This document shows positions 1-64,000 of a DNA stretch of 64,000 nt, piece after piece. Each line of letters starts with the position of its first letter. Positions within the stretch are counted from its first letter, which is position 1. The notes beneath the pieces were generated by a model. That model made no database searches, was not told where the DNA came from, and was given only the letters and a program-made list of their open reading frames with translations. The stretch covers positions 7,017-71,016 of the forward strand of contig CAUSEX010000001.1 in assembly GCA_963531145.1 (NCBI GenBank). Direction: 5' to 3'. Both the position numbers and the translations under genes were made by a program. Source of the DNA: an uncultured Candidatus Saccharibacteria bacterium (GTDB lineage Bacteria; Patescibacteriota; Saccharimonadia; Saccharimonadales; Saccharimonadaceae).

Positions 1-2
1 TT

Positions 3-350
3 GTCGGAGCACCGCTCGAAAAAATGTGGCAGCAGCGCGGTCTAAACGTGCAGGTCTACGACAAGACGAATCCAGCTACCGCAGACAGTTTGCAAAAATG
101 TAACGTAATTGTAACAGCGACCGGCGTGCCGCACTTGATCACCTCCGAAATGATCGCGCCAGAAACAGTAGTGGTGGATGCTGGTACGGCGAGCGAAGGC
201 GGTGTGTTGGTCGGCGATGTTGACGATGCGGTTCGCCAGCGCAGCGATATTACGATTACACCGCAAAAGGGCGGTGTCGGTCCGTTGACATACGCAGTAT
301 TATTTGATCATCTGATTGAGGCGTGCTTGCGGCAAGTTGGTAAGTTATAG
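3..350 (+). CDS. folD: Methylenetetrahydrofolate dehydrogenase/cyclohydrolase, 5'-truncated by window edge
   Basis: Frame open from base 3 (VGAPLEKM...); motifs IVTATGVP, VVVDAG, LVGDV, ITPQKGGVGPLT typical of the FolD C-terminus. Confidence 0.9.
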   Translation, partial: VGAPLEKMWQQRGLNVQVYDKTNPATADSLQKCNVIVTATGVPHLITSEMIAPETVVVDAGTASEGGVLVGDVDDAVRQRSDITITPQKGGVGPLTYAVLFDHLIEACLRQVGKL

Positions 351-355
351 TAATT

Positions 356-730
356 CTATCGCTTATCGTTCAGTGCTTCTTTGGTGTGGATGACAACTTG
401 GCTAGGTGTTAGATTAGCCTTGACGATATAACTATGAATACCTAGGTTACGCAGCTCGGCAGGTGCCTCTTCTTCGCCTAGGTTGGTTAGAATGATAACT
501 GGCGTATTAGCATTAGCGGGTTGTTGGCGGATTTTTCGCAGAGCTTCGGTGCCGTTCATATTCGGCATTTGCAGATCAAGTAAAATAATGTCAGGATTAG
601 CGTGCTGAACCACTTTGACGCCAGTCTCGCCGTCGCTGGCAGTAACCACTTCGAAGCCGGCTGCTTCGAACTTCATGCGGTACATTTGGTTGATTACTTG
701 ATCGTCCTCGATAATAGCGATAGTTGTCAT
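356..730 (-). CDS. Single-domain response regulator (receiver domain)
   Basis: MTTIAIIEDD...IILLDLQMPNMNG...VIILTN...YIVK; start moved to ATG at 730, 6 nt after a TGnTATTAT -10 element. Confidence 0.9.
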   Translation of the reverse strand: MTTIAIIEDDQVINQMYRMKFEAAGFEVVTASDGETGVKVVQHANPDIILLDLQMPNMNGTEALRKIRQQPANANTPVIILTNLGEEEAPAELRNLGIHSYIVKANLTPSQVVIHTKEALNDKR

Positions 731-808
731 GTTTTTATAATAGCATATCCCAGTTACTTTTCGAGTAAGCTCTAGCGTTATCGTCGAGAAAAGTGTACTA
801 TAAAAGCA

Positions 809-2062
809 ATGAAGCGGTTTTTTGGTAGAGTTCGCCGTCCATCGTATCGTTCGCAGCAAGTTGTGGACGTTCTGACGCGCAAAATGGTTGATGCCAAAGA
901 CATTGATACATTGCTAAATAGCTATTTAGAAACTTTTGTTAGTGTACTGCAAGTACGTTTTGCTGGCGTGGCTTTTTGCGATCAATATCACCAGCCGTAT
1001 ATTGCTGGCAAGCGTAATGTGCCGGCATGGTTGGATTCGCAGACGCTTGGTTCTGGCGACATTGGTGATTATGCTCGATATGGTATTGCAGCAATCTTAC
1101 CGCTATGCGTTGCCGATCAGAAAATTGGTTGCCTGGTAATTGGCGAGCGGCGTGACGGCTGCGAGATTCGCGGTAAGGAATTTGAGCTGTTTGATGTTTT
1201 GGCGCGTAACCTATCGGTGGCACTTTTGAATATGTTTCGCCTAGAGGAGATCCGCCGCTTAGCTGGAAATTTAGAGAAGGAAGTCGATGAGGCGACTAGT
1301 CAGCTGCGCCAGTCCAACAAAAGATTGCAGGCCCTGGATGCCACTAAAGATGAGTTTGTCAGTATGGCCAGCCACCAGCTGCGGACGCCGCTGACTAGCG
1401 TAAAAGGCTACCTAAGTATGGTTCTCGAGGGCGACGCTGGCGAGATTACACCGCCGCAGCGGCAGCTGCTAGAAGAGGCTTTTCGCAGCAGCGAGCGGAT
1501 GGTGCGATTGGTTAGTGATTTTTTGAACGTGAGCCGTTTGCAGACTGGTAAGTTTATTATCAATCGTACAGCGGTCAATTTGTCGCAGCTGGTTGCCGAA
1601 GAGGTTGCGAACGTAGATCAGGTGGCAAATACGCATAAGGTCAAGGTCACGTATCGCCAGCCAGCGCGTTTTCCGCTGCTGTATCTAGACGACACCAAGA
1701 TTCGCCAAGTTATTATGAATTTCATTGATAACGCTATTTATTATTCACCAGACGCTAATACGGTAAAGGTCCGATTGTCAATTGAAGATGGCCAGGCAGT
1801 TTTGCGGGTAATCGATAGGGGAATGGGTGTATCGCCATCTGCCAAGAAAAAGCTTGGCACTAAGTTCTTTCGCGGCGACAACGCTCGGCGGCAGCGGCCG
1901 GACGGCACGGGGATTGGCTTGTTCTTGGCGAAGAAAGTAGTCGAAGGGCATGGCGGTACGATGATTTTCGAATCGGAGCTCGGCAAGGGTAGTACTTTTG
2001 GCTTTCGGCTACCGATTGCGGAGTTAAAGTCGCCGCCAGCTCTAGACGGCAGCAAAGCATAA
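809..2062 (+). CDS. Sensor histidine kinase (GAF-like + HisKA + HATPase)
   Basis: H-box [10 protein letters not shown]-box [11 protein letters not shown]1 DRGMG, G2 GTGIGL, GSTFGF. Confidence 0.92.
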
Positions 2063-2079
2063 ATGGTATACTTTTATTT

Positions 2080-2523
2080 ATGAAGAGGAAGACGGGATTT
2101 ATCATAGGTGGCGGCCTGGCGGTTATAGCAGCTGTTGTCGCTGCGGCAGCACTGGGATATCTTTACGGCGGCGTAAAAACGCCAGAACAGCGCACGCTGG
2201 TTTACTATAATGTGTGCGGAAATGATATCATTGATAAGTTTAATGGTAGTATGTCTTCCCCTGATAATCTGAAGAAGATTGCTGGCGAAATAGAAAAAAA
2301 GAATCACTATGCTGATGACGCCACATGCGTTGTTGCTTTGTATTTTTATCATACGACCGCAGATGCGAACGGTCATAGCCAGAAGACGGACGATTTATAT
2401 AACAAAATAAAAAACCTGTCAGACAAAGGAATATACGCTAGCGGCAGGCTGAAAGTGCCAGTTAATGTTGAGCAGTTAAATTTGCTGCGCAGCAAACAAT
2501 CAGTTCCGGAGAATAAGCAATAA
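2080..2523 (+). CDS. Hypothetical membrane-anchored protein
   Basis: 147 aa ORF, N-terminal hydrophobic helix, TGnTATACT 7 nt upstream, stop overlaps the next start (TAATG). Confidence 0.75.
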   Translation: MKRKTGFIIGGGLAVIAAVVAAAALGYLYGGVKTPEQRTLVYYNVCGNDIIDKFNGSMSSPDNLKKIAGEIEKKNHYADDATCVVALYFYHTTADANGHSQKTDDLYNKIKNLSDKGIYASGRLKVPVNVEQLNLLRSKQSVPENKQ

Positions 2524-5306
2524 TGCACGAGGGGCTGCTGCGTGGCTTGAAGTGGTGGCTTAGCTGTTTTGTTATTGTAGCGGCCGCAGGTGTTGTTTGT
2601 TTGCTGAGAAGCGATACGTCGTATGCAGTTTATGGTTGGAATTCTGGACGTAACGATATGGAGAAGCAAGCTTGGAATGGTGATCCTTGCGGCGATTATA
2701 TTAATCACCCGTGCGCTGTCTGGTGGGCGTCTTATCATAATACGAACTATTTCAGTATGGTGGGGTCTTCGCCGACCAACCCGATCGAGATGGACTGGAA
2801 TGCAACAACACTATATTTTACTATACGAGGCTCGTGGAATACCCAACGATTTCGTAATCCAATTAGAATTTACTCTCTTTTCACTTTCAACGGGCAGGGC
2901 AGGTCTGTTTGGGTAACTAATCCAGCAGGTCATATAGACGGCAACGGCAATTATTTCTTTAATAGGGGCTATTATGGCGGCGGCGGTCCTGAATATCAGT
3001 GGATAAACGGTGAAAGCGAATGGGATCAGTTAAATCTAGGAGCTGACGTTAACGGTGTCGCTCAACCTGGCGGCCCGTCAGAGCTGGTTACGTTTGGTGC
3101 AAAAAGCTGTTTGGCGGTCATGAGAGGTAATAAAGTATACACTTATAGCGGTTCTCATGTTAACTGCGGTACCGATAATATCTCGCTGTGGGTACGCCGT
3201 AAGCCGCGACCTAGCGGCTGGAAAGTCCAAGGCGAAAGCTATATCTATAATCGTTCCGACAACAAGACTTATGCGAATTATAATAATTCTAACGCTTTTG
3301 GTACTTCTCGCCCGTACGCTGAACGCCATCTAGAAGGTAAGCCTGATGTTTTTCCTGGAAAACAAGCCGAATTTATAGCGACTCTTCGGAATACTCCATA
3401 TTCAAATTATCAGCATACAACATCTAGTGTACAAGTGGTTATAGAATCAGCGTATTTTAATAATCTGCACGATGTCGCTAGCTGTGCCGGTAAGGATTGG
3501 CGCCATTGCGGTGGTAGTAATAATGGACATAGAGTTCTCATTGCACGCGGAGCGGTCAGTAATATTTATAACAATAAATGCCGGTCGGCGCTTAATAACT
3601 TAGTGCAAAGTCCTAATAATACAAATACTTGGAGTGGTCGAGACGGCGACGATTGTATGAAGATTCGCGTGCCTAGCGACGGCAGTCGAGCGGGGTCTTA
3701 TATATGTACGCAGATATGGTGGACGTGGCCTGATTCGGTGGTGCGTCGAGACTGGGCTTCAAGTGAACCTGCTTGTGCGAGGGTGGCGTCTGACTTCAAT
3801 TTGGTGCCAGGAGTTGGTTCGGCGGGCGGGTCAACGGCTATTGGCGTACTAGAACAAGGTAATGCGACAACGCTAGATAGCACTATATACAATACGGGCG
3901 GGCGTCGCGAAGCTGGCGGCAGTAGTGATGCCGATGTCTTTACGTTTGCCTTCACTGGATCGGCTGCGGAAATGTCGGATGGTCAACTGGGCAGTATGCT
4001 AAATAGCATATTCAATAAGAATGACGGAGACAGGCATTATGCCGATACGACCTATGGCGCAGGCGTGAATACATGCTCTTGGCTCAACTCTCAGCCCCAG
4101 TTGTCTGGTAAAATTAGCGATTGTACGCCAACAAATAACAAGCAGAGTGCTTTTGACAGGACTGAAGTTATTGATACATCGGCGCTTGATACGGCACGAT
4201 ACAAGATTGGCGATGTAATTTGCCGGGTAGCTACTGTTAATAAGTATAACTGGGATACAACGGGAGATTCTTCAAAACGCCGCGTATCGTATCCGCGTTG
4301 CTACCGTATTTCCAAGAGGCCAATGGTACAAGTCTGGGGTGGTGATGTGCGCGTCGGGTCGAGCAATATCGCGAATGCTTTAGTCACCCAACAGTATAAG
4401 TCGGGTATCTATACTGGCGGCGCGCGTACGCTGACTATGAGTGGCAATACTCATTCGATCGGCAGCTGGGGTGAGTATGGTATGTTTGCGCCAGAAATTT
4501 CCTCGTATAGCCGGTCAAATGTTGTGTCGGCATCAGGAGGTGCTCTTTCTGGCATGGGTACGACATCGCGGTTGGGCATAGCGGCAGATAGCGAGTTAAA
4601 TGGTCTAACATTTGCCAATAATAAGGCTAGATATGGGCAATGGGGAACTATCGGCGCGCAAAATACTGTCAAATCTAGTTATTTTGGCACTCAGCGTCCG
4701 TTGGCGGGCGAGAATATTTCGCTTAACGGATTAGATGGCTCGTACAAATTATCATCGTCGCGAGCAATCGTGAATTTGTCGGGCGGCACTGTTGGAATGG
4801 GTAGATCGGTTATCATTGATGCTGGTGACAAGACGGTAGTTATAGATGGTGATATACGTTATGATACTGGTAGCTTCTCTAGCGCTAGCCAATTGCCGCA
4901 GGTTGTGATATATGCGCGCAATATCATTGTTAAGGATAACGTGACTAATATCGATGCTTGGTTAATTGCTTCGGGTACTAATGCTGGCGTGGGTGGTGTA
5001 ATTTCTACCTGCGAAGTTGACGAGAGCGGTGTTCGATCAGCATTGATCCGATCTGATTATACTAGCGGATTGAAATCGACGGTTTGTGACAAGCCGTTAC
5101 AGATTAATGGGGTAGTGTCGGCGCGTGTTTTGCAGCTGCGCCGTACTCACGGAGCTGACGGTTCGGCTGGCAATGAGAATGGTTATACCACGCCAGCGGA
5201 GATTATTAACGCGCGGATGGATACGTACTTGTGGGCCTATAATAAAGCTAACGCAAACAGTTCTATTTCAACCGACACCACAACCGAGCTGCCACCGCGG
5301 TATTAG
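2523..5306 (+). CDS. Large exported Cys/Gly/Ser/Asn-rich protein, putative adhesin
   Basis: 927 aa ORF, N-terminal signal/TM segment, paired cysteines, beta-rich C-terminal region ending ELPPRY; function inferred only. Confidence 0.7.
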   Translation: MHEGLLRGLKWWLSCFVIVAAAGVVCLLRSDTSYAVYGWNSGRNDMEKQAWNGDPCGDYINHPCAVWWASYHNTNYFSMVGSSPTNPIEMDWNATTLYFTIRGSWNTQRFRNPIRIYSLFTFNGQGRSVWVTNPAGHIDGNGNYFFNRGYYGGGGPEYQWINGESEWDQLNLGADVNGVAQPGGPSELVTFGAKSCLAVMRGNKVYTYSGSHVNCGTDNISLWVRRKPRPSGWKVQGESYIYNRSDNKTYANYNNSNAFGTSRPYAERHLEGKPDVFPGKQAEFIATLRNTPYSNYQHTTSSVQVVIESAYFNNLHDVASCAGKDWRHCGGSNNGHRVLIARGAVSNIYNNKCRSALNNLVQSPNNTNTWSGRDGDDCMKIRVPSDGSRAGSYICTQIWWTWPDSVVRRDWASSEPACARVASDFNLVPGVGSAGGSTAIGVLEQGNATTLDSTIYNTGGRREAGGSSDADVFTFAFTGSAAEMSDGQLGSMLNSIFNKNDGDRHYADTTYGAGVNTCSWLNSQPQLSGKISDCTPTNNKQSAFDRTEVIDTSALDTARYKIGDVICRVATVNKYNWDTTGDSSKRRVSYPRCYRISKRPMVQVWGGDVRVGSSNIANALVTQQYKSGIYTGGARTLTMSGNTHSIGSWGEYGMFAPEISSYSRSNVVSASGGALSGMGTTSRLGIAADSELNGLTFANNKARYGQWGTIGAQNTVKSSYFGTQRPLAGENISLNGLDGSYKLSSSRAIVNLSGGTVGMGRSVIIDAGDKTVVIDGDIRYDTGSFSSASQLPQVVIYARNIIVKDNVTNIDAWLIASGTNAGVGGVISTCEVDESGVRSALIRSDYTSGLKSTVCDKPLQINGVVSARVLQLRRTHGADGSAGNENGYTTPAEIINARMDTYLWAYNKANANSSISTDTTTELPPRY

Positions 5307-5357
5307 CAGTTGTTTATTGCGCAAATAAGGCCAATCTGTTAAGATATCTGTAAGTGC

Positions 5358-5432
5358 GGCCTTATCGTCTAACGGTTAGGACACCAGGTTTTCATCCTGG
5401 CAATCCGGGTTCGATTCCCGGTAAGGTCACCA
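5358..5432 (+). tRNA. tRNA-Glu(TTC)
   Basis: Cloverleaf: acceptor GGCCTTA/TAAGGTC, anticodon arm CCAGG-TTTTCAT-CCTGG, T-arm GGTTCGATTCC, encoded CCA. Confidence 0.97.
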
Positions 5433-5442
5433 TTATGGAATC

Positions 5443-5465
5443 AAGAGGCTCTTTGGAGTCTTTTT
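5443..5465 (+). terminator. Probable intrinsic terminator after tRNA-Glu
   Basis: AAGAGGCTC-TTTG-GAGTCTTTT hairpin running into a T tract. Confidence 0.6.
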
Positions 5466-5610
5466 GTTTGTCCTTCAATCTGTAAAACATAGTCAAACTG
5501 TACGCTCCAAAGTTGAGATTCATTATGACGTAGATATATAATTTAGTTTTTGTCATTACAAACCGAGACCTCTATGGCCTTATTATCAATAATGTTTGGT
5601 ATAATGATAG

Positions 5611-5748
5611 GGTCTGGATTAAACAGTTAGATAAAAGCAGGTCTCTCGGAGATTCAGTTGAGCTGTAAAAGCGACAACTGTACGAAAGACTTAAGGAGCT
5701 CAACTCTTTCTGTTTGGTCCAGACAACCTAGTACGGTTGTCGTTTTTT
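5611..5748 (+). ncRNA. Candidate structured leader RNA / attenuator
   Basis: Follows TGGTATAAT (5597-5605); nested 15-bp and 9-bp stems, terminator hairpin plus T6, and a competing 17-bp pairing. Confidence 0.65.
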
Positions 5749-5772
5749 ATTATTTAACAGAAAGGAAGTAAA

Positions 5773-6279
5773 ATGAATAAAAAGCTTGGACCCGGATCAT
5801 TGCTTATCTTGAGCCTAGTGCTACTATATACAAGTGGCGCGGTCGAAGGAGCTCTAGGAGTAGGACTTGGCGTAGGTGGTCTAGTATGTCTAGTACTGGG
5901 AATTGTAGGTGGAGCAAAGAAGCTTTTCAAGGGTGGTGATAGTATAGAAAAACGAACTAGATCCACAGCCCGTGCAATACTATCAAGCTTTCTATTGGTG
6001 CGATCAGAGTGTAATTACCCTATCGAGTCACCTTCAGATAAAATTCGAATATATACTCACATATTGAAAATACGAGGATATAATGATGATGCAGTCAAAG
6101 GACTTATACACGAAGCTAAAAAGATTAGCGAAGTAAGGGACTCCGTAAAAGGTATTAGCTTAAATACATTGGTGCATGTGTTGGTGTCTCATGAATACAC
6201 AAAGGACACGCATAAAGAGCTGACGGAATCACAACTAGAGATAGTTGATAGAGTACTAAGTCAAATATATAGGGCGTAA
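5773..6279 (+). CDS. Hypothetical membrane protein (island)
   Basis: 168 aa ORF, AAGGAAG SD-like site, two N-terminal hydrophobic segments. Confidence 0.75.
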   Translation: MNKKLGPGSLLILSLVLLYTSGAVEGALGVGLGVGGLVCLVLGIVGGAKKLFKGGDSIEKRTRSTARAILSSFLLVRSECNYPIESPSDKIRIYTHILKIRGYNDDAVKGLIHEAKKISEVRDSVKGISLNTLVHVLVSHEYTKDTHKELTESQLEIVDRVLSQIYRA

Positions 6280-6280
6280 T

Positions 6281-6916
6281 ATGAATGCAGCAAGTATAGA
6301 TTGGCTAATGGTTCTAGCTTTTGCAATCATTGGCGGTGGTTTTATCGGGCTTGTAATGGGTCATAAGATTAAAGACGGTCCAGTAAAAGTCCTTACTACT
6401 CCTATGATATTTCAGACTGGTGCAACTAATACTGTTCTGATAGTTATCGGACTAAGTCTTATTGCTTTATGTTTTACAGTAAGCATATGGCACGGTGTGG
6501 CCGCTATAGCTTTAGGCTTTATAACCGAGTCCTTCGTTGGCGCTAAGGTGATGTATGATGAAAAAGGCGGTATCGGTAAGGCTATTAAAACAACCATCAT
6601 CCTTCTGCTCGTGGTGTGTCTACCTTTTGGAGGCTACCAATACCACCAATATAACCGTTCACCAAACGAGAAAGACAAGTTGACCTTTATATATGAGTGC
6701 GATGAGTATTATACAAACGAGGTATTTAAGAGTGAGCGTTCACGAGATACAGCAAAAGCTATATGTAATTGTTTATGGCCGGATTTAGTCGGTAAATATG
6801 GAACTATGGGAAAAATTAATGATGTAGCTAGATGGAGTGGTAGCGTAACTCATGGAGATAAAGAATTCAACCACATGAGCAAAGTGTGCTTGGATAATTA
6901 CCGCAACAGGAATTAA
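6281..6916 (+). CDS. Hypothetical multi-pass membrane protein with Cys-containing C-terminal domain (island)
   Basis: 211 aa ORF, about 4 hydrophobic segments then YEC...CNC...VC. Confidence 0.75.
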   Translation: MNAASIDWLMVLAFAIIGGGFIGLVMGHKIKDGPVKVLTTPMIFQTGATNTVLIVIGLSLIALCFTVSIWHGVAAIALGFITESFVGAKVMYDEKGGIGKAIKTTIILLLVVCLPFGGYQYHQYNRSPNEKDKLTFIYECDEYYTNEVFKSERSRDTAKAICNCLWPDLVGKYGTMGKINDVARWSGSVTHGDKEFNHMSKVCLDNYRNRN

Positions 6917-7442
6917 CATAAATAAAAATAGATAGCCAAAACTACTAGAATTCGACGATTCTATCTCTGTTAAATTACTATAATCGGCAATATACACTTA
7001 TTTGTATGCATATACTAGACCATCCAATTTTTCCATAGCACGAGTTTTGTATAAATTGCCACTAATTTCCACAGATAGCTAATATCTATTGACTGTTAAG
7101 CTGGTAGCACCTCCCACACCCACCTGTAAGAGCATATTTCGAAACTACCCCTTTGTTTTTATGAAGCTAATATAGATTAATCCCATAGAATGCAAAAAAG
7201 TGTATAGCGCTCATCATAAAATGCTGCTAGTGGAGGATACGCTGATTAGTTTCAGTACTGTAACGGATGTATTATGCCAGAGATAAACCCCTCATAAGGT
7301 GATGTAGCCGCCTGAGTTTCATAAGGATATCGTTCCAATTCGATTCAACGACATTCACATATAATATAACTTGCACTTGTCAAGTACGTTCTAGTCTAGG
7401 CGTACTATTTTTGTGGAATATATTAGAGTATAATAGCTATCT

Positions 7443-8870
7443 ATGAGTAATACATTTAAAAGGACTAAGATACTGGCGACTCTGGGGCCAGCCACAAATT
7501 CACCAGAGAAAATCAAACAATTAATTGAAGCTGGCGCAAATGGCTTTCGTTTGAACTTTAGCCATGGATCGTACGAAGAACGGCTCGATCAGATCAAGTG
7601 GATTCGTGATGCTAGCGCCGAAGTTGGCCGAACGGTAGCAATCTTGCAAGATTTACAAGGACCAAAAATTCGTCTCGGCGTTCTAAAGAATAACCACTTA
7701 GATGTTAAAGCTGGCGACGAGATCGTTCTCGATCATGCAATTCAAGAACACGATGGTAGTACGAATTTGCCGATTCAATATAATCTAGCTAACAAGGTTA
7801 AGGTCGGCGAGCCAGTCTATCTGTTTGACGGCAAGATTCGCGGCGAGATGATTGAGCGGGTTAGCGATACAGCAATCAAGATTCGTATTCTGAACGATGG
7901 ATTCTTGATGAGCCGTAAAGGCTTGAATCTGCCAGACACCGACTTTGGCGGCGATATTTTAACGCCAAAAGATTTGGCTGACGTAGAGTTTGGCGCCGAT
8001 AAAGATATTGATTTTGTAGCCCTCAGTTTTATTCAGAGCGCAGACGATATCAATAACTTGCGGCAGATTATGCTAAGCCACGGTTCAACAGCACAGATTA
8101 TCGCGAAAGTTGAGACCAAAGCAGCTATCGAGATGGAAGCGCTCAAAGAAATAGTTAAGGCTGCTGACGGCGTGATGATCGCGCGTGGCGACTTAGCGGT
8201 CGAGACTAGCCCCGAGATTGTACCGATTGTTGAGCGCGAAGCAATTCGCTTGTGTCGCAAATACGGTAAACTATCAATAGTGGCAACGCAAATGCTAGCT
8301 AGTATGGTCGATAATCCAGAGCCTACTCGCGCCGAAGTTAGCGATGTAGCAACAGCAGTAATCCTCGGTACTGATGTGGTGATGCTCTCTGATGAGACAG
8401 CTAACGGTAGTTATCCTGTCGAGGCAGTCAAAATGATGGCCAAGACGGTGCGCTACACGCAGTCGCGCTGGCCGATGAATGACATGCCGATTGAATATGG
8501 CGAGAAGAACCGCCGCCGTAATGCGATTGCTAATGCTGCGGTAGTAGTAGCCAACCAAGTAGACGCCGATGTGATTATCGCCGAAACTAAATCTGGCGCG
8601 ACGGCTGCGCGGATTGCGGCTTGCCGCCCAGAGCTGCCAATCGCTGCGGTAACGCCGAATAAGCGTGTGGCTCAACAGTTAGCTTTGTCATACGCTACCC
8701 GCTCATATGTGCGCGAAGAGGGCGAGCATGTTGGTACAAAATTAGCCAAAGAATTGCTTGATTGGGGTACTTTCGGGCGCGATGACAAATTGACCGCGGT
8801 TGTTGTCAGCGGCCGTCAGTCGGGTGTAGCCGGCGGTACCGACACATTGCGTGTGCGTGTTGTTGAGTAA
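7443..8870 (+). CDS. pyk: Pyruvate kinase
   Basis: RTKILATLGPA, RLNFSHG, DLQGPKIR, AKVE, MIARGDL, ATQML.SM, MLSDETA.G. Confidence 0.98.
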   Translation: MSNTFKRTKILATLGPATNSPEKIKQLIEAGANGFRLNFSHGSYEERLDQIKWIRDASAEVGRTVAILQDLQGPKIRLGVLKNNHLDVKAGDEIVLDHAIQEHDGSTNLPIQYNLANKVKVGEPVYLFDGKIRGEMIERVSDTAIKIRILNDGFLMSRKGLNLPDTDFGGDILTPKDLADVEFGADKDIDFVALSFIQSADDINNLRQIMLSHGSTAQIIAKVETKAAIEMEALKEIVKAADGVMIARGDLAVETSPEIVPIVEREAIRLCRKYGKLSIVATQMLASMVDNPEPTRAEVSDVATAVILGTDVVMLSDETANGSYPVEAVKMMAKTVRYTQSRWPMNDMPIEYGEKNRRRNAIANAAVVVANQVDADVIIAETKSGATAARIAACRPELPIAAVTPNKRVAQQLALSYATRSYVREEGEHVGTKLAKELLDWGTFGRDDKLTAVVVSGRQSGVAGGTDTLRVRVVE

Positions 8871-8891
8871 AATACAACAAAAATTTAAGAG

Positions 8892-8917
8892 ACACCTCGC
8901 TTGTGGCGAGGTGTTTT
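8892..8917 (+). terminator. Intrinsic terminator after pyk
   Basis: ACACCTCGC-TTGTG-GCGAGGTGT-TTT. Confidence 0.8.
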
Positions 8918-8991
8918 CACGCAAAAAACTAGACGAGCTTTAATAACTGTAGTAAACTAGACGCAAGGGTAAACATAAGCAAGTATAAAAC

Positions 8992-9777
8992 GTGGGCAAG
9001 AAACTTATTATTGCAAACTGGAAAATGAACCTCACTGTCAATGAGGCGAGTTTGTATGTTCATAAACTCGACAAGCTGGTTGGCAAGCTCAAAAATACTG
9101 AGGTAGTGCTGGCACCGACCATGTTAGCGCTCCAGCCGCTTAATATGCAGGTGCAACATCATCACTTTAACCTGGCAGTGCAGAACTTTTATTGGCGTGA
9201 CAGCGGTGCTTACACTGGTGAGGTATCGGCGTCGCAGCTGCGCGGTATCGTACAATATGGCATAATTGGCCACAGCGAGCGCCGGCATATCTTTGCTGAG
9301 CGCAGTAAAGATATTCGCAGCAAAGTGCAAGCGGCAGTACGTAATAATATTACGCCTGTATTGTGTATTGGTGAAACAGCGCAAGAACGAGCCAACAAGG
9401 AAACGTCTGATGTAATTCGCGATCAATTGGTGGGAGGACTAGCTAATATCACGAGCGTTGAGGTTGGCCAGATTGTTATAGCTTATGAGCCAGTGTGGTC
9501 AATCGGTACTGGTAAATTCGCTTCACCGCGCGACGTTGAACGCGCCGTTAAATATATTCGTCGGCAAATTGAGCATCTTTTCGGTAAGGTCGCTGCCGAG
9601 AATGTCCGTGTGCTTTACGGCGGTAGCGTTAATCTTGATAACGCTATGTCGTATTTGCAAACAGCTGGTGTAAATGGTTTGCTTATCGGTGAATCAAGTT
9701 TGGATGTCTATGCTTTTGCTGGTATTATCAAAAAATGTGAAGATATGCCATCCTTACCAGTAGAGAGAGGTAAATAG
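8992..9777 (+). CDS. tpiA: Triosephosphate isomerase
   Basis: ANWKMN, GAYTGEVS, GHSERR, AYEPVWSIGTG, YGGSV. Confidence 0.97.
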   Translation: MGKKLIIANWKMNLTVNEASLYVHKLDKLVGKLKNTEVVLAPTMLALQPLNMQVQHHHFNLAVQNFYWRDSGAYTGEVSASQLRGIVQYGIIGHSERRHIFAERSKDIRSKVQAAVRNNITPVLCIGETAQERANKETSDVIRDQLVGGLANITSVEVGQIVIAYEPVWSIGTGKFASPRDVERAVKYIRRQIEHLFGKVAAENVRVLYGGSVNLDNAMSYLQTAGVNGLLIGESSLDVYAFAGIIKKCEDMPSLPVERGK

Positions 9778-9779
9778 CT

Positions 9780-11285
9780 ATGACAGAATTCGACTTCGAC
9801 GAGCTAGATCGTTCAATTACCGAGGCTATGTCCAAGAGCGGATTATTAAAAGAGGACGACCAACATGCTGAGACACCAACGCCGCCGGCTGTCTCTACGC
9901 CTTCAAATCCTTCCTCTAATACTGCGCCAGTTTCAGTTGAGCCTAATAAATTAGCTCCTGGTCCTGGTCCAGTTGCGAATATGACGGCTTCGCCCTCGCC
10001 GGCCGCAACGGTTGGTGTCGCTAAGCAGCCAAGTTCATCTTTATCAACAGCTAGCGTACCGGTTTCGGCTGCAGTTCCAGCACAGCCAGCTGTTGGGGTG
10101 TCTACCGCTCAGATTCAGACTTTGCCAACAAATGGTGCTTCAGCTTCGACTGGTGTGTCGGTCGCCTCTCAGGCTTCTACTGCTGTTCAAAATTCGGCTC
10201 TAAATAGTTCAGTACCGTCGCCAGCTCCCCAGCCGTTGCCGCAAGCCGCAACACCGCCGCAGGTAGTGGCAATTGGCGGAGCTGTGCCAGTCCGATCGGG
10301 ATTACCAAAAAAAATGAAGACTAAGAGTCGCGGCCGTTTCATGGACATAGTTAGTTCGCAGCCAGGTGTCAACAAACACCCCGCCAGCAAAGTTAAGTAT
10401 TCTACGATGCCGGCACAGTCGTTAAGTAATGTATCATCTAATATTTCTGGCGGCTCGTCTCAACAATTAGGGTCAACTGGCCAGCGAAGCGCTCAGCGTC
10501 TTGCTGCTAGTTCTACTCAGTTTAGTTCTAACGAAAATGTAGCAGCAAATACAAATAACGTTTCTAGCGAACTGCAATCGTCTGAATCGCGAGTTTTTCA
10601 CGGTAGCAGCGCATTGTCTCAAGCTTCACAGTCTAATCCTGGTTTTGAAGACAAAAATGATTATGATGAAGCAGACGACAGCAAAAACGAAAAAAGATCG
10701 TATTCTATCGGCGGTACACACGGTAGGGATATTGCACCGTCTGCCGAGCTTGTTGAGTCGCTACAGAAAGACGCGCAAGATGCTAGCAACGAGATTGGCT
10801 TTTCGCAAGCAGAATCGCGAGCTAACGACATTCAATCAATTGAGGACGCTTCAGCCGAAAACGATGAAGATGACGCTAGAATACAAGACGCGCCAGCTCC
10901 TAAAAAACATCGGTTTATGCCAATTGGCGGCAAGCCAAAGCCTGTTGAAAAAACTCTTAACCCTCCTGCTGCCGAAGCTCCTGTTGCTAATATAGAAAAT
11001 GCGAGCGAGCAACCCGAGCAACTAGCTGAACCTCTGACAAATCAGACGGTAGATTCGCCTGTACAGTCCGCTACTACAGAACCAGATCCGCCCCGCGAGC
11101 AAACTATCGACGAGATTGAATCAGGCGCTATTTATGACACTTCTGAGTATTACACTGAATTCAAAGACGACAAGAAACATAAGCAGTCGCGCCATTCAGG
11201 CTTAAAGTGGTTTTTGGTGATTATAGTGTTCTTGGCCTTGGGCGCACTAGCTGGCGCTGGGTATTTCTTCCTGACTCGCTACTAA
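9780..11285 (+). CDS. Hypothetical low-complexity protein with C-terminal membrane anchor
   Basis: 501 aa Ser/Pro/Ala-rich then acidic; basic patch followed by a hydrophobic helix at the C-terminus. Confidence 0.8.
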   Translation: MTEFDFDELDRSITEAMSKSGLLKEDDQHAETPTPPAVSTPSNPSSNTAPVSVEPNKLAPGPGPVANMTASPSPAATVGVAKQPSSSLSTASVPVSAAVPAQPAVGVSTAQIQTLPTNGASASTGVSVASQASTAVQNSALNSSVPSPAPQPLPQAATPPQVVAIGGAVPVRSGLPKKMKTKSRGRFMDIVSSQPGVNKHPASKVKYSTMPAQSLSNVSSNISGGSSQQLGSTGQRSAQRLAASSTQFSSNENVAANTNNVSSELQSSESRVFHGSSALSQASQSNPGFEDKNDYDEADDSKNEKRSYSIGGTHGRDIAPSAELVESLQKDAQDASNEIGFSQAESRANDIQSIEDASAENDEDDARIQDAPAPKKHRFMPIGGKPKPVEKTLNPPAAEAPVANIENASEQPEQLAEPLTNQTVDSPVQSATTEPDPPREQTIDEIESGAIYDTSEYYTEFKDDKKHKQSRHSGLKWFLVIIVFLALGALAGAGYFFLTRY

Positions 11286-11301
11286 CGCGATATAATAACT
11301 A

Positions 11302-13416
11302 ATGATGGATATACTTGATGGTCTTAATGACGCGCAGAAAGCAGCTGTCGCTTATACAGACGGTCCGTTGTTGGTTTTGGCGGGCGCTGGCAGCGGCAAA
11401 ACCAAAACCTTAACCCACCGCATAGCTTATCTATTGACACACGAAAGAGTCTGGCCGAACGAAATTCTGGCGGTGACATTTACTAATAAAGCGGCTCGCG
11501 AGATGCGCGAGCGCTTGGCGGCTTTGATCGATCAGCCTAATACGCGGCAATTCATGCCGTGGATGGGTACATTTCACGGGATTTGCGTGCGAATTTTGCG
11601 GCGCGACGGGCCGGCGATTGGTGTGCCGTCGAATTTTATTATTTATGATGAAGCCGACCGTCAAGGATTGATCAAGCAAGCGATGAAACAGCTGTCAATC
11701 GCTCCAGATAAACTCAAACCACGTTCAGTTAGCGCGGCAATTTCTAACGCTAAAAATGATTTACTCACGCCAGATGATTACGCGGCAGCTGCGCAATATC
11801 CAAATCAGCAGCATATCGCTAAGATTTATGATAGGTACGAGCAACTACGTAGCGAGGCTGGCGCGCTAGATTTCGATGATTTGTTGATCGAGACGGTGCG
11901 TTTGCTGCGCGATGCCAGTGAAATTCACCAAAAGTATCGCCAGTATTTCAAGCATATTCTCATTGACGAGTACCAAGACACTAACGCTGCGCAGTATGCT
12001 ATCGTTAAGTACTTAGTCAACGATGCGCGTAATATTTGCGTGGTCGGCGACGATTGGCAGTCGATTTACAGCTGGCGCGGGGCGGATTTCAAAAATATTC
12101 TTAATTTTGAACGGGACTTTCCTGGCGCAAAGGTAATCAAACTGGAACAAAACTATCGTTCAACAGGTGCTATCCTAGAGGCGGCGCAAAAGGTTATTGC
12201 CAAGAATGTTGAGCGGACTGACAAAAATCTCTGGACAGCGGCTGGCAATGGTGCGCCAGTACAAGTTCAGGCGGTACGCGATGAGTCCGAGGAGGCTTAC
12301 GTGGTGGCAAGTCGTATTGCGGCTCAAACCTCGATTGGTGCTCGCCGCTACGGTGATTTTGCAGTATTGTATCGTACTAATGCGCAGAGTTTTGCTTTTG
12401 AACGTGCCTTCATGCAGCAAAGAATTCCATATCAATTGGTTGGCGGCGTGCGCTTTTATGATCGCAAAGAAATCAAGGACATTATCGCCTACTTGCGTTT
12501 ATTGTATCAACCGAACGACCGGATGAGCTTTAGTCGAATTGCCAATGTGCCAGCTCGCGGTATCGGCGCGACTAGTCTAGAGAAATTCTTACGATGGCAA
12601 AACGATAACAATATGGACATCATCGCTTCGCTGGTGAATGTCGAGCAAACTAGCGTTTTGACGCCGCGCGCCAAAAAATCGTTGCTACACCTGGGCGAGA
12701 TTTTGCGCGAATTGCAGGCGCTTGTTCTTTCTGATACTAGTCCAAGCGATATTATTGAAAAGCTACTTGAAAAGATTGCTTATCGAGATTATGTCATCGA
12801 TGGAACACCGCAGGCTGAAGAGCGTGATGATAATTTGAGCGTACTCATAGCGGACGCTAAATCTTTCGCGACATTGCCAGACTTTCTCGAAGAGGCAGCG
12901 CTAATGAGCAGCGTCGATCAGCAAAGTGATGGCGAAAAGGTCACATTAATGACCTTGCATGCCGCTAAAGGACTGGAATTTCCGGTGGTTTTCATGGTCG
13001 GTATGGAGGATGGCTTATTTCCGAGCGAGCGAGCGCTTGAAGAGGGTCCGCGCAATCTCGAGGAGGAGCGGCGCTTGTGCTACGTGGGTATGACGCGGGC
13101 GCGTGAAGAGCTATATCTGTTGTACGCGCAGAGCCGTGCGCAATTCGGCCTGCGATCGTACAATCAGCCGTCGCGTTTTCTCGACGATATGGGCATGGGA
13201 TTGTTCGCGGTTGAACCTAACGCTATTGATTCGAGTCCAGTTTATAATGATTTTGATGAGCCAGTAATGAACTATGATATTGGCGATCGAGTGCGCTCGC
13301 TGCAATTTGGTGATGGCGAGATCATTGACATTGATGGCTTGGCAGTTAGCGTGAAGTTCGATAACGGTGCTGTCAAAAAGCTCAACGTTGAATACGCTCG
13401 CCTCGAGAAGCTGTAG
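11302..13416 (+). CDS. pcrA: UvrD/PcrA ATP-dependent DNA helicase
   Basis: LAGAGSGKT, TFTNKAA, IDEYQDTN, VGDDWQSIYSWRGA, LEQNYRS, TLHAAKGLEF, YVGMTRA. Confidence 0.97.
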   Translation: MMDILDGLNDAQKAAVAYTDGPLLVLAGAGSGKTKTLTHRIAYLLTHERVWPNEILAVTFTNKAAREMRERLAALIDQPNTRQFMPWMGTFHGICVRILRRDGPAIGVPSNFIIYDEADRQGLIKQAMKQLSIAPDKLKPRSVSAAISNAKNDLLTPDDYAAAAQYPNQQHIAKIYDRYEQLRSEAGALDFDDLLIETVRLLRDASEIHQKYRQYFKHILIDEYQDTNAAQYAIVKYLVNDARNICVVGDDWQSIYSWRGADFKNILNFERDFPGAKVIKLEQNYRSTGAILEAAQKVIAKNVERTDKNLWTAAGNGAPVQVQAVRDESEEAYVVASRIAAQTSIGARRYGDFAVLYRTNAQSFAFERAFMQQRIPYQLVGGVRFYDRKEIKDIIAYLRLLYQPNDRMSFSRIANVPARGIGATSLEKFLRWQNDNNMDIIASLVNVEQTSVLTPRAKKSLLHLGEILRELQALVLSDTSPSDIIEKLLEKIAYRDYVIDGTPQAEERDDNLSVLIADAKSFATLPDFLEEAALMSSVDQQSDGEKVTLMTLHAAKGLEFPVVFMVGMEDGLFPSERALEEGPRNLEEERRLCYVGMTRAREELYLLYAQSRAQFGLRSYNQPSRFLDDMGMGLFAVEPNAIDSSPVYNDFDEPVMNYDIGDRVRSLQFGDGEIIDIDGLAVSVKFDNGAVKKLNVEYARLEKL

Positions 13417-13473
13417 CAAAATAATCAATCTTTTGCTATAATTATGACTGCGCGCTAGTTTGCGCGCCTACGT

Positions 13474-14655
13474 ATGAAAAGTATTGCGAGAATGAAATTA
13501 CGTTGGCTGATAACCGGCTCTATGTTGTTAGCTTTGGCTGGATTGTCTGTTTATACAGCAATTATGCCAAAAGCCCGGGCTGACGAGCGTAACCTAGCGG
13601 TTGGTGAGCATATCATTACCGTTCATGATGACGGTCAAAGTAAAGGATTTATTACCAAAAAACAGACCTTGCGCGAAGCTCTCGCTGAGGCAGCTATCAA
13701 ACGAGGTCGTAACGAGCGGACCGAGCCAAATATTGATGAGCGCTGGGTAGCAAATTCATATAACGTTAATATTTATCGAGCCCGAACGGTGGTTGTCAAG
13801 GATGGATCTCAGCTCACTAAAATTATTACATCGTACCGTACTGGAAAGCAGATAGTTAAACAAGCTGGCATTGCTGTACGCGATGAAGATATTCTAACCT
13901 TGTCACAGTCCAATAGTCCAATGCGCGATAGTGCAGCAGAAGTACTGTCTATTAAAAGAGCAGTCCCGTTTAACTTTGATTTTTATGGTAAAAAGGCCAC
14001 TTCTTACACGCAAGCTCAAACCATCGGCGAAATGCTAGCCGAGAAACATATCAAAATGTCTGCCAATGATATTATTATCCCGAATAAAGATACAAAAATA
14101 TCTAGAGGCATGGATGTCCGCTTGTATCGTAACGGCACGCAAACAGTTACCGTTGACGAAGATATACAGTTTGAGACTGAACAGATCAAGGATGTTAATC
14201 GCGATAAAGGATACAAAGAAATTCAAACTAAAGGGGTTAACGGCAAGCGTACAGTTACGTATGAGATTAACGTCCAAAACGGCGTTGAAGTATCACGCCG
14301 CGAGATCAATAGCAACATTATTCAGCAGCCAGTTAAGCAGGTAGAAGTTGTTGGTACTAAAGTTAGTCTGCCGGCGGGCTCGCATGAAGATTGGATGGCG
14401 GCGGCTGGTCTTTCGCCAAGCGACTATGGTTACGCTAACTTTATTTTCACTAAGGAGTCTGGTTGGCGAACAACAGCGACTAACGGCACATATTACGGCT
14501 TGGGGCAGACTAGTTTATCGAAATTGTCGAGTGCTTGTCCGAATTGGCAGGCTGATCCAGTTTGCCAAATTAGAGTGTTTAATGGTTACGCGGTAGGGCG
14601 CTATGGCAGCTGGTCGGGTGCTTATAACGCCTGGCAGGCTAAGGGCTGGTGGTAG
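13474..14655 (+). CDS. RpfB/YabE-like protein: DUF348-type repeats + G5 + lysozyme-like (Apf-type) C-terminal domain
   Basis: Signal/TM; G5-like 'IQTKGVNGKRTVTY...IIQQPVKQVEVVGTK'; C-terminal KESGW...YGLGQ...RYGSW...GWW. Confidence 0.82.
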   Translation: MKSIARMKLRWLITGSMLLALAGLSVYTAIMPKARADERNLAVGEHIITVHDDGQSKGFITKKQTLREALAEAAIKRGRNERTEPNIDERWVANSYNVNIYRARTVVVKDGSQLTKIITSYRTGKQIVKQAGIAVRDEDILTLSQSNSPMRDSAAEVLSIKRAVPFNFDFYGKKATSYTQAQTIGEMLAEKHIKMSANDIIIPNKDTKISRGMDVRLYRNGTQTVTVDEDIQFETEQIKDVNRDKGYKEIQTKGVNGKRTVTYEINVQNGVEVSRREINSNIIQQPVKQVEVVGTKVSLPAGSHEDWMAAAGLSPSDYGYANFIFTKESGWRTTATNGTYYGLGQTSLSKLSSACPNWQADPVCQIRVFNGYAVGRYGSWSGAYNAWQAKGWW

Positions 14656-14665
14656 GATATTTTAT

Positions 14666-14694
14666 TTGACATTTGGTATATAATTTGTTATAAT
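14666..14694 (+). promoter_or_regulatory. Consensus sigma70 promoter
   Basis: TTGACA-17 nt-TATAAT with extended TG. Confidence 0.8.
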
Positions 14695-14710
14695 ATAAAA
14701 GATACAGTGG

Positions 14711-15781
14711 GTGATTTTGAATAAAATGAGCTTAAATCGATATTATCAACGCATTTGCTGTTGTGTTTTTGGTGCGGTCTTGGCAATCTCTAGTACTGGT
14801 ATGTTATCGTTTTTTGCGAATACTGCGGCGGCAGATAGTCCAGCTGCGGTTAAAGCACAACCATCTAGTCATATAATCACCATTTACGACGGTGGCCGGG
14901 AGCAATCGATAATCACTAAGGCATCGACAGTACAGAAAGCGCTAGAAGAATTCGGCGCAAGATTGGATAAACAGCATGATATTGTCGAACCGGGTCTGGA
15001 TACACCGATTACCAACAATGGCTTCAAAATAAATATTTATCGGGCGCGGACGATAACGATAGTCGAAGGTGCTCGCCGCATGCGAGTCAATACGGCAGCG
15101 CAGACGCCAACGCAGATTGCGCAAGCTGCGGGGATTGTTTTGTATCGCGAGGATAAAGTTCGATTTACGCCGCCAGAGGATGTCGCTTTGGATGGGTCGA
15201 GCTTGCTGATGATGATTACGCGAGCAACTCGGCGTACTGTGACTGCCGAGGAAGAAATTGATTTCCCGGTTGAGCAAACACGCGACGATAGCCAGCCTCT
15301 TGGTTATCGCCAGGTAAAGCAGGCGGGAGCTAAAGGGTTGCGCAAATTGACCTATAGAGTTGAAGCGCGCGATGGTGCTGAAGTTAGCCGTCAGCAAATT
15401 TCTAGCGAAATTATCAAGCAGCCCAAAAAGCAAATTGAAGTGATCGGTACCAAGCCGAAAAATCCGCTAACCAAAGGCAAGGGCGCGCAAATATTCACCG
15501 ATTCTAAAGGCGTGGCACACCGTGAAACCTATTATGATTTACCGATGAATATTGTTGCTAACGCCTGCGGCGGCGGTGGTTATACGGTGCGGACGGATGG
15601 CGCCAAGGTGGACAAGGACGGTTATATTTTGGTGGCGGCAAATTACGGTAATTATCCGCGCTGTTCGGTAGTGGAAACCAGTATGGGTCCTGGCAAAGTG
15701 TATGATACCGGCGGCTTTGCGGCCCGGCATCCGCATGGGTTTGACCTGGCGACTGATTGGACGAACGGGGACGGACGTTAG
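14711..15781 (+). CDS. RpfB/YabE-like protein: DUF348-type repeats + G5 + 3D-like C-terminal domain
   Basis: Paralogous N-terminus to the preceding gene; G5 'KQAGAKG...KQPKKQIEVIGTK'; C-terminal LVAAN...GKVYDTGG...FDLA; start codon uncertain. Confidence 0.78.
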   Translation: MILNKMSLNRYYQRICCCVFGAVLAISSTGMLSFFANTAAADSPAAVKAQPSSHIITIYDGGREQSIITKASTVQKALEEFGARLDKQHDIVEPGLDTPITNNGFKINIYRARTITIVEGARRMRVNTAAQTPTQIAQAAGIVLYREDKVRFTPPEDVALDGSSLLMMITRATRRTVTAEEEIDFPVEQTRDDSQPLGYRQVKQAGAKGLRKLTYRVEARDGAEVSRQQISSEIIKQPKKQIEVIGTKPKNPLTKGKGAQIFTDSKGVAHRETYYDLPMNIVANACGGGGYTVRTDGAKVDKDGYILVAANYGNYPRCSVVETSMGPGKVYDTGGFAARHPHGFDLATDWTNGDGR

Positions 15782-16570
15782 ATGGTGTTAGCGCGTGGGC
15801 CGAAAAAAGAATTAGGCCAGCACTGGCTGCGCGACCCAGAAATATTGGCGGAGATTGCCGAGGCGGCGGAGCTGAGTAACGATGATGTGGTTTTGGAGAT
15901 TGGGCCGGGACTTGGCACATTGACCAGCCGGTTGTTGGCGCGAGCTCAGCGCGTAGTGGCGGTGGAGTTTGATGGGGATTTGGCGCGCAAATTACCGGGG
16001 CAATTTCCTGGCAAAAATCTGGAAGTAATCAATGAAGATATTTTGCAGTTTGATTTGAATCAGTTGCCGAAGGGCTATAAAGTAGTCGCCAATGTGCCAT
16101 ACTATATCACCAGCAAAATTGTTGAAAAGCTGATGACGGCGGAGAATAAGCCGAGCTTAGCGGTGCTGCTGGTGCAAAAAGAAGTTGCTGAGCGTATCGC
16201 GGCGGAACCCGGTGAAATGAGTATTTTGGCGGTTAGCACGCAGCTATTTGCCGAGGCGGAGCTAGACATTGAAGTACCGCGGCAATTCTTCACGCCGCCG
16301 CCAAAAGTTGATTCGCAAGTGGTGGTATTGAGAACTCGCACCGAACCACTGGTCGACCCTAGAGATCACAAAGATTTTTTCCGCATCGTCAAAGCTGGTT
16401 TTTCGGCTAAGCGTAAAAAACTGCGCTCCAGCTTGAGCGGCGGACTGGGCGTCAGTAAAGCTAACGCCGAACAGTTGCTGAAAAAGGCTAACATTTCGCC
16501 TGATGTCCGTGCTGAGGATTTGGCGATTGATGATTGGCGGCGGCTGCTCAAAGAATGGCGGGCGCGATGA
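15782..16570 (+). CDS. rsmA: 16S rRNA m6,2A dimethyltransferase
   Basis: KKELGQHWL, LEIGPGLG.LT, VANVPYYITS, QKEVAERI, FTPPPKVDS, FSAKRKKL. Confidence 0.95.
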   Translation: MVLARGPKKELGQHWLRDPEILAEIAEAAELSNDDVVLEIGPGLGTLTSRLLARAQRVVAVEFDGDLARKLPGQFPGKNLEVINEDILQFDLNQLPKGYKVVANVPYYITSKIVEKLMTAENKPSLAVLLVQKEVAERIAAEPGEMSILAVSTQLFAEAELDIEVPRQFFTPPPKVDSQVVVLRTRTEPLVDPRDHKDFFRIVKAGFSAKRKKLRSSLSGGLGVSKANAEQLLKKANISPDVRAEDLAIDDWRRLLKEWRAR

Positions 16571-17313
16571 TTGCGGCAGATCAGCCCGTCTGCTTTCCGT
16601 CTGATCTGCTCATTGCGGTCTCGTCGAAAGACGACGGCACCATGCTCAATCGTATTCGCGGTCGTCACGTGGCTGAGGTATTGGAGAATCGGCATCGGTT
16701 TTGCGATCAAATTGGCGTTAAGTATGACGACGTTGTTTATCACGTGATTTCATATGATCGAGCGCAAACTTTTGATAATATTGCCGAAGTCACTGAAACT
16801 GACACGGTTAAATACAACAACGAGGGGATTTTTGCTGACGCGCTATATACCGAAATGGCTGGCGTCGGCTTATTTTTACCAGTGGCGGACTGTATCGCCA
16901 CCGTCATCTATGATCCAAAACGCCGCGCCCTCATGCTGGCGCATTTGGGTCGGCATTCGACGGTTGCGCAGTTGATGACAAGGGCAGTCCAGTATTTTGT
17001 CGAGCGTGGCAGCCAGGCAAAAGATTTACAAATTTGGATGTCGCCAAGCATCACACAGAAAAATTATCGTATGGATTATTTTAATCATACAAATGATACG
17101 AATTGGCACAATTTCTGCCGTCAAACGGCTGACGGAATTTATCTGGACATGCAAGGATTTAATCGTTCGTTGGCTGTCCAGTCAGGCGTTCCGGCTAATA
17201 ATATTGTCATTTCGCCAATTGATACAGCGGATGATCCAAATTATTTCTCACATTCAGCTGGTGATACAGGGGGAAGATTCGCAGTGCTAGCAGAGATAAA
17301 ATCTACTAAATAA
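16567..17313 (+). CDS. PgeF/YfiH (polyphenol oxidase/laccase-domain) family protein
   Basis: ADALYT, VADC, AHLGR, SPSI, YFSH; ATGA overlap with the rsmA stop. Confidence 0.8.
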   Translation: MIAADQPVCFPSDLLIAVSSKDDGTMLNRIRGRHVAEVLENRHRFCDQIGVKYDDVVYHVISYDRAQTFDNIAEVTETDTVKYNNEGIFADALYTEMAGVGLFLPVADCIATVIYDPKRRALMLAHLGRHSTVAQLMTRAVQYFVERGSQAKDLQIWMSPSITQKNYRMDYFNHTNDTNWHNFCRQTADGIYLDMQGFNRSLAVQSGVPANNIVISPIDTADDPNYFSHSAGDTGGRFAVLAEIKSTK

Positions 17314-17403
17314 GCTCCAAGACGTCATGGCAATGTTGCGTGCCATCTTTGATTAGCATTAGTATATTGCTAAAAAAATAAAGTATAAGTATAATGGTAC
17401 CAA

Positions 17404-18897
17404 ATGAATAGATGCTGGAAAACAAAAAGGCTGAAATTTGGATTGGCCATCAAGACATTAGCTGTGGCAATAGGTGCGTTGGCAGCGTTTTCTGGTCCGA
17501 TGTTTTATCCGCCAAAAGTTGCCGCTGACGCCATCAATGACACAGATTTTGTGTTTACTGTGGACACGCGCAAATCTGGGTCGCCAGATACTCAGTTCGT
17601 CATTCCGATAAGAGGAGGCGGATATAATTATACTATTGATTGCAATAATGATGGTACGGTCGAAGCAACCGCTCAGACTGGATCTTATACTTGCAGCTAC
17701 GCTACGCCTGGCGTATATACGATTCGTATCGGAGGTACGTTTCCAGAGTTTTATCTCAATAACAGCGGCGATAAATTGAAGATGATTTCTATTGATCAGT
17801 GGGGGAAGAATAAATGGAGATCGTTGGTAGCTTCATTTTACGGTGCTGCAAATATGGATGTAAAGGCGATTGACACTCCCGATTTGTCGCAGACTGACTC
17901 GATATACTCTGTCTTTAGAGGCAGCACTTCTCTCAAGGGTGAGAATGCTAACTGGAATTGGAACACCTCGACCATCACTAATATGGGTGGAGTGTTTAGC
18001 GATACTGAAAATTTCAATCAAAACATCGGGTCGTGGGATGTCTCTAACGTTGTTTTTGCTGGCGGTTTATTTAATAATGCGACAGCATTTAATAATGGCG
18101 GCAGCGATTCAATTAAAAACTGGAACACTGGCAAAATGACTGCAATGAATGCAATGTTCCAAAACGCAGTTAAGTTTAATCAGCCGATAGGGTCGTGGGA
18201 TGTTTCGAAAGCCGAGTTGATGAGTGAAATGTTTAATGGTGCTCGCGCTTTTAATCAATCTTTGGCGGGCTGGCGGCTAGATTCGTTAGTTTCGACAACC
18301 GGTTTGCCCAACAGCTATTGGTCTGGCGCTCCTAGAATGTTGAATAATAGCGGCTTGTCTACGAAAAATTATGATGCTACTTTGATATCTTGGAGTATTC
18401 AATCAACTAACTCGCCGCTTATACTAGGAGCCGCCGGGTTGAAATATTGCACTGCTGATGCGGCTAGAAAAAATCTAATCAAGCCAGTCGCCGACGGCGG
18501 GCATGGCTGGACTATCAATGACGATGCAAAGGAGTGTCCGAAGCATACTGTAGTTTTTGATACCCAGGGCGGAACGGCAATTGCCAACCAAGAAGTTGCT
18601 TTTACTGATAAAATTACCGCGCCAGCTGTGCCGACTCGTCAGGGTTACACCTTTGCTGGGTGGTATATGGATAACACTTTTGCGAGAGCCTGGAACTTTG
18701 CTGTCGATACCATGCCAGACAATGACTTGACCTTGTATGCAAAATGGACGAAGAACCCTGCGTCTGCCTCTACGCTGTCTCCGGAGTTGCCAAAATCGCC
18801 TGGTGTCAGACTGGCTGAAACAGGCTCAAATACAGTGTTGTTTGTCTTGGCGGCGTCTATCTTTGTAGCTTCTGGTATTGTTTTGTTCAAGAAGTAA
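17404..18897 (+). CDS. Surface protein: DUF285/BspA-type repeats + InlB B-repeat + LPXTG-like (LAETG) sorting signal
   Basis: Repeats FNQ.IGSWDVS...MF; 'FDTQGG...PTRQGYTFAGWY...LTLYAKW'; LAETG-hydrophobic-KK tail. Confidence 0.88.
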   Translation: MNRCWKTKRLKFGLAIKTLAVAIGALAAFSGPMFYPPKVAADAINDTDFVFTVDTRKSGSPDTQFVIPIRGGGYNYTIDCNNDGTVEATAQTGSYTCSYATPGVYTIRIGGTFPEFYLNNSGDKLKMISIDQWGKNKWRSLVASFYGAANMDVKAIDTPDLSQTDSIYSVFRGSTSLKGENANWNWNTSTITNMGGVFSDTENFNQNIGSWDVSNVVFAGGLFNNATAFNNGGSDSIKNWNTGKMTAMNAMFQNAVKFNQPIGSWDVSKAELMSEMFNGARAFNQSLAGWRLDSLVSTTGLPNSYWSGAPRMLNNSGLSTKNYDATLISWSIQSTNSPLILGAAGLKYCTADAARKNLIKPVADGGHGWTINDDAKECPKHTVVFDTQGGTAIANQEVAFTDKITAPAVPTRQGYTFAGWYMDNTFARAWNFAVDTMPDNDLTLYAKWTKNPASASTLSPELPKSPGVRLAETGSNTVLFVLAASIFVASGIVLFKK

Positions 18898-19093
18898 GCG
18901 AAACGTCCGTAATATAGGCAGGGAAAGCGAAAAGATGGCTTCTCTACTATTTCCAGAAAACTAGTGTCGAATCAGGAAATATCAAAGACGAAAATTAGTT
19001 CAAGATGTAGGCTCGGTTGTTGCTGGTCAGGTTTGTATTGCGGGATGATAATGTGCTAGTAAACTTCTGTCGCCTCTGATATACTTAGAAGCA

Positions 19094-20593
19094 ATGGGAA
19101 AGAATCTTTATATCACAACGGCGATTCCATATGTCAATGGCAAGCCGCATATCGGTAATGCGTTAGACTATTTGTTAGCAGATATCTGGTCGCGCTACCA
19201 GCAGCAGAAAGGCAAAAAAGTGCGCTTTCAGGTTGGCACTGATGAGCATGGTAATAAAATCGCCGCCAAGGCTGCCGAACAAAATCTGACGCCTCAAGCA
19301 TATGTCGATCAAACTCATCAAAATTTCAAGATACTGATGGATGCTGAACACGCCGAATATACTGATTTTGTCCGTACGTCTGATTCACATCATATGGGGG
19401 CGGTGCGCTATATTTGGAAACAGTTGGACCAAGCGGGGCTGATTTATAAAAGTACTTACAACGGCTGGTACTGTATGGGTCATGAAGCTTTCTTTACTGA
19501 TAAAGAAGTTCAAGAAACTGGCGGGGTTTGCCCTGACCACCAAACGCCTTATCAACAAGTTAGCGAAGAGAATTATTATTTGAAAGCGAGCGCTTATACT
19601 GATAAAGTCCGCCAAGCAATCGAGTCGGGCCGAATGAAAATTGTACCAGAGTTTCGTAAGAAAGAATTTCTGGAATTAATGAAAGACGGCTTGCACGATG
19701 TATCAATTAGCCGGCCGCGCAAGAGCCTGACCTGGGGAGTGCCGGTACCAGGAGACGACAGCCAGGTGATGTATGTCTGGTTGGACGCCTTAGCTAATTA
19801 CATCACGGTGCTAGGTTATCCGGATCAGCCGGAGTGGAAAGATTTTTGGCCAGCTGACGTGCAAGTGATTGGCAAGGATATTCTGCGTTTTCATGCCGGT
19901 ATTTGGCCAGTGATGCTATTAGGGGTTGGTCTATCTCTACCAAAGACGCTGTTAGTGCACGGTTTCGTTAATGTGGGCGGTGCTAAGATGAGCAAAACTG
20001 TTGGTAATGTCGTCGATCCGATGGAGATTATTAAGGATTACGGCGTTGACGCTTTTCGCTATTACTTTTCGCGGCATATTCCAACCAAGGATGACGGCGA
20101 CTTCACCTGGGAGAAGTTTGAGAAGGCTTATAATGGAGAGCTGGGTAATGATCTCGGTAATTTAGTGCAGCGGGTTATTGCTATGATTCAGCGTTATCAG
20201 TCGGGTGTAATTGGCGAGATTCCTCGCCCGGGACACGATATGGGGCCATACCGCCAGGCGATGGAAGCGCTTGATTTTGATCGAGCAATAGATGAAGCAT
20301 GGCAACAGGTGCGAGCACTTAATCAATATATTGATGACGTTAAACCGTGGGAAGTTGCCAAGAAGCGCCAAAAAGACACTGATGCCTCCGAGCATTTATC
20401 GGAAATTTTATCTTATGCTGTTGGTGCGCTTGAGGAAATTGCTGATTTGCTAACTCCGTTTATGCCAGTGACCGCTAGTACTATTCACAAGATGTTCTCG
20501 GCAGGAGTTGTGCCCGAGAAAGCAGCACCACTTTTCCCAAAAATCTATATTCATACGCCCGATCCGCAAACGGCATCTAGTAAAAAGAAATAA
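19094..20593 (+). CDS. metG: Methionine--tRNA ligase
   Basis: YITTAIPYVNG.PHIG, GTDEHG.K, YVWLDAL.NY, IGKDILRFH, KMSKT. Confidence 0.97.
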   Translation: MGKNLYITTAIPYVNGKPHIGNALDYLLADIWSRYQQQKGKKVRFQVGTDEHGNKIAAKAAEQNLTPQAYVDQTHQNFKILMDAEHAEYTDFVRTSDSHHMGAVRYIWKQLDQAGLIYKSTYNGWYCMGHEAFFTDKEVQETGGVCPDHQTPYQQVSEENYYLKASAYTDKVRQAIESGRMKIVPEFRKKEFLELMKDGLHDVSISRPRKSLTWGVPVPGDDSQVMYVWLDALANYITVLGYPDQPEWKDFWPADVQVIGKDILRFHAGIWPVMLLGVGLSLPKTLLVHGFVNVGGAKMSKTVGNVVDPMEIIKDYGVDAFRYYFSRHIPTKDDGDFTWEKFEKAYNGELGNDLGNLVQRVIAMIQRYQSGVIGEIPRPGHDMGPYRQAMEALDFDRAIDEAWQQVRALNQYIDDVKPWEVAKKRQKDTDASEHLSEILSYAVGALEEIADLLTPFMPVTASTIHKMFSAGVVPEKAAPLFPKIYIHTPDPQTASSKKK

Positions 20594-20598
20594 GCCAA

Positions 20599-21399
20599 AT
20601 GAATTCGTTGCTTCGCTTAGTTGATACGCATTGTCATATTCATGATAGCGAGTTCTATGACGCTTCGGCGCGCGAGAAGGCTTACCAGGAATCGGTGAAG
20701 AATGGCGTAGCGATGATTTGTGTCGGTACAGATTTGCGCAGCTCGCGTCAGGCTCTAGAGTTTGCTAGGATGCATGATTTTGCTTGGCCGGTTGTCGGCA
20801 TTCACCCGCACGACGCAGCGACAAATAACGTCGAGGAATTGCGCCAATTGGTAGCAGGCAATCGCGATGAAATCGTCGGCATTGGTGAAATTGGTTTGGA
20901 TTATTTTTATGATAATAGTCCGCGTGACATACAACAGAGCGTTTTGCGGCGGCAGCTTGAGGTAGTGCGAGATTTTAACCTGCCGATTAGTTTTCATGTA
21001 CGCGACGAAAAAGCCGCTGTTGGCGCAGTCTGGGCGGATTTTTGGCCGATTTTCGATGAATTCAAAGGTTTGCGCGGCATTTTGCATAGCTTTACCGATT
21101 CTGAGGAAAATTTGCAGCATGGGCTGGATCGTGGTTTATACGTTGGTGTTAACGGTATAAGCACTTTTACTAAAAATAAAAATCAACAGAAAATGTTTAA
21201 CCAAATTCCGCTTGAACGCTTAGTTTTTGAAACTGACGCACCTTTCTTGACGCCAGCGCCATTTCGTGGTAAAGTGAATATACCAGCGTATGTGAGACAG
21301 GTAGCAGAATATCATGCGCGCGCTCGTGACCTTGCTATAGAAGAGGTCGCTAGCGTAACTACTCGCAACGCGCGGCAAGTTTTTGGGGTAAGCCTATGA
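20599..21399 (+). CDS. tatD: TatD family hydrolase
   Basis: DTHCH, GIHPH, IGEIGLDY, H.R, HSFT, ETDAPFL. Confidence 0.95.
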   Translation: MNSLLRLVDTHCHIHDSEFYDASAREKAYQESVKNGVAMICVGTDLRSSRQALEFARMHDFAWPVVGIHPHDAATNNVEELRQLVAGNRDEIVGIGEIGLDYFYDNSPRDIQQSVLRRQLEVVRDFNLPISFHVRDEKAAVGAVWADFWPIFDEFKGLRGILHSFTDSEENLQHGLDRGLYVGVNGISTFTKNKNQQKMFNQIPLERLVFETDAPFLTPAPFRGKVNIPAYVRQVAEYHARARDLAIEEVASVTTRNARQVFGVSL

Positions 21400-21734
21400 A
21401 TGAAGATTTGAAGTACAGGAGTAAGTTTAATAAAATACCGGCAGAAAATGTCGGTAGTTTTAGTTATGAGAATAATACTTATGCTAGTAACCCTGAATTG
21501 CAACGATTAGGCGAACTGGCTCGCCGACAGGCCGAACCAGCAAAGCCCGATCAGGCTATCGATTCATCGGCAATTGATTATATTAAATCGCTAGACGAAC
21601 AGCTAGAGAACGAGCATCTTACTCCCGAGGAGATTATTGCTCGGGCGAGTCAAGGGGTGGTAAACCTTCGCTCGGGTTATGAAGCGGGTTATGCGAAGTA
21701 TCTTGAGGAATTTAAACGTAAAAGCGCAACTTGA
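21396..21734 (+). CDS. Hypothetical protein
   Basis: 112 aa ORF with ATGA overlap on tatD. Confidence 0.65.
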   Translation: MNEDLKYRSKFNKIPAENVGSFSYENNTYASNPELQRLGELARRQAEPAKPDQAIDSSAIDYIKSLDEQLENEHLTPEEIIARASQGVVNLRSGYEAGYAKYLEEFKRKSAT

Positions 21735-21737
21735 ATT

Positions 21738-22172
21738 ATGGTAAAAAGCGTACTCAAAAAAACTATCACAATGCTTGTCGGCGATGATTTATCGCTTGGT
21801 TTGCCAAAACTCCGCAAAAAACGTCCGCTTAAAAAACTGAGCGAGCGCGAACTACTGGCACTAGAAAGTGAAATTGGCTCGGAGCTTTTTGGAGAGATCC
21901 CGAAGGGCCATCGCCGCGAATTCTTTTGCCTGGACGAAAAAACATGGATGTGGCATGAGGAATGGATTGATGCCAAGCACAAACTTAAAACCCACACGAT
22001 CAAATATGAAGTAACCGATCGAGGTATCTTAAAAACTCAACCTGGTCCGCGTTATTCATACCTCGAGGGTGATGAATTGCGTAATTTTAGTATCGCTACG
22101 CAAATGTATTATGAGCAAGTTGCCCGCCAAGTTTACAAGCGAGATCCTGAGACCGGCAAAAAATTGGTATAA
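21738..22172 (+). CDS. Hypothetical protein
   Basis: 144 aa ORF tightly packed in the operon, globular-looking (REFFCLD..TW.WHEEW). Confidence 0.75.
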   Translation: MVKSVLKKTITMLVGDDLSLGLPKLRKKRPLKKLSERELLALESEIGSELFGEIPKGHRREFFCLDEKTWMWHEEWIDAKHKLKTHTIKYEVTDRGILKTQPGPRYSYLEGDELRNFSIATQMYYEQVARQVYKRDPETGKKLV

Positions 22173-22180
22173 TAGAAAGC

Positions 22181-23329
22181 GTGAAATCATCGATAATCTA
22201 TCTCGACCATGCTGCTGCCACGCCTCTAGACGAGCGCGTTTTGACGGCGATGCAGCCGTATTTCTCTGAGATGTTTTATAATCCTTCGGCGCCGTATGCT
22301 CCAGCGGTGGAAGTCAAGCGCGCTTATAGCGAAGCTAAGCATCGTTTGGCGGTTTGTCTTGGCGGACAGGCTAGCGAGCTGGTTGTGACGGCTGGCGCTA
22401 CCGAGTCTATTAATTTGATGATAAATAGCATTGACGGGCATATCGTATCAAGTGCCATTGAGCATGATGCAGTACTGAAAGCGCTTGATGATAATGTAAC
22501 GCTGGTGGCTCCGTCTAAAAAAGGCAATATTACGCCGCGCGATATTCAAGCAGCTATTAGGCCAGATACGCAGCTAATAACTATCGCTATCGCTAATCAT
22601 GAACTTGGTACCATTCAACCGCTACGCGACATTGCTGAAGTTGTCCGTACTGAGCGTCGCCGCCGGTTTGAAGCGGGTGAGCTGACGCCAATTTATCTGC
22701 ACACTGATGCTTCGCAAGGGGCTGGGCAGATTGACATCAATGTAGCGCGGCTAGGGGTTGATGCGCTGACGCTAAATGCTGGTAAGATCTATGGCCCGAA
22801 ACAAGTTGGTTTGCTTTGGTGTAATCGGATGATACGCTTGCAGCCGCTAGTTCGCGGCGGCGGGCAAGAGCGGGGCTTGCGCAGCGGGACCGAAAATGTT
22901 GCGGGCACTATTGGGTTTGCAGTAGCGCTAGAATTAGCGCAGCAACATCGTAATTCTGAGAATAAGCGCTTGCGCCAGTTGCGCGATCAACTGCAAAATC
23001 AGCTGACAGAAGCTTTTCCGTGGGCGATTGTCTCTGGCGATCAAAAACATCGCCTGGCAAGTCATTTGCATATATCATTCCCCGGAATTGATGCCGAACG
23101 GTTAGTTTTTATGCTAGAGCGAAAAGGGGTGCTGGTAGCGACTGGCAGTGCGTGTGCTGCGAATTCCGGGACGCGTTCGCATGTGTTAGAAGCGATTGGC
23201 TTAGCGCCAGAGGCGGCGGACGGCAGTTTGCGTCTGACACTGGGTCGCTTATCGGATTCTGAAACGTGTACGGCGGCTGCCCGAGAAATTATCGCTGCGA
23301 TTAATACAGAACAGGCCAGGTTAGCGTGA
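22181..23329 (+). CDS. iscS: Cysteine desulfurase (IscS/NifS family)
   Basis: YLDHAAATP, GATES.N, HTDASQ, GKIYGPK, RSGTEN, TGSAC; near mnmA. Confidence 0.92.
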   Translation: MKSSIIYLDHAAATPLDERVLTAMQPYFSEMFYNPSAPYAPAVEVKRAYSEAKHRLAVCLGGQASELVVTAGATESINLMINSIDGHIVSSAIEHDAVLKALDDNVTLVAPSKKGNITPRDIQAAIRPDTQLITIAIANHELGTIQPLRDIAEVVRTERRRRFEAGELTPIYLHTDASQGAGQIDINVARLGVDALTLNAGKIYGPKQVGLLWCNRMIRLQPLVRGGGQERGLRSGTENVAGTIGFAVALELAQQHRNSENKRLRQLRDQLQNQLTEAFPWAIVSGDQKHRLASHLHISFPGIDAERLVFMLERKGVLVATGSACAANSGTRSHVLEAIGLAPEAADGSLRLTLGRLSDSETCTAAAREIIAAINTEQARLA

Positions 23330-23931
23330 AAAGATTTTTAATAGCTATCGCTACGCTGGCTATTGTTTCGGCTGCAATAATCATCGGTATTACTTTGTTT
23401 TTATCAAAGAATGATTTGCAAGGTTGCGGTGATATTCCAGATGCGGCACGTCAGCAATGCGTAGCAGCTGACGCTATCGTAGCGGTGAGCGGCGGCGATA
23501 CCAGCGCTCGTACTGCTGAAGCAGTGCGATTGTACAAGAACAACTGGGCGCACAAATTAGTTTTCTCTGGTGCGGCAGCTGATAAAACTGGCCCGAGTAA
23601 TGCTCGAGCAATGAAGAGGCAGGCTATCGTTGCAGGCGTACCGGCTAGTGATATTCTGATAGAGGAAACCAGCGAAACGACTGCCGAGAATGCCTCGCAA
23701 ACCGTCAGCCTGCTCAAACAAAAGCAGATATCATCGTTAATTTTGGTGACAAGCGCTTACCACTCGAGGCGAGTTTCAATTGAATTTACTAAAGCGGCGC
23801 CAAATATACTAACGCGTAGCCATCCAGTAGCTACAGATAATCAATGGTCGAATATGTGGTGGACAACTGTTATAGGCTGGCAGCTGGCGTTGCAAGAGCT
23901 GGTAAAGATTATGGGAGTTGCAGCGGAATGA
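23326..23931 (+). CDS. YdcF/DUF218 family membrane-anchored protein
   Basis: DAIVAVSGG, LVFSG, EETSETTAENA, LVTSAYH.RR. Confidence 0.88.
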   Translation: MKRFLIAIATLAIVSAAIIIGITLFLSKNDLQGCGDIPDAARQQCVAADAIVAVSGGDTSARTAEAVRLYKNNWAHKLVFSGAAADKTGPSNARAMKRQAIVAGVPASDILIEETSETTAENASQTVSLLKQKQISSLILVTSAYHSRRVSIEFTKAAPNILTRSHPVATDNQWSNMWWTTVIGWQLALQELVKIMGVAAE

Positions 23932-24980
23932 CCAGGCCGCGTGTTTATGTTGGTATGAGTGGCGGCGTCGATAGCAGCGTCGCGGCAGCATTATTGCTTG
24001 ACCAAGATTATGATGTTACTGGCGTCTATATGAAAAACTGGAGTCAAGATCTACCCGGCATGCAGTGTCCATGGGCTGAGGATTTAGCTGATGCTAAACG
24101 GGTAGCGGTGCAATTAGGAATTGATTTCAAAGTATTTGATTTCGAAACACAGTATCGCCAAAAAGTTGTTGATTACATGCTTGATGAGTATCGTGCCGGC
24201 AGGACGCCGAATCCAGATATCATGTGCAATCAAGAAGTTAAGTTTAAACTATTTTTAGAAACTTCGCTGGCGGCGGGAGCGGATTACATCGCAACTGGTC
24301 ATTATGCGCGGGTTGAACGTTTAGCAGATACTGCACGCTTGCTTCGTGCTCGCGACGACAACAAAGATCAAACTTATTTTTTATATCGCGTGACGTCTGA
24401 AGCATTAGCGAAAACCATGTTCCCATTAGGAAATCTGACCAAACCTGAAGTGCGTCAAATTGCTAAAGATCGCGGCCTATGGACAGCTCGCAAAAAAGAA
24501 TCTATGGGTGTGTGCTTCGTTGGCAATGTCGGTATGCGCGAATTTCTTAGCCAGTATATTACGACGCGTCCGGGCGATATTATTGACAAAGAATCGGGCC
24601 GGGTGCTTGGCCGGCATGACGGCGCAATTTTTTATACGCTTGGTCAAAGACATGGTCTGGATGTTGGCGGCGGGTTGCCGTATTATGTGGTTGGCAAAAA
24701 TATGGATAAGAATGAAGTTTACGTTAGCCGTAATATCAACGACGAACACATGTGGCGAACTGAGATTAAGCTGACAGATATTCACTGGATCAATCAACCT
24801 TTGACTGAAGGTGTGCGAATACAGGTCCGAGTACGCCGCCGCGGGGCAGTTATTAACGCTATATATAGTGCCGACACGCTACATCTAGAGTCTGCCGAAC
24901 GAGCCGTGGCGCCTGGACAGTCGGCAGTGATCTATCGCGGTGAAGAGTGCTTGGGTGGCGGAGTAATGTCGGATATATAA
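23928..24980 (+). CDS. mnmA: tRNA 2-thiouridine synthase
   Basis: GMSGGVDSS, TPNPDIMCN, ATGHYA, KDQTYFL, YTLGQR.G, PGQSAV.Y; start set at ATG 23928 (ATGA overlap). Confidence 0.97.
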   Translation: MTRPRVYVGMSGGVDSSVAAALLLDQDYDVTGVYMKNWSQDLPGMQCPWAEDLADAKRVAVQLGIDFKVFDFETQYRQKVVDYMLDEYRAGRTPNPDIMCNQEVKFKLFLETSLAAGADYIATGHYARVERLADTARLLRARDDNKDQTYFLYRVTSEALAKTMFPLGNLTKPEVRQIAKDRGLWTARKKESMGVCFVGNVGMREFLSQYITTRPGDIIDKESGRVLGRHDGAIFYTLGQRHGLDVGGGLPYYVVGKNMDKNEVYVSRNINDEHMWRTEIKLTDIHWINQPLTEGVRIQVRVRRRGAVINAIYSADTLHLESAERAVAPGQSAVIYRGEECLGGGVMSDI

Positions 24981-25026
24981 GGAATGCCAAATGTTCTGAT
25001 AAAATATGCGAAGGTATTTATATTAA

Positions 25027-25527
25027 ATGAAAATTGATAATAGCTTTCCAGTTGTTTTTTGGGATAAAGACAGATCAACAAAGTCTCAATTTTATCCGTG
25101 TGAAACTATTCCTGACTTTTCGCTTGTGACATCGTGTATGGTTTGTGCAGTTCATGAAAATAAAATACTTCTGGCCAAGCCACTGCGTGGCTGGGGTTTG
25201 CCAGGTGGTCGTATGGAATTAGGAGAAACGCCAGAAGATTGTGCGCGGCACGAGGTGTATGAGGAAACATCCGTTGAACTAAATTCTCTAAAATTGATTG
25301 GTGCTTGGCATATTGAAAAGCTATTTCATTCTAAATATAACTATAGATGCCCTGATAGGGCATATCAGCTGCTTTTTCTGGCTGATGTAAAACGAATAGA
25401 TGATTTTGTAGCTTCGCACGAATCGTCGGCCAGGGAGTTTGTAGAATTTGATAAAGTACAAGACTATCATCATGATTTTGCTAATTTTGCTGAGATTATG
25501 ACATATATTAAGAGCTGTGTCCTTTAG
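25027..25527 (+). CDS. NUDIX hydrolase
   Basis: Nudix box W.LPGGRMELGETPEDCARHEVYEET. Confidence 0.9.
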   Translation: MKIDNSFPVVFWDKDRSTKSQFYPCETIPDFSLVTSCMVCAVHENKILLAKPLRGWGLPGGRMELGETPEDCARHEVYEETSVELNSLKLIGAWHIEKLFHSKYNYRCPDRAYQLLFLADVKRIDDFVASHESSAREFVEFDKVQDYHHDFANFAEIMTYIKSCVL

Positions 25528-25599
25528 GCCTTTAGTTTGTCGTAGAGATGGCGGGCTGTTGGTCGCTAATCAGGTGGTTTTCGTGCTATAATTACCTCT

Positions 25600-27477
25600 A
25601 TGAACACACAAGAAATCCGCCAGAAATATCTCGAATTTTGCCAAAGGAACGGCCACGCTATTATTGAGCGGGCGCCGCTTATATTACACAATGACCCGAC
25701 GACGTTATTTACCGGCTCGGGCATGCAGCCGCTACTGCCGTATTTGCTGGGCCAGGATCATCCGCAGGGTACGAGATTAGCTGATAGCCAGACGTGTTTG
25801 CGGGCGCAGGATATCGAGGATGTTGGCGATAATCGCCATACGACGTTCTTTGAGATGCTGGGCAATTGGAGTATGGGCGAATATTTCAAACGCCAGCAGA
25901 TTGAGTGGTTTTTCGATTTTTTGACAGAAATAGTTGGGCTAGATCCGCACAAAATCTACGTTAGCTGTTTTATCGGCGATGATAAAAATAACATTCCGCG
26001 CGACGATGAAGCAGCGCAAATTTGGCAAGAAGTTTTTGCTAAAAAAGGCATTGAAGCTAAAATTGTCGAGCTGGATAGCGCTGAAAATGGCGATAAGCTG
26101 GGTATGCAGGGCGGCCGGATTTTCTTCTACAACGATAAAGAGAACTGGTGGAGCCGCGGCGGCGGTATTGACAGTACGCCGATCGGCGATCCGTGCGGGC
26201 CAGATAGCGAGGTGTTTTATGATTTTGGCGAGCAGCATCATGATGCCAGCTTTGGGCAAGCGCATCCAGCTAGCGATAGCGGCCGGTTTATGGAGATTGG
26301 CAATCAAGTGTTCATGCAATATCGCCGGCTGGACGATGGTAGCTTTGAACCGCTGAAACGCAAGAATGTTGATTTCGGCGGCGGCTTGGAGCGGATTGCC
26401 GCGGCAGCAATTGACAGTCCTGACGTTTTTAAGATCAGCCTACTACAGCCAATTATTAGAAAGTTGGAAAGTTTAAGCGGCAAGGAATACGCTACGCACA
26501 CCGCATCGATGCGAGTGATCGCTGATCACCTTCGGGCAGCGGTATTTTTGGCGGTTGACGGATGTGTGCCGAGCAATAAGGAGCAGGGCTACGTGATGCG
26601 CCGCTTATTACGCCGGGCGATTCGCTATAGTTTTGACCTGGGTATTGAGCAGAATTTCCTCGAGGAGGTCGTACCGGTAATTGCTGACTTATATGAAGCG
26701 GATTTCCCAGAAGTTAAGGAAAACCGCGAGAATATCATCGCTGTGCTGGTCAAGGAAGAAAAAGCCTTCCGCCAGACGCTGCGTAAAGGCTTAAAGCAGA
26801 TGCGACATTATATCGACGACGGCTTGACTGGCGAAGAGTTGTTTATGCTGTATGATACGTTTGGTTTTCCGGTAGAGCTGAGTACCGAGGAAGCCTATAA
26901 ACAAGGCATCAAACTTTCTGATAATTGGCGCACCGAATTTGATGCGCGAATGGCAGAGCAGCGCCAACGCTCCAAGACGGCGCGCAAAGGGCAATTTAGC
27001 GGCGGTTTGGAAGGTCACGATCCGATTCATTTGAAATATCATACGGCGACGCACTTGCTGGGGGCGGCACTGCGCAAAGTTCTGAAGGCGCCGGATTTGC
27101 AGCAGCATGGCAGCAATATCACGTCTGAGCGCCTGCGTTTTGATTTCAACCACGATAAATTGACACTAGAGGAAAAACAGGCGGTGGAGGATCAAGTTAA
27201 TGCCTGGATTGACGCTGATTTGCCAGTCAGCTTTGCCGTTTATCCGACTGACGAGGCGCTAAAAATGGGTGCAATCGGCGCTTTTGGCGAACGCTACGGT
27301 GATAAAGTAAAAGTCTATTCCATCGGCGAAGGCGACAATATCGTTAGTTTTGAAGTTTGCGGCGGCCCGCACGTTGAACACACGGGTATCCTGGCTGAAG
27401 GCGGTAAGCGCTTCAAAATCACCAAGGAGGAATCTAGCTCGGCGGGAATTCGCCGGATTAAAGCTATCCTTGTGTAG
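25600..27477 (+). CDS. alaS: Alanine--tRNA ligase (short form)
   Basis: DPTTLFT.SGMQ, RHTTFFEMLGNWS, D.GGGLERI, IADH.R, editing motifs HTATH and EVCGGPH, GIRRI. Confidence 0.96.
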   Translation: MNTQEIRQKYLEFCQRNGHAIIERAPLILHNDPTTLFTGSGMQPLLPYLLGQDHPQGTRLADSQTCLRAQDIEDVGDNRHTTFFEMLGNWSMGEYFKRQQIEWFFDFLTEIVGLDPHKIYVSCFIGDDKNNIPRDDEAAQIWQEVFAKKGIEAKIVELDSAENGDKLGMQGGRIFFYNDKENWWSRGGGIDSTPIGDPCGPDSEVFYDFGEQHHDASFGQAHPASDSGRFMEIGNQVFMQYRRLDDGSFEPLKRKNVDFGGGLERIAAAAIDSPDVFKISLLQPIIRKLESLSGKEYATHTASMRVIADHLRAAVFLAVDGCVPSNKEQGYVMRRLLRRAIRYSFDLGIEQNFLEEVVPVIADLYEADFPEVKENRENIIAVLVKEEKAFRQTLRKGLKQMRHYIDDGLTGEELFMLYDTFGFPVELSTEEAYKQGIKLSDNWRTEFDARMAEQRQRSKTARKGQFSGGLEGHDPIHLKYHTATHLLGAALRKVLKAPDLQQHGSNITSERLRFDFNHDKLTLEEKQAVEDQVNAWIDADLPVSFAVYPTDEALKMGAIGAFGERYGDKVKVYSIGEGDNIVSFEVCGGPHVEHTGILAEGGKRFKITKEESSSAGIRRIKAILV

Positions 27478-28330
27478 CAAGACTCTCATTAACTATTGAT
27501 TCTAGTGTGGACTCCACTTCGTCACTTAACAGACCTAGGTTTTTAGGTTGCAAAGTTTTTCTTTTTCCTGTATACGGATCAAAGAAGTAGCATAAAAAAT
27601 CTGTATCGCCTGTGCTGTTAACAAGTATTTTGTAATGAATTTTTGTGTCAATACCATCGTATTCATAAGGAATCTGTAATTCAAGTTTGCCTCTTGCTAG
27701 TACGCTCGATAAAGCTTCCTCTGCATTGCTATTTAGATAAGTTCCTACCAAATCTGCCTCAACGCCGCTGATGTTGGTAGAGCCAGCGCGTATTAATGCT
27801 TCTTCTGGTACTGAAGAATCTTCGATATCACGGACTAAGGGTTCAATATACGAAAATGTCTTGTCTGTGCGATATTGATTGCTATTTATAGCTACACGGG
27901 ATAGAGCGTTTACTATGTCGCTTGGCGTAGTTTCTGCGGAATCTGACAATTCACGTATATAGGAATTATCGGCTGATATAGGCCAAATCATGTCTAATCT
28001 TGTCGCTACTAGATGGCTAGGTACTTTTATGTTTCTACCGGGTGTTACCCATTCTCCACGAGAAGACAGTCTGAGCCTGAGAGAATCTTTTTCTGAACTA
28101 TCAGCACCAGCCACAAAAGACAATCTGGTACCGGTAGCAGCCACATCGCCCATTTGAACAAGGCGCATTGTTAGGGCTCCATCTTCGTAGGTACCAAACG
28201 GCTGGCTGATGACTTCTGTACTCTGTATTGTTGGCTCTGTAGCGTCTAACGAATATAGCGCATCTAATATACGGTCTCCGGTATTTTGTGGTTGAGGCTC
28301 TGATGCTGATACTCTTGGTGATCGGTCCAT
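27464..28330 (-). CDS. Hypothetical protein
   Basis: Long ORF convergent with alaS; ATG 28330 lies 7 nt after a TTGACA-17-TACAAT promoter. Confidence 0.75.
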   Translation of the reverse strand: MDRSPRVSASEPQPQNTGDRILDALYSLDATEPTIQSTEVISQPFGTYEDGALTMRLVQMGDVAATGTRLSFVAGADSSEKDSLRLRLSSRGEWVTPGRNIKVPSHLVATRLDMIWPISADNSYIRELSDSAETTPSDIVNALSRVAINSNQYRTDKTFSYIEPLVRDIEDSSVPEEALIRAGSTNISGVEADLVGTYLNSNAEEALSSVLARGKLELQIPYEYDGIDTKIHYKILVNSTGDTDFLCYFFDPYTGKRKTLQPKNLGLLSDEVESTLESIVNESLATQG

Positions 28331-28337
28331 ACTGTAT

Positions 28338-28366
28338 ATTGTAGCATAACTACTATAATATGTCAA
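28338..28366 (-). promoter_or_regulatory. sigma70 promoter (leaderless arrangement)
   Basis: TTGACA-17 nt-TACAAT with extended TG on the minus strand. Confidence 0.75.
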
Positions 28367-28410
28367 GACTGGTCGTCAATGAATGTGGTGTTGTATAATG
28401 AAATATACTT

Positions 28411-29700
28411 ATGCTAGATAAATTGCGTAGTAAGATTGCTGACAAAATAGGAGATCGGTCGAATGACTCTGCAGATAAAGATGATTATATCGTTGCGCTC
28501 GATATCGGTACCGAAAACGTTAAGGCGCTGTTAGCTCGCGTTAACGGCGACGATATTGAGATTCTTGGCGTTGGACGTGCTCATCAAGAATTTTCAGATA
28601 TGCATTCGGGCGCGATTGCTGATATTGCTGGTGTAGTGCAACACTGCGAGGACGCTCTGACTCAGGCTGAAGACGAAGCTGGCTTGCAGGCCAAGCATGC
28701 TGTTATCGGTATAGCTGGCGAATTGGTAAAGGGTACAACTAGCACGATTCGTTATCGTCGTCCGCAGCCTGACCGTCCGCTTGACGAGCAAGAAGTTGAA
28801 TTTATTATCGAGAAGGTCCAAGACCGCGCTGCTAAACGGGCGCAAAAACAGATCGCCTTAGAGACGGGCAATGACGAGGTTGAGGTCAAGCTGGTCAACT
28901 CAGCGCTGGTTAGTATTCATATTGACGGTTATAAAGTGTCGAATCCGATTGGTTTTCAGGGTAAGGATGTAGCAGTGCAAATTTATACAGCGTTTGCGCC
29001 GATGGTGCATATTGGCGCGTTAGAGAGAGTGGCGCAAGAGCTTGATTTGGAGTTGTTAGCGGTCGCTGCTGAGCCGTTTGCGGTTAGCCGTAGCGTACTT
29101 GGCGCTGATAGCAGTAGTGCTTTTACGGCAATTCTAGCGGATGTAGGTGGCGGCACGACTGATATCGCGGTGGTCAACGACGGCGGTGTTGAGGGCACCA
29201 AGATGTTTGGCATCGGTGGCCGCAGTTTTACTAAAACTATCGCTGATGAGTTGTCAATTCCGTACGATCAAGCAGAAAAACTCAAAGTAAATATCGAGGA
29301 CAGTAAAATTAAAGCTACCGTCAAAAAAGATGTGGCAGTTGCCGTTGATAAAACTCTCGAGGTTTGGTTGGCTGGCGTAGAGTTAGCATTGAGCGAGTTT
29401 GACGCAGTCGATCAGCTGCCGCCGCGTATTTTGTTGTGCGGTGGCGGTGCTAGCTTGTCTCAATTAGTTGCGGCTCTCGAAAAGCGTGATTGGTACAGCG
29501 AGTTGCCATTTACTAAGCGTCCGACAGTACAGCGCATTCGTCCCGATCAAGTTGTTGGTATTACGGATAAAACCGGTGAAGTCAATGATCACACTTTCAT
29601 TACGGCGATGGGTCTGCTGCGTGTTGGTTATGATACAATAATAGGAGCAGGCGACACTCAGTCGGTTCGCAGTAAAATTAATAGGATTTTGCGAATTTAA
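28411..29700 (+). CDS. ftsA: Cell division protein FtsA (actin-like ATPase)
   Basis: ALDIGT..VK, IDGY.V.NPIG..G, ADVGGGTTDI, GG..FT, LCGGGA.L. Confidence 0.85.
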   Translation: MLDKLRSKIADKIGDRSNDSADKDDYIVALDIGTENVKALLARVNGDDIEILGVGRAHQEFSDMHSGAIADIAGVVQHCEDALTQAEDEAGLQAKHAVIGIAGELVKGTTSTIRYRRPQPDRPLDEQEVEFIIEKVQDRAAKRAQKQIALETGNDEVEVKLVNSALVSIHIDGYKVSNPIGFQGKDVAVQIYTAFAPMVHIGALERVAQELDLELLAVAAEPFAVSRSVLGADSSSAFTAILADVGGGTTDIAVVNDGGVEGTKMFGIGGRSFTKTIADELSIPYDQAEKLKVNIEDSKIKATVKKDVAVAVDKTLEVWLAGVELALSEFDAVDQLPPRILLCGGGASLSQLVAALEKRDWYSELPFTKRPTVQRIRPDQVVGITDKTGEVNDHTFITAMGLLRVGYDTIIGAGDTQSVRSKINRILRI

Positions 29701-29712
29701 TAGAGAAATAAT

Positions 29713-31365
29713 ATGCAAAAAGATGTCATTTATATAGATGTAGAAGACGATGTTACTTCAATTATTGGCAAGATAAAAGCCGCTAATTCGAATATCGTTG
29801 CTTTGGTGCCGCCAAAGCGAATCGGGGCGATTCAGAGTGCAGTAAACCTTAAATTGGTGCATCGCGCGGCTGAGCGGGTCGATAAAAAACTGGTAATTAT
29901 TACTAATAATGATGCTTTGTCGACGCTTGCGGGCAGCGCGGGTATTCCGGTGGCTAAAAATTTGCAGAGTCGTCCAGAGTTAGCTGAGATTCCGGCTCTT
30001 GAAGTCAACAGTGACGATGACGTGATTGATGGATCGGAAACGTTGAACGGTGGCACTAAGCCTAACACGCTAGCTCCTGGCGATAAGAAAGAGCAGTCGT
30101 CTCTTAATGATGAGCTTAGCAAAATTGAAGATGAAGGAGAGGATGAGCTGCCGTCTTCTAAGGGTAAGGATGGCGGCGATAAGAAATCTGCTGACCAGGC
30201 GGATAGCAAGTCAAAAAGAAGTCCGAAAATCCCCGATTTTAATACTTTTCGTAAGAAGTTCTTCATTATCGGTGCGGCTGTTATTTTGTTGATTGCTGGT
30301 TTGGTGTGGGCGTTTGTGTTTGCGCCGCGAGCACAGATTGTCATTTCTGCGCAAACTAGTAGTGTAGCTGTTAACACTCATATCAAATCAAGCGTTGCGG
30401 TTAATACTAGTTTGCAAGATGGTACTGTCAAGCTGACAACCAAAACTAGAGAAAAAGCAATTTCTAAAACATTTACAGCTACCGGCAAGAAGGATGTCGG
30501 CGAAAAAGCGACTGGTATAGTAAGCTTTTCGACGCGCGATATTGACAATCTTGGTACAGAAATCCCAGCAGGAACAACTTTGACGACAGATTCTGGCGCC
30601 GAGTATGTTACCAATGAAGGCGTTAAAATCTCGCTTAGTAATTATCGTAATGCCAAGGTGAAAATTACTGCCGCACGCAGCGGCGCCAGCTATAATGGCG
30701 CTAGCGGTACAGTCAAGGGGGCGCCTAGCGGTATTTCAGCAAGTATTAGCGACTCGACGACGGGGGGCACTGACAAAACCATTACCGTCGTTCAACAAAG
30801 CGATATCAATAAAGCAATGCGCGAACTCGTCACCGAGGACGATAAGAACCAAAACAAAGCTGCTTTGCAAACTGAGTTTGGCAAGGATTACACAATTATC
30901 AATGAGTCATTTGCGGCGAACATTGCTGGGATTAATAAGCCTGCTGTTGATAGCGAGGCTAACGACGGCCAAGCGGCAATTACTGGTACAATGAAGTTCT
31001 CGCTTTCTGGTATTGCTCGCAGCGAGTTTGATACGTTTCTCAAAGCTTACTGCCAGCAACGCATTGACGGCAAGTCAAACCAGAAAATTTATGATACCGG
31101 CAGTAAAACAGTTTCTCTGACTAACATAGCTATTTCGGGCGATACGATTAATGCGACAGTCTCGGCGAACGGTAAAGTTGGTCCGAAAATTGACGAAGAC
31201 GCCATCAAGGAGTACGTCAAAGGCCAATCGGTCGGCGAGGTTCAAGAGCGCGTCAAGACAGTTGAAGGCATAAAATCAGTAGATGTGAACCTTTCGCCAT
31301 TTTGGGTTTATAGAGTTCCAGATGACACCAAGAAGATAAGCGTAAAGTTTCAGATAGATGGCTAA
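29713..31365 (+). CDS. Bitopic membrane protein with baseplate-J-like extracellular region
   Basis: Cytoplasmic N-domain, acidic linker, one TM, then KATG.V.F, IPAGT, V...A...G..YN, TGGT motifs recalled from baseplate J-like proteins. Confidence 0.65.
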   Translation: MQKDVIYIDVEDDVTSIIGKIKAANSNIVALVPPKRIGAIQSAVNLKLVHRAAERVDKKLVIITNNDALSTLAGSAGIPVAKNLQSRPELAEIPALEVNSDDDVIDGSETLNGGTKPNTLAPGDKKEQSSLNDELSKIEDEGEDELPSSKGKDGGDKKSADQADSKSKRSPKIPDFNTFRKKFFIIGAAVILLIAGLVWAFVFAPRAQIVISAQTSSVAVNTHIKSSVAVNTSLQDGTVKLTTKTREKAISKTFTATGKKDVGEKATGIVSFSTRDIDNLGTEIPAGTTLTTDSGAEYVTNEGVKISLSNYRNAKVKITAARSGASYNGASGTVKGAPSGISASISDSTTGGTDKTITVVQQSDINKAMRELVTEDDKNQNKAALQTEFGKDYTIINESFAANIAGINKPAVDSEANDGQAAITGTMKFSLSGIARSEFDTFLKAYCQQRIDGKSNQKIYDTGSKTVSLTNIAISGDTINATVSANGKVGPKIDEDAIKEYVKGQSVGEVQERVKTVEGIKSVDVNLSPFWVYRVPDDTKKISVKFQIDG

Positions 31366-31756
31366 GCAGTATTTGGCGCTTGACGTCGGCGAGCGGCGAA
31401 TTGGCGTGGCATCGGCAAGCAGCGATGTTAAGATTGCTGTACCAGGCGACTGGATTGATGTCGACGGCAAGGAACTCGATATTATCCGCGAGATGCTGAT
31501 TGACGAATCAATAGATGTTTTGGTAGTGGGTTATCCGCGCAATCAACGAGGTGAGCCGACCGCACAGACTCAGTATGTTGAAAACTTCGTTGATAGTCTT
31601 GGCCAAATTGAATCTGACGTTGTGTTCCAGGACGAATCGTTGACGAGCGTCAAAGCAGAAAATATCTTAGCATCGCAAAAACGTCCGTATAGTAAGGGCG
31701 AGATTGATTCTATGGCAGCTAGCATTATTTTACAAGATTATTTGGAGACTCAATAA
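31358..31756 (+). CDS. ruvX: RuvX/YqgF nuclease
   Basis: LALDVGERRIGVA, VVGYP, DESLTS, IDSMAASIILQDYL. Confidence 0.95.
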   Translation: MAKQYLALDVGERRIGVASASSDVKIAVPGDWIDVDGKELDIIREMLIDESIDVLVVGYPRNQRGEPTAQTQYVENFVDSLGQIESDVVFQDESLTSVKAENILASQKRPYSKGEIDSMAASIILQDYLETQ

Positions 31757-33048
31757 TGGATGGTTTCAAACGGCAGAATGGCCAACAATTTAATTATCAG
31801 CCGAATAATAATCGGCAAGTACCGCCGCTTGGCGCGGCTCCGCGTCCTGCGCCTCGTGCTATTGACCCAAATCAGCCAATGGGGCAAAAGGCTAATATTT
31901 CGCTTAATCCCGACCATGACGCTGCGAGTCAGAAGGTATCAAAGAAGAAACGTTGTCTTCGGCGATGGATGATTATTTTGATAACAGTCATGGTGTTTTT
32001 GATAGTGGTTTTTGCGGCACTATTTAAGTGGTATGAGATGCAGCTAAGACCAGTCTCTAGCGATAGCAATAAGGTGTCGGTTGCTATTGAAGACGGCTCC
32101 TCGGTCTCAACAGTTGCCAATACGCTGGCCAGCAAAAATCTTATTCGCAACCGATTAGCTTTTGAAGTCTATGTGCGCCTTAATAATAAGAATAGTATCA
32201 AAGCTGGTACTTGTATGATTGCTCCGTCTGAGTCGGTCGCTGATATTGTTAGCCGTATGAATAATGGTTGTCATGACTTCAAAACTATTACTTTCTATCC
32301 TGGCGGTACGTTAGAGAGTTCTAAGTATAAGGCTTCGCAGTCGTCTGATGGTGTTGATAAAACGAGCGTCCGTTATATCTTGCGCCAAGCAGGCTACTCT
32401 GATGATGAGATTTCAAATGCTTTCAAAGCGAAATACGATAGTCCTCTGTTTGCTGATCGTCCAAGCGGGTCGTCTTTGGAGGGCTACGTTTTTGGGGAGA
32501 CGTATCAATTTACGGGTGATGCCACAGCCAAAGATGTTTTACAGACAGTGTTTGATCACATGTACAAGGTTGTGCAGAAAAATGACTTAGTTAATAAGTT
32601 TAAGGCGCAAGGTTTGACGCTTTATCAAGGGTTGACTATGGCTTCGATTGTTGAGCGGGAATTGGGCTGCGAAGATAAGCCGACCGTCGAGCGCAAAAAT
32701 CGCTGTTATCAATACCAGCGGGGTATTGCGCAGGTGTTTATAGCTCGCTACAAGAAAAACATGCAGCTTGGTTCTGATGTAACCTTTATCTATGCTGCAG
32801 ACAAAGCTGGTGTTAAGCCTAAGGTGGATATTGATTCTCCGTATAATACTCGCAAGCATACTGGTTTGCCGCCGACGCCAATTGCGACACCTGGCGAACT
32901 ATCGCTTAAAGCGGTCGCTGATCCGGCGCCTGGCGATAACTTGTTCTTCATAGCTGGCGATGACGGTTTAATATATTTTGCCAAAACTGATGAGGAACAT
33001 AAAAACAATATTGACAAATACTGCCAGAAGTTGTGTAGTATCGTATAA
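31756..33048 (+). CDS. mltG: Endolytic transglycosylase
   Basis: TM anchor; LEGY.F.ETY, MASIVERE, SPYNT.K..GLPPTPI..PG, YFAKT.EEH. Confidence 0.93.
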   Translation: MDGFKRQNGQQFNYQPNNNRQVPPLGAAPRPAPRAIDPNQPMGQKANISLNPDHDAASQKVSKKKRCLRRWMIILITVMVFLIVVFAALFKWYEMQLRPVSSDSNKVSVAIEDGSSVSTVANTLASKNLIRNRLAFEVYVRLNNKNSIKAGTCMIAPSESVADIVSRMNNGCHDFKTITFYPGGTLESSKYKASQSSDGVDKTSVRYILRQAGYSDDEISNAFKAKYDSPLFADRPSGSSLEGYVFGETYQFTGDATAKDVLQTVFDHMYKVVQKNDLVNKFKAQGLTLYQGLTMASIVERELGCEDKPTVERKNRCYQYQRGIAQVFIARYKKNMQLGSDVTFIYAADKAGVKPKVDIDSPYNTRKHTGLPPTPIATPGELSLKAVADPAPGDNLFFIAGDDGLIYFAKTDEEHKNNIDKYCQKLCSIV

Positions 33049-33052
33049 AGTA

Positions 33053-33082
33053 TTGACATTAACGCTAGTGATTTGCTATAAT
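33053..33082 (+). promoter_or_regulatory. Consensus sigma70 promoter of the LysM-CHAP gene
   Basis: TTGACA-18 nt-TATAAT with extended TG. Confidence 0.8.
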
Positions 33083-33170
33083 ATAGAGTATACACGAGGA
33101 CTTGCAGGAACAATTATGAATTATTGCCAGCTCTATCGTGCTCATAATATGATTTTCTAGGAGAACCATT

Positions 33171-34370
33171 ATTAGTACGCAACCAAATCGAGTTAAAACT
33201 AATTTTGTACCGAGCGCAAAGGCTCATTCTAGCAAAACTAAAAGGCGCGGTGGTGTTTCTTGGACTTCCGTAGTATCGTATGTCGGCGTTTTTCTATTCA
33301 TAGCAACGCTAATTGCTATCGGACAACGTCCAGTCGGCGTTCAGGAAGGTAGTAATAATACGCCGCTGGCTAATGCCTCTACCTCAAGCACTAAAAATAC
33401 TGTAGCAGCTGCAACTTCCGCTAGTACGGTAGACCCGGTTGTCGCTACGAACATAGCTTCGTCGCTAGCAGACACTACCAGCATGCCAGTTAGCGCTAAC
33501 GTGGCGACACTTTCTCAGACGCTGACTATTGAAACGGTAATGTCGCAGACCTCCAGTAATGCGATTAGTAAGCCGCAGATTGTCCAGCCGACAGCTAATT
33601 CGCGGGCGGCTACTACTTATACCACCAAGGCTGGCGATACAGTTGATGCAGTAGCCAGCAAATATGGACTCAAGAAAGAGACTATAGCTTGGGCTAATAA
33701 TCTATCGTCTGATGCGCTGGAGCCAAATACTACTTTAACAATTCTGCCAGTTGATGGTGTTCAGCATACCGTTAAGGCGGGTGACTCTGTTGATAGTATT
33801 GTTGCCAAGTATGGCGGTAATAAGGCCGATGTGGTGTCGTATAATGACCTGGAACTCGCTGGCTCGCTAACTGAAGGTAGGAATATTATTGTTCCTGGCG
33901 GTGCTTTGCCAGAAAATGAACGTCCAGGATATGTGGCTCCTCGTGCTGCGGCTAGTAATCGGCGCAGCGCTTATGGGTATGGGTCGGGCCTGGGCGGTTA
34001 CGGAAGCAATTACAATGGGGTTATCTCTGCCGGTAACAAATATGCATGGGGGAACTGTACTTGGTATGCTTACGAACGCCGAATGCAGCTAGGACGCCCA
34101 GTTGGTAGCTTCTGGGGTAATGCTAGTACTTGGGCTTATGCGGCAGCAGCGGCTGGATTGGCAGTTAATGGTACGCCGGCGCCTGGCGCAATAATGCAAA
34201 ACGGCGGCGGATACGGCCATGTGGCGATTGTCGAGAGCGTTAATCCGGGCGTATCAATCACAATTAGCGAGATGAACGGTTATCGCTTTGGCGGCGGCTT
34301 CAATCGCGTTGGTCATGGCCAGATTTCCTGGGGCGAGGCCACTAGCGGTTACTATAGGTATATTCACTAA
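33171..34370 (+). CDS. Membrane-anchored 2xLysM + CHAP peptidoglycan hydrolase (probable ATT start; first in-frame ATG at 33483)
   Basis: LysM 'YTTKAGDTV..VA.KYG', 'HTVKAGDS'; CHAP 'GNCTWYA...WGNA..W...GHVAIVE...ISEMN'; frame open back to 33153 and encodes a TM helix. Confidence 0.88.
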   Translation: MSTQPNRVKTNFVPSAKAHSSKTKRRGGVSWTSVVSYVGVFLFIATLIAIGQRPVGVQEGSNNTPLANASTSSTKNTVAAATSASTVDPVVATNIASSLADTTSMPVSANVATLSQTLTIETVMSQTSSNAISKPQIVQPTANSRAATTYTTKAGDTVDAVASKYGLKKETIAWANNLSSDALEPNTTLTILPVDGVQHTVKAGDSVDSIVAKYGGNKADVVSYNDLELAGSLTEGRNIIVPGGALPENERPGYVAPRAAASNRRSAYGYGSGLGGYGSNYNGVISAGNKYAWGNCTWYAYERRMQLGRPVGSFWGNASTWAYAAAAAGLAVNGTPAPGAIMQNGGGYGHVAIVESVNPGVSITISEMNGYRFGGGFNRVGHGQISWGEATSGYYRYIH

Positions 34371-34434
34371 GTATTTTACAAAACTAATTAACACCTATGT
34401 CAAATCGGAGGTATTTTTGGTATAATGTGTCTGT

Positions 34435-35739
34435 ATGTTTGTTGATATAGCTAAAGTTTCAGTCCAGGCGGGCCGCGGCGGCGACGGCGCGGTCAGTTTT
34501 CGCCACGAGATTTACGTTGATAAAGGCGGTCCGGATGGCGGCGATGGTGGTCGCGGCGGTAATGTTGTGTTTTTGGCGACGGAACAGCTTAATACGCTAT
34601 TAAACTTTCGTTACAAACCCGAGCTAAAGGCTGAAAATGGTGTCTCGGGCGCCAAGAAAAAAATGGCAGGCCGCGCTGGCAAGGACTTAGTTATTAAAGT
34701 GCCAGTTGGTACCATAGTCAAGCGTGATGGTAAAATCATCGCCGATTTATCTAAACCAAACCAAGAAACTGTTATTGCTAAGGGTGGCGATGGCGGTTTC
34801 GGCAATGCTCACTTTAAGTCGAGCGTTCGTCAAACGCCGCGTATGGCAGAGTTGGGTGAACTTGGCGAATCGTTCGAGGCAGAACTAGAATTGAAATTAT
34901 TGGCTGATGTCGGTTTGGTGGGTTTTCCTAATGCTGGTAAGTCAACTTTTTTGAGTGTAGTGTCAAATGCTCGTCCTGAAATTGCAGATTATGAATTTAC
35001 TACGTGGACGCCGAATCTCGGTGTAGCTGATGTCGATGACAGCTCGCTTTTAATCGCTGATATTCCAGGGTTGATTGAAGGGGCTAGTGATGGTAAAGGA
35101 TTAGGGGATGCCTTTTTGCGGCACATTGAGAGGACTGCTGTACTGCTCCATCTGGTGGACGCTTATAGTAACGACGTAGCTGAGCGCTACCTGGCGATCC
35201 GTCGCGAACTTAAAAAATATAGTGTCGAGCTAGTGTCACGTCCTGAGATAGTAGCCCTGACTAAATGTGAAGGGCTAGATCGGGATATTGTTCAAATGCA
35301 AATTGATGCCTTAAGAGCTGTCGCCAGCGAGGACACGCAGGTTTTCGCTATTTCTTCGGTATCGCATAAAGGCGTAATTGATGTACTGAGAGCTCTGCAG
35401 GTGCAAGTTGTAGCAACGCGCGCAGCCGAGAATGAGCAGAAGCAGGCTGACGATTTGAATAACGATAAACTTGAGACAATCACGCTCAGTGGCAACGAGA
35501 CGATCTCGAGCAGTTGGGAAGTTTCATACGATGCTGATAAGCAAATCTACCGTGTGTTTGGCGGCAAGATAGAAAAATTCGCTCGCCGCACTAACTTTGA
35601 TCAGTTTGAAAGCGTCAATCGTTTACGCGATATCATGCGTCGTTATGGTATCACGCACGAGCTAATGCGCCAAGGTGCTACTGGTGATAGCTTGGTGCAG
35701 ATTGGCGAATCGATGCCGTTTACGCTGGTTGAGCAGTAG
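34435..35739 (+). CDS. obgE: GTPase ObgE
   Basis: MFVD, GGPDGGDGG, GLVGFPNAGKST, DIPGLIEGAS.G.GLG..FL.HIER. Confidence 0.98.
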   Translation: MFVDIAKVSVQAGRGGDGAVSFRHEIYVDKGGPDGGDGGRGGNVVFLATEQLNTLLNFRYKPELKAENGVSGAKKKMAGRAGKDLVIKVPVGTIVKRDGKIIADLSKPNQETVIAKGGDGGFGNAHFKSSVRQTPRMAELGELGESFEAELELKLLADVGLVGFPNAGKSTFLSVVSNARPEIADYEFTTWTPNLGVADVDDSSLLIADIPGLIEGASDGKGLGDAFLRHIERTAVLLHLVDAYSNDVAERYLAIRRELKKYSVELVSRPEIVALTKCEGLDRDIVQMQIDALRAVASEDTQVFAISSVSHKGVIDVLRALQVQVVATRAAENEQKQADDLNNDKLETITLSGNETISSSWEVSYDADKQIYRVFGGKIEKFARRTNFDQFESVNRLRDIMRRYGITHELMRQGATGDSLVQIGESMPFTLVEQ

Positions 35740-35777
35740 GTTTGGGTGTCATCTCGTAGCTTTGCTATACTATAGGT

Positions 35778-37193
35778 ATGGCACAAACATTTTTCTTCTA
35801 TGACCTAGAAACCAGCGGATTAAATCCGTGGCAAGACCGCATCATGCAGTTTGCTGGTCAGCGGACGGACATGAATCTCGAACCGATTGGCGAGCCGTAT
35901 AATCTATTGGTGGCGCTGAATGATGATACTTTGCCGAGCCCCGATGCGCTGATGGTGACTGGCATCACGCCGCAAAAAACGGTTGAGGAGGGCTACAGCG
36001 AGGCACAGTTTGCCCGGATGTTGAGTGAGGAAATTTTCACGCCAGACACCATTGCGGTTGGCTTTAATAACATTCGGTTTGACGACGAATTTATCCGCCA
36101 TTTGTTGTGGCGCAATTTTCATGATCCGTACGAGTGGAGCTGGAAAGACGGTCGCTCACGTTGGGATTTGCTGGATGTGGTGCGATTGACGCGGGCGCTT
36201 AGGCCGGAAGGAATCAATTGGCCGCTTGATGACAAAGGTGAGCCAAGTAACCGCTTGGAATTAATCACCAGCGCCAACGGTATAGCACATGAAAACGCTC
36301 ACGATGCTTTGGCGGACGTGACGGCGCTGATTGCCGTGACGAAATTGATTAAGCAAAAGCAGCCGCAGCTGTATGACTATTTACTAAAAATGCGTGACAA
36401 AAAAGTAGTCCAGCAACTGGTTAATGTAGATGACAAGAAACCGTTTGTCTATGCCAGCGGGCGCTACGATAAAGAATTTGCCAAAACCACGGTAGCCTTT
36501 CCGCTGACGACCAGTCGAAACGGCGGCGTGGTTGTCTATGATCTGCGCTATGATCCGACGCCGTTTGTTGAGCTGAGTACTGAAGAATTATCGAAGAAAA
36601 TCTTTGCTTCGTGGGAAGAGCGCCAGGCCGAAGATTTCGTTAAATTGCCAGTCAAAGAGTTGCAGTACAATCGCTGTCCGGCAGTGGCGCCGCTGGGTGT
36701 GTTAGAACAAGGCGATGGCTGGCAGAAGATTTCGCTTGATCTAAAGACAGTGCAGAAACATCAAAATATTTTACTGAATCACCCGGACTTTGCCGAAAAA
36801 TTACGGACTATTTTTGAAAACAAGCCAGCCTTCAAAAAACTGCCCGATCCAGAAGCGCAATTGTATGATGGCTTTTTGAACGACCGTGATCGTATCCGTG
36901 TCGAAGCGGTGCGCAATGCTGACGAGCGCGAGCTGGCTGATTTTGATCCAGAGTTTCAGGACGAACGGTTAACGCCGCTGTTGCTACACTACAAGGCACG
37001 TAATTTTCCGCGCTCACTCAGCGAAGATGATTTGGCGCAATGGGAAGCCTGGCGAGCTCAGCACTTGCAGGCACAATTGCCGCAATTTATGGTATCTCTG
37101 CAGCGGTTAGCGCCGACAGCAACTGACGAGCAGCAGTTTATTTTACAAGAATTGCAATTGTGGGCTGAGTCTACATTACCAGCTAGCGATTAG
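35778..37193 (+). CDS. sbcB: Exodeoxyribonuclease I
   Basis: YDLETSG, QFAG.RTD, GFNNIRFDDE, ALRPEGINWP, AHDALADV, QLYDGF. Confidence 0.95.
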   Translation: MAQTFFFYDLETSGLNPWQDRIMQFAGQRTDMNLEPIGEPYNLLVALNDDTLPSPDALMVTGITPQKTVEEGYSEAQFARMLSEEIFTPDTIAVGFNNIRFDDEFIRHLLWRNFHDPYEWSWKDGRSRWDLLDVVRLTRALRPEGINWPLDDKGEPSNRLELITSANGIAHENAHDALADVTALIAVTKLIKQKQPQLYDYLLKMRDKKVVQQLVNVDDKKPFVYASGRYDKEFAKTTVAFPLTTSRNGGVVVYDLRYDPTPFVELSTEELSKKIFASWEERQAEDFVKLPVKELQYNRCPAVAPLGVLEQGDGWQKISLDLKTVQKHQNILLNHPDFAEKLRTIFENKPAFKKLPDPEAQLYDGFLNDRDRIRVEAVRNADERELADFDPEFQDERLTPLLLHYKARNFPRSLSEDDLAQWEAWRAQHLQAQLPQFMVSLQRLAPTATDEQQFILQELQLWAESTLPASD

Positions 37194-37212
37194 ATCTTTC
37201 GCGTGCCAGCCG

Positions 37213-37473
37213 CTATTCTTTTGGAGGTAAAGGACGTTGAATAGTATTTTCTATGTAGGTGAATATGTTTATGACTATCATTGCGTATAGCAATAACATA
37301 ACCCAGTATGGTACTGATATGTGCGTGCCAGGTATGGCGCCGACTAGTACGAAATTCATTAGCGAATCGTAAATGTCGTGGCGCAGCAAAAATAGAGGTA
37401 CACCGATAAGGCACGCCAATACAACACGAATCTTGATGCTGAGGACAGCGAATAGTTCAATTAATGCTCTCAT
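37213..37473 (-). CDS. Small hypothetical membrane protein
   Basis: 86 aa with two hydrophobic segments, 'F.LVGAIPGT'; -10-like element just upstream. Confidence 0.6.
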   Translation of the reverse strand: MRALIELFAVLSIKIRVVLACLIGVPLFLLRHDIYDSLMNFVLVGAIPGTHISVPYWVMLLLYAMIVINIFTYIENTIQRPLPPKE

Positions 37474-37623
37474 TTGACTATACTATAGCAAATATACTAT
37501 AGTATGTGCAACGATAAGCACGATACAGTTTTAGTTTATTTGGATGATATTTAAAGTGTAATACGTGCACAGATGTTTTGCGGTAATGGATTTTTTTACC
37601 GAAAAATGCTAAAATAAGTAGTC

Positions 37624-40455
37624 ATGTCAGATAGTATCAAGATCACCGGTGCACGCCAGAATAACTTAAAAAACGTGAGTTTGGAAATTCCACGCGATAG
37701 GTTTGTGGTGGTAACAGGACTTAGCGGTAGCGGTAAATCAAGCCTGGTTTTCGATACTATCTATGCCGAAGGACAACGGCGCTATGTTGAAAGCTTGAGC
37801 AGTTATGCGCGGCAATTCTTGGGCATCATGGACAAGCCAGATGTTGACTCAATTGATGGATTGAGCCCGGCAATTTCAATAGATCAAAAATCAACCAGTC
37901 GTAATCCGCGTTCAACGGTTGCCACGGTAACAGAAATTTACGACTATTTACGCTTGTTGTTCGCGCGTGTTGGCGTACCTCATTGTCCGGCGCTTTTGCC
38001 AGATGGTAAGCGCTGCGGCAAGCCGGTACAACGACGAACAGCACAATCAATTATTGATGAAATCATGAAATTGCCTGAAGGCGCAAAATTAATGATCCTG
38101 GCGCCGATTGTTAACCAGAAAAAAGGCGAGTTTCAGCATATTCCTGAACAGTATATGCGCAGCGGCTTTGCTCGAGCGCGAGTAGACGGTGTAATTTATG
38201 CGTTAGACGAATTTCCAGAATTGCAAAAGAGTTTTAAACATGATATCGAATTGGTCGTAGACCGCTTGGTGATGCGTCCAGACATGATTTCGCGCGTATC
38301 GCAATCAGTCGAACAATCGTTAGAATTGGCTGGCGGCATAGTCCAAGTGTTGGATGCAGATAGTGGCGAAATTTTGACTTATAGCCAGCGCTATGCTTGT
38401 GTGGATCACCCGGGCGAGGAGATTCCTGAATTGGAGCCGCGGCTATTCAGTTTTAACGCGCCGCAAGGTGCTTGTCCGGTATGTACGGGGCTGGGCACAC
38501 GAATGGAGATTGATCCTAGCTTGGTTTTTAACAAAAATTTGACGATTGCCGAAGGTGCGATTCGTCCGTTTAATCGTTTCAGTGTTGATGCTTGGTATAT
38601 GAAACGGCTTGAAGCGGTAGCGGCTAAACATGGTTTTAGTCTACACGTACCAGTGCGCGAGCTAAGCGACGATGTGCGGAAATTATTGATGTATGGCACA
38701 GGCGAGCAAAAATATCGTGTTGAGCTAGGTAATGGCCGGCACTATGATTCAACCTTTGAAGGGATTATTCCAAATCTCGAGCGTCGTCACCGCGAAACTG
38801 ATAGCGACTTCATGCGCAAAGATATTGAGCGATTTATGCGTGAACGCAAATGCACAGCCTGCAAAGGCGCTCGCCTCAAGCCGGTAGTCTTAGCAGTGAC
38901 GGTTAGCGGCTTGTCAATTATGGATATTTGTAATTTAGATGTCGAGAATGCCTTAGACGTCTTTAGTCAGCTTAAATTTGACGACAACGAAATGAAGATT
39001 GTCAAGCTAGTGGTTAAAGAGATTAACGCTCGTCTGGGATTTATGAATAACGTAGGGTTGAATTATCTAGAACTGGGGCGAGCTGCTAACACTCTGAGTG
39101 GCGGCGAGGCACAGCGGATTCGTCTAGCGACACAGATTGGCTCTGGGCTGCAAGGGGTGCTATATGTGTTAGACGAGCCGTCAATCGGCTTGCATCAGCG
39201 CGACAATGATCGATTGATCAAAACGCTCAAGCATTTGCGCGACCTCGGCAATACTGTATTGGTGGTCGAACATGACGAAGAGACAATCGCTGCAGCTGAT
39301 TTTTTGGTGGATGTAGGTCCAGGTGCTGGCGTGCATGGCGGCGAGATTGTAGCTGCCGGCACGCCAGCCGAGGTGGCACAGAATCCGGCCAGTATTACCG
39401 GACGATATTTATCTGGAGCAGAGAAAATATCGGTGCCTAAGAAACGTCGTGCGGTCGAGAAAGATCGCAAACTTGTCGTTCGCGGTGCTAAGGAGAATAA
39501 CCTCAAAAATATTGATGTCGAGTTTCCGTTGGGTGTAATGACACTAGTGACTGGCGTTAGCGGTAGCGGCAAATCGACACTAGTTAATGACATTGTAGCC
39601 AACGAATTGACGGCGCGTCTGCATCGAGCGCAGACTGTGCCCGGCGATCATGATAGGATTGACGGCGTCAAGCAATTAGATAAAGCTATCGTCATTGATC
39701 AGTCGGCGATAGGCCGCACGCCGCGCTCTAATCCAGCAACTTATACGGGTGTGTTCACACAGATTCGCGAACTGTTTGCTAATACCCCCGAGGCTAATAT
39801 TCGCGGTTACAAAGCGGGGCGCTTTAGCTTCAATGTCAAGGGCGGACGCTGCGAGAATTGCCAAGGCGACGGTGTGATAAAGATTGAAATGCATTTCTTA
39901 CCGGATGTATATATACAATGTCCAGAATGCCACGGAAAGCGTTACAACCGCGAAGCGCTAGAGATTAAATATAAAGATAAAACCATTAGCGATATCCTAG
40001 AAATGACGGTCGAGCAAGCCTGCGAGTTCTTTACTAATATTCCAGCAATCTCCCGCAAGCTCGAGACAATTAACGAAGTTGGTTTGGGCTATGTTAAGCT
40101 TGGGCAACCAGCGACGACGTTCTCTGGCGGCGAGGCGCAGCGCATTAAATTGGCAGCAGAGCTATCGCGTCGTTCAACTGGTAAAACACTTTATATACTC
40201 GACGAGCCAACGACTGGCTTGCATACTGCTGATGTGCGCAAATTGCTCGAGATTTTACAAAAATTAGTTGATGGTGGCAACAGTATGATAATCATTGAGC
40301 ATAATCTGGAAGTCATTAAATGCGCTGACTGGATTATTGATATGGGTCCAGAGGGTGGACAAGGCGGCGGCAGAGTGGTTGCTGCTGGCACACCAGAAGA
40401 CGTCGCAAACAATCCAGAAAGTCAAACTGGGAAATACTTACAGAAGCTGTTATAA
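37624..40455 (+). CDS. uvrA: Excinuclease ABC subunit A
   Basis: Two Walker A motifs ([16 protein letters not shown]), [25 protein letters not shown], zinc fingers. Confidence 0.99.
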
Positions 40456-40517
40456 ACGATAATCTTTGCAAAGACTAAAAACCTAATCTCAGACGAAAGA
40501 TTTGGTACGGATTTGCG

Positions 40518-41177
40518 TTATTTTTTCCGTTTGGACGTCTTGGTTTTTGAGAATAAAACTTGGAGCTGTTTTTTGAGAGCCGCGCGGTTTGATGGTTTCT
40601 TGAGCGCGTGAATAATCATCGGCGAGACAGAGAGGAATACGATTATAAGAGCAGCAACCTCGATGTTAACGCCTGCTTTGGTAAGTAATTCACCGGCGTA
40701 ATAACCTAGATAAACAAACAGTGATGACCACAAGAATCCGCCGATAATGTTAAAAACCAAAAATGTTCTGTAATGCATTTTGCTGGCGCCAGCAACGATT
40801 GGCGCAAAAGTTCGGACGATCGGCGCAAAACGAGCCAACACGATAGTAATTGAACCGTGCTTGTCGTAGAATTTTTCAGTTTGCTCTAAATATTTTTTCT
40901 TGAAAAAACGCGAATTTTCTTTTTCAAATAATTTGCGGCCGACCTTATGCCCAAAACTATAGCCAACGCTATCACCTAACACGGCTGCCAAAAATATCAG
41001 GATAGCGAATAGATGAATGTCAATTGGCAAAATATGCTGTTGTACCATATATGCTGCCGTAAATAGCAAGCTGTCGCCTGGAAATATGAAGCCGATTAAT
41101 AAACCTGACTCAGCAAAAACTACCAATAAGATAATTGGCACGCCAAGATGAATAATTAAATTAATAAAGGCTTCCAT
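40518..41177 (-). CDS. DedA/VTT family membrane protein
   Basis: FAESGL..GF.FPGDSLL, LGD.VGY, ARF.PIVRT; start set at ATG 41177. Confidence 0.92.
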   Translation of the reverse strand: MEAFINLIIHLGVPIILLVVFAESGLLIGFIFPGDSLLFTAAYMVQQHILPIDIHLFAILIFLAAVLGDSVGYSFGHKVGRKLFEKENSRFFKKKYLEQTEKFYDKHGSITIVLARFAPIVRTFAPIVAGASKMHYRTFLVFNIIGGFLWSSLFVYLGYYAGELLTKAGVNIEVAALIIVFLSVSPMIIHALKKPSNRAALKKQLQVLFSKTKTSKRKK

Positions 41178-41367
41178 GCTAGAGCTGATTATAGCACAAA
41201 TCTCTAGCACCAGCTAATGGAATAGGTTTGGGTCTAAAAATTTATTGTCGAAACGGATCGGGGATATCGTGAATTACCAGCTTGGTTAGAATCATTATCA
41301 TAAACATGTTATAATAGAGAAGTAATAGTAAACCTCCGAAAAGGTATCTAACGAAAGGAAGAGAGAA

Positions 41368-42071
41368 ATGGGAGAAAAAATTACTCTGAAGATTGCTAAG
41401 CGCGAAGTGCTTGGCAAAAAAGTTAAAATGTTGCGCCGCCAAGGCATTACGCCAGGCGTGGTCTACGGTGCGGGCATGGAAGCGGTGCCGATTCAGGCTG
41501 AAGCTGGCGAAGTACTGCGCGTCTATAAGCTGGCTGGCAAGCATACGCCCGTCCAGTTGCTAGGCAGCGAGCGGCGTATAGCGATGATTAAGGATGTTGA
41601 ATCATATCCGACTAGGTCAAATGCTCTTCGTCATATTTCTTTTCATGCAGTCCGTGCTGATGAGCCAGTAATTGCCGAAGTGCCGATTCGTTTGAGCGGT
41701 ACAGGAGAATCTGAGGCGGAGCGTGCTGGCTTGGTAGTGCTACAAGCGCTTGAGAAGATCAAGGTCAAGGCTTTGCCGATGGATCTGCCAGAAGCATTGG
41801 AAGCGCCGACGGATGGTTTTGTTAAAGAAGGCGACCGGGTGACCGTGGGCGATATTGTTTTGCCGGATGTGTTGAGCTGGTCGAGAACGACGACGGCCGC
41901 GAAGGCACGGCTGACGACGACATTACGGTCAAAGATCTGGTTGTGGCAAACGTCTATGAGCCGAGCGCTCTAGCAGCTGCTAACGATGCGGCGGCTGGTG
42001 AAGCTGAGTCTGCTGATGCCGAGCAAGTCGAAGTTACGGGAGAAGCTGAAAAGACTGAAGCGTCGGAATAG
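41368..42071 (+). CDS. rplY: 50S ribosomal protein L25/Ctc with a one-base frameshift near 41869
   Basis: GKKVK.LRRQG.TPGVVYG, HISF..V; natural acidic C-terminus continues in another frame to TAG 42069-42071. Confidence 0.88.
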
Positions 42072-42093
42072 TTTGGTCTTAGACTAGCAAAAA

Positions 42094-42121
42094 AAACACC
42101 GTCATGATTTGGCGGTGTTTT
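42094..42121. terminator. Bidirectional terminator between rplY and the ABC transporter
   Basis: A tract, then AAACACCGTCA-TGATT-TGGCGGTGTTTT. Confidence 0.8.
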
Positions 42122-42144
42122 GCTATAGTCGGAAATGCTAGAAA

Positions 42145-43923
42145 TTACTCCTCGATGAATCCGCCGGATTGCCGCGCCCACAACTTAGCATAAACGCCGC
42201 GCTTTTTGGCGAGCAATTGATCGTGCGAACCGTCTTCGACAATGCGTCCGTTTTCCAGGACGATGATACGATCCAACTTGGCGATGGTCGATAAGCGGTG
42301 GGCGATGACAATTGACGTTCGGTTTTTCATCAACGTTTCTAGCGACTTTTGGATTAGCGCTTCTGATTCTGAGTCTAATGCCGACGTTGCCTCGTCAAGA
42401 ACTAGGATTGGCGCATCTTTCAAAATCGCTCTGGCAATGGCGATACGCTGCCGCTGTCCGCCCGAAAGTTTGACGCCGCGTTCACCGACTAGCGTGTCAA
42501 AACCGTCTTGCAGTTTGACGATGAAATCATAAGCGCCAGCTTTCTTGGCAGCTTTTTCAATTTCTGTATCAGTTGCATCAGGACGACTGTAAGCAATATT
42601 TTCACGCACCGAACGGTGAAATAGCAACGGTTCTTGCGGCACGTAAGCAATCTGCTTGCGCAAACTCGCCTGCGTAACTTCGGCGATATCTTGCGAGTCG
42701 ATGGTGATCTTGCCCGAGTCAATATCAGAAAACCGTAACAATAATTTGGTGAGAGTAGTTTTGCCAGACCCGCTTGATCCGACTAAGCCGATTTTTTCAC
42801 CTGGCTGAATATTGAGCGAGAAATCGTGAAACAAGGTATCGCCTTGGCCTTCGTCGTGCGTAAAGGTTACGTTGTCCATAACAATGCCGCCGCGTTTAAT
42901 TTTTAGTTTTTTGTCGCTGCGATCAACTAGCGTCGTTGGTGTTTTAAGAATTTCTACCATCTCGTGAGCATCGCCAATAATACGATTGTAACTGCGCATG
43001 ATGCCATTCATGTTCCACAACTCGTGCGCTACGCTGCCTGTATACGTTATGATTAAGTAAACTGATGCTACTGATATTAAATTGTGCTGAGCGGCGTATA
43101 CTGCAAAAGCAATTGCGCCAATTTTGATAATTGTGTTGATGGTTGAATAAACGGTACTGACTTTCAGGAAACCGCGCATCGTGCCCAAGCTAGCGCTGCG
43201 CCATGAACTGACCGTTTTTGAAAAGCGCTTTTGCTCTAGCGATTCAGCGCCAGACGATTTAACCGCCAGGATGTTTGAAACCATGTCGGCTAATTGGCCG
43301 CTAACTTTATTGCTGGCTTTAGCTTCTTTTTCGCTCAATTTGGCCATTGGCCTAGAGCCAAAATAGACGGCAATACTAAAAATAATTGAAAAGATAAACA
43401 GGAATAAAGCATACTGCCAAATTAATGTCGATAAAATGATTATTGATCCAGCTAAGGAAATAACTAACGGCAAAATCGACCAAAAAATTGTATCCCAAAA
43501 GCGCTCAACAGCGCCGTTTAGTTTGTTGGTTTGGCTGACGAGCGAACCGCCGAATTTATTAGCATGGAAAAACATTGTTTGATTAGTTAACTTGTTGAAG
43601 CATCGCGAGTATAAATCGCGTTGCAATGCAGTCTCGAACGTCCAAGTGAGATACAATACCAAACGCCAGCCAATCACTGTTGAACACAGTTCGCTAACAC
43701 CGTACAGGATAATTAGCGTCCATAAATTGTTAGCAGTTTGCAGCTGGTTGTGCTGGATAATGTTAAGCAGCTCTGCGATAACAAGCGGACCGACAAAAAT
43801 AGAAATAACAATCGTAGTAATTGTAAAAAATATCGCTAGATTCCTGCGACGCCTGTAGGGTACAGATACTTGCCAGAATAGGCGTAAAATTTCTTTATCG
43901 TTAATTTTATTTTTCAAAAGCAT
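42145..43923 (-). CDS. ABC exporter, fused permease + ATPase
   Basis: 6-TM N-half; GSSGSGKTT, LSGGQRQR, LVLDEATSALD, IAHRLST; start ATG 43923 or TTG 43917 after AGAGGAG. Confidence 0.95.
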   Translation of the reverse strand: MLLKNKINDKEILRLFWQVSVPYRRRRNLAIFFTITTIVISIFVGPLVIAELLNIIQHNQLQTANNLWTLIILYGVSELCSTVIGWRLVLYLTWTFETALQRDLYSRCFNKLTNQTMFFHANKFGGSLVSQTNKLNGAVERFWDTIFWSILPLVISLAGSIIILSTLIWQYALFLFIFSIIFSIAVYFGSRPMAKLSEKEAKASNKVSGQLADMVSNILAVKSSGAESLEQKRFSKTVSSWRSASLGTMRGFLKVSTVYSTINTIIKIGAIAFAVYAAQHNLISVASVYLIITYTGSVAHELWNMNGIMRSYNRIIGDAHEMVEILKTPTTLVDRSDKKLKIKRGGIVMDNVTFTHDEGQGDTLFHDFSLNIQPGEKIGLVGSSGSGKTTLTKLLLRFSDIDSGKITIDSQDIAEVTQASLRKQIAYVPQEPLLFHRSVRENIAYSRPDATDTEIEKAAKKAGAYDFIVKLQDGFDTLVGERGVKLSGGQRQRIAIARAILKDAPILVLDEATSALDSESEALIQKSLETLMKNRTSIVIAHRLSTIAKLDRIIVLENGRIVEDGSHDQLLAKKRGVYAKLWARQSGGFIEE

Positions 43924-44049
43924 CTCCTCTCTTGTGCAATTTATATTGTGAGTAGTTCGATTGTTGATAAGGCAATTCAAACGCGAGATTTAGAGGAACT
44001 CTTTTGGTTCGAGTTCATAGATTAACCAATTATAAGGTATAATCTTGTT

Positions 44050-44853
44050 ATGAGTCAAGAACGAACAGTTTCGTATGTTTTAATAACAGGCACTACGAGC
44101 GGCTTGGGTAGAGAATTTGCTCGTCTATTTGCGCAAAATGGTTATAATATCGTTGCTGTTGCACGTAACGAAGCTCTATTGCAGCAGCAAAAACAGGAGT
44201 TAGAGCGCCAGTTTGGCGTTGAAATGGTCTACATAGTTAAAGATTTGAGTGCTGAGAATAGCGCTCGAGAAGTTTATGACGAGATTAAACATAAAGGCAT
44301 TAATATAGATATCTTAATTAACAATGCCGGGTTTGGTTTGTTTGGTCGCTATGTTGATGTCGATTGGCAGCGCCAGAAAGGGCTCGCTAGCGTTAATATG
44401 CTGGCCGTGATGCAGTTATCGTATCTATTTGGTAAAGATATGGATCGTCGCGGTGAGGGTAAGATTGTTAATATTGCATCGATTGCCTCGTTTCAAGCTG
44501 GGCCGTACATGGCGATGTATTATGCGTCGAAAGCTTTTGTCCGCTCGTTTTCTGAAGCCTTACATGAAGAAATGAAAAGTTCTGGCGTGTCGGTGACGGC
44601 GATTTGCCCAGGTCCGGTAGCAACTAATTTTGAGAAAAACGCTCAAATGATGAGCTCGGCTATGTTCACTAAGCTCAGGGTCTATACGCCTGAAGTAGTT
44701 GCCGCGAAAAGCTATCGCGCTATCATGAATAACAAAGCAGTGTATGTAGTTGGTTGGCCGAATAAACTTTTGGTTTTTTTGACGCGATTTTGTAGCTTGA
44801 AGTTTAGTAGAGCTCTCGCTAGTAAAATTAATTTAGGTGGTGGGCGAAAATAG
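44050..44853 (+). CDS. Short-chain dehydrogenase/reductase
   Basis: ITGTTSGLG, INNAG, NIAS, YYASK, ICPG. Confidence 0.95.
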   Translation: MSQERTVSYVLITGTTSGLGREFARLFAQNGYNIVAVARNEALLQQQKQELERQFGVEMVYIVKDLSAENSAREVYDEIKHKGINIDILINNAGFGLFGRYVDVDWQRQKGLASVNMLAVMQLSYLFGKDMDRRGEGKIVNIASIASFQAGPYMAMYYASKAFVRSFSEALHEEMKSSGVSVTAICPGPVATNFEKNAQMMSSAMFTKLRVYTPEVVAAKSYRAIMNNKAVYVVGWPNKLLVFLTRFCSLKFSRALASKINLGGGRK

Positions 44854-44931
44854 CCTGGTCTGATCAGTAATTTAATTGTTGAAAATCATGACCAAGAAGT
44901 GTAGCATGATAAGTTTTGTAAAAAAGCATTG

Positions 44932-44964
44932 TATTTTTATTGTAAATGATTTACAATAAAAATA
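44932..44964. promoter_or_regulatory. 33-bp perfect palindrome (16-1-16), putative Fur/PerR-type operator over the promoter
   Basis: TATTTTTATTGTAAAT-G-ATTTACAATAAAAATA overlapping TTGTAT-17-TACAAT. Confidence 0.75.
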
Positions 44965-45374
44965 TGGAACAAATAGTTAGCCGACGAATTACGAAATATA
45001 CTGATATTATACTATCGATTTTATGCCAGTTGCAGCATGCTACTAATGCCGAGATTGCTAGCCGGTTGCGAGAGTCGTATTCAAATGTTAGCGATACTAC
45101 GGTACATCGTATTACGCAACGTCTGCAGAGTGATGGCGTTATTGGACTGGCACCCGCGTCAAGGCAGGGCTGTTTGCGGTACGACTTTTCACCGGAATCA
45201 CACGATCATTTTATATGCAGCGAGTGCGATAGTTTACAGGATATCAAAGTTCCTGATTCAGTGCGTTGCCAGATCGAGCGCCAGCTTGACGGCTGCTGTT
45301 TCGACGGTCCTTTAGTCATTACTGGAGTATGTCAACAATGTAAAAATAGAAGGAGGAATTATGGCATTAATTAG
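44964..45374 (+). CDS. Fur family transcriptional regulator (PerR-like)
   Basis: H.T..EI, S.TTV.R, RYD, HDHFICSEC, GVCQQC; start at ATG 44964. Confidence 0.88.
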   Translation: MEQIVSRRITKYTDIILSILCQLQHATNAEIASRLRESYSNVSDTTVHRITQRLQSDGVIGLAPASRQGCLRYDFSPESHDHFICSECDSLQDIKVPDSVRCQIERQLDGCCFDGPLVITGVCQQCKNRRRNYGIN

Positions 45375-45699
45375 TATTACAACTAAACAAGAGTTTGAAG
45401 AAAAAGTACTAAAAAGCAAGCGTCCGGTCTTGGTTGATTTTTGGGCGCCATGGTGTCCGCCGTGTCGAGCGATGGCACCAATATTGCAGCAGATCGCTGA
45501 CGAGACAGATTTTGATGTCGTCAAAATTGACACTGATGCTAGTAATGACAACAAAGAACTGGCTATACACTACCGCGTGCAGGGCATCCCAAATATGAAG
45601 ATTTTTGCTGCTGGCGAGGAGGTTGCTGAGCTGATCGGTATGAAACCAAAACAGACGCTAATTGATGCGTTGGAAAAAGCTAGAGAAACTATTAATTAA
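45361..45699 (+). CDS. trxA: Thioredoxin
   Basis: VLVDFWAPWCPPC, V.GIP; AGGAGG SD. Confidence 0.95.
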   Translation: MALISITTKQEFEEKVLKSKRPVLVDFWAPWCPPCRAMAPILQQIADETDFDVVKIDTDASNDNKELAIHYRVQGIPNMKIFAAGEEVAELIGMKPKQTLIDALEKARETIN

Positions 45700-45700
45700 T

Positions 45701-46606
45701 ATGTCATCACGGAGTAATTATCAAAAGCTTTTCGTGCGAAGATCGCTAAGATATTTACCGCACCATACCCTAATGTTAATTATTTACAAAAGTAAGTTGC
45801 TTCGTTTTGAAAAGGCTTTAGATACCATCGCTAAAAGGAGAATAATTAATGTAAATGATTCACTTTCATTTGATAATTCTGAGATAAGAGAATATCAAAA
45901 ACTAACGAAAGATACTCAACTTTGGCATGGTACTGGTCGTTGGCAGCACGGTAAGGACGGTATCGTTGATGTAATGAAAAGTTTTTGCGATATTGCTGGC
46001 CTCAAGCCATCCCGCGATGTGTATGCAGTTTTTGGCGGCAGTGATCGGCATATCGTACATTCGATTTCATTATGCCGGAGTCGAATGGTGGCGCGATCAT
46101 ACGCTGACATGCATGGTCTTGGCTGGAAAGAGAAAAATCGCTATGGCGACGCTCTGACTTGGACATCGTATTACTACAGCTTGTTTTATGCGCGGCTATT
46201 TACGGTCAATGGGGTCAAAATGTTGCGCCGTTGGAAAGCTTGGCGTACATTGTCGCATGATGAAAATGGCGATAATACTTGGGGAAAGAAAGTGAATAAG
46301 CAGGCACGCGATGTGTGGGATGTCTTCTGTCTGGGTAGTGATATTTCGGGTAATTATCCAATTTTAATTGGTGTTAGGAGTCTTGATTCGCAATTAAAAC
46401 TAGAAAAACCAATGAGTCATTACGAAGTACGCGCTGATAAACGAATAGGCGTTGCAAATATTTCACACATAGAAGTTCCTCGCGATAAGCAGGACGAAAT
46501 GCGAGAATTATTGCTTTCATACGGTATCGACATACCAGTGACGAGCATTGAATTAGGCGAATATGTCAGTATGCAGAAGCGTTTTACTGAATTGCTTGGT
46601 TGGTAG
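45701..46606 (+). CDS. Hypothetical protein, possible ADP-ribosyltransferase-like fold
   Basis: Long ORF starting 1 nt after trxA; LWHGT...SISL...ARSYA...YE motif order. Confidence 0.6.
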   Translation: MSSRSNYQKLFVRRSLRYLPHHTLMLIIYKSKLLRFEKALDTIAKRRIINVNDSLSFDNSEIREYQKLTKDTQLWHGTGRWQHGKDGIVDVMKSFCDIAGLKPSRDVYAVFGGSDRHIVHSISLCRSRMVARSYADMHGLGWKEKNRYGDALTWTSYYYSLFYARLFTVNGVKMLRRWKAWRTLSHDENGDNTWGKKVNKQARDVWDVFCLGSDISGNYPILIGVRSLDSQLKLEKPMSHYEVRADKRIGVANISHIEVPRDKQDEMRELLLSYGIDIPVTSIELGEYVSMQKRFTELLGW

Positions 46607-46666
46607 AGAAAAGAGATTAGGCTAAAGCTGACGAAGTGGATGTGATAAGATTATTATTAATAATAT

Positions 46667-47254
46667 ATGAAGTCACATACTAAACCGCTTTTATACGACC
46701 AAATCGCAACCGATCCAATGAATGCTGATTTTGCCAATAGAGGTTGGTCGCCTGTGTATTCTGCTTCGTCAAGTTCGCGAATTGTACTGGTCGGGCAGGC
46801 ACCAGGTCGAATTGCTCAGCAGACGCTAAAGCCGTGGAATGATGCTAGCGGTCGCTTACTTCGGCGATGGCTGAACGTAACGGACGAGCAGTTTTACAAT
46901 CCCGATCTCTTTGCGTTGATGCCGATAGATTTTTATTATCCAGGCAGGGGAGTGCACGGTGATTTGCCGCCACGTTTGGATTTTGCCAGAAAATGGCATC
47001 CGCGTTTGCTGGCGCAGATGCCGAATGTGCGATTGACGATTTTGGTTGGTTCGTATGCGCAAAAATATTATCTTGATCGCCGCGCCAATCAGAATTTGAC
47101 AGCAACTGTGGCGGACTTTAATATGTATTTGCCAGATTATTTTCCATTGGTTCATCCATCGCCGCTCAATATTGGCTGGCGCAAACGTAATCCCTGGTTT
47201 GAATCGGACGTTATTCCAGTTCTACAAACTATAGTTAAGGAGGTGCTGTCATGA
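46667..47254 (+). CDS. Uracil-DNA glycosylase superfamily protein
   Basis: VGQAPG, WND.SG..LR.W, DFYYPG, LVHPSP.N..W. Confidence 0.9.
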   Translation: MKSHTKPLLYDQIATDPMNADFANRGWSPVYSASSSSRIVLVGQAPGRIAQQTLKPWNDASGRLLRRWLNVTDEQFYNPDLFALMPIDFYYPGRGVHGDLPPRLDFARKWHPRLLAQMPNVRLTILVGSYAQKYYLDRRANQNLTATVADFNMYLPDYFPLVHPSPLNIGWRKRNPWFESDVIPVLQTIVKEVLS

Positions 47255-47595
47255 CAGTTTATAAAATTAAACGAATTTACGAATCGCCAGAATCGGACGA
47301 TGGCTACCGCGTGCTAGTTGACCGATTATGGCCGCGCGGTATCAGTAAAGAGCGAGCAGCGCTAGACGAGTGGGCTAAAGAAATCGCGCCAACCAATGAG
47401 CTGCGCCAATGGTTTAATCATGACCCAGAAAAATTTACAGAATTTTCAGAACGTTATACAAAAGAGTTAGACGAAAATCCTGCCGCTATCAAGGCGAGAA
47501 ATGACTGGACTAATCATCCAATCGTTACGCTATTGTATAGCGCTAAGGATGCGGAGTTTAACCAGGCGGTAGTACTTAAGCAATGGTTAGAATAA
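47251..47595 (+). CDS. DUF488/YeaO family protein
   Basis: KRIYE, DDGYRVLVDRLWPRG, APT.ELRQWF.H, LLYSAKD..NQA. Confidence 0.93.
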   Translation: MTVYKIKRIYESPESDDGYRVLVDRLWPRGISKERAALDEWAKEIAPTNELRQWFNHDPEKFTEFSERYTKELDENPAAIKARNDWTNHPIVTLLYSAKDAEFNQAVVLKQWLE

Positions 47596-47640
47596 ATAGC
47601 GCTCTTCAAAAATACTCATTTTTGACGTAAAATATAATTA

Positions 47641-49125
47641 ATGATACGATTCCGCAACACTCTGACGCGTCGGTTTGATGATTTTACTCCGCTATCGTCT
47701 GATAGAGTGACTTTATATACTTGCGGACCGACTGTCTACGATGATTTACACGTCGGTAATTGGGCAGCCTACGTCTATTGGGACACGCTAGTTCGGACAT
47801 TGCAAATTGACGGCTATACGGTTGATCGCGTGATGAATATAACCGATGTTGGGCATTTGGTCAGTGATGCAGACGAAGGCGAGGATAAGCTTGAAAAGGG
47901 CGCTCGCCGCGATGGAAAAACTGCTTGGGAAATCGCTGAATACTACACGCAACATTTTCTTGACGGCATGAAAGCGCTCAATCTTATTCCGCCGACGCAT
48001 ATAGCCAAGGCGACTGATTACATCTCGCAGCAGATTTCTTTGCTGCGGGCTCTTAAACAGCGCGGCTGCACCTATCAAACCAGTGACGGTATTTATTTTG
48101 ATACTAGTACTTTTCCGCGTTACGCCGACTTTGCGCAGCTTGATTTGAGCGCCCAAAAAGCTGGCGCTCGCGTCGATGCTAACAGTGAGAAGCGTCAACC
48201 GTGGGATTTCGCGCTCTGGAAATTTACCGAGAAAGGCAAAGTGCGCGATATGGAGTGGGAGACGCCTGCTGATTTGCTAGATACGCCACCAGAAGATAAC
48301 AAGCCAGTCATGGGCTTTCCTGGTTGGCACTTGGAATGCTCGGCTATCGCCATGAGCTTGCTCGGCAAGACAATCGATATTCATACTGGCGGAATTGATC
48401 ACATCCCGGTGCATCACACTAACGAAATCGCCCAGAGCGAAGCGGCAACTGGCCAAAGGTTTGCGAACTTTTGGCTGCACTGCAACCACCTGAAGATTAA
48501 TGGCGGCAAAATCAGCAAATCCCTCGGTAATGGCTACACGCTTGGTGATCTAAAGCGGCATGGTTTCTCAGCGATGGATTTGCGAATGTTTATTTTGCAG
48601 GGACATTATTCTAATGAAGGTAATTTTTCATTCGAGAATTTGCAGGCAGCGCACAACCGGCTGCAGCATTGGCGCGACGTGGCTTGCTTGCGACACCAAG
48701 TTCACGATCGCTTACATAGCGATACCGAGAACAACGATCTACGACATGATTTCTCGCCCAGCGCGGCTATCGGCGCTGTCAAAGAAGCGTTAAACGATAA
48801 CTTAGAAACGCCACGGGCACTAGCTATTGTCGATAAAGCTCTAACCGAACTCGACAAAAAACCGCCGCAGAAAATCTATCGAGCTGGATTAATCGAATTT
48901 TTGGAGTTTGTTGATGCGGCATTGGGGCTTGAGCTGTTGGACTCAACTCCCGATATTGATGATGAATGTAAGCGGCTATTGGTAGAACGCCGCCGTGCTC
49001 GCGATAACAAGAATTGGGTAAATTCCGATGAATTACGCGATGAGCTGCTCAATGAATACGGTGTAGTTGTCAAAGATACTGCACATGATACTTTATGGGC
49101 GTATGCTGACGAAAAACCAGAGTAG
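47641..49125 (+). CDS. cysS: Cysteine--tRNA ligase
   Basis: YTCGPTVY, HVGN, NITDVGH, DFALWK, PGWHLECS, DIHTGG.DH..HH.NE, KISKS. Confidence 0.97.
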   Translation: MIRFRNTLTRRFDDFTPLSSDRVTLYTCGPTVYDDLHVGNWAAYVYWDTLVRTLQIDGYTVDRVMNITDVGHLVSDADEGEDKLEKGARRDGKTAWEIAEYYTQHFLDGMKALNLIPPTHIAKATDYISQQISLLRALKQRGCTYQTSDGIYFDTSTFPRYADFAQLDLSAQKAGARVDANSEKRQPWDFALWKFTEKGKVRDMEWETPADLLDTPPEDNKPVMGFPGWHLECSAIAMSLLGKTIDIHTGGIDHIPVHHTNEIAQSEAATGQRFANFWLHCNHLKINGGKISKSLGNGYTLGDLKRHGFSAMDLRMFILQGHYSNEGNFSFENLQAAHNRLQHWRDVACLRHQVHDRLHSDTENNDLRHDFSPSAAIGAVKEALNDNLETPRALAIVDKALTELDKKPPQKIYRAGLIEFLEFVDAALGLELLDSTPDIDDECKRLLVERRRARDNKNWVNSDELRDELLNEYGVVVKDTAHDTLWAYADEKPE

Positions 49126-49184
49126 ACTTCAAGTGTTTAAAAGATTCTTTTTGAATGGCGTGAGCTGGCCAGGCCAATCCTTTA

Positions 49185-50357
49185 CTAGGCTTCAGCTTCT
49201 GATTTAGCTGCCTCTGGTTTACTTTTTTCGCGGCGAACACGCTTGAGCAGGCGAGCAAGCTTTGTTGGTTTGGTAGCTGGTTCTTCGCGGCGTTCGACCT
49301 TGATATATTCAGTTGCAAGCACTTTGGCACAGCCAGCTATCGGTATCGAGATAATACCGCCAACCATACCGAACATGTACAGTCCTATAGTTACCGCCAT
49401 CAAAACCATTAGCGGCGAAAGTTCAATACGCTTGGATTGAATGGTTGGCGAAATTACATTATTCTCAACCTGCTGATAAATGATGAAGTAAATACCAAAA
49501 GCTATCGCTGCTGGCATACTATTAATTGCCAGTAATGCAAAAACGATAATGCCGCCAATTCCTGCGCCGAACATTGGGATCAGCGACAAGATAAACATGA
49601 TAGCAATCGTTGGCAAAGCAATGTTTGCTGGTACTGCTGGAAAAACTTGGCTCAAGATAAATACTGTCAAGCCGGCAAAAGCACCATCTAAACCCGAAAC
49701 GATCAATTGTCCGCTTACATATCCAGAGATTACTGCATTCATTCGCCGGAAGATGATCCGATGGTGCTGCATTCGCTTGTCGTTGCTATATAATCCCCAG
49801 AAGTATTGTGACCAGCGCGGTCCTTCGACTAGCATTAGGAATGTTAGAACTAGCGCTAGCGAGGCCTCGGTGATTAGCGACATTGTTGTTCCGACGCCGC
49901 TGAGAAAGTTCTGTCCAAAGTTTGCCAGCCACGACGTTGCATTTCCTTGTATTGAAACAGCCATTTGATCAATCTGCGATTCTAGATGATAACGCGATAC
50001 TATAGCACCAAAGCCCTTCCATTGCGCCGACATAGTTCGTATCGTATCGGGCAGAGTTTGTAAAAAGCTAATTGTTTGCTGAACTATTGGCGGCACTGCC
50101 AAAAACAGAATTGCCGCTAGTATTGCTACAATAACGATAAAAGCGATAGCTGTACTGAGGGTTCGGCTGCGGTTGGGTAGCTTATTAGCCAACCAACTGA
50201 CTGGCCCATTGAGAGCTAGTGCTAAGAATGCTGCCGCTCCAATAATTACTAACGCTGTACGAGCATTCCAAATTAATAAGCCTGCTAACCCAAAGCCGAT
50301 TACTACCAGCCAAAAACGTACGAATGTTATAGTGTCTATCTCGATTTTAACCTTCAT
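49185..50357 (-). CDS. AI-2E family transporter
   Basis: Multi-TM; LIPMFG, YQQVENN.I.P, G..GG.I.IP. Confidence 0.88.
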   Translation of the reverse strand: MKVKIEIDTITFVRFWLVVIGFGLAGLLIWNARTALVIIGAAAFLALALNGPVSWLANKLPNRSRTLSTAIAFIVIVAILAAILFLAVPPIVQQTISFLQTLPDTIRTMSAQWKGFGAIVSRYHLESQIDQMAVSIQGNATSWLANFGQNFLSGVGTTMSLITEASLALVLTFLMLVEGPRWSQYFWGLYSNDKRMQHHRIIFRRMNAVISGYVSGQLIVSGLDGAFAGLTVFILSQVFPAVPANIALPTIAIMFILSLIPMFGAGIGGIIVFALLAINSMPAAIAFGIYFIIYQQVENNVISPTIQSKRIELSPLMVLMAVTIGLYMFGMVGGIISIPIAGCAKVLATEYIKVERREEPATKPTKLARLLKRVRREKSKPEAAKSEAEA

Positions 50358-50410
50358 ATTTTCAGTATAGCGCTTTATTGTTAAAAACTAAAATTTGCTA
50401 TAATGTGCTT

Positions 50411-52996
50411 ATGGCTTTTTACGATAAAACCATTAAAGAAACGCTAGTTGAACTTGAATCAACCACCAAAGGATTATCTGATATCGAGAGCGATGAGCGG
50501 TTACGTCACTACGGCTTAAACACGATCAAGGTTAAGTCTGACCCGCTTTGGCGTAAAATTATTGAGCCGTTCAAGTCGATTTTTATGACAGTACTGATAG
50601 TAGCGGCAATTGTTAGCTTGTGGCATAAGTCGTATTTTGATGCTGGGTTGATTATTTTTATCATGGCGGTGAACGCAATTATTTATTATGTGCAACGGTT
50701 TTCGACTGAGCGGATTTTGCGATCGCTGCAAAAACAGTCTGTTGCTGAAGTCGAGGTATTGCGAAAAGGGCGGCGTGAGATGATTGCTGCGACACTGTTA
50801 GTTCCAGGCGACGTGATAATTCTTGATGAAGGCGATAAAATTCCTGCTGACGCCCGCATGCTAGAGGCGCGCTCTTTTCGTGTTGACGAATCGCAATTAA
50901 CCGGCGAGTCGCTGCCGATTGAAAAAACTTGTGCTGTCCTGCCGAGCGACCGCGAAATTTACGAACAATCCAACATGGTTTTTCAAGGTTCATTTGTCGT
51001 TGGCGGTACTGCCATGTCGATAGTAACCGCTACTGCGAACGATACCGAATTTGGCCGTTTGAGCGATTTATCGTCTGGCGACCATAACGTCAATCCTGTA
51101 CAGCAGAAAATCGATAGTCTTATCACGCGTATAGTGGCTGTTATTCTAGGTATTGCTTTGTTTGCTTTTTGGCTGGCGCTAGCTCGCGGTGTTGAATGGA
51201 GCGAAGCATTGCGCTTTGTGATTGCTCTCAGTGTCAGTGCAGTGCCCGAGAACTTACCAATCGCCATCTCAGTTATCTTGGTATTAGCGATGCGACGGAT
51301 GGCTCGCCGTAAAGCATTGGTGCGAACTATGGGCTCAATCGAGTCAATCGGCGCCATCACTACTATTGCCACCGACAAAACTGGCACACTAACGCGCAAC
51401 AGATTATCGGTTCAAGAAATTTGGCACCCGCGCCACAACGAAAAACGCGCTTTGCAGACACTTGCTGCTAGTATATTGTTAAACAAGAGAAAAACTGCCG
51501 ATCCGCTTGATAAAGCTTTCGCGTCGTTTATTAATTCGTCCGAAGCGACTCCCAAACTTGGCCAGCCTTTGCGGGAATTTACATTTGAGCATTCAATGGC
51601 GATGAGCGGCAATTTGCGACATGATGGCGCTAAGTATGCTCTAGCTGTCAAAGGAGCACCAGAGAAAATCGTTGACCATTGCGATATCACCGAAGGCGAA
51701 CGCGAGAAAGCTTTAGTTGAATTACATCATCTGACTGGACTTGGTTTTCGAGTAATTGCGCTAGCACATGCGTCGCTCAATAAACCAATTGATTCGCTTG
51801 AAAGTATTCCAGATAATACGCCGCTGGTTTTTGATGGTTTTGTTGGCGTGGCAGATACACTGCGGACAGAAGCCAAAGGCGCCATTGCTCGCGCGCAAGC
51901 CGCTGGCATCAGCGTGCGTATGGTCACCGGCGACCACTTCGAGACAGCTTATCATATTGGTAAGCAGCTTGGCCTAGTCGAGCATCGCAACCAGGTTTTT
52001 GATAGCCGGCAGATTATTACATTATCTGACGACGAACTAGCTGAAAGGTTGCATACTATCCGTGTTTGCGCGCGCGTTTTGCCCGAGCATAAGCATCGCA
52101 TCCTTGAAGTGCTCAAGCGCGATAATATCACTGCTATGACTGGCGACGGTGTCAATGACATTCCGGCGCTGACTAATGCTCATGTTGGTGTCGCTATGGG
52201 GGCAGGGGCACAAATTGCCAAGGACGCGGGCGATATCATCTTGCTTGATAATAACTTTCGCTCAATTGTTTCGGCTATTCACGAGGGTAGAACTGTCTAT
52301 GCTAATATCAAGCGCATGGTAACGTATCTGTTGGCTACTAATCTCGGCGAGGTTATCGTGTCGCTGGGCGCGTTGATCTCCGGTTTACCGCTGCCGCTGG
52401 CGCCTGTGCAGATTTTATGGGTTAATTTAGTCACTGATAGCGCTATGGTAATTCCGATTGGACTGGAGCCGGGCGAGCCTCGGAATATGCTAGAGAAGCC
52501 AAAACGCGCTAACGCGCCGCTACTCAGTAAATTTATGACTTCGCGAATATTGTTGATTGCCATAATTATGTCATCAATGACGCTGGGATTCTATATTTAT
52601 TTCAATCAACGCTTTGGTGCTGATTATGCTCGGACAATTGCTTTTTGCTCGCTGGTAACCGCACAGTGGGCTAGCGCCATCGAGGCGCGCAGTGATTACG
52701 AATCGCTAATCGGTCGGTTGCGCAAACGAAATGCACCCTTTATCGTCGGGCTAATCATCGCTGTCACGTTGCAGATTGCCACCCTAGCTACGCCGCTTGG
52801 ACGGTTGCTGCATATTACGCCAGTAAGTAACATACATCTTCTCTTGGTGACCATCTCCGCGCTCATCATACCTATTATCTTGATTGAATTGCACAAATGG
52901 GTAGGGCGAAAGTTCTTTGGTAAGCGACCGAATCTTCAGCGAATTACCAAGCGTCTTAAACGGCCGCTCAAGAAAAACAAAAAGTTCGCTAATTAA
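50411..52996 (+). CDS. Cation-transporting P-type ATPase (type II-like)
   Basis: LTGES, VPENLP, DKTGTLT, KGAPE, MVTGD, MTGDGVND, QILWVNLVTD; start ATG 50411. Confidence 0.95.
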   Translation: MAFYDKTIKETLVELESTTKGLSDIESDERLRHYGLNTIKVKSDPLWRKIIEPFKSIFMTVLIVAAIVSLWHKSYFDAGLIIFIMAVNAIIYYVQRFSTERILRSLQKQSVAEVEVLRKGRREMIAATLLVPGDVIILDEGDKIPADARMLEARSFRVDESQLTGESLPIEKTCAVLPSDREIYEQSNMVFQGSFVVGGTAMSIVTATANDTEFGRLSDLSSGDHNVNPVQQKIDSLITRIVAVILGIALFAFWLALARGVEWSEALRFVIALSVSAVPENLPIAISVILVLAMRRMARRKALVRTMGSIESIGAITTIATDKTGTLTRNRLSVQEIWHPRHNEKRALQTLAASILLNKRKTADPLDKAFASFINSSEATPKLGQPLREFTFEHSMAMSGNLRHDGAKYALAVKGAPEKIVDHCDITEGEREKALVELHHLTGLGFRVIALAHASLNKPIDSLESIPDNTPLVFDGFVGVADTLRTEAKGAIARAQAAGISVRMVTGDHFETAYHIGKQLGLVEHRNQVFDSRQIITLSDDELAERLHTIRVCARVLPEHKHRILEVLKRDNITAMTGDGVNDIPALTNAHVGVAMGAGAQIAKDAGDIILLDNNFRSIVSAIHEGRTVYANIKRMVTYLLATNLGEVIVSLGALISGLPLPLAPVQILWVNLVTDSAMVIPIGLEPGEPRNMLEKPKRANAPLLSKFMTSRILLIAIIMSSMTLGFYIYFNQRFGADYARTIAFCSLVTAQWASAIEARSDYESLIGRLRKRNAPFIVGLIIAVTLQIATLATPLGRLLHITPVSNIHLLLVTISALIIPIILIELHKWVGRKFFGKRPNLQRITKRLKRPLKKNKKFAN

Positions 52997-55032
52997 TTCC
53001 GGCGCTTGATGTGTCCACGCAATAGTTCTAAATCAGCTAAATCTTTACGACGAGCCATTTTTCGTTTGGCAGCAATCAGCCGGTCAGTCGAGACCACGGG
53101 TATCCCATCAATGGTTTGCATATCTCGCTGTAATGCTGTCAAGGAATTACCCATCCAACTTTTTAGCAGATTGTATTGTTCATGTACCAAAATTCGCTTG
53201 CCGCTAGTTAGTGTCACCTCGCGCCAATGTTTCTTGCGTGCAAAAAGGTCATAAACTTCGCGCGATACTACTAAATCAACATTAGGTGTATCGCGCAAAT
53301 GCATCATATCAAGCACGGCGCCGCCGACCACGATATACGAATCGCTAGCGATTTTAAGGTCTCTGATCATTTCAATTGCCGAAGCCTGTTTCTGATGCGC
53401 CAATGCCAGAGACAATGTTGTGTAAATGTTGCGGCTACCAATTATATCGGTAATGCCATAGATATCAAACTGGCTGCGCAATCCCGGTGATACGTGCGCA
53501 AAAGCAATCGCGATACCATCTTCGCCAAGCTCGCGGTACAAACGTTTGAGCGCTTCAACCGCTGTATAGTCGATATCATCAATCGCTCCGGCATCAATCA
53601 CCACGTATGTTACTGGATGTTTAGCGCGATGAATAGCTCGCCGTAACCGTTCAGCGAAATAATTAATATTCTCGAAAAAAAGCGATTCGCCGAAAGCATA
53701 AACTAATGTATCTTTTGGCAAAGAGCCTATCTTATCTTTTACCCGATCAGCCGCCCATGATGACAGCTCGCCATCGCGCAGCAGCACAGCGTCATCAGGA
53801 TGGTACTGCCGGCGTAATCGTTCCATCAGCGAGGCTGCTACCGCTACTAAAATACCTAACTGTACGCCGAATAATACCGTACAAGCTAGAGCAACTAGCG
53901 CGATCATAAACTCCTCATGATGGACAGCCCACAAATAGTGCAATTCACGAAAACGAATCAAGCGTAAACCTGCCGTACAAACTATCGCTGCTAGTGCTGC
54001 TAGCGGCACGTAGTGTAACAAAGTACCGCCAAAAACGATCAACGCCATCATTGCTAAGCTGGCAACAATACCGCTCAATTGCGAACGCATACCCAGCGAG
54101 TCGGCTAACTGGCTGCGCGGCGGCGAGGCGCTAACCGCGTAACCGTGAAATAGAGCTGAAGCAACATTAGCTATTCCAAGAGCTGCTGTATCTTGATTGG
54201 TCTGGATCTTATCGTCGTGCTCGCTACCAATGGAGCGCGCTGTCATGGAGCTTTGCACTAGTACTACGAGTACAATTGATAATACGGTCGGCATAATTGT
54301 ATTTAGCATCTCGAGTGACACCGTGGGCACTATTAAGTTTGGCATATTGCTTGGTAGCGAACCTAAAAACTCTACGCCGTACGCATCGACATGAAATACT
54401 ATTGCAAATATTACGGCCATAGCAATACCGATTAGCTCGCTCGGTATTCGCGATGATCGCCAAAACAACACTACACCTAGCACCAAGAGCGCTAGCGTAG
54501 TGGTCATCCAGTTGATTGAACCAGCTTGCGCGGTAATTGACGCTAAATGACTCCAGAAACCGCCTGATGCTTTCAAGCCTAGTAGAGCTGGTATCTGTGT
54601 AACAATTAGCTGTACTCCTACGCCTGCCATGAAACCAATCATCACTGGCCGCGATACCAGATCTGCCAAAAAGCCAAATTTGAATAATCCCAGCAATAGT
54701 AGCAGAACGCCTGATAGTAACGTCATCGCTGCGATTGCATTAACATATTCTGGCGTACCTGTTTGCGCCACTAGCACTGCGCCTGACGCCAGCAGAATGG
54801 CCGTCGCTGAATCTGCGCCAACCACCAATCGATGCGAGTATCCCAACAACCCAAATACTAGCGCACCAATAATTGTCGTATATAAGCCAGTCTCGGGTGG
54901 CAGTCCGACGATTACCGAAAAAGCCAACGCATTAGGAACGTTCACGACGGCTATCAACAACGCCGTTATGATATCATGCCGCAAGTAAGATTTCTTGTAC
55001 CGCAATATGCTCGGCAGAGACACTTTTCGCAT
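52993..55032 (-). CDS. SulP anion transporter + STAS + C-terminal nucleotidyltransferase-like domain
   Basis: P.ALAF..I.GLP..GLY, SRPV..GF..G; STAS 'LFFEN...VIDA.AI..IDYTA'; extra ~130 aa tail; start ATG 55032. Confidence 0.9.
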   Translation of the reverse strand: MRKVSLPSILRYKKSYLRHDIITALLIAVVNVPNALAFSVIVGLPPETGLYTTIIGALVFGLLGYSHRLVVGADSATAILLASGAVLVAQTGTPEYVNAIAAMTLLSGVLLLLLGLFKFGFLADLVSRPVMIGFMAGVGVQLIVTQIPALLGLKASGGFWSHLASITAQAGSINWMTTTLALLVLGVVLFWRSSRIPSELIGIAMAVIFAIVFHVDAYGVEFLGSLPSNMPNLIVPTVSLEMLNTIMPTVLSIVLVVLVQSSMTARSIGSEHDDKIQTNQDTAALGIANVASALFHGYAVSASPPRSQLADSLGMRSQLSGIVASLAMMALIVFGGTLLHYVPLAALAAIVCTAGLRLIRFRELHYLWAVHHEEFMIALVALACTVLFGVQLGILVAVAASLMERLRRQYHPDDAVLLRDGELSSWAADRVKDKIGSLPKDTLVYAFGESLFFENINYFAERLRRAIHRAKHPVTYVVIDAGAIDDIDYTAVEALKRLYRELGEDGIAIAFAHVSPGLRSQFDIYGITDIIGSRNIYTTLSLALAHQKQASAIEMIRDLKIASDSYIVVGGAVLDMMHLRDTPNVDLVVSREVYDLFARKKHWREVTLTSGKRILVHEQYNLLKSWMGNSLTALQRDMQTIDGIPVVSTDRLIAAKRKMARRKDLADLELLRGHIKRRN

Positions 55033-55118
55033 ACTTATTATACTAATGGTATTTAGGGGTGGCGTCAATAAAACAAAGTAAGCTATGAATTTGCTAAATA
55101 TCGATACGATTCATAAAA

Positions 55119-55155
55119 ATAAACCGCTTAGGTTATCCAGATCTGAGCGGTTTAT
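55119..55155 (-). terminator. Probable terminator after tRNA-Gln
   Basis: ATAAACCGCTTAG...CTGAGCGGTTTAT inverted repeat next to an A tract (T tract on the minus strand). Confidence 0.65.
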
Positions 55156-55176
55156 GATATTTTCGTTTGCATAATT

Positions 55177-55251
55177 TGGCTGGGTCGGCAGGACTCGAAC
55201 CTGCGAATGCTGGGACCAAAACCCAGTGCCTTACCACTTGGCGACGACCCA
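55177..55251 (-). tRNA. tRNA-Gln(TTG)
   Basis: Reverse complement TGGGTCG...CTGGG-TTTTGGT-CCCAG...GGTTCGAGTCC...CGACCCA-G-CCA. Confidence 0.97.
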
Positions 55252-55305
55252 CTAATAAACGAACGTGCAACAAGTATTATACCACGCTCATCAACGATAT
55301 GGAAA

Positions 55306-56037
55306 TTACGACATAGAATACAGCCGCACCCATTCCTCGGGAGTCAATTCTGACGGTTTGCGTTCAGGGTTAATGCCGGCTTCGGCGCGCGGTATGGTAG
55401 CAAAGACTTTTTGCGAAGCGTAGCATTTCGCGACGAAACTTTGGTACTTGTCGCGTTCTAATGTAGATAGGAGCGGCTCGGACTGCGGCTTCAGCTCTAG
55501 CAGTACGGTATCGACTGCTGGCGGCGGTGTGAAATCTGTGCGGCGTAGCGGTCGGCGGATTCGTGTCTGCCACCATGGAGCTAGTTGTGTGCCTAATTGA
55601 GAGGTAAAGTGCCGGTCGCTCGGTACTATTTTTTGCGCGAATTGCTTTTGGACGATTAGGTAAATTGATCGCGGTGCGTGCATCTCGTTGTTGCTAGTCA
55701 ATCTGCGTACTATGTCGGCGCTCAAGTGAAAGGGGATATTAGCAAAAACTTTGTATGGTTCATCTGGTAATTTCGCTTGCAGAAAATCTTGCGCTATCAC
55801 TTTGACGTTTTTGTGCCGGCGCATATTTTGCTGTAGTTTGTTGAGAGTATCTGGTTCGTTTTCGTATGCTAAAACTTGCCGGCATCTTCGGGCTAATACT
55901 GCCGTAATGGCGCCGCTGCCAGCGCCGATATCTATTACCAAATCGCCGCGGCGTATGTTACTGTGGCCTATCAGCTCGGCAATCAAGCGTGGATTACGCA
56001 AAAAATGCTGCGAATGGGTGGCGACTTGGCGTCTCAT
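55306..56037 (-). CDS. Erm-like rRNA adenine N6-methyltransferase
   Basis: SQHFL, DIGAGSG.IT, VFANIPF, F.PPPAVD, EL....W..L; second KsgA/Erm-family gene in the window. Confidence 0.8.
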   Translation of the reverse strand: MRRQVATHSQHFLRNPRLIAELIGHSNIRRGDLVIDIGAGSGAITAVLARRCRQVLAYENEPDTLNKLQQNMRRHKNVKVIAQDFLQAKLPDEPYKVFANIPFHLSADIVRRLTSNNEMHAPRSIYLIVQKQFAQKIVPSDRHFTSQLGTQLAPWWQTRIRRPLRRTDFTPPPAVDTVLLELKPQSEPLLSTLERDKYQSFVAKCYASQKVFATIPRAEAGINPERKPSELTPEEWVRLYSMS

Positions 56038-56108
56038 AATGTGATTTTACCACGAAAAAGCGGCTAATCAGTTGGCAATATTTACCATAACCTTTATAAT
56101 ATAAAGTT

Positions 56109-58508
56109 ATGAATGCACACGAAAAACACTCGATAAAGCAATATTTGCGTGCGGCAGACTATCTGACGGTGGGGCAAATATTTTTGGCAGAAAATCATCT
56201 GCTGAAAAAGGAATTAACTTTTAACGATATCAAATCGCGGATTCTTGGACACTGGGGAAGTGGGCCAGGTATTAACTTTGCTTACGCGCATCTCAGCTAT
56301 TCGGCCAAGAAGCATAACAAGGACATGATGTTTGTACTGGGGCCAGGTCATGGCTTCCCAGCGCTACAGGCTAACTTGTTTTTGGAAGGTACGCTTGCTA
56401 ATTTTGATCCATCGATGGAGACTAATCTGGATGGTATTCGCAAACTGTGCCGCGAATTTAGCTGGCCGTACGGTTTTCCGAGCCATTCTAATCCCGAGAC
56501 GCCGGGCGTAATCCTCGAGGGCGGTGAACTTGGTTACGCGCTCAGCACTAGCTACGGTGCGGCGATGGATAATCCTGATTTGACGGTAGCTTGTTTGGTT
56601 GGTGATGGTGAAGCCGAGACTGGGCCGACAGCTGGCGCTTGGCATCTTAACAAATTACTCAATCCACGCAAAGATGGCGTAGTATTGCCGATTCTTCACC
56701 TCAATGGTTATAAGATTTCGGCACCGACTGTTTTTGGCCGAATGAGTAATTACGAACTGATGACGCTCTTTAGCGGCTACGGTTATGAGCCGCGCATTGT
56801 TGACGCTACAAAAGACGGCGTCGATCCGCACGACGAAATGGCAAACGCGCTTGAGTGGGCTCACAATTTGGTTGCCGAGATTCGTGCTAGTACGAACACA
56901 GAAGCGCCGCGCATGCCGATGATTATCATGCGCACGCTAAAGGGCTGGACTGGGCCGAAATTTGTCGAAGGCAACAAAATTGAAGGTAATTGCCTGGCGC
57001 ACCAGACAGTGCTTAGCGAAGCGAAATCTGATCCCGAGCAGCTCAAAATCTTGAACCAGTGGCTCAAGAGTTATAAGTTTGACGAGCTATTCAACGAAAC
57101 GACAGGTTTTGGTGATTTTGTCAAGGATATCTTGCCTGAACAGCTAGAGAAGCGCTTGGGTATGTCGCCGCATGCTCGTGGCGGCGCAACTGTTTATCGG
57201 CCGCTGGTGCTGCCAGACGTCGAGCAGTTTGCTGAAGACGCCGAAATCCCTGGCACTATTGGCTCTAGCAGTATGCGCCGGGCTGGCGCTTACTTGACCG
57301 AGGTCTTTCGTCTCAACGCCGAGAGTAAGAACTTCCGTTTCATGAGCCCAGACGAAACTTATTCCAACAAGCTTGACGAGATATTCCAGACTACTAGCCG
57401 CAGTTGGCAATGGCCAATCATGGAGTGGGATAAGGATCTGTCGCGTGATGGCCGAGTCATGGAAATGTTGTCCGAACACAACATGCAAGGCTTAATGCAA
57501 GGCTACGTACTAACGGGTCGCCACGCTATGTTCGCTAGTTATGAAGCATTTTTGCAAGTCGTTGGCAGCATGGTTGACCAGTATGCTAAGTTTCTCACCC
57601 AAAGCCGTAACGTCGAATGGCGCGGTACTATACCTAGTATTAACTATATACTAACTTCGAGCGGCTGGCGCCAAGACCATAACGGTTTTAGTCATCAGAA
57701 CCCTGGCTTTATCGACGATATTTTACGCCGCCAGAGTAACTTCAGTGATGTTTACTTCCCGTCGGACGGTAATGTCACGCTAGTTTGCTTAGAGCATATG
57801 TTATCAAGCGTTCGCCAGATTAACGCGCTGGTGGCCGGTAAGACTCTCGAGCCGCGCTGGCTATCGCCAGAATTAGCTCGCCAGCAGGTCGATGCTGGAC
57901 TGATGGTTTGGGATTTCGCTAGCGATGAGCATCCTGATCTAGTTATGGCGGCTTGCGGTGATTATCCGACCAAAGAGACAATGGCAGCAATCGATATCAT
58001 CAAAACGCATTGCCCGAACGCTAAAATTCGCTGCGTTAACGTTTCGAGTCTGACTACTGTTGGCTTTGGTACGTTGCGTCGCGTTGCCGACCAAAAGTTC
58101 TTTGACAAGGTGTTTACTGACGACAAGCCAGTTATCTTCAATTTCCATGGCTATCCGCAGACAGTCAAATCGATTCTCTTTAACTATGCTGTCGATTCGA
58201 CACGCTTCGATATTCGCGGCTACAAAGAGATCGGGTCGACGACCACACCGTTTGATATGCATGTTCGCAATGAAACCAGCCGCTATGATTTGGCGATTGC
58301 TGCATTCCGCCAGCTGGGCCGCAATGGCGTCGTTCCGTTTGAGGAGGCCGAGCACTTAGCTTCGATTTACCAAGGTAAGATTGATGAGAATACTGCTTAT
58401 ATCAAGGCTAACGGCGTTGACTTGCCAGAAATTGACGCCTGGGTGTGGCCAGCAGCACGCGGACTAGACGAGGCAAAAGAGGAAGCCTGGCACGGGCAAA
58501 CAAATTAA
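56109..58508 (+). CDS. xfp: Phosphoketolase
   Basis: LGHWG, GPGHG, EGGELGY, GDGEAETGP, LHLNGYKI, PDET.SN, MLSEH, QDHNGFSHQ.P. Confidence 0.97.
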   Translation: MNAHEKHSIKQYLRAADYLTVGQIFLAENHLLKKELTFNDIKSRILGHWGSGPGINFAYAHLSYSAKKHNKDMMFVLGPGHGFPALQANLFLEGTLANFDPSMETNLDGIRKLCREFSWPYGFPSHSNPETPGVILEGGELGYALSTSYGAAMDNPDLTVACLVGDGEAETGPTAGAWHLNKLLNPRKDGVVLPILHLNGYKISAPTVFGRMSNYELMTLFSGYGYEPRIVDATKDGVDPHDEMANALEWAHNLVAEIRASTNTEAPRMPMIIMRTLKGWTGPKFVEGNKIEGNCLAHQTVLSEAKSDPEQLKILNQWLKSYKFDELFNETTGFGDFVKDILPEQLEKRLGMSPHARGGATVYRPLVLPDVEQFAEDAEIPGTIGSSSMRRAGAYLTEVFRLNAESKNFRFMSPDETYSNKLDEIFQTTSRSWQWPIMEWDKDLSRDGRVMEMLSEHNMQGLMQGYVLTGRHAMFASYEAFLQVVGSMVDQYAKFLTQSRNVEWRGTIPSINYILTSSGWRQDHNGFSHQNPGFIDDILRRQSNFSDVYFPSDGNVTLVCLEHMLSSVRQINALVAGKTLEPRWLSPELARQQVDAGLMVWDFASDEHPDLVMAACGDYPTKETMAAIDIIKTHCPNAKIRCVNVSSLTTVGFGTLRRVADQKFFDKVFTDDKPVIFNFHGYPQTVKSILFNYAVDSTRFDIRGYKEIGSTTTPFDMHVRNETSRYDLAIAAFRQLGRNGVVPFEEAEHLASIYQGKIDENTAYIKANGVDLPEIDAWVWPAARGLDEAKEEAWHGQTN

Positions 58509-58529
58509 CGTAAAGAAAAGGGTGGGGGA

Positions 58530-59711
58530 ATGTCATTACTACTAATCGCAAATCCAGGCAGCGCTAGTCGCAAATACGCGCTGGTCGACGACAAGCTCAA
58601 AGAGGTTGCCGCATTACATATCGAGCAGAGCGGCAGCGAATTAATCGCGACGCTGCGTACTGGCGGCGATACGCGGCAAGTACCGCTTGGTTTTGCTGAC
58701 ATTTCCCAGTCGGCCGCACATCTGTATGGCATTTTTAACCGCGAACATTTACTAGAAAGTCCTAGCGACGTTCGCGCGATCGGCTTGCGGATCGTTGCGC
58801 CGAGCAACTATTTTCTCAAAGACAGGCTTGTTGATGATGACGTTGTCCAGCATATACGCGATATTTTGCCGCTTGACCCGATTCACGTCTCCGGTACGTT
58901 GCAAGAGCTAGAGGCTCTGCGCTCGTCGCTGCCGACTATATCAGTGGCGCTAATTTCGGATAGTGCTTTTCACGCTCGCAAGCCGAGCTACGCCTGGAAT
59001 TATGGTATCAATCTGCAAGACGCCGATCGCTTCGAGATTAAGCGTTTTGGTTATCATGGTTTGTCGGTTTCGTCTGCTGTTAATGAGCTGTGGAACCGCG
59101 GCAAATTACCACCAAAGGTCGTCGTCTGTCATCTAGGTAGCGGCTCGTCGGTGAGTGCAGTTTTTCACGGGCGCAGTATCGACAACACCATGGGTTACTC
59201 GGCGCTAGAGGGGGTGATTATGGCAACACGCACCGGCTCAATTGATTACACTGCTGCTATGGCGCTCAAGACTAAACTTGGCCTCGATGATAATCAGCTT
59301 GAGCATTATCTCGATGAGAAGGGAGGTCTGCTCGGACTCAGTGGAACTAGCGATATTCGTGAAATTATTGATCGCGAAGCTAATGGCGACCATATTGCTC
59401 ATCTAGCGCTGATGACTTTGATTCACAGTATCCATAAGGCTATCGGCGCCATGGTGGTCGCTATGAACGGTGCCGACTTGCTGGTATTTACTGGCACGGT
59501 AGGGGAACGTTCGGCAAACTTGCGCCGGCGCATTGTTGCTCACTTGGAATGCCTCGACTTCATACTTGACGGCAATCGTAACAAATCATGTCTTAACCCG
59601 GCCGAGTTCACTAGCATCTCGCAAGCGGCAGTCAGCAAGCCGATAATTGTCATACCAACAGATGAAGGCGTCGAAATTGCTCGCCATACTGTTAAGTTGC
59701 TAGCGTCATAA
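58530..59711 (+). CDS. ackA: Acetate kinase family protein
   Basis: N.GS.S.K, D.AFH, FGYHGLS, HLGSG.S, MG...LEG..M.TR.G.ID; follows xfp. Confidence 0.88.
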   Translation: MSLLLIANPGSASRKYALVDDKLKEVAALHIEQSGSELIATLRTGGDTRQVPLGFADISQSAAHLYGIFNREHLLESPSDVRAIGLRIVAPSNYFLKDRLVDDDVVQHIRDILPLDPIHVSGTLQELEALRSSLPTISVALISDSAFHARKPSYAWNYGINLQDADRFEIKRFGYHGLSVSSAVNELWNRGKLPPKVVVCHLGSGSSVSAVFHGRSIDNTMGYSALEGVIMATRTGSIDYTAAMALKTKLGLDDNQLEHYLDEKGGLLGLSGTSDIREIIDREANGDHIAHLALMTLIHSIHKAIGAMVVAMNGADLLVFTGTVGERSANLRRRIVAHLECLDFILDGNRNKSCLNPAEFTSISQAAVSKPIIVIPTDEGVEIARHTVKLLAS

Positions 59712-59800
59712 TTTTGTCATTGGAAAGGTATGCGTTATTGCTGTGGGGACGCCATTCGTGATCTCTACCAAACGGCATCTTTCATTTTGTTATAATAAGT

Positions 59801-61300
59801 ATGATGAAAAGACAGTCACTCGAGACTATTCACCTTGACAAAATCGTTGGTGGTGGACAAGCACTAGGGACGCTGGCCGATGGCCGCAAATGCTTCGTAT
59901 GGGGCGGATTGCCCGGCGAGACCGTCACTGTTCGCATTACCAAAAAGAAATCACACCTCGTCGAAGCGGTCGTCGAGGAAGTAATCTCGCCAAGCCCCGA
60001 CCGCATCCAACCGCGCGACCCGGATAGTTATCTTTCGACCAGTCCGTGGCAAATCATGCCACTAGAAGTTGAACAAACATACAAAGCACAGTTGATCGAC
60101 GACGCGTTCGCGCTGCATAATGTTGCATTACCAGCGGCGATTGACATTTATTGCGACAATGTCGCATATGGTTATCGCAATAAAGTTGAATTTAGCTGGT
60201 ACAGCGAATCGGTAGTATCCCAAGCTGTATCTCAGAAAAAATCTGGGATTGTCTTGGGTCCCGGATTATTTTCTGATAATAACCAAGAGATAGACGCAGA
60301 TAGCGACCGTGAAAAATCATCTGGCGATACGCTTGACTTGGCATTTTTCCGTCGCGGCAGTAAAGGCAAGATTGTCGTCGATGGCACAAGTTTGGCGCGC
60401 CCAGAAATCAACAACTTGGCACGAGCTATCCGTGATTTACTGCGCCATAAACGCGTCGCGGCTCGCCAGCTCAAAACCTTGCTCATCCGCTGCGATCAAT
60501 CGGGAAGTTGCGTATGGCAATTATATCTCAAGGATCGCTTGCCCGAAATAATTACCGCTGATGAAGCCGCCAAATTACCGGCTCAGGGCGGGGAAATTAT
60601 CTATTCCGATCCGCGCTCGCCAGCCAGCCGCATCACCGAGCGCTTGGCGCGTTTCGGCAACACTACCTTGACCGACACCATTCTTGGCGTGCCATTCCGC
60701 TACGCCTGCGAAGGCTTTTTCCAAGTCAACATCCCGGTTTACGAGCAGGCGCTGCGCGATATGCGGGAGTGGACGTCACGCGAGAGTTCGTATTGGCAGC
60801 TCGGGCACCATCAGAAAATAATCCGGGACCCACGTAAAGTTGCCCAGATTTTTTCTGAGGTGCCGCTCGCTGCCGATCGACCAGCTCTCGACCTCTACGC
60901 TGGCGTCGGCACTATCGGCCTGACTATTGGCGGCAGTAACGTCACGCTGGTGGAAATCAACGCCGACGCTGTCCGCGAAATGCAGCGCAACATCGCCGAG
61001 CTCGGCCGCACCGACGCCCGCGCTGTCCTTGCTCCCAGCGAACAAGCTCTCGACTACATTACAGGCAAGGAAATCGTTATCGTTGATCCACCGCGCGCCG
61101 GCTTGCATCCCGACGTTATTGCGACATTGTTACAACAGCTACCGCCGCGTATCATTTATCTCAGCTGCAATCCTATTACTCAAGCCCGCGACGTCGCCTT
61201 GCTCCAGCAAAGCTACCAAATTGCCTGGCATCGCGGCTATAATTTTTTCCCGCGTACGCCGCATATTGAACACTTAATCATTCTTGATAAGAAGCCGTAA
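59801..61300 (+). CDS. TRAM-domain RNA m5U methyltransferase (RlmD/TrmA family) with two in-frame insertions
   Basis: LPGE.V, YRNK.EF, FFQVN, DLYAGVG.IG, VDPPRAGL, YLSCNP, FFP.T.H.E. Confidence 0.9.
   Translation: MMKRQSLETIHLDKIVGGGQALGTLADGRKCFVWGGLPGETVTVRITKKKSHLVEAVVEEVISPSPDRIQPRDPDSYLSTSPWQIMPLEVEQTYKAQLIDDAFALHNVALPAAIDIYCDNVAYGYRNKVEFSWYSESVVSQAVSQKKSGIVLGPGLFSDNNQEIDADSDREKSSGDTLDLAFFRRGSKGKIVVDGTSLARPEINNLARAIRDLLRHKRVAARQLKTLLIRCDQSGSCVWQLYLKDRLPEIITADEAAKLPAQGGEIIYSDPRSPASRITERLARFGNTTLTDTILGVPFRYACEGFFQVNIPVYEQALRDMREWTSRESSYWQLGHHQKIIRDPRKVAQIFSEVPLAADRPALDLYAGVGTIGLTIGGSNVTLVEINADAVREMQRNIAELGRTDARAVLAPSEQALDYITGKEIVIVDPPRAGLHPDVIATLLQQLPPRIIYLSCNPITQARDVALLQQSYQIAWHRGYNFFPRTPHIEHLIILDKKP
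60231..60277 (+). repeat. Palindromic element, copy 1 (in frame inside the methyltransferase gene)
   Basis: CTCAGAAAAAATCTGGG-ATTGTCT-TGGGTCCCGGATTATTTTCTGAT; self-complementary. Confidence 0.9.
60810..60859 (-). repeat. Palindromic element, copy 2 (inverted relative to copy 1)
   Basis: Reverse complement matches copy 1 exactly over 17 + 23 nt, with only the loop differing. Confidence 0.9.
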
Positions 61301-61373
61301 AGCTGCTCTTTCTATGCAGAGTTTATCTGGCTAATTCGAATGCAAGGCCAGCTAATTGCTGCTATACTATTAG

Positions 61374-62351
61374 GTGATGTTCGATAAAGCTATTGACGCT
61401 ATCAATAACGCGCAGAAAATTGTTGTAGTCCAAGCGGAAAATCCTGACGGTGATAGTATCGGCAGCAGCCTAGCCTTGGAGGAAATTCTAAGTGACCTCG
61501 GCAAAAATGTTCAGCTGCACTGTCCAGTTGATACACCGAAATACTTACGTTACATTCACGGTTGGGATCGAATAACTAGCGACTTTGACACGAGTGCCGA
61601 CTTAGCAATTATCGTTGATACTAATGCCGAACTATTAATCAGTAAAAGTTTAAGTATGCCAGGTGTGCGTCATTTTCTTGAGACGCATCCCGTTATAGTG
61701 TTAGATCATCACGCAACTGATTCGACGCTGACTTTTGATGCTATTCATGTCAACCAGCCGGTAGTTGCAGCTGGCGAACTGATTTACAATCTAGCGCATA
61801 CTGCTGGCTGGGTAATTAATCCGCAAGCTGCGGAGAATATGCTGATTGCTATTATGAGCGATAGCCTAGGCTTAACAACGCAAAATACCACAGCCGACTC
61901 GTTTCGTGTCGCTGGCGAATTAACTGCGCTCGGTGCTAGCAACTCAGCTATTGAAGAACGACGCCGCGAATTTATGAAAAAGTCGCCAGAGATTTTGGCA
62001 TATAAAGGCCGTTTGATTGAACGTATCGAATATTTGCTCGATGGTAAATTAGCTATAATTCATATCCCGTGGGAAGAAATCCAGAAATATAGCGATCAGT
62101 ATAATCCGAGCGTTCTAGTGCTTGACGAAATGCGTTTAGTTGAGGGGGTTGAAGTGGCTTGCGCTATCAAAACTTACCCTGACGGCAAATTAACTGGGAA
62201 ATTACGCAGTAATATGCCAGTATCAGAGCAGATAGCTGGATATTTTGGCGGCGGCGGGCACGCTTATGCTGCAGGTTTTCGCGTGTATGACGATTATACA
62301 GTGATTGTGCGCGAACTAGTTGAGGCTGCGGATAAGTCTTTGCGCGGGTAA
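61374..62351 (+). CDS. DHH/DHHA1 family phosphoesterase (NrnA-like)
   Basis: NPDGDS.GS, IVDT, LDHH, I.SDS, FGGGGH..AAG. Confidence 0.9.
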   Translation: MMFDKAIDAINNAQKIVVVQAENPDGDSIGSSLALEEILSDLGKNVQLHCPVDTPKYLRYIHGWDRITSDFDTSADLAIIVDTNAELLISKSLSMPGVRHFLETHPVIVLDHHATDSTLTFDAIHVNQPVVAAGELIYNLAHTAGWVINPQAAENMLIAIMSDSLGLTTQNTTADSFRVAGELTALGASNSAIEERRREFMKKSPEILAYKGRLIERIEYLLDGKLAIIHIPWEEIQKYSDQYNPSVLVLDEMRLVEGVEVACAIKTYPDGKLTGKLRSNMPVSEQIAGYFGGGGHAYAAGFRVYDDYTVIVRELVEAADKSLRG

Positions 62352-62369
62352 TTTGTCTATATCTAAATT

Positions 62370-62401
62370 AAAAAACCGCTAGCGTAGTTGTAGCGGTTTT
62401 T
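62370..62401. terminator. Bidirectional terminator
   Basis: AAAAAACCGCTA-GCGTAGTTG-TAGCGGTTTTT between convergent genes. Confidence 0.85.
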
Positions 62402-62418
62402 CTAATTCCACTAGTTAT

Positions 62419-63297
62419 TTAGTAGATGAATTGTCCGAATGTACCTGGTCTTACTGTACGTTTGTTGTAATTGCCAGCGCGGTAATTCCAACCCATTTCT
62501 GAAACAGTATAGCTGCCATCGCTATTAACCGACTCGACGTAAGCGACATGACCGTTTGTTACTGCGACAGCTCCAGCGCGCGGTGCGCTACCAGTTGATT
62601 TACCGGCAGCTTGAGCGCTGGAAATCCAACCGTAACCAGCATTGCCGTATACAGCGACGTCTGGGCGGCGGCTGTGAACGTAATCGGTGCACCACATGCC
62701 GTTGCCGACGTAGTAGCTTGATGAATTAATCGGCTTTGAGCTATACGATCGCGTAGTAACTGCAGAAGTCCAAGCTGATGGCGCCGCTGCGTTAGATCTG
62801 GCGGCTGCTTGTTGCGCTGCAACGATAGCTGACGAGCGGTCTGGCAAGACCTCTTCTGCGCTAGGAATCCGCAGCTTCTGCCCTATGTCAATAGTATTTG
62901 GGTTACTAAGCGACTCGTTGGCGTCAAAGATACGCGTCCAGGTTGTGTTGTATTTTTCGGCAATTGATGCCAAACTGTCGCCTGCGGCTATTACCACGTA
63001 TACTGGCTGTTCAGTTGGCTTTGCTTCGTCAGATTTGCCCTTTGGCGTAGACGCTGGTTTTTTGGTTTTATCGTCATCAACTTCGCTGGTTTGCTTTTCG
63101 TCCGCTTTTGCTAGCAAGGCTTTCTTGTTTTGGGTAGCTAGCAGCGGTGTTCTCCTTGCGATTGTTAATTTATTTTTATTTTGCTGTGCGAGTAGTAGCG
63201 AGCGGCCCGTACTCGTTTCGGCATAGGCTGGGTGCGTTGCTATTAAGCATATTGCACCAGCGGCACCGAGTGTCGTCAAGACCCCGTATAAACGCAT
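62419..63297 (-). CDS. Secreted LysM + CHAP peptidoglycan hydrolase
   Basis: Signal peptide (PAYA); LysM 'GDSLASIAEKY...NPNTI.IGQKL.IP'; CHAP 'WCTDY...GNA..W...GHVAYVE...VSEM'; AAGGAG SD. Confidence 0.93.
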   Translation of the reverse strand: MRLYGVLTTLGAAGAICLIATHPAYAETSTGRSLLLAQQNKNKLTIARRTPLLATQNKKALLAKADEKQTSEVDDDKTKKPASTPKGKSDEAKPTEQPVYVVIAAGDSLASIAEKYNTTWTRIFDANESLSNPNTIDIGQKLRIPSAEEVLPDRSSAIVAAQQAAARSNAAAPSAWTSAVTTRSYSSKPINSSSYYVGNGMWCTDYVHSRRPDVAVYGNAGYGWISSAQAAGKSTGSAPRAGAVAVTNGHVAYVESVNSDGSYTVSEMGWNYRAGNYNKRTVRPGTFGQFIY

Positions 63298-63409
63298 AAT
63301 TGTCTCCTTGGTTAAATACCCCCACGGATAGGCTAAACTTCAAATACTCGTGGATTTATGTCCTGGCTTATTATTATCTTAATCGTAATTTTCACAGGAC
63401 ATGAGACCA

Positions 63410-63438
63410 ATCATAGCAAAACGTAGTATTTTGGTCAA
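63410..63438 (-). promoter_or_regulatory. sigma70 promoter of the second LysM-CHAP gene
   Basis: TTGACC-17 nt-TATGAT with extended TG. Confidence 0.7.
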
Positions 63439-63532
63439 TAATTTTATAGTGGTAATGCTACACTACCTCTGGAAAATTAGGTGGACTTTCTAGTTATTTT
63501 TTGGTATAATCGTAGACGTTTTATTAAATCAA

Positions 63533-63563
63533 TGTTGGGAGACGTCAAGTCGCTTGTACCACA
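63533..63563 (+). promoter_or_regulatory. Putative L1-binding autoregulatory leader
   Basis: TGTTGGGA-GAC-GTCAA-GTC-GCTTGTACCACA resembles the GGGAG...ACCAC L1 site, between TGGTATAAT and the rplA SD. Confidence 0.6.
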
Positions 63564-63581
63564 GAAAGGATTAAATATCTG

Positions 63582-64000
63582 ATGGCTAAAAAAGCCGAAC
63601 TATTAGAAAAAGCTGCCGAGCTCAAGCTTGACGTCAGCGAAAAAAATACTATAGCCGAGATTGAAGCGGCCATCGCTGCCGCTGAAAAGCACTCAGTCCG
63701 CGAAGCTACAATTGCCAAAGCTGGTAAGCGCAGCGCCAAAGCTATCGAAGAGGCTGAAGCCAAAGCTGAAAAAGAAGCTCGCAAAGAAGCTGGCGACACT
63801 ACGCCGCAGGGCGACGCTGAAGCGGCTGTCAAAAAAGGCCCAGCACCAAAGGTTCGTCCGTTGATCGAACGCCGCGGCAAAGCTTACCGCCAGGTTGCCG
63901 AAAAAGTTGAAAAAGACAAAGCTTACACGCTTGCCGATGCTATCAAACTTGCTACCGAGACCAATCCGAGCAAATTTGACGCTAGCGTTGAAGTTCACGT
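63582..64000 (+). CDS. rplA: 50S ribosomal protein L1 with long N-terminal extension, 3'-truncated by window edge
   Basis: Not in the ORF track; my translation MAKKAELLEK...ERRGKAY...YTLADAIKLA...KFDASVEVH matches the L1 N-terminus after ~95 extra residues. Confidence 0.92.
   Translation, partial: MAKKAELLEKAAELKLDVSEKNTIAEIEAAIAAAEKHSVREATIAKAGKRSAKAIEEAEAKAEKEARKEAGDTTPQGDAEAAVKKGPAPKVRPLIERRGKAYRQVAEKVEKDKAYTLADAIKLATETNPSKFDASVEVH

Follow-up and report, generated by a model that had tools for sequence, protein, structure and literature searches.

Transcription attenuators of the trp/pyr type are built from leader segments that form 1:2, 2:3 and 3:4 helices, and in retron msr-msd and type III toxin-antitoxin systems a reverse transcriptase or toxin gene lies directly downstream of the RNA. 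Four further systems were compared, each as described in the accessible part of the source article. The zipper attenuator cATT of pLS20 belongs to a 456-nt leader before a conjugation operon, and its extension covers the 5' stem and the loop (PMC13401043). In P4 CI RNA and Gifsy-1 IsrK, the leader RNA acts in trans on its own transcript, CI causing premature termination (PMC4825925). EGeRS1 of pLS20 is several hundred bases long, GC-rich and devoid of a constitutive promoter (PMC8708921), and in the HMP-PP (thiS) and fluoride riboswitches a pseudoknot and a terminator hairpin are mutually exclusive (PMC6478431, PMC12667848).

We analysed a 64,000-nt stretch of Candidatus Saccharibacteria DNA (the window), which is contig C1 of the 0.83-Mb genome G000. 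The comparisons below indicate that a folded RNA of ~135 nt in the window is real, conserved and without a counterpart in the RNA family catalogue. The leader is predicted to run from 5612 to 5749 on the + strand, as are all features given here, and to yield a terminated transcript of ~137 nt, its ends being placed by the -10 spacing and the U-run. Upstream lie the tRNA-Glu(UUC) gene that would serve as the integration site of the islet (5358..5432) and, 3' of the tRNA, a terminator-like hairpin that would insulate the leader (5443..5464). The extended -10 element TG-n-TATAAT (5597..5605; TG at 5597-5598, TATAAT at 5600-5605) stands 6 nt before G5612. The RNA opens with the 5' strand of P1 (5612..5631), whose first bases GUC constitute segment a and hold the GAC of segment b, and continues through the variable side hairpin P2 (5640..5654) to P3 (5657..5704, pairing 5657-5664 with 5697-5704), which closes the apical loop. 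Displayed in this loop are an A-tract and segment d, the partner of the tail (5667..5683, with d at 5672-5683). The 3' strand of P1 (5705..5724), with AGAC at its end, is followed by segment b (GACAACC, 5722..5728), which is the 5' arm of the local hairpin and has its first 3 nt in common with P1. Segment c (5731..5742) comprises hairpin-loop nucleotides, the 3' arm and a spacer base, its partner being d or b, and leads into the terminator U-run (5743..5748). Two open reading frames follow, one of 168 aa with N-terminal hydrophobic segments (5773..6279; SD-like AGGAAG at 5763-5768) and one of 211 aa that is multi-pass membrane-like (6281..6916). Neither belongs to a family, and neither received a Pfam, PADLOC or Atlas assignment. 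A second sigma-70-like promoter match (11/12) occurs at 5513-5542, ~60 nt upstream of the leader -10 box, and a 927-aa secreted-looking protein without a Pfam match is encoded at 2523-5306, directly upstream of the tRNA-Glu gene.

A preliminary description of this DNA had named the extended -10 element, an outer stem 5612-5626/5710-5724 of 15 bp with 2 G.U, a small hairpin at 5640-5654, and a hairpin at 5722-5741 followed by G and the U-run. Every coordinate it named for the leader matches the sequence base by base; the small hairpin is dispensable, being missing in 13/149 members of the family described below. Two of its helices needed trimming. The inner 9-bp stem 5656-5664/5697-5705 is present where it was placed, while covariation backs only 8 bp (5657-5664/5697-5704), and 5705-5707 more likely extends the outer stem via 5629-5631 than the inner one. 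Similarly, 5667-5683 can pair with 5731-5747 over 17 bp with 2 G.U as proposed, and within it the conserved, covarying part consists of the 12 bp that reach as far as the first U (5672-5683/5731-5742).

Judged by sequence and gene context, the leader appears to work like a terminator/antiterminator leader and is a member of none of the systems introduced above. It resembles trp/pyr-type attenuators in its chain of competing segments and its anti-antiterminator-like 5' pairing, but it carries no leader peptide or known binding protein, and one of the partners is enclosed in a loop, which would make the key helix a pseudoknot or an intermolecular duplex. No reverse transcriptase or toxin gene of the retron or type III toxin-antitoxin kind was found among 145 first downstream genes. 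Like cATT in the accessible text, it is a mobile-element leader whose long imperfect stem may reach at its base across the 5' arm of a terminator-like hairpin; unlike cATT, it shares only 3-4 bp with the hairpin arm while d takes the loop, the 3' arm is bound as far as the U-run by a segment of its apical loop, and its cargo consists of accessory genes (PMC13401043). The conAn1/conjugation operon that lies downstream of the zipper attenuator is absent, the first genes being DUF805, DUF4352, methyltransferases and unknowns. The mutual exclusion of pseudoknot and terminator hairpin is shared with the HMP-PP and fluoride riboswitches as far as these are covered in the accessible text, but the leader has no Rfam match or metabolic genes and its pseudoknot includes the base adjoining the U-run (PMC6478431, PMC12667848). 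With P4 CI and IsrK it has in common the plan of a short and a read-through RNA from a phage or satellite leader and a loop complement in the same transcript, d pairing with c of its own leader; it differs from the accessible description of these RNAs in showing no evident upstream target, processing site, downstream anti-repressor or replication gene, and no sequence match (PMC4825925). Finally, it is a multi-copy structured sequence ahead of variable mobile-element genes, as EGeRS1 is in the accessible text, but it is ~135 nt long and has a clear -10 box and U-run (PMC8708921).

Searched against the Rfam 15 covariance models, the element drew no hit at E<=10 (window 1-20000), and in 18 diverse member loci the RNA drew none at E<=1, so that the leader stayed without a family match and the suspected novelty held against this catalogue. 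The RNA founds a family of its own. BLAST in 101 genomes returned diverged copies, close homologues occur in records titled Saccharibacteria, and G000 itself carries three copies. Covariance model R1 found members in 40/105 genomes of the genus (up to 7 per genome), in 37/151 of the order and in 9/151 of the phylum, 5 of the 9 lying outside the order. The broader model R2 raised these numbers to 48/105 genus genomes and 11/151 phylum genomes, 2 of the latter (G202 and G225) being weak matches that look spurious on inspection. Pattern searches of genome_contigs yielded 51 fetched loci, of which 47 were tested after 4 duplicates of earlier loci had been left out; 37/47 scored, including 31 from Saccharibacteria, 2 from the Patescibacteria group and 1 from Berkelbacteria. 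Pattern matches outside Patescibacteria are attributable to chance, since none of the 9 named non-Patescibacteria loci scored, and these make up 9 of the 10/47 loci without a model score. All 43 metagenome loci scored as members. Among viral sequences, one scan gave 4/25 real loci, one of them adjoining terminase, portal and capsid genes, the first scan gave 5 pattern matches that were all due to chance, two further scans returned no member, and BLAST against annotated phages and plasmids gave no match. Once 6 mirror-strand and 3 truncated matches had been set aside, 165 matches resolved into 150 distinct members, and 18 further members were added for the helix-register, loop/linker/code and segment e counts. 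The family counts are not independent draws, since the genomes are related to one another and a pattern was used to pick several of the loci. Four truncated members (L263, L264, L265 and L132) keep the rod and loop and have lost the tail.

Across the family, 138/145 anchored members have a -10 box upstream of base 1 at a distance of 4-8 nt, most often 6-7, compared with 2-14% in shifted control windows, and 75 of these 138 also have the TG of an extended promoter. This spacing makes base 1 the likely start site. For the window copy, no RNA contig from 4 of 24 expression runs covered 5520-6287; as contigs carry no information on transcript ends, this counts neither for nor against transcription. 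A same-strand open reading frame lies within 150 nt of the RNA in 145/150 members, and 162/164 have 6-8 U within 8 nt at the U-run. The common architecture is a long rod of P1, an optional side hairpin and P3 with a loop on top, and all helices covary, including the long-range helix of 11-12 bp between loop and tail (5672-5683 with 5731-5742). With this helix included, 93.3% of cells pair and 30/42 pairs changed on both sides, compared with 72.7% pairing in shuffles and below 45% in slid registers; an independent member set reached 97.7%. The base of P1 is 99.6% paired, with changes on both sides in 5/8 pairs (7/8 in the independent set), and P3 is 95.7% paired, with such changes in 8/8 pairs. 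In the window, the folding energy of the leader has a z of -4.6, none of 200 shuffles being equally stable, and the fold is stronger on the + strand (-50.2 kcal/mol) than on the - strand (-44.3 kcal/mol). The preliminary view of a structured leader that acts as RNA, stands ahead of membrane-protein genes and can form, at its terminator, helices that exclude one another is supported. The association with serine recombinases and the inverted ends GTCT...AGAC might instead point to a DNA-level element such as a recombination site, a single-strand origin or a miniature transposon. We regard this as very improbable indeed, since the -10 spacing is fixed, a U-run is present, G.U pairs occur on one strand only, a ribosome-binding site stands behind the RNA, compensatory change runs throughout, and between the RNA and the ends of the element there are hundreds to thousands of bases.

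The tail of the leader is contested. Segment b pairs with a or c, and segment c pairs with b or d. The b:c pairing is 97.8% complete, with compensatory change, and d:c measures 11-13 bp in 133/164 members. The 145 members contain 59 distinct 12-mers of c, each matched by its own d, and the variable d:c pairs show 7-32 changes per column on a tree built without those columns. Taken together, the sequence comparisons suggest a transcription attenuator that most likely decides whether transcription stops. Which helix stops it is a separate question, for which the register against the U-run is informative. In 153/164 members d:c stops precisely at the first U, compared with 8/164 for b:c. In 24 members b:c ends 2 nt short of the U-run, and d covers both bases in 21 of them. 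Ordinary end-of-gene terminators of G000 reach the first U in 26/31 predicted sites, and most of them are preceded by an A-tract, as d is. Since d:c thus occupies the same register as ordinary terminators and b:c rarely does, d:c is the likelier of the two to be the terminator, a reading to which we give a little less than even confidence. The polarity first proposed, in which the local hairpin terminates and the loop pairing antiterminates, is accordingly reversed in part in our reading, because family-wide the terminator register belongs to the loop pairing.

At the final position ahead of the U-run, 144/145 members retain a pair (GC 84, CG 52, AU 4, UA 3, GU 1), with ~13-14 changes there on a tree from which these columns were left out, and the base opposite the first U is free, 58/149 members being unable to pair there. 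The last base before the U-run sits inside the RNA:DNA hybrid at the decision point, and it therefore matters for a terminator stem, whereas an antiterminator would not need it. The b:c pairing is reduced to 5-6 contiguous bp and a mismatch in L266, L268, L272, L277 and L278, with d:c still at 10-12 bp. P1 leaves b:c just 4 free pairs in most members, and the local hairpin without the bases shared with P1 averages -3.1 kcal/mol, compared with -18.8 kcal/mol for the d:c duplex. In the window, the 7-bp and 4-bp states of b:c are equal in energy when P1 is present (-44.0 vs -44.1).

Several observations count against d:c as terminator. In 11/164 members it stops short of the U-run. The local hairpin alone is terminator-like, with mostly 6-8 bp, a mean of -9.5 kcal/mol and a U-rich tail, and b:c is itself conserved with compensatory change. 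The local hairpin should also fold faster than a long-range pseudoknot, the loop-enclosed strand would have to enter the exit channel, and selection on the released RNA could instead account for the last base being perfectly paired. The comparison with ordinary terminators covers only 31 predicted sites. In favour of d:c, antisense oligonucleotides paired up to the U-run can trigger release. The opposite assignment, in which b:c terminates and P1 closure with the d:c pseudoknot antiterminates (by default ON, or stabilised by protein, RNA or ion), is a possible reading that we nevertheless doubt. It takes b:c at face value as the conserved hairpin ahead of the U-run, P1 and d jointly remove both of its arms, and the window folding energies place d:c, together with P1 and P3, level with b:c or better. 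Precedents exist in the accessible text of the source articles, namely the tested zipper mechanism, where the base of a long stem extends over the terminator 5' arm (PMC13401043), and the pseudoknots that compete with terminators in fluoride and HMP-PP riboswitches (PMC6478431, PMC12667848). It leaves unexplained, however, why d pairs exactly to the first U and no further, why b:c so seldom reaches the U-run, and why b:c decays in some clades while d:c holds.

With d:c as terminator, the leader would be an attenuator for the accessory operon of integrative elements in which four segments compete for tail c. The comparisons show the promoter spacing, P1, P3, b:c and d:c, and in many members c:e, where e is a segment just 3' of the U-run; the order of events that we infer is as follows. 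Transcription would start at G5612, and P1 and P3 would fold first. P1 would take the GAC of b and leave the local hairpin with 4 bp, upon which the loop-displayed d would pair with the hairpin-loop bases of c and zip 11-12 bp to the first U. This pseudoknot helix would act as the terminator stem and release the short RNA (OFF). If d were blocked or too slow, or P1 unclosed by the 5' end, b:c would shield c; ending 1-2 nt short of the U-run, it would terminate poorly, and the membrane or restriction-modification genes would be transcribed (ON). In the read-through RNA, e, or perhaps the initiating ribosome in members without e, would remove c from d. Most likely, the switch is set by polymerase speed or pausing, or by a loop-binding RNA or protein that the element or a phage makes, and d may act in cis or from another molecule.

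Segment e pairs with its own c in about a third to a half of members. At <= -10 kcal/mol, e:c was found in 78/167 members, compared with a mean of 30 with other members' downstream DNA, 11 with shuffled sequence and 10 in the next window, and at <= -12 kcal/mol the corresponding numbers were 55, 14, 3 and 1. Since e is present solely in the read-through RNA, its occurrence suggests selection for keeping c away from d in the mRNA. The window copy lacks e, and the ribosome-binding site is nearer in members without it (median 15 vs 30 nt). Because the tail of the short RNA would be hidden in b:c and that of the mRNA in c:e, both RNAs would display d, and this d could bind the tail that is still exposed on newly made transcripts and so terminate them. 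Such a split intrinsic terminator, its 5' arm held in a distant hairpin loop and suppliable by another RNA molecule, is in our estimation rather unlikely; segment e motivates this trans model and is not proof of it. Cross-reactivity below -14 kcal/mol is about as frequent among co-resident copies (16%) as among random pairs (19%), so there is no code divergence among them beyond random, and no trans target of d elsewhere in the islands rose above shuffled controls in 14 wide loci (16 tried, 2 without an anchor). Nor was there a positive correlation between rod length and helix or linker length of the kind that would prove a cis pseudoknot. If the trans reading is true, it would provide protein-free feedback or an establishment timer, with a burst of methyltransferase and membrane/defence genes in a naive ultra-small cell followed by self-silencing, and the variable 4-6 nt code would set specificity between elements.

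The released short RNA might instead be the product, with a pseudoknot that buries its own 3' end to make a stable decoy, an antitoxin-like or a protein-binding RNA, and with the cargo expressed by fixed leak-through. The A's opposite U2-U4 are conserved (139, 130 and 117 of 149), so the whole tail can be covered, and helix length (11-12 bp) and the linker from P1 to c (6 nt in 83/149) are tightly held. We consider this quite unlikely, given that segment e matters solely in the read-through RNA, that d has no target beyond the shuffled controls of the same 14 wide loci, and that no partner gene is conserved: Pfam names 56/145 first genes from many unrelated families (DUF805 10, DUF4352 8, DUF4190 4, N6/N4 methylase 4, SHOCT 3, FtsK-gamma 3, and single matches including Ltp, TM2, bPH_2 and type IIG RM) and 89 match none.

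The preliminary description had also entertained a riboswitch-like switch. A riboswitch for a small molecule, for example a signalling nucleotide or an ion, with the d:c pseudoknot as aptamer, would account for the few unpaired positions that are conserved (the G.U in 141/145, A-rich bases after d, CUA before c), and terminator-embedded aptamers exist according to the accessible text of PMC6478431. The reading is improbable and a metabolite riboswitch unlikely, as there is no Rfam riboswitch match, the competing pairings account for almost all conserved bases, the G.U is replaced by A-U in 3 members including the window copy and in a clade with the 5' end GUUC, and the cargo lies on mobile islands without a common metabolic theme. 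A likeness of the loop to the c-di-GMP-I aptamer was dropped, there being no Rfam match and a different pairing partner.

Members of the family sit on serine-recombinase islands ahead of variable membrane or restriction-modification genes. A large serine recombinase lies within 7 kb in 12/19 wide loci, often at a tRNA, and a recombinase fragment occurs in 46/150 short loci, in 34 of the 46 upstream and divergent. G000 encodes just two large serine recombinases, and its two other copies of the RNA, at G000:C3:45620 (L055) and G000:C20:2080 (L056), are found 3.8 kb and 0.4 kb away from them; the C20 copy leads a DNA methyltransferase gene. In the window, the term island proposed for this locus is supported by low GC (0.38-0.41 at 6001-8000, compared with about 0.47) and by relatives whose tRNA-Glu site is occupied by another family member with different genes, among them G056, which retains a large serine recombinase there; no att repeats were seen around the islet. 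The islet carries no recombinase and is taken to be a remnant at tRNA-Glu. By a crude hydropathy measure, a hydrophobic segment is present in the first downstream gene of 114/145 members, compared with 271/824 genes of G000, and RM, Lamassu-, Ppl- and IetAS-like genes occur in leader-bearing islands. The membrane cargo may resemble prophage exclusion or moron genes.

Further features of individual islands were noted. In L254 (3546-8137) and L241 (1-4285) the RNA heads an operon that ends in a serine recombinase; the surrounding contigs are phage-like and also carry genes for a tyrosine integrase and an endolysin-like protein, which makes this an element nested in a phage. Related transposase-like open reading frames (phrog_25593) are inserted within ~0.4-0.8 kb downstream of the RNA at L246:863-1744, L221:8113-8976 and L231:10681-11736. 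ParB-methyltransferase genes recur in islands L224, L225, L230 and L222, the last with a terminase-small-subunit match, and their recurrence suggests phage-satellite-like elements. Finally, L007 (1340-1470) and L019 (1340-1410) have a common GC-rich inverted-repeat motif upstream of the leader promoter, located in L007 between promoter and recombinase.

We found no published description of the leader family, which is apparently undescribed, though the supplements of large screens may contain it. The main text of two 2026 genome-language-model preprints makes no mention of Saccharibacteria, CPR or TM7, and their supplements may hold the motif as an unnamed cluster. In PMC8040213, nothing fitting appeared among the first 30 of 210 Saccharibacteria mentions or in the DUF805/DUF4352 table rows, and the accessible part of the Patescibacteria review PMC11665869 mentions riboswitches only as future tools. 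Gene regulation in Patescibacteria has barely been described, and the leader, strongly covarying and of short, directly testable design, would be an RNA switch native to these bacteria and widespread on the mobile islands that hold their defence and accessory genes. Should the long-range helix prove to be the terminator, a pseudoknot or a duplex made in trans would constitute an intrinsic terminator, and we found no report of this geometry. The leader could also serve as a native expression-control part for the newly tractable Patescibacteria.
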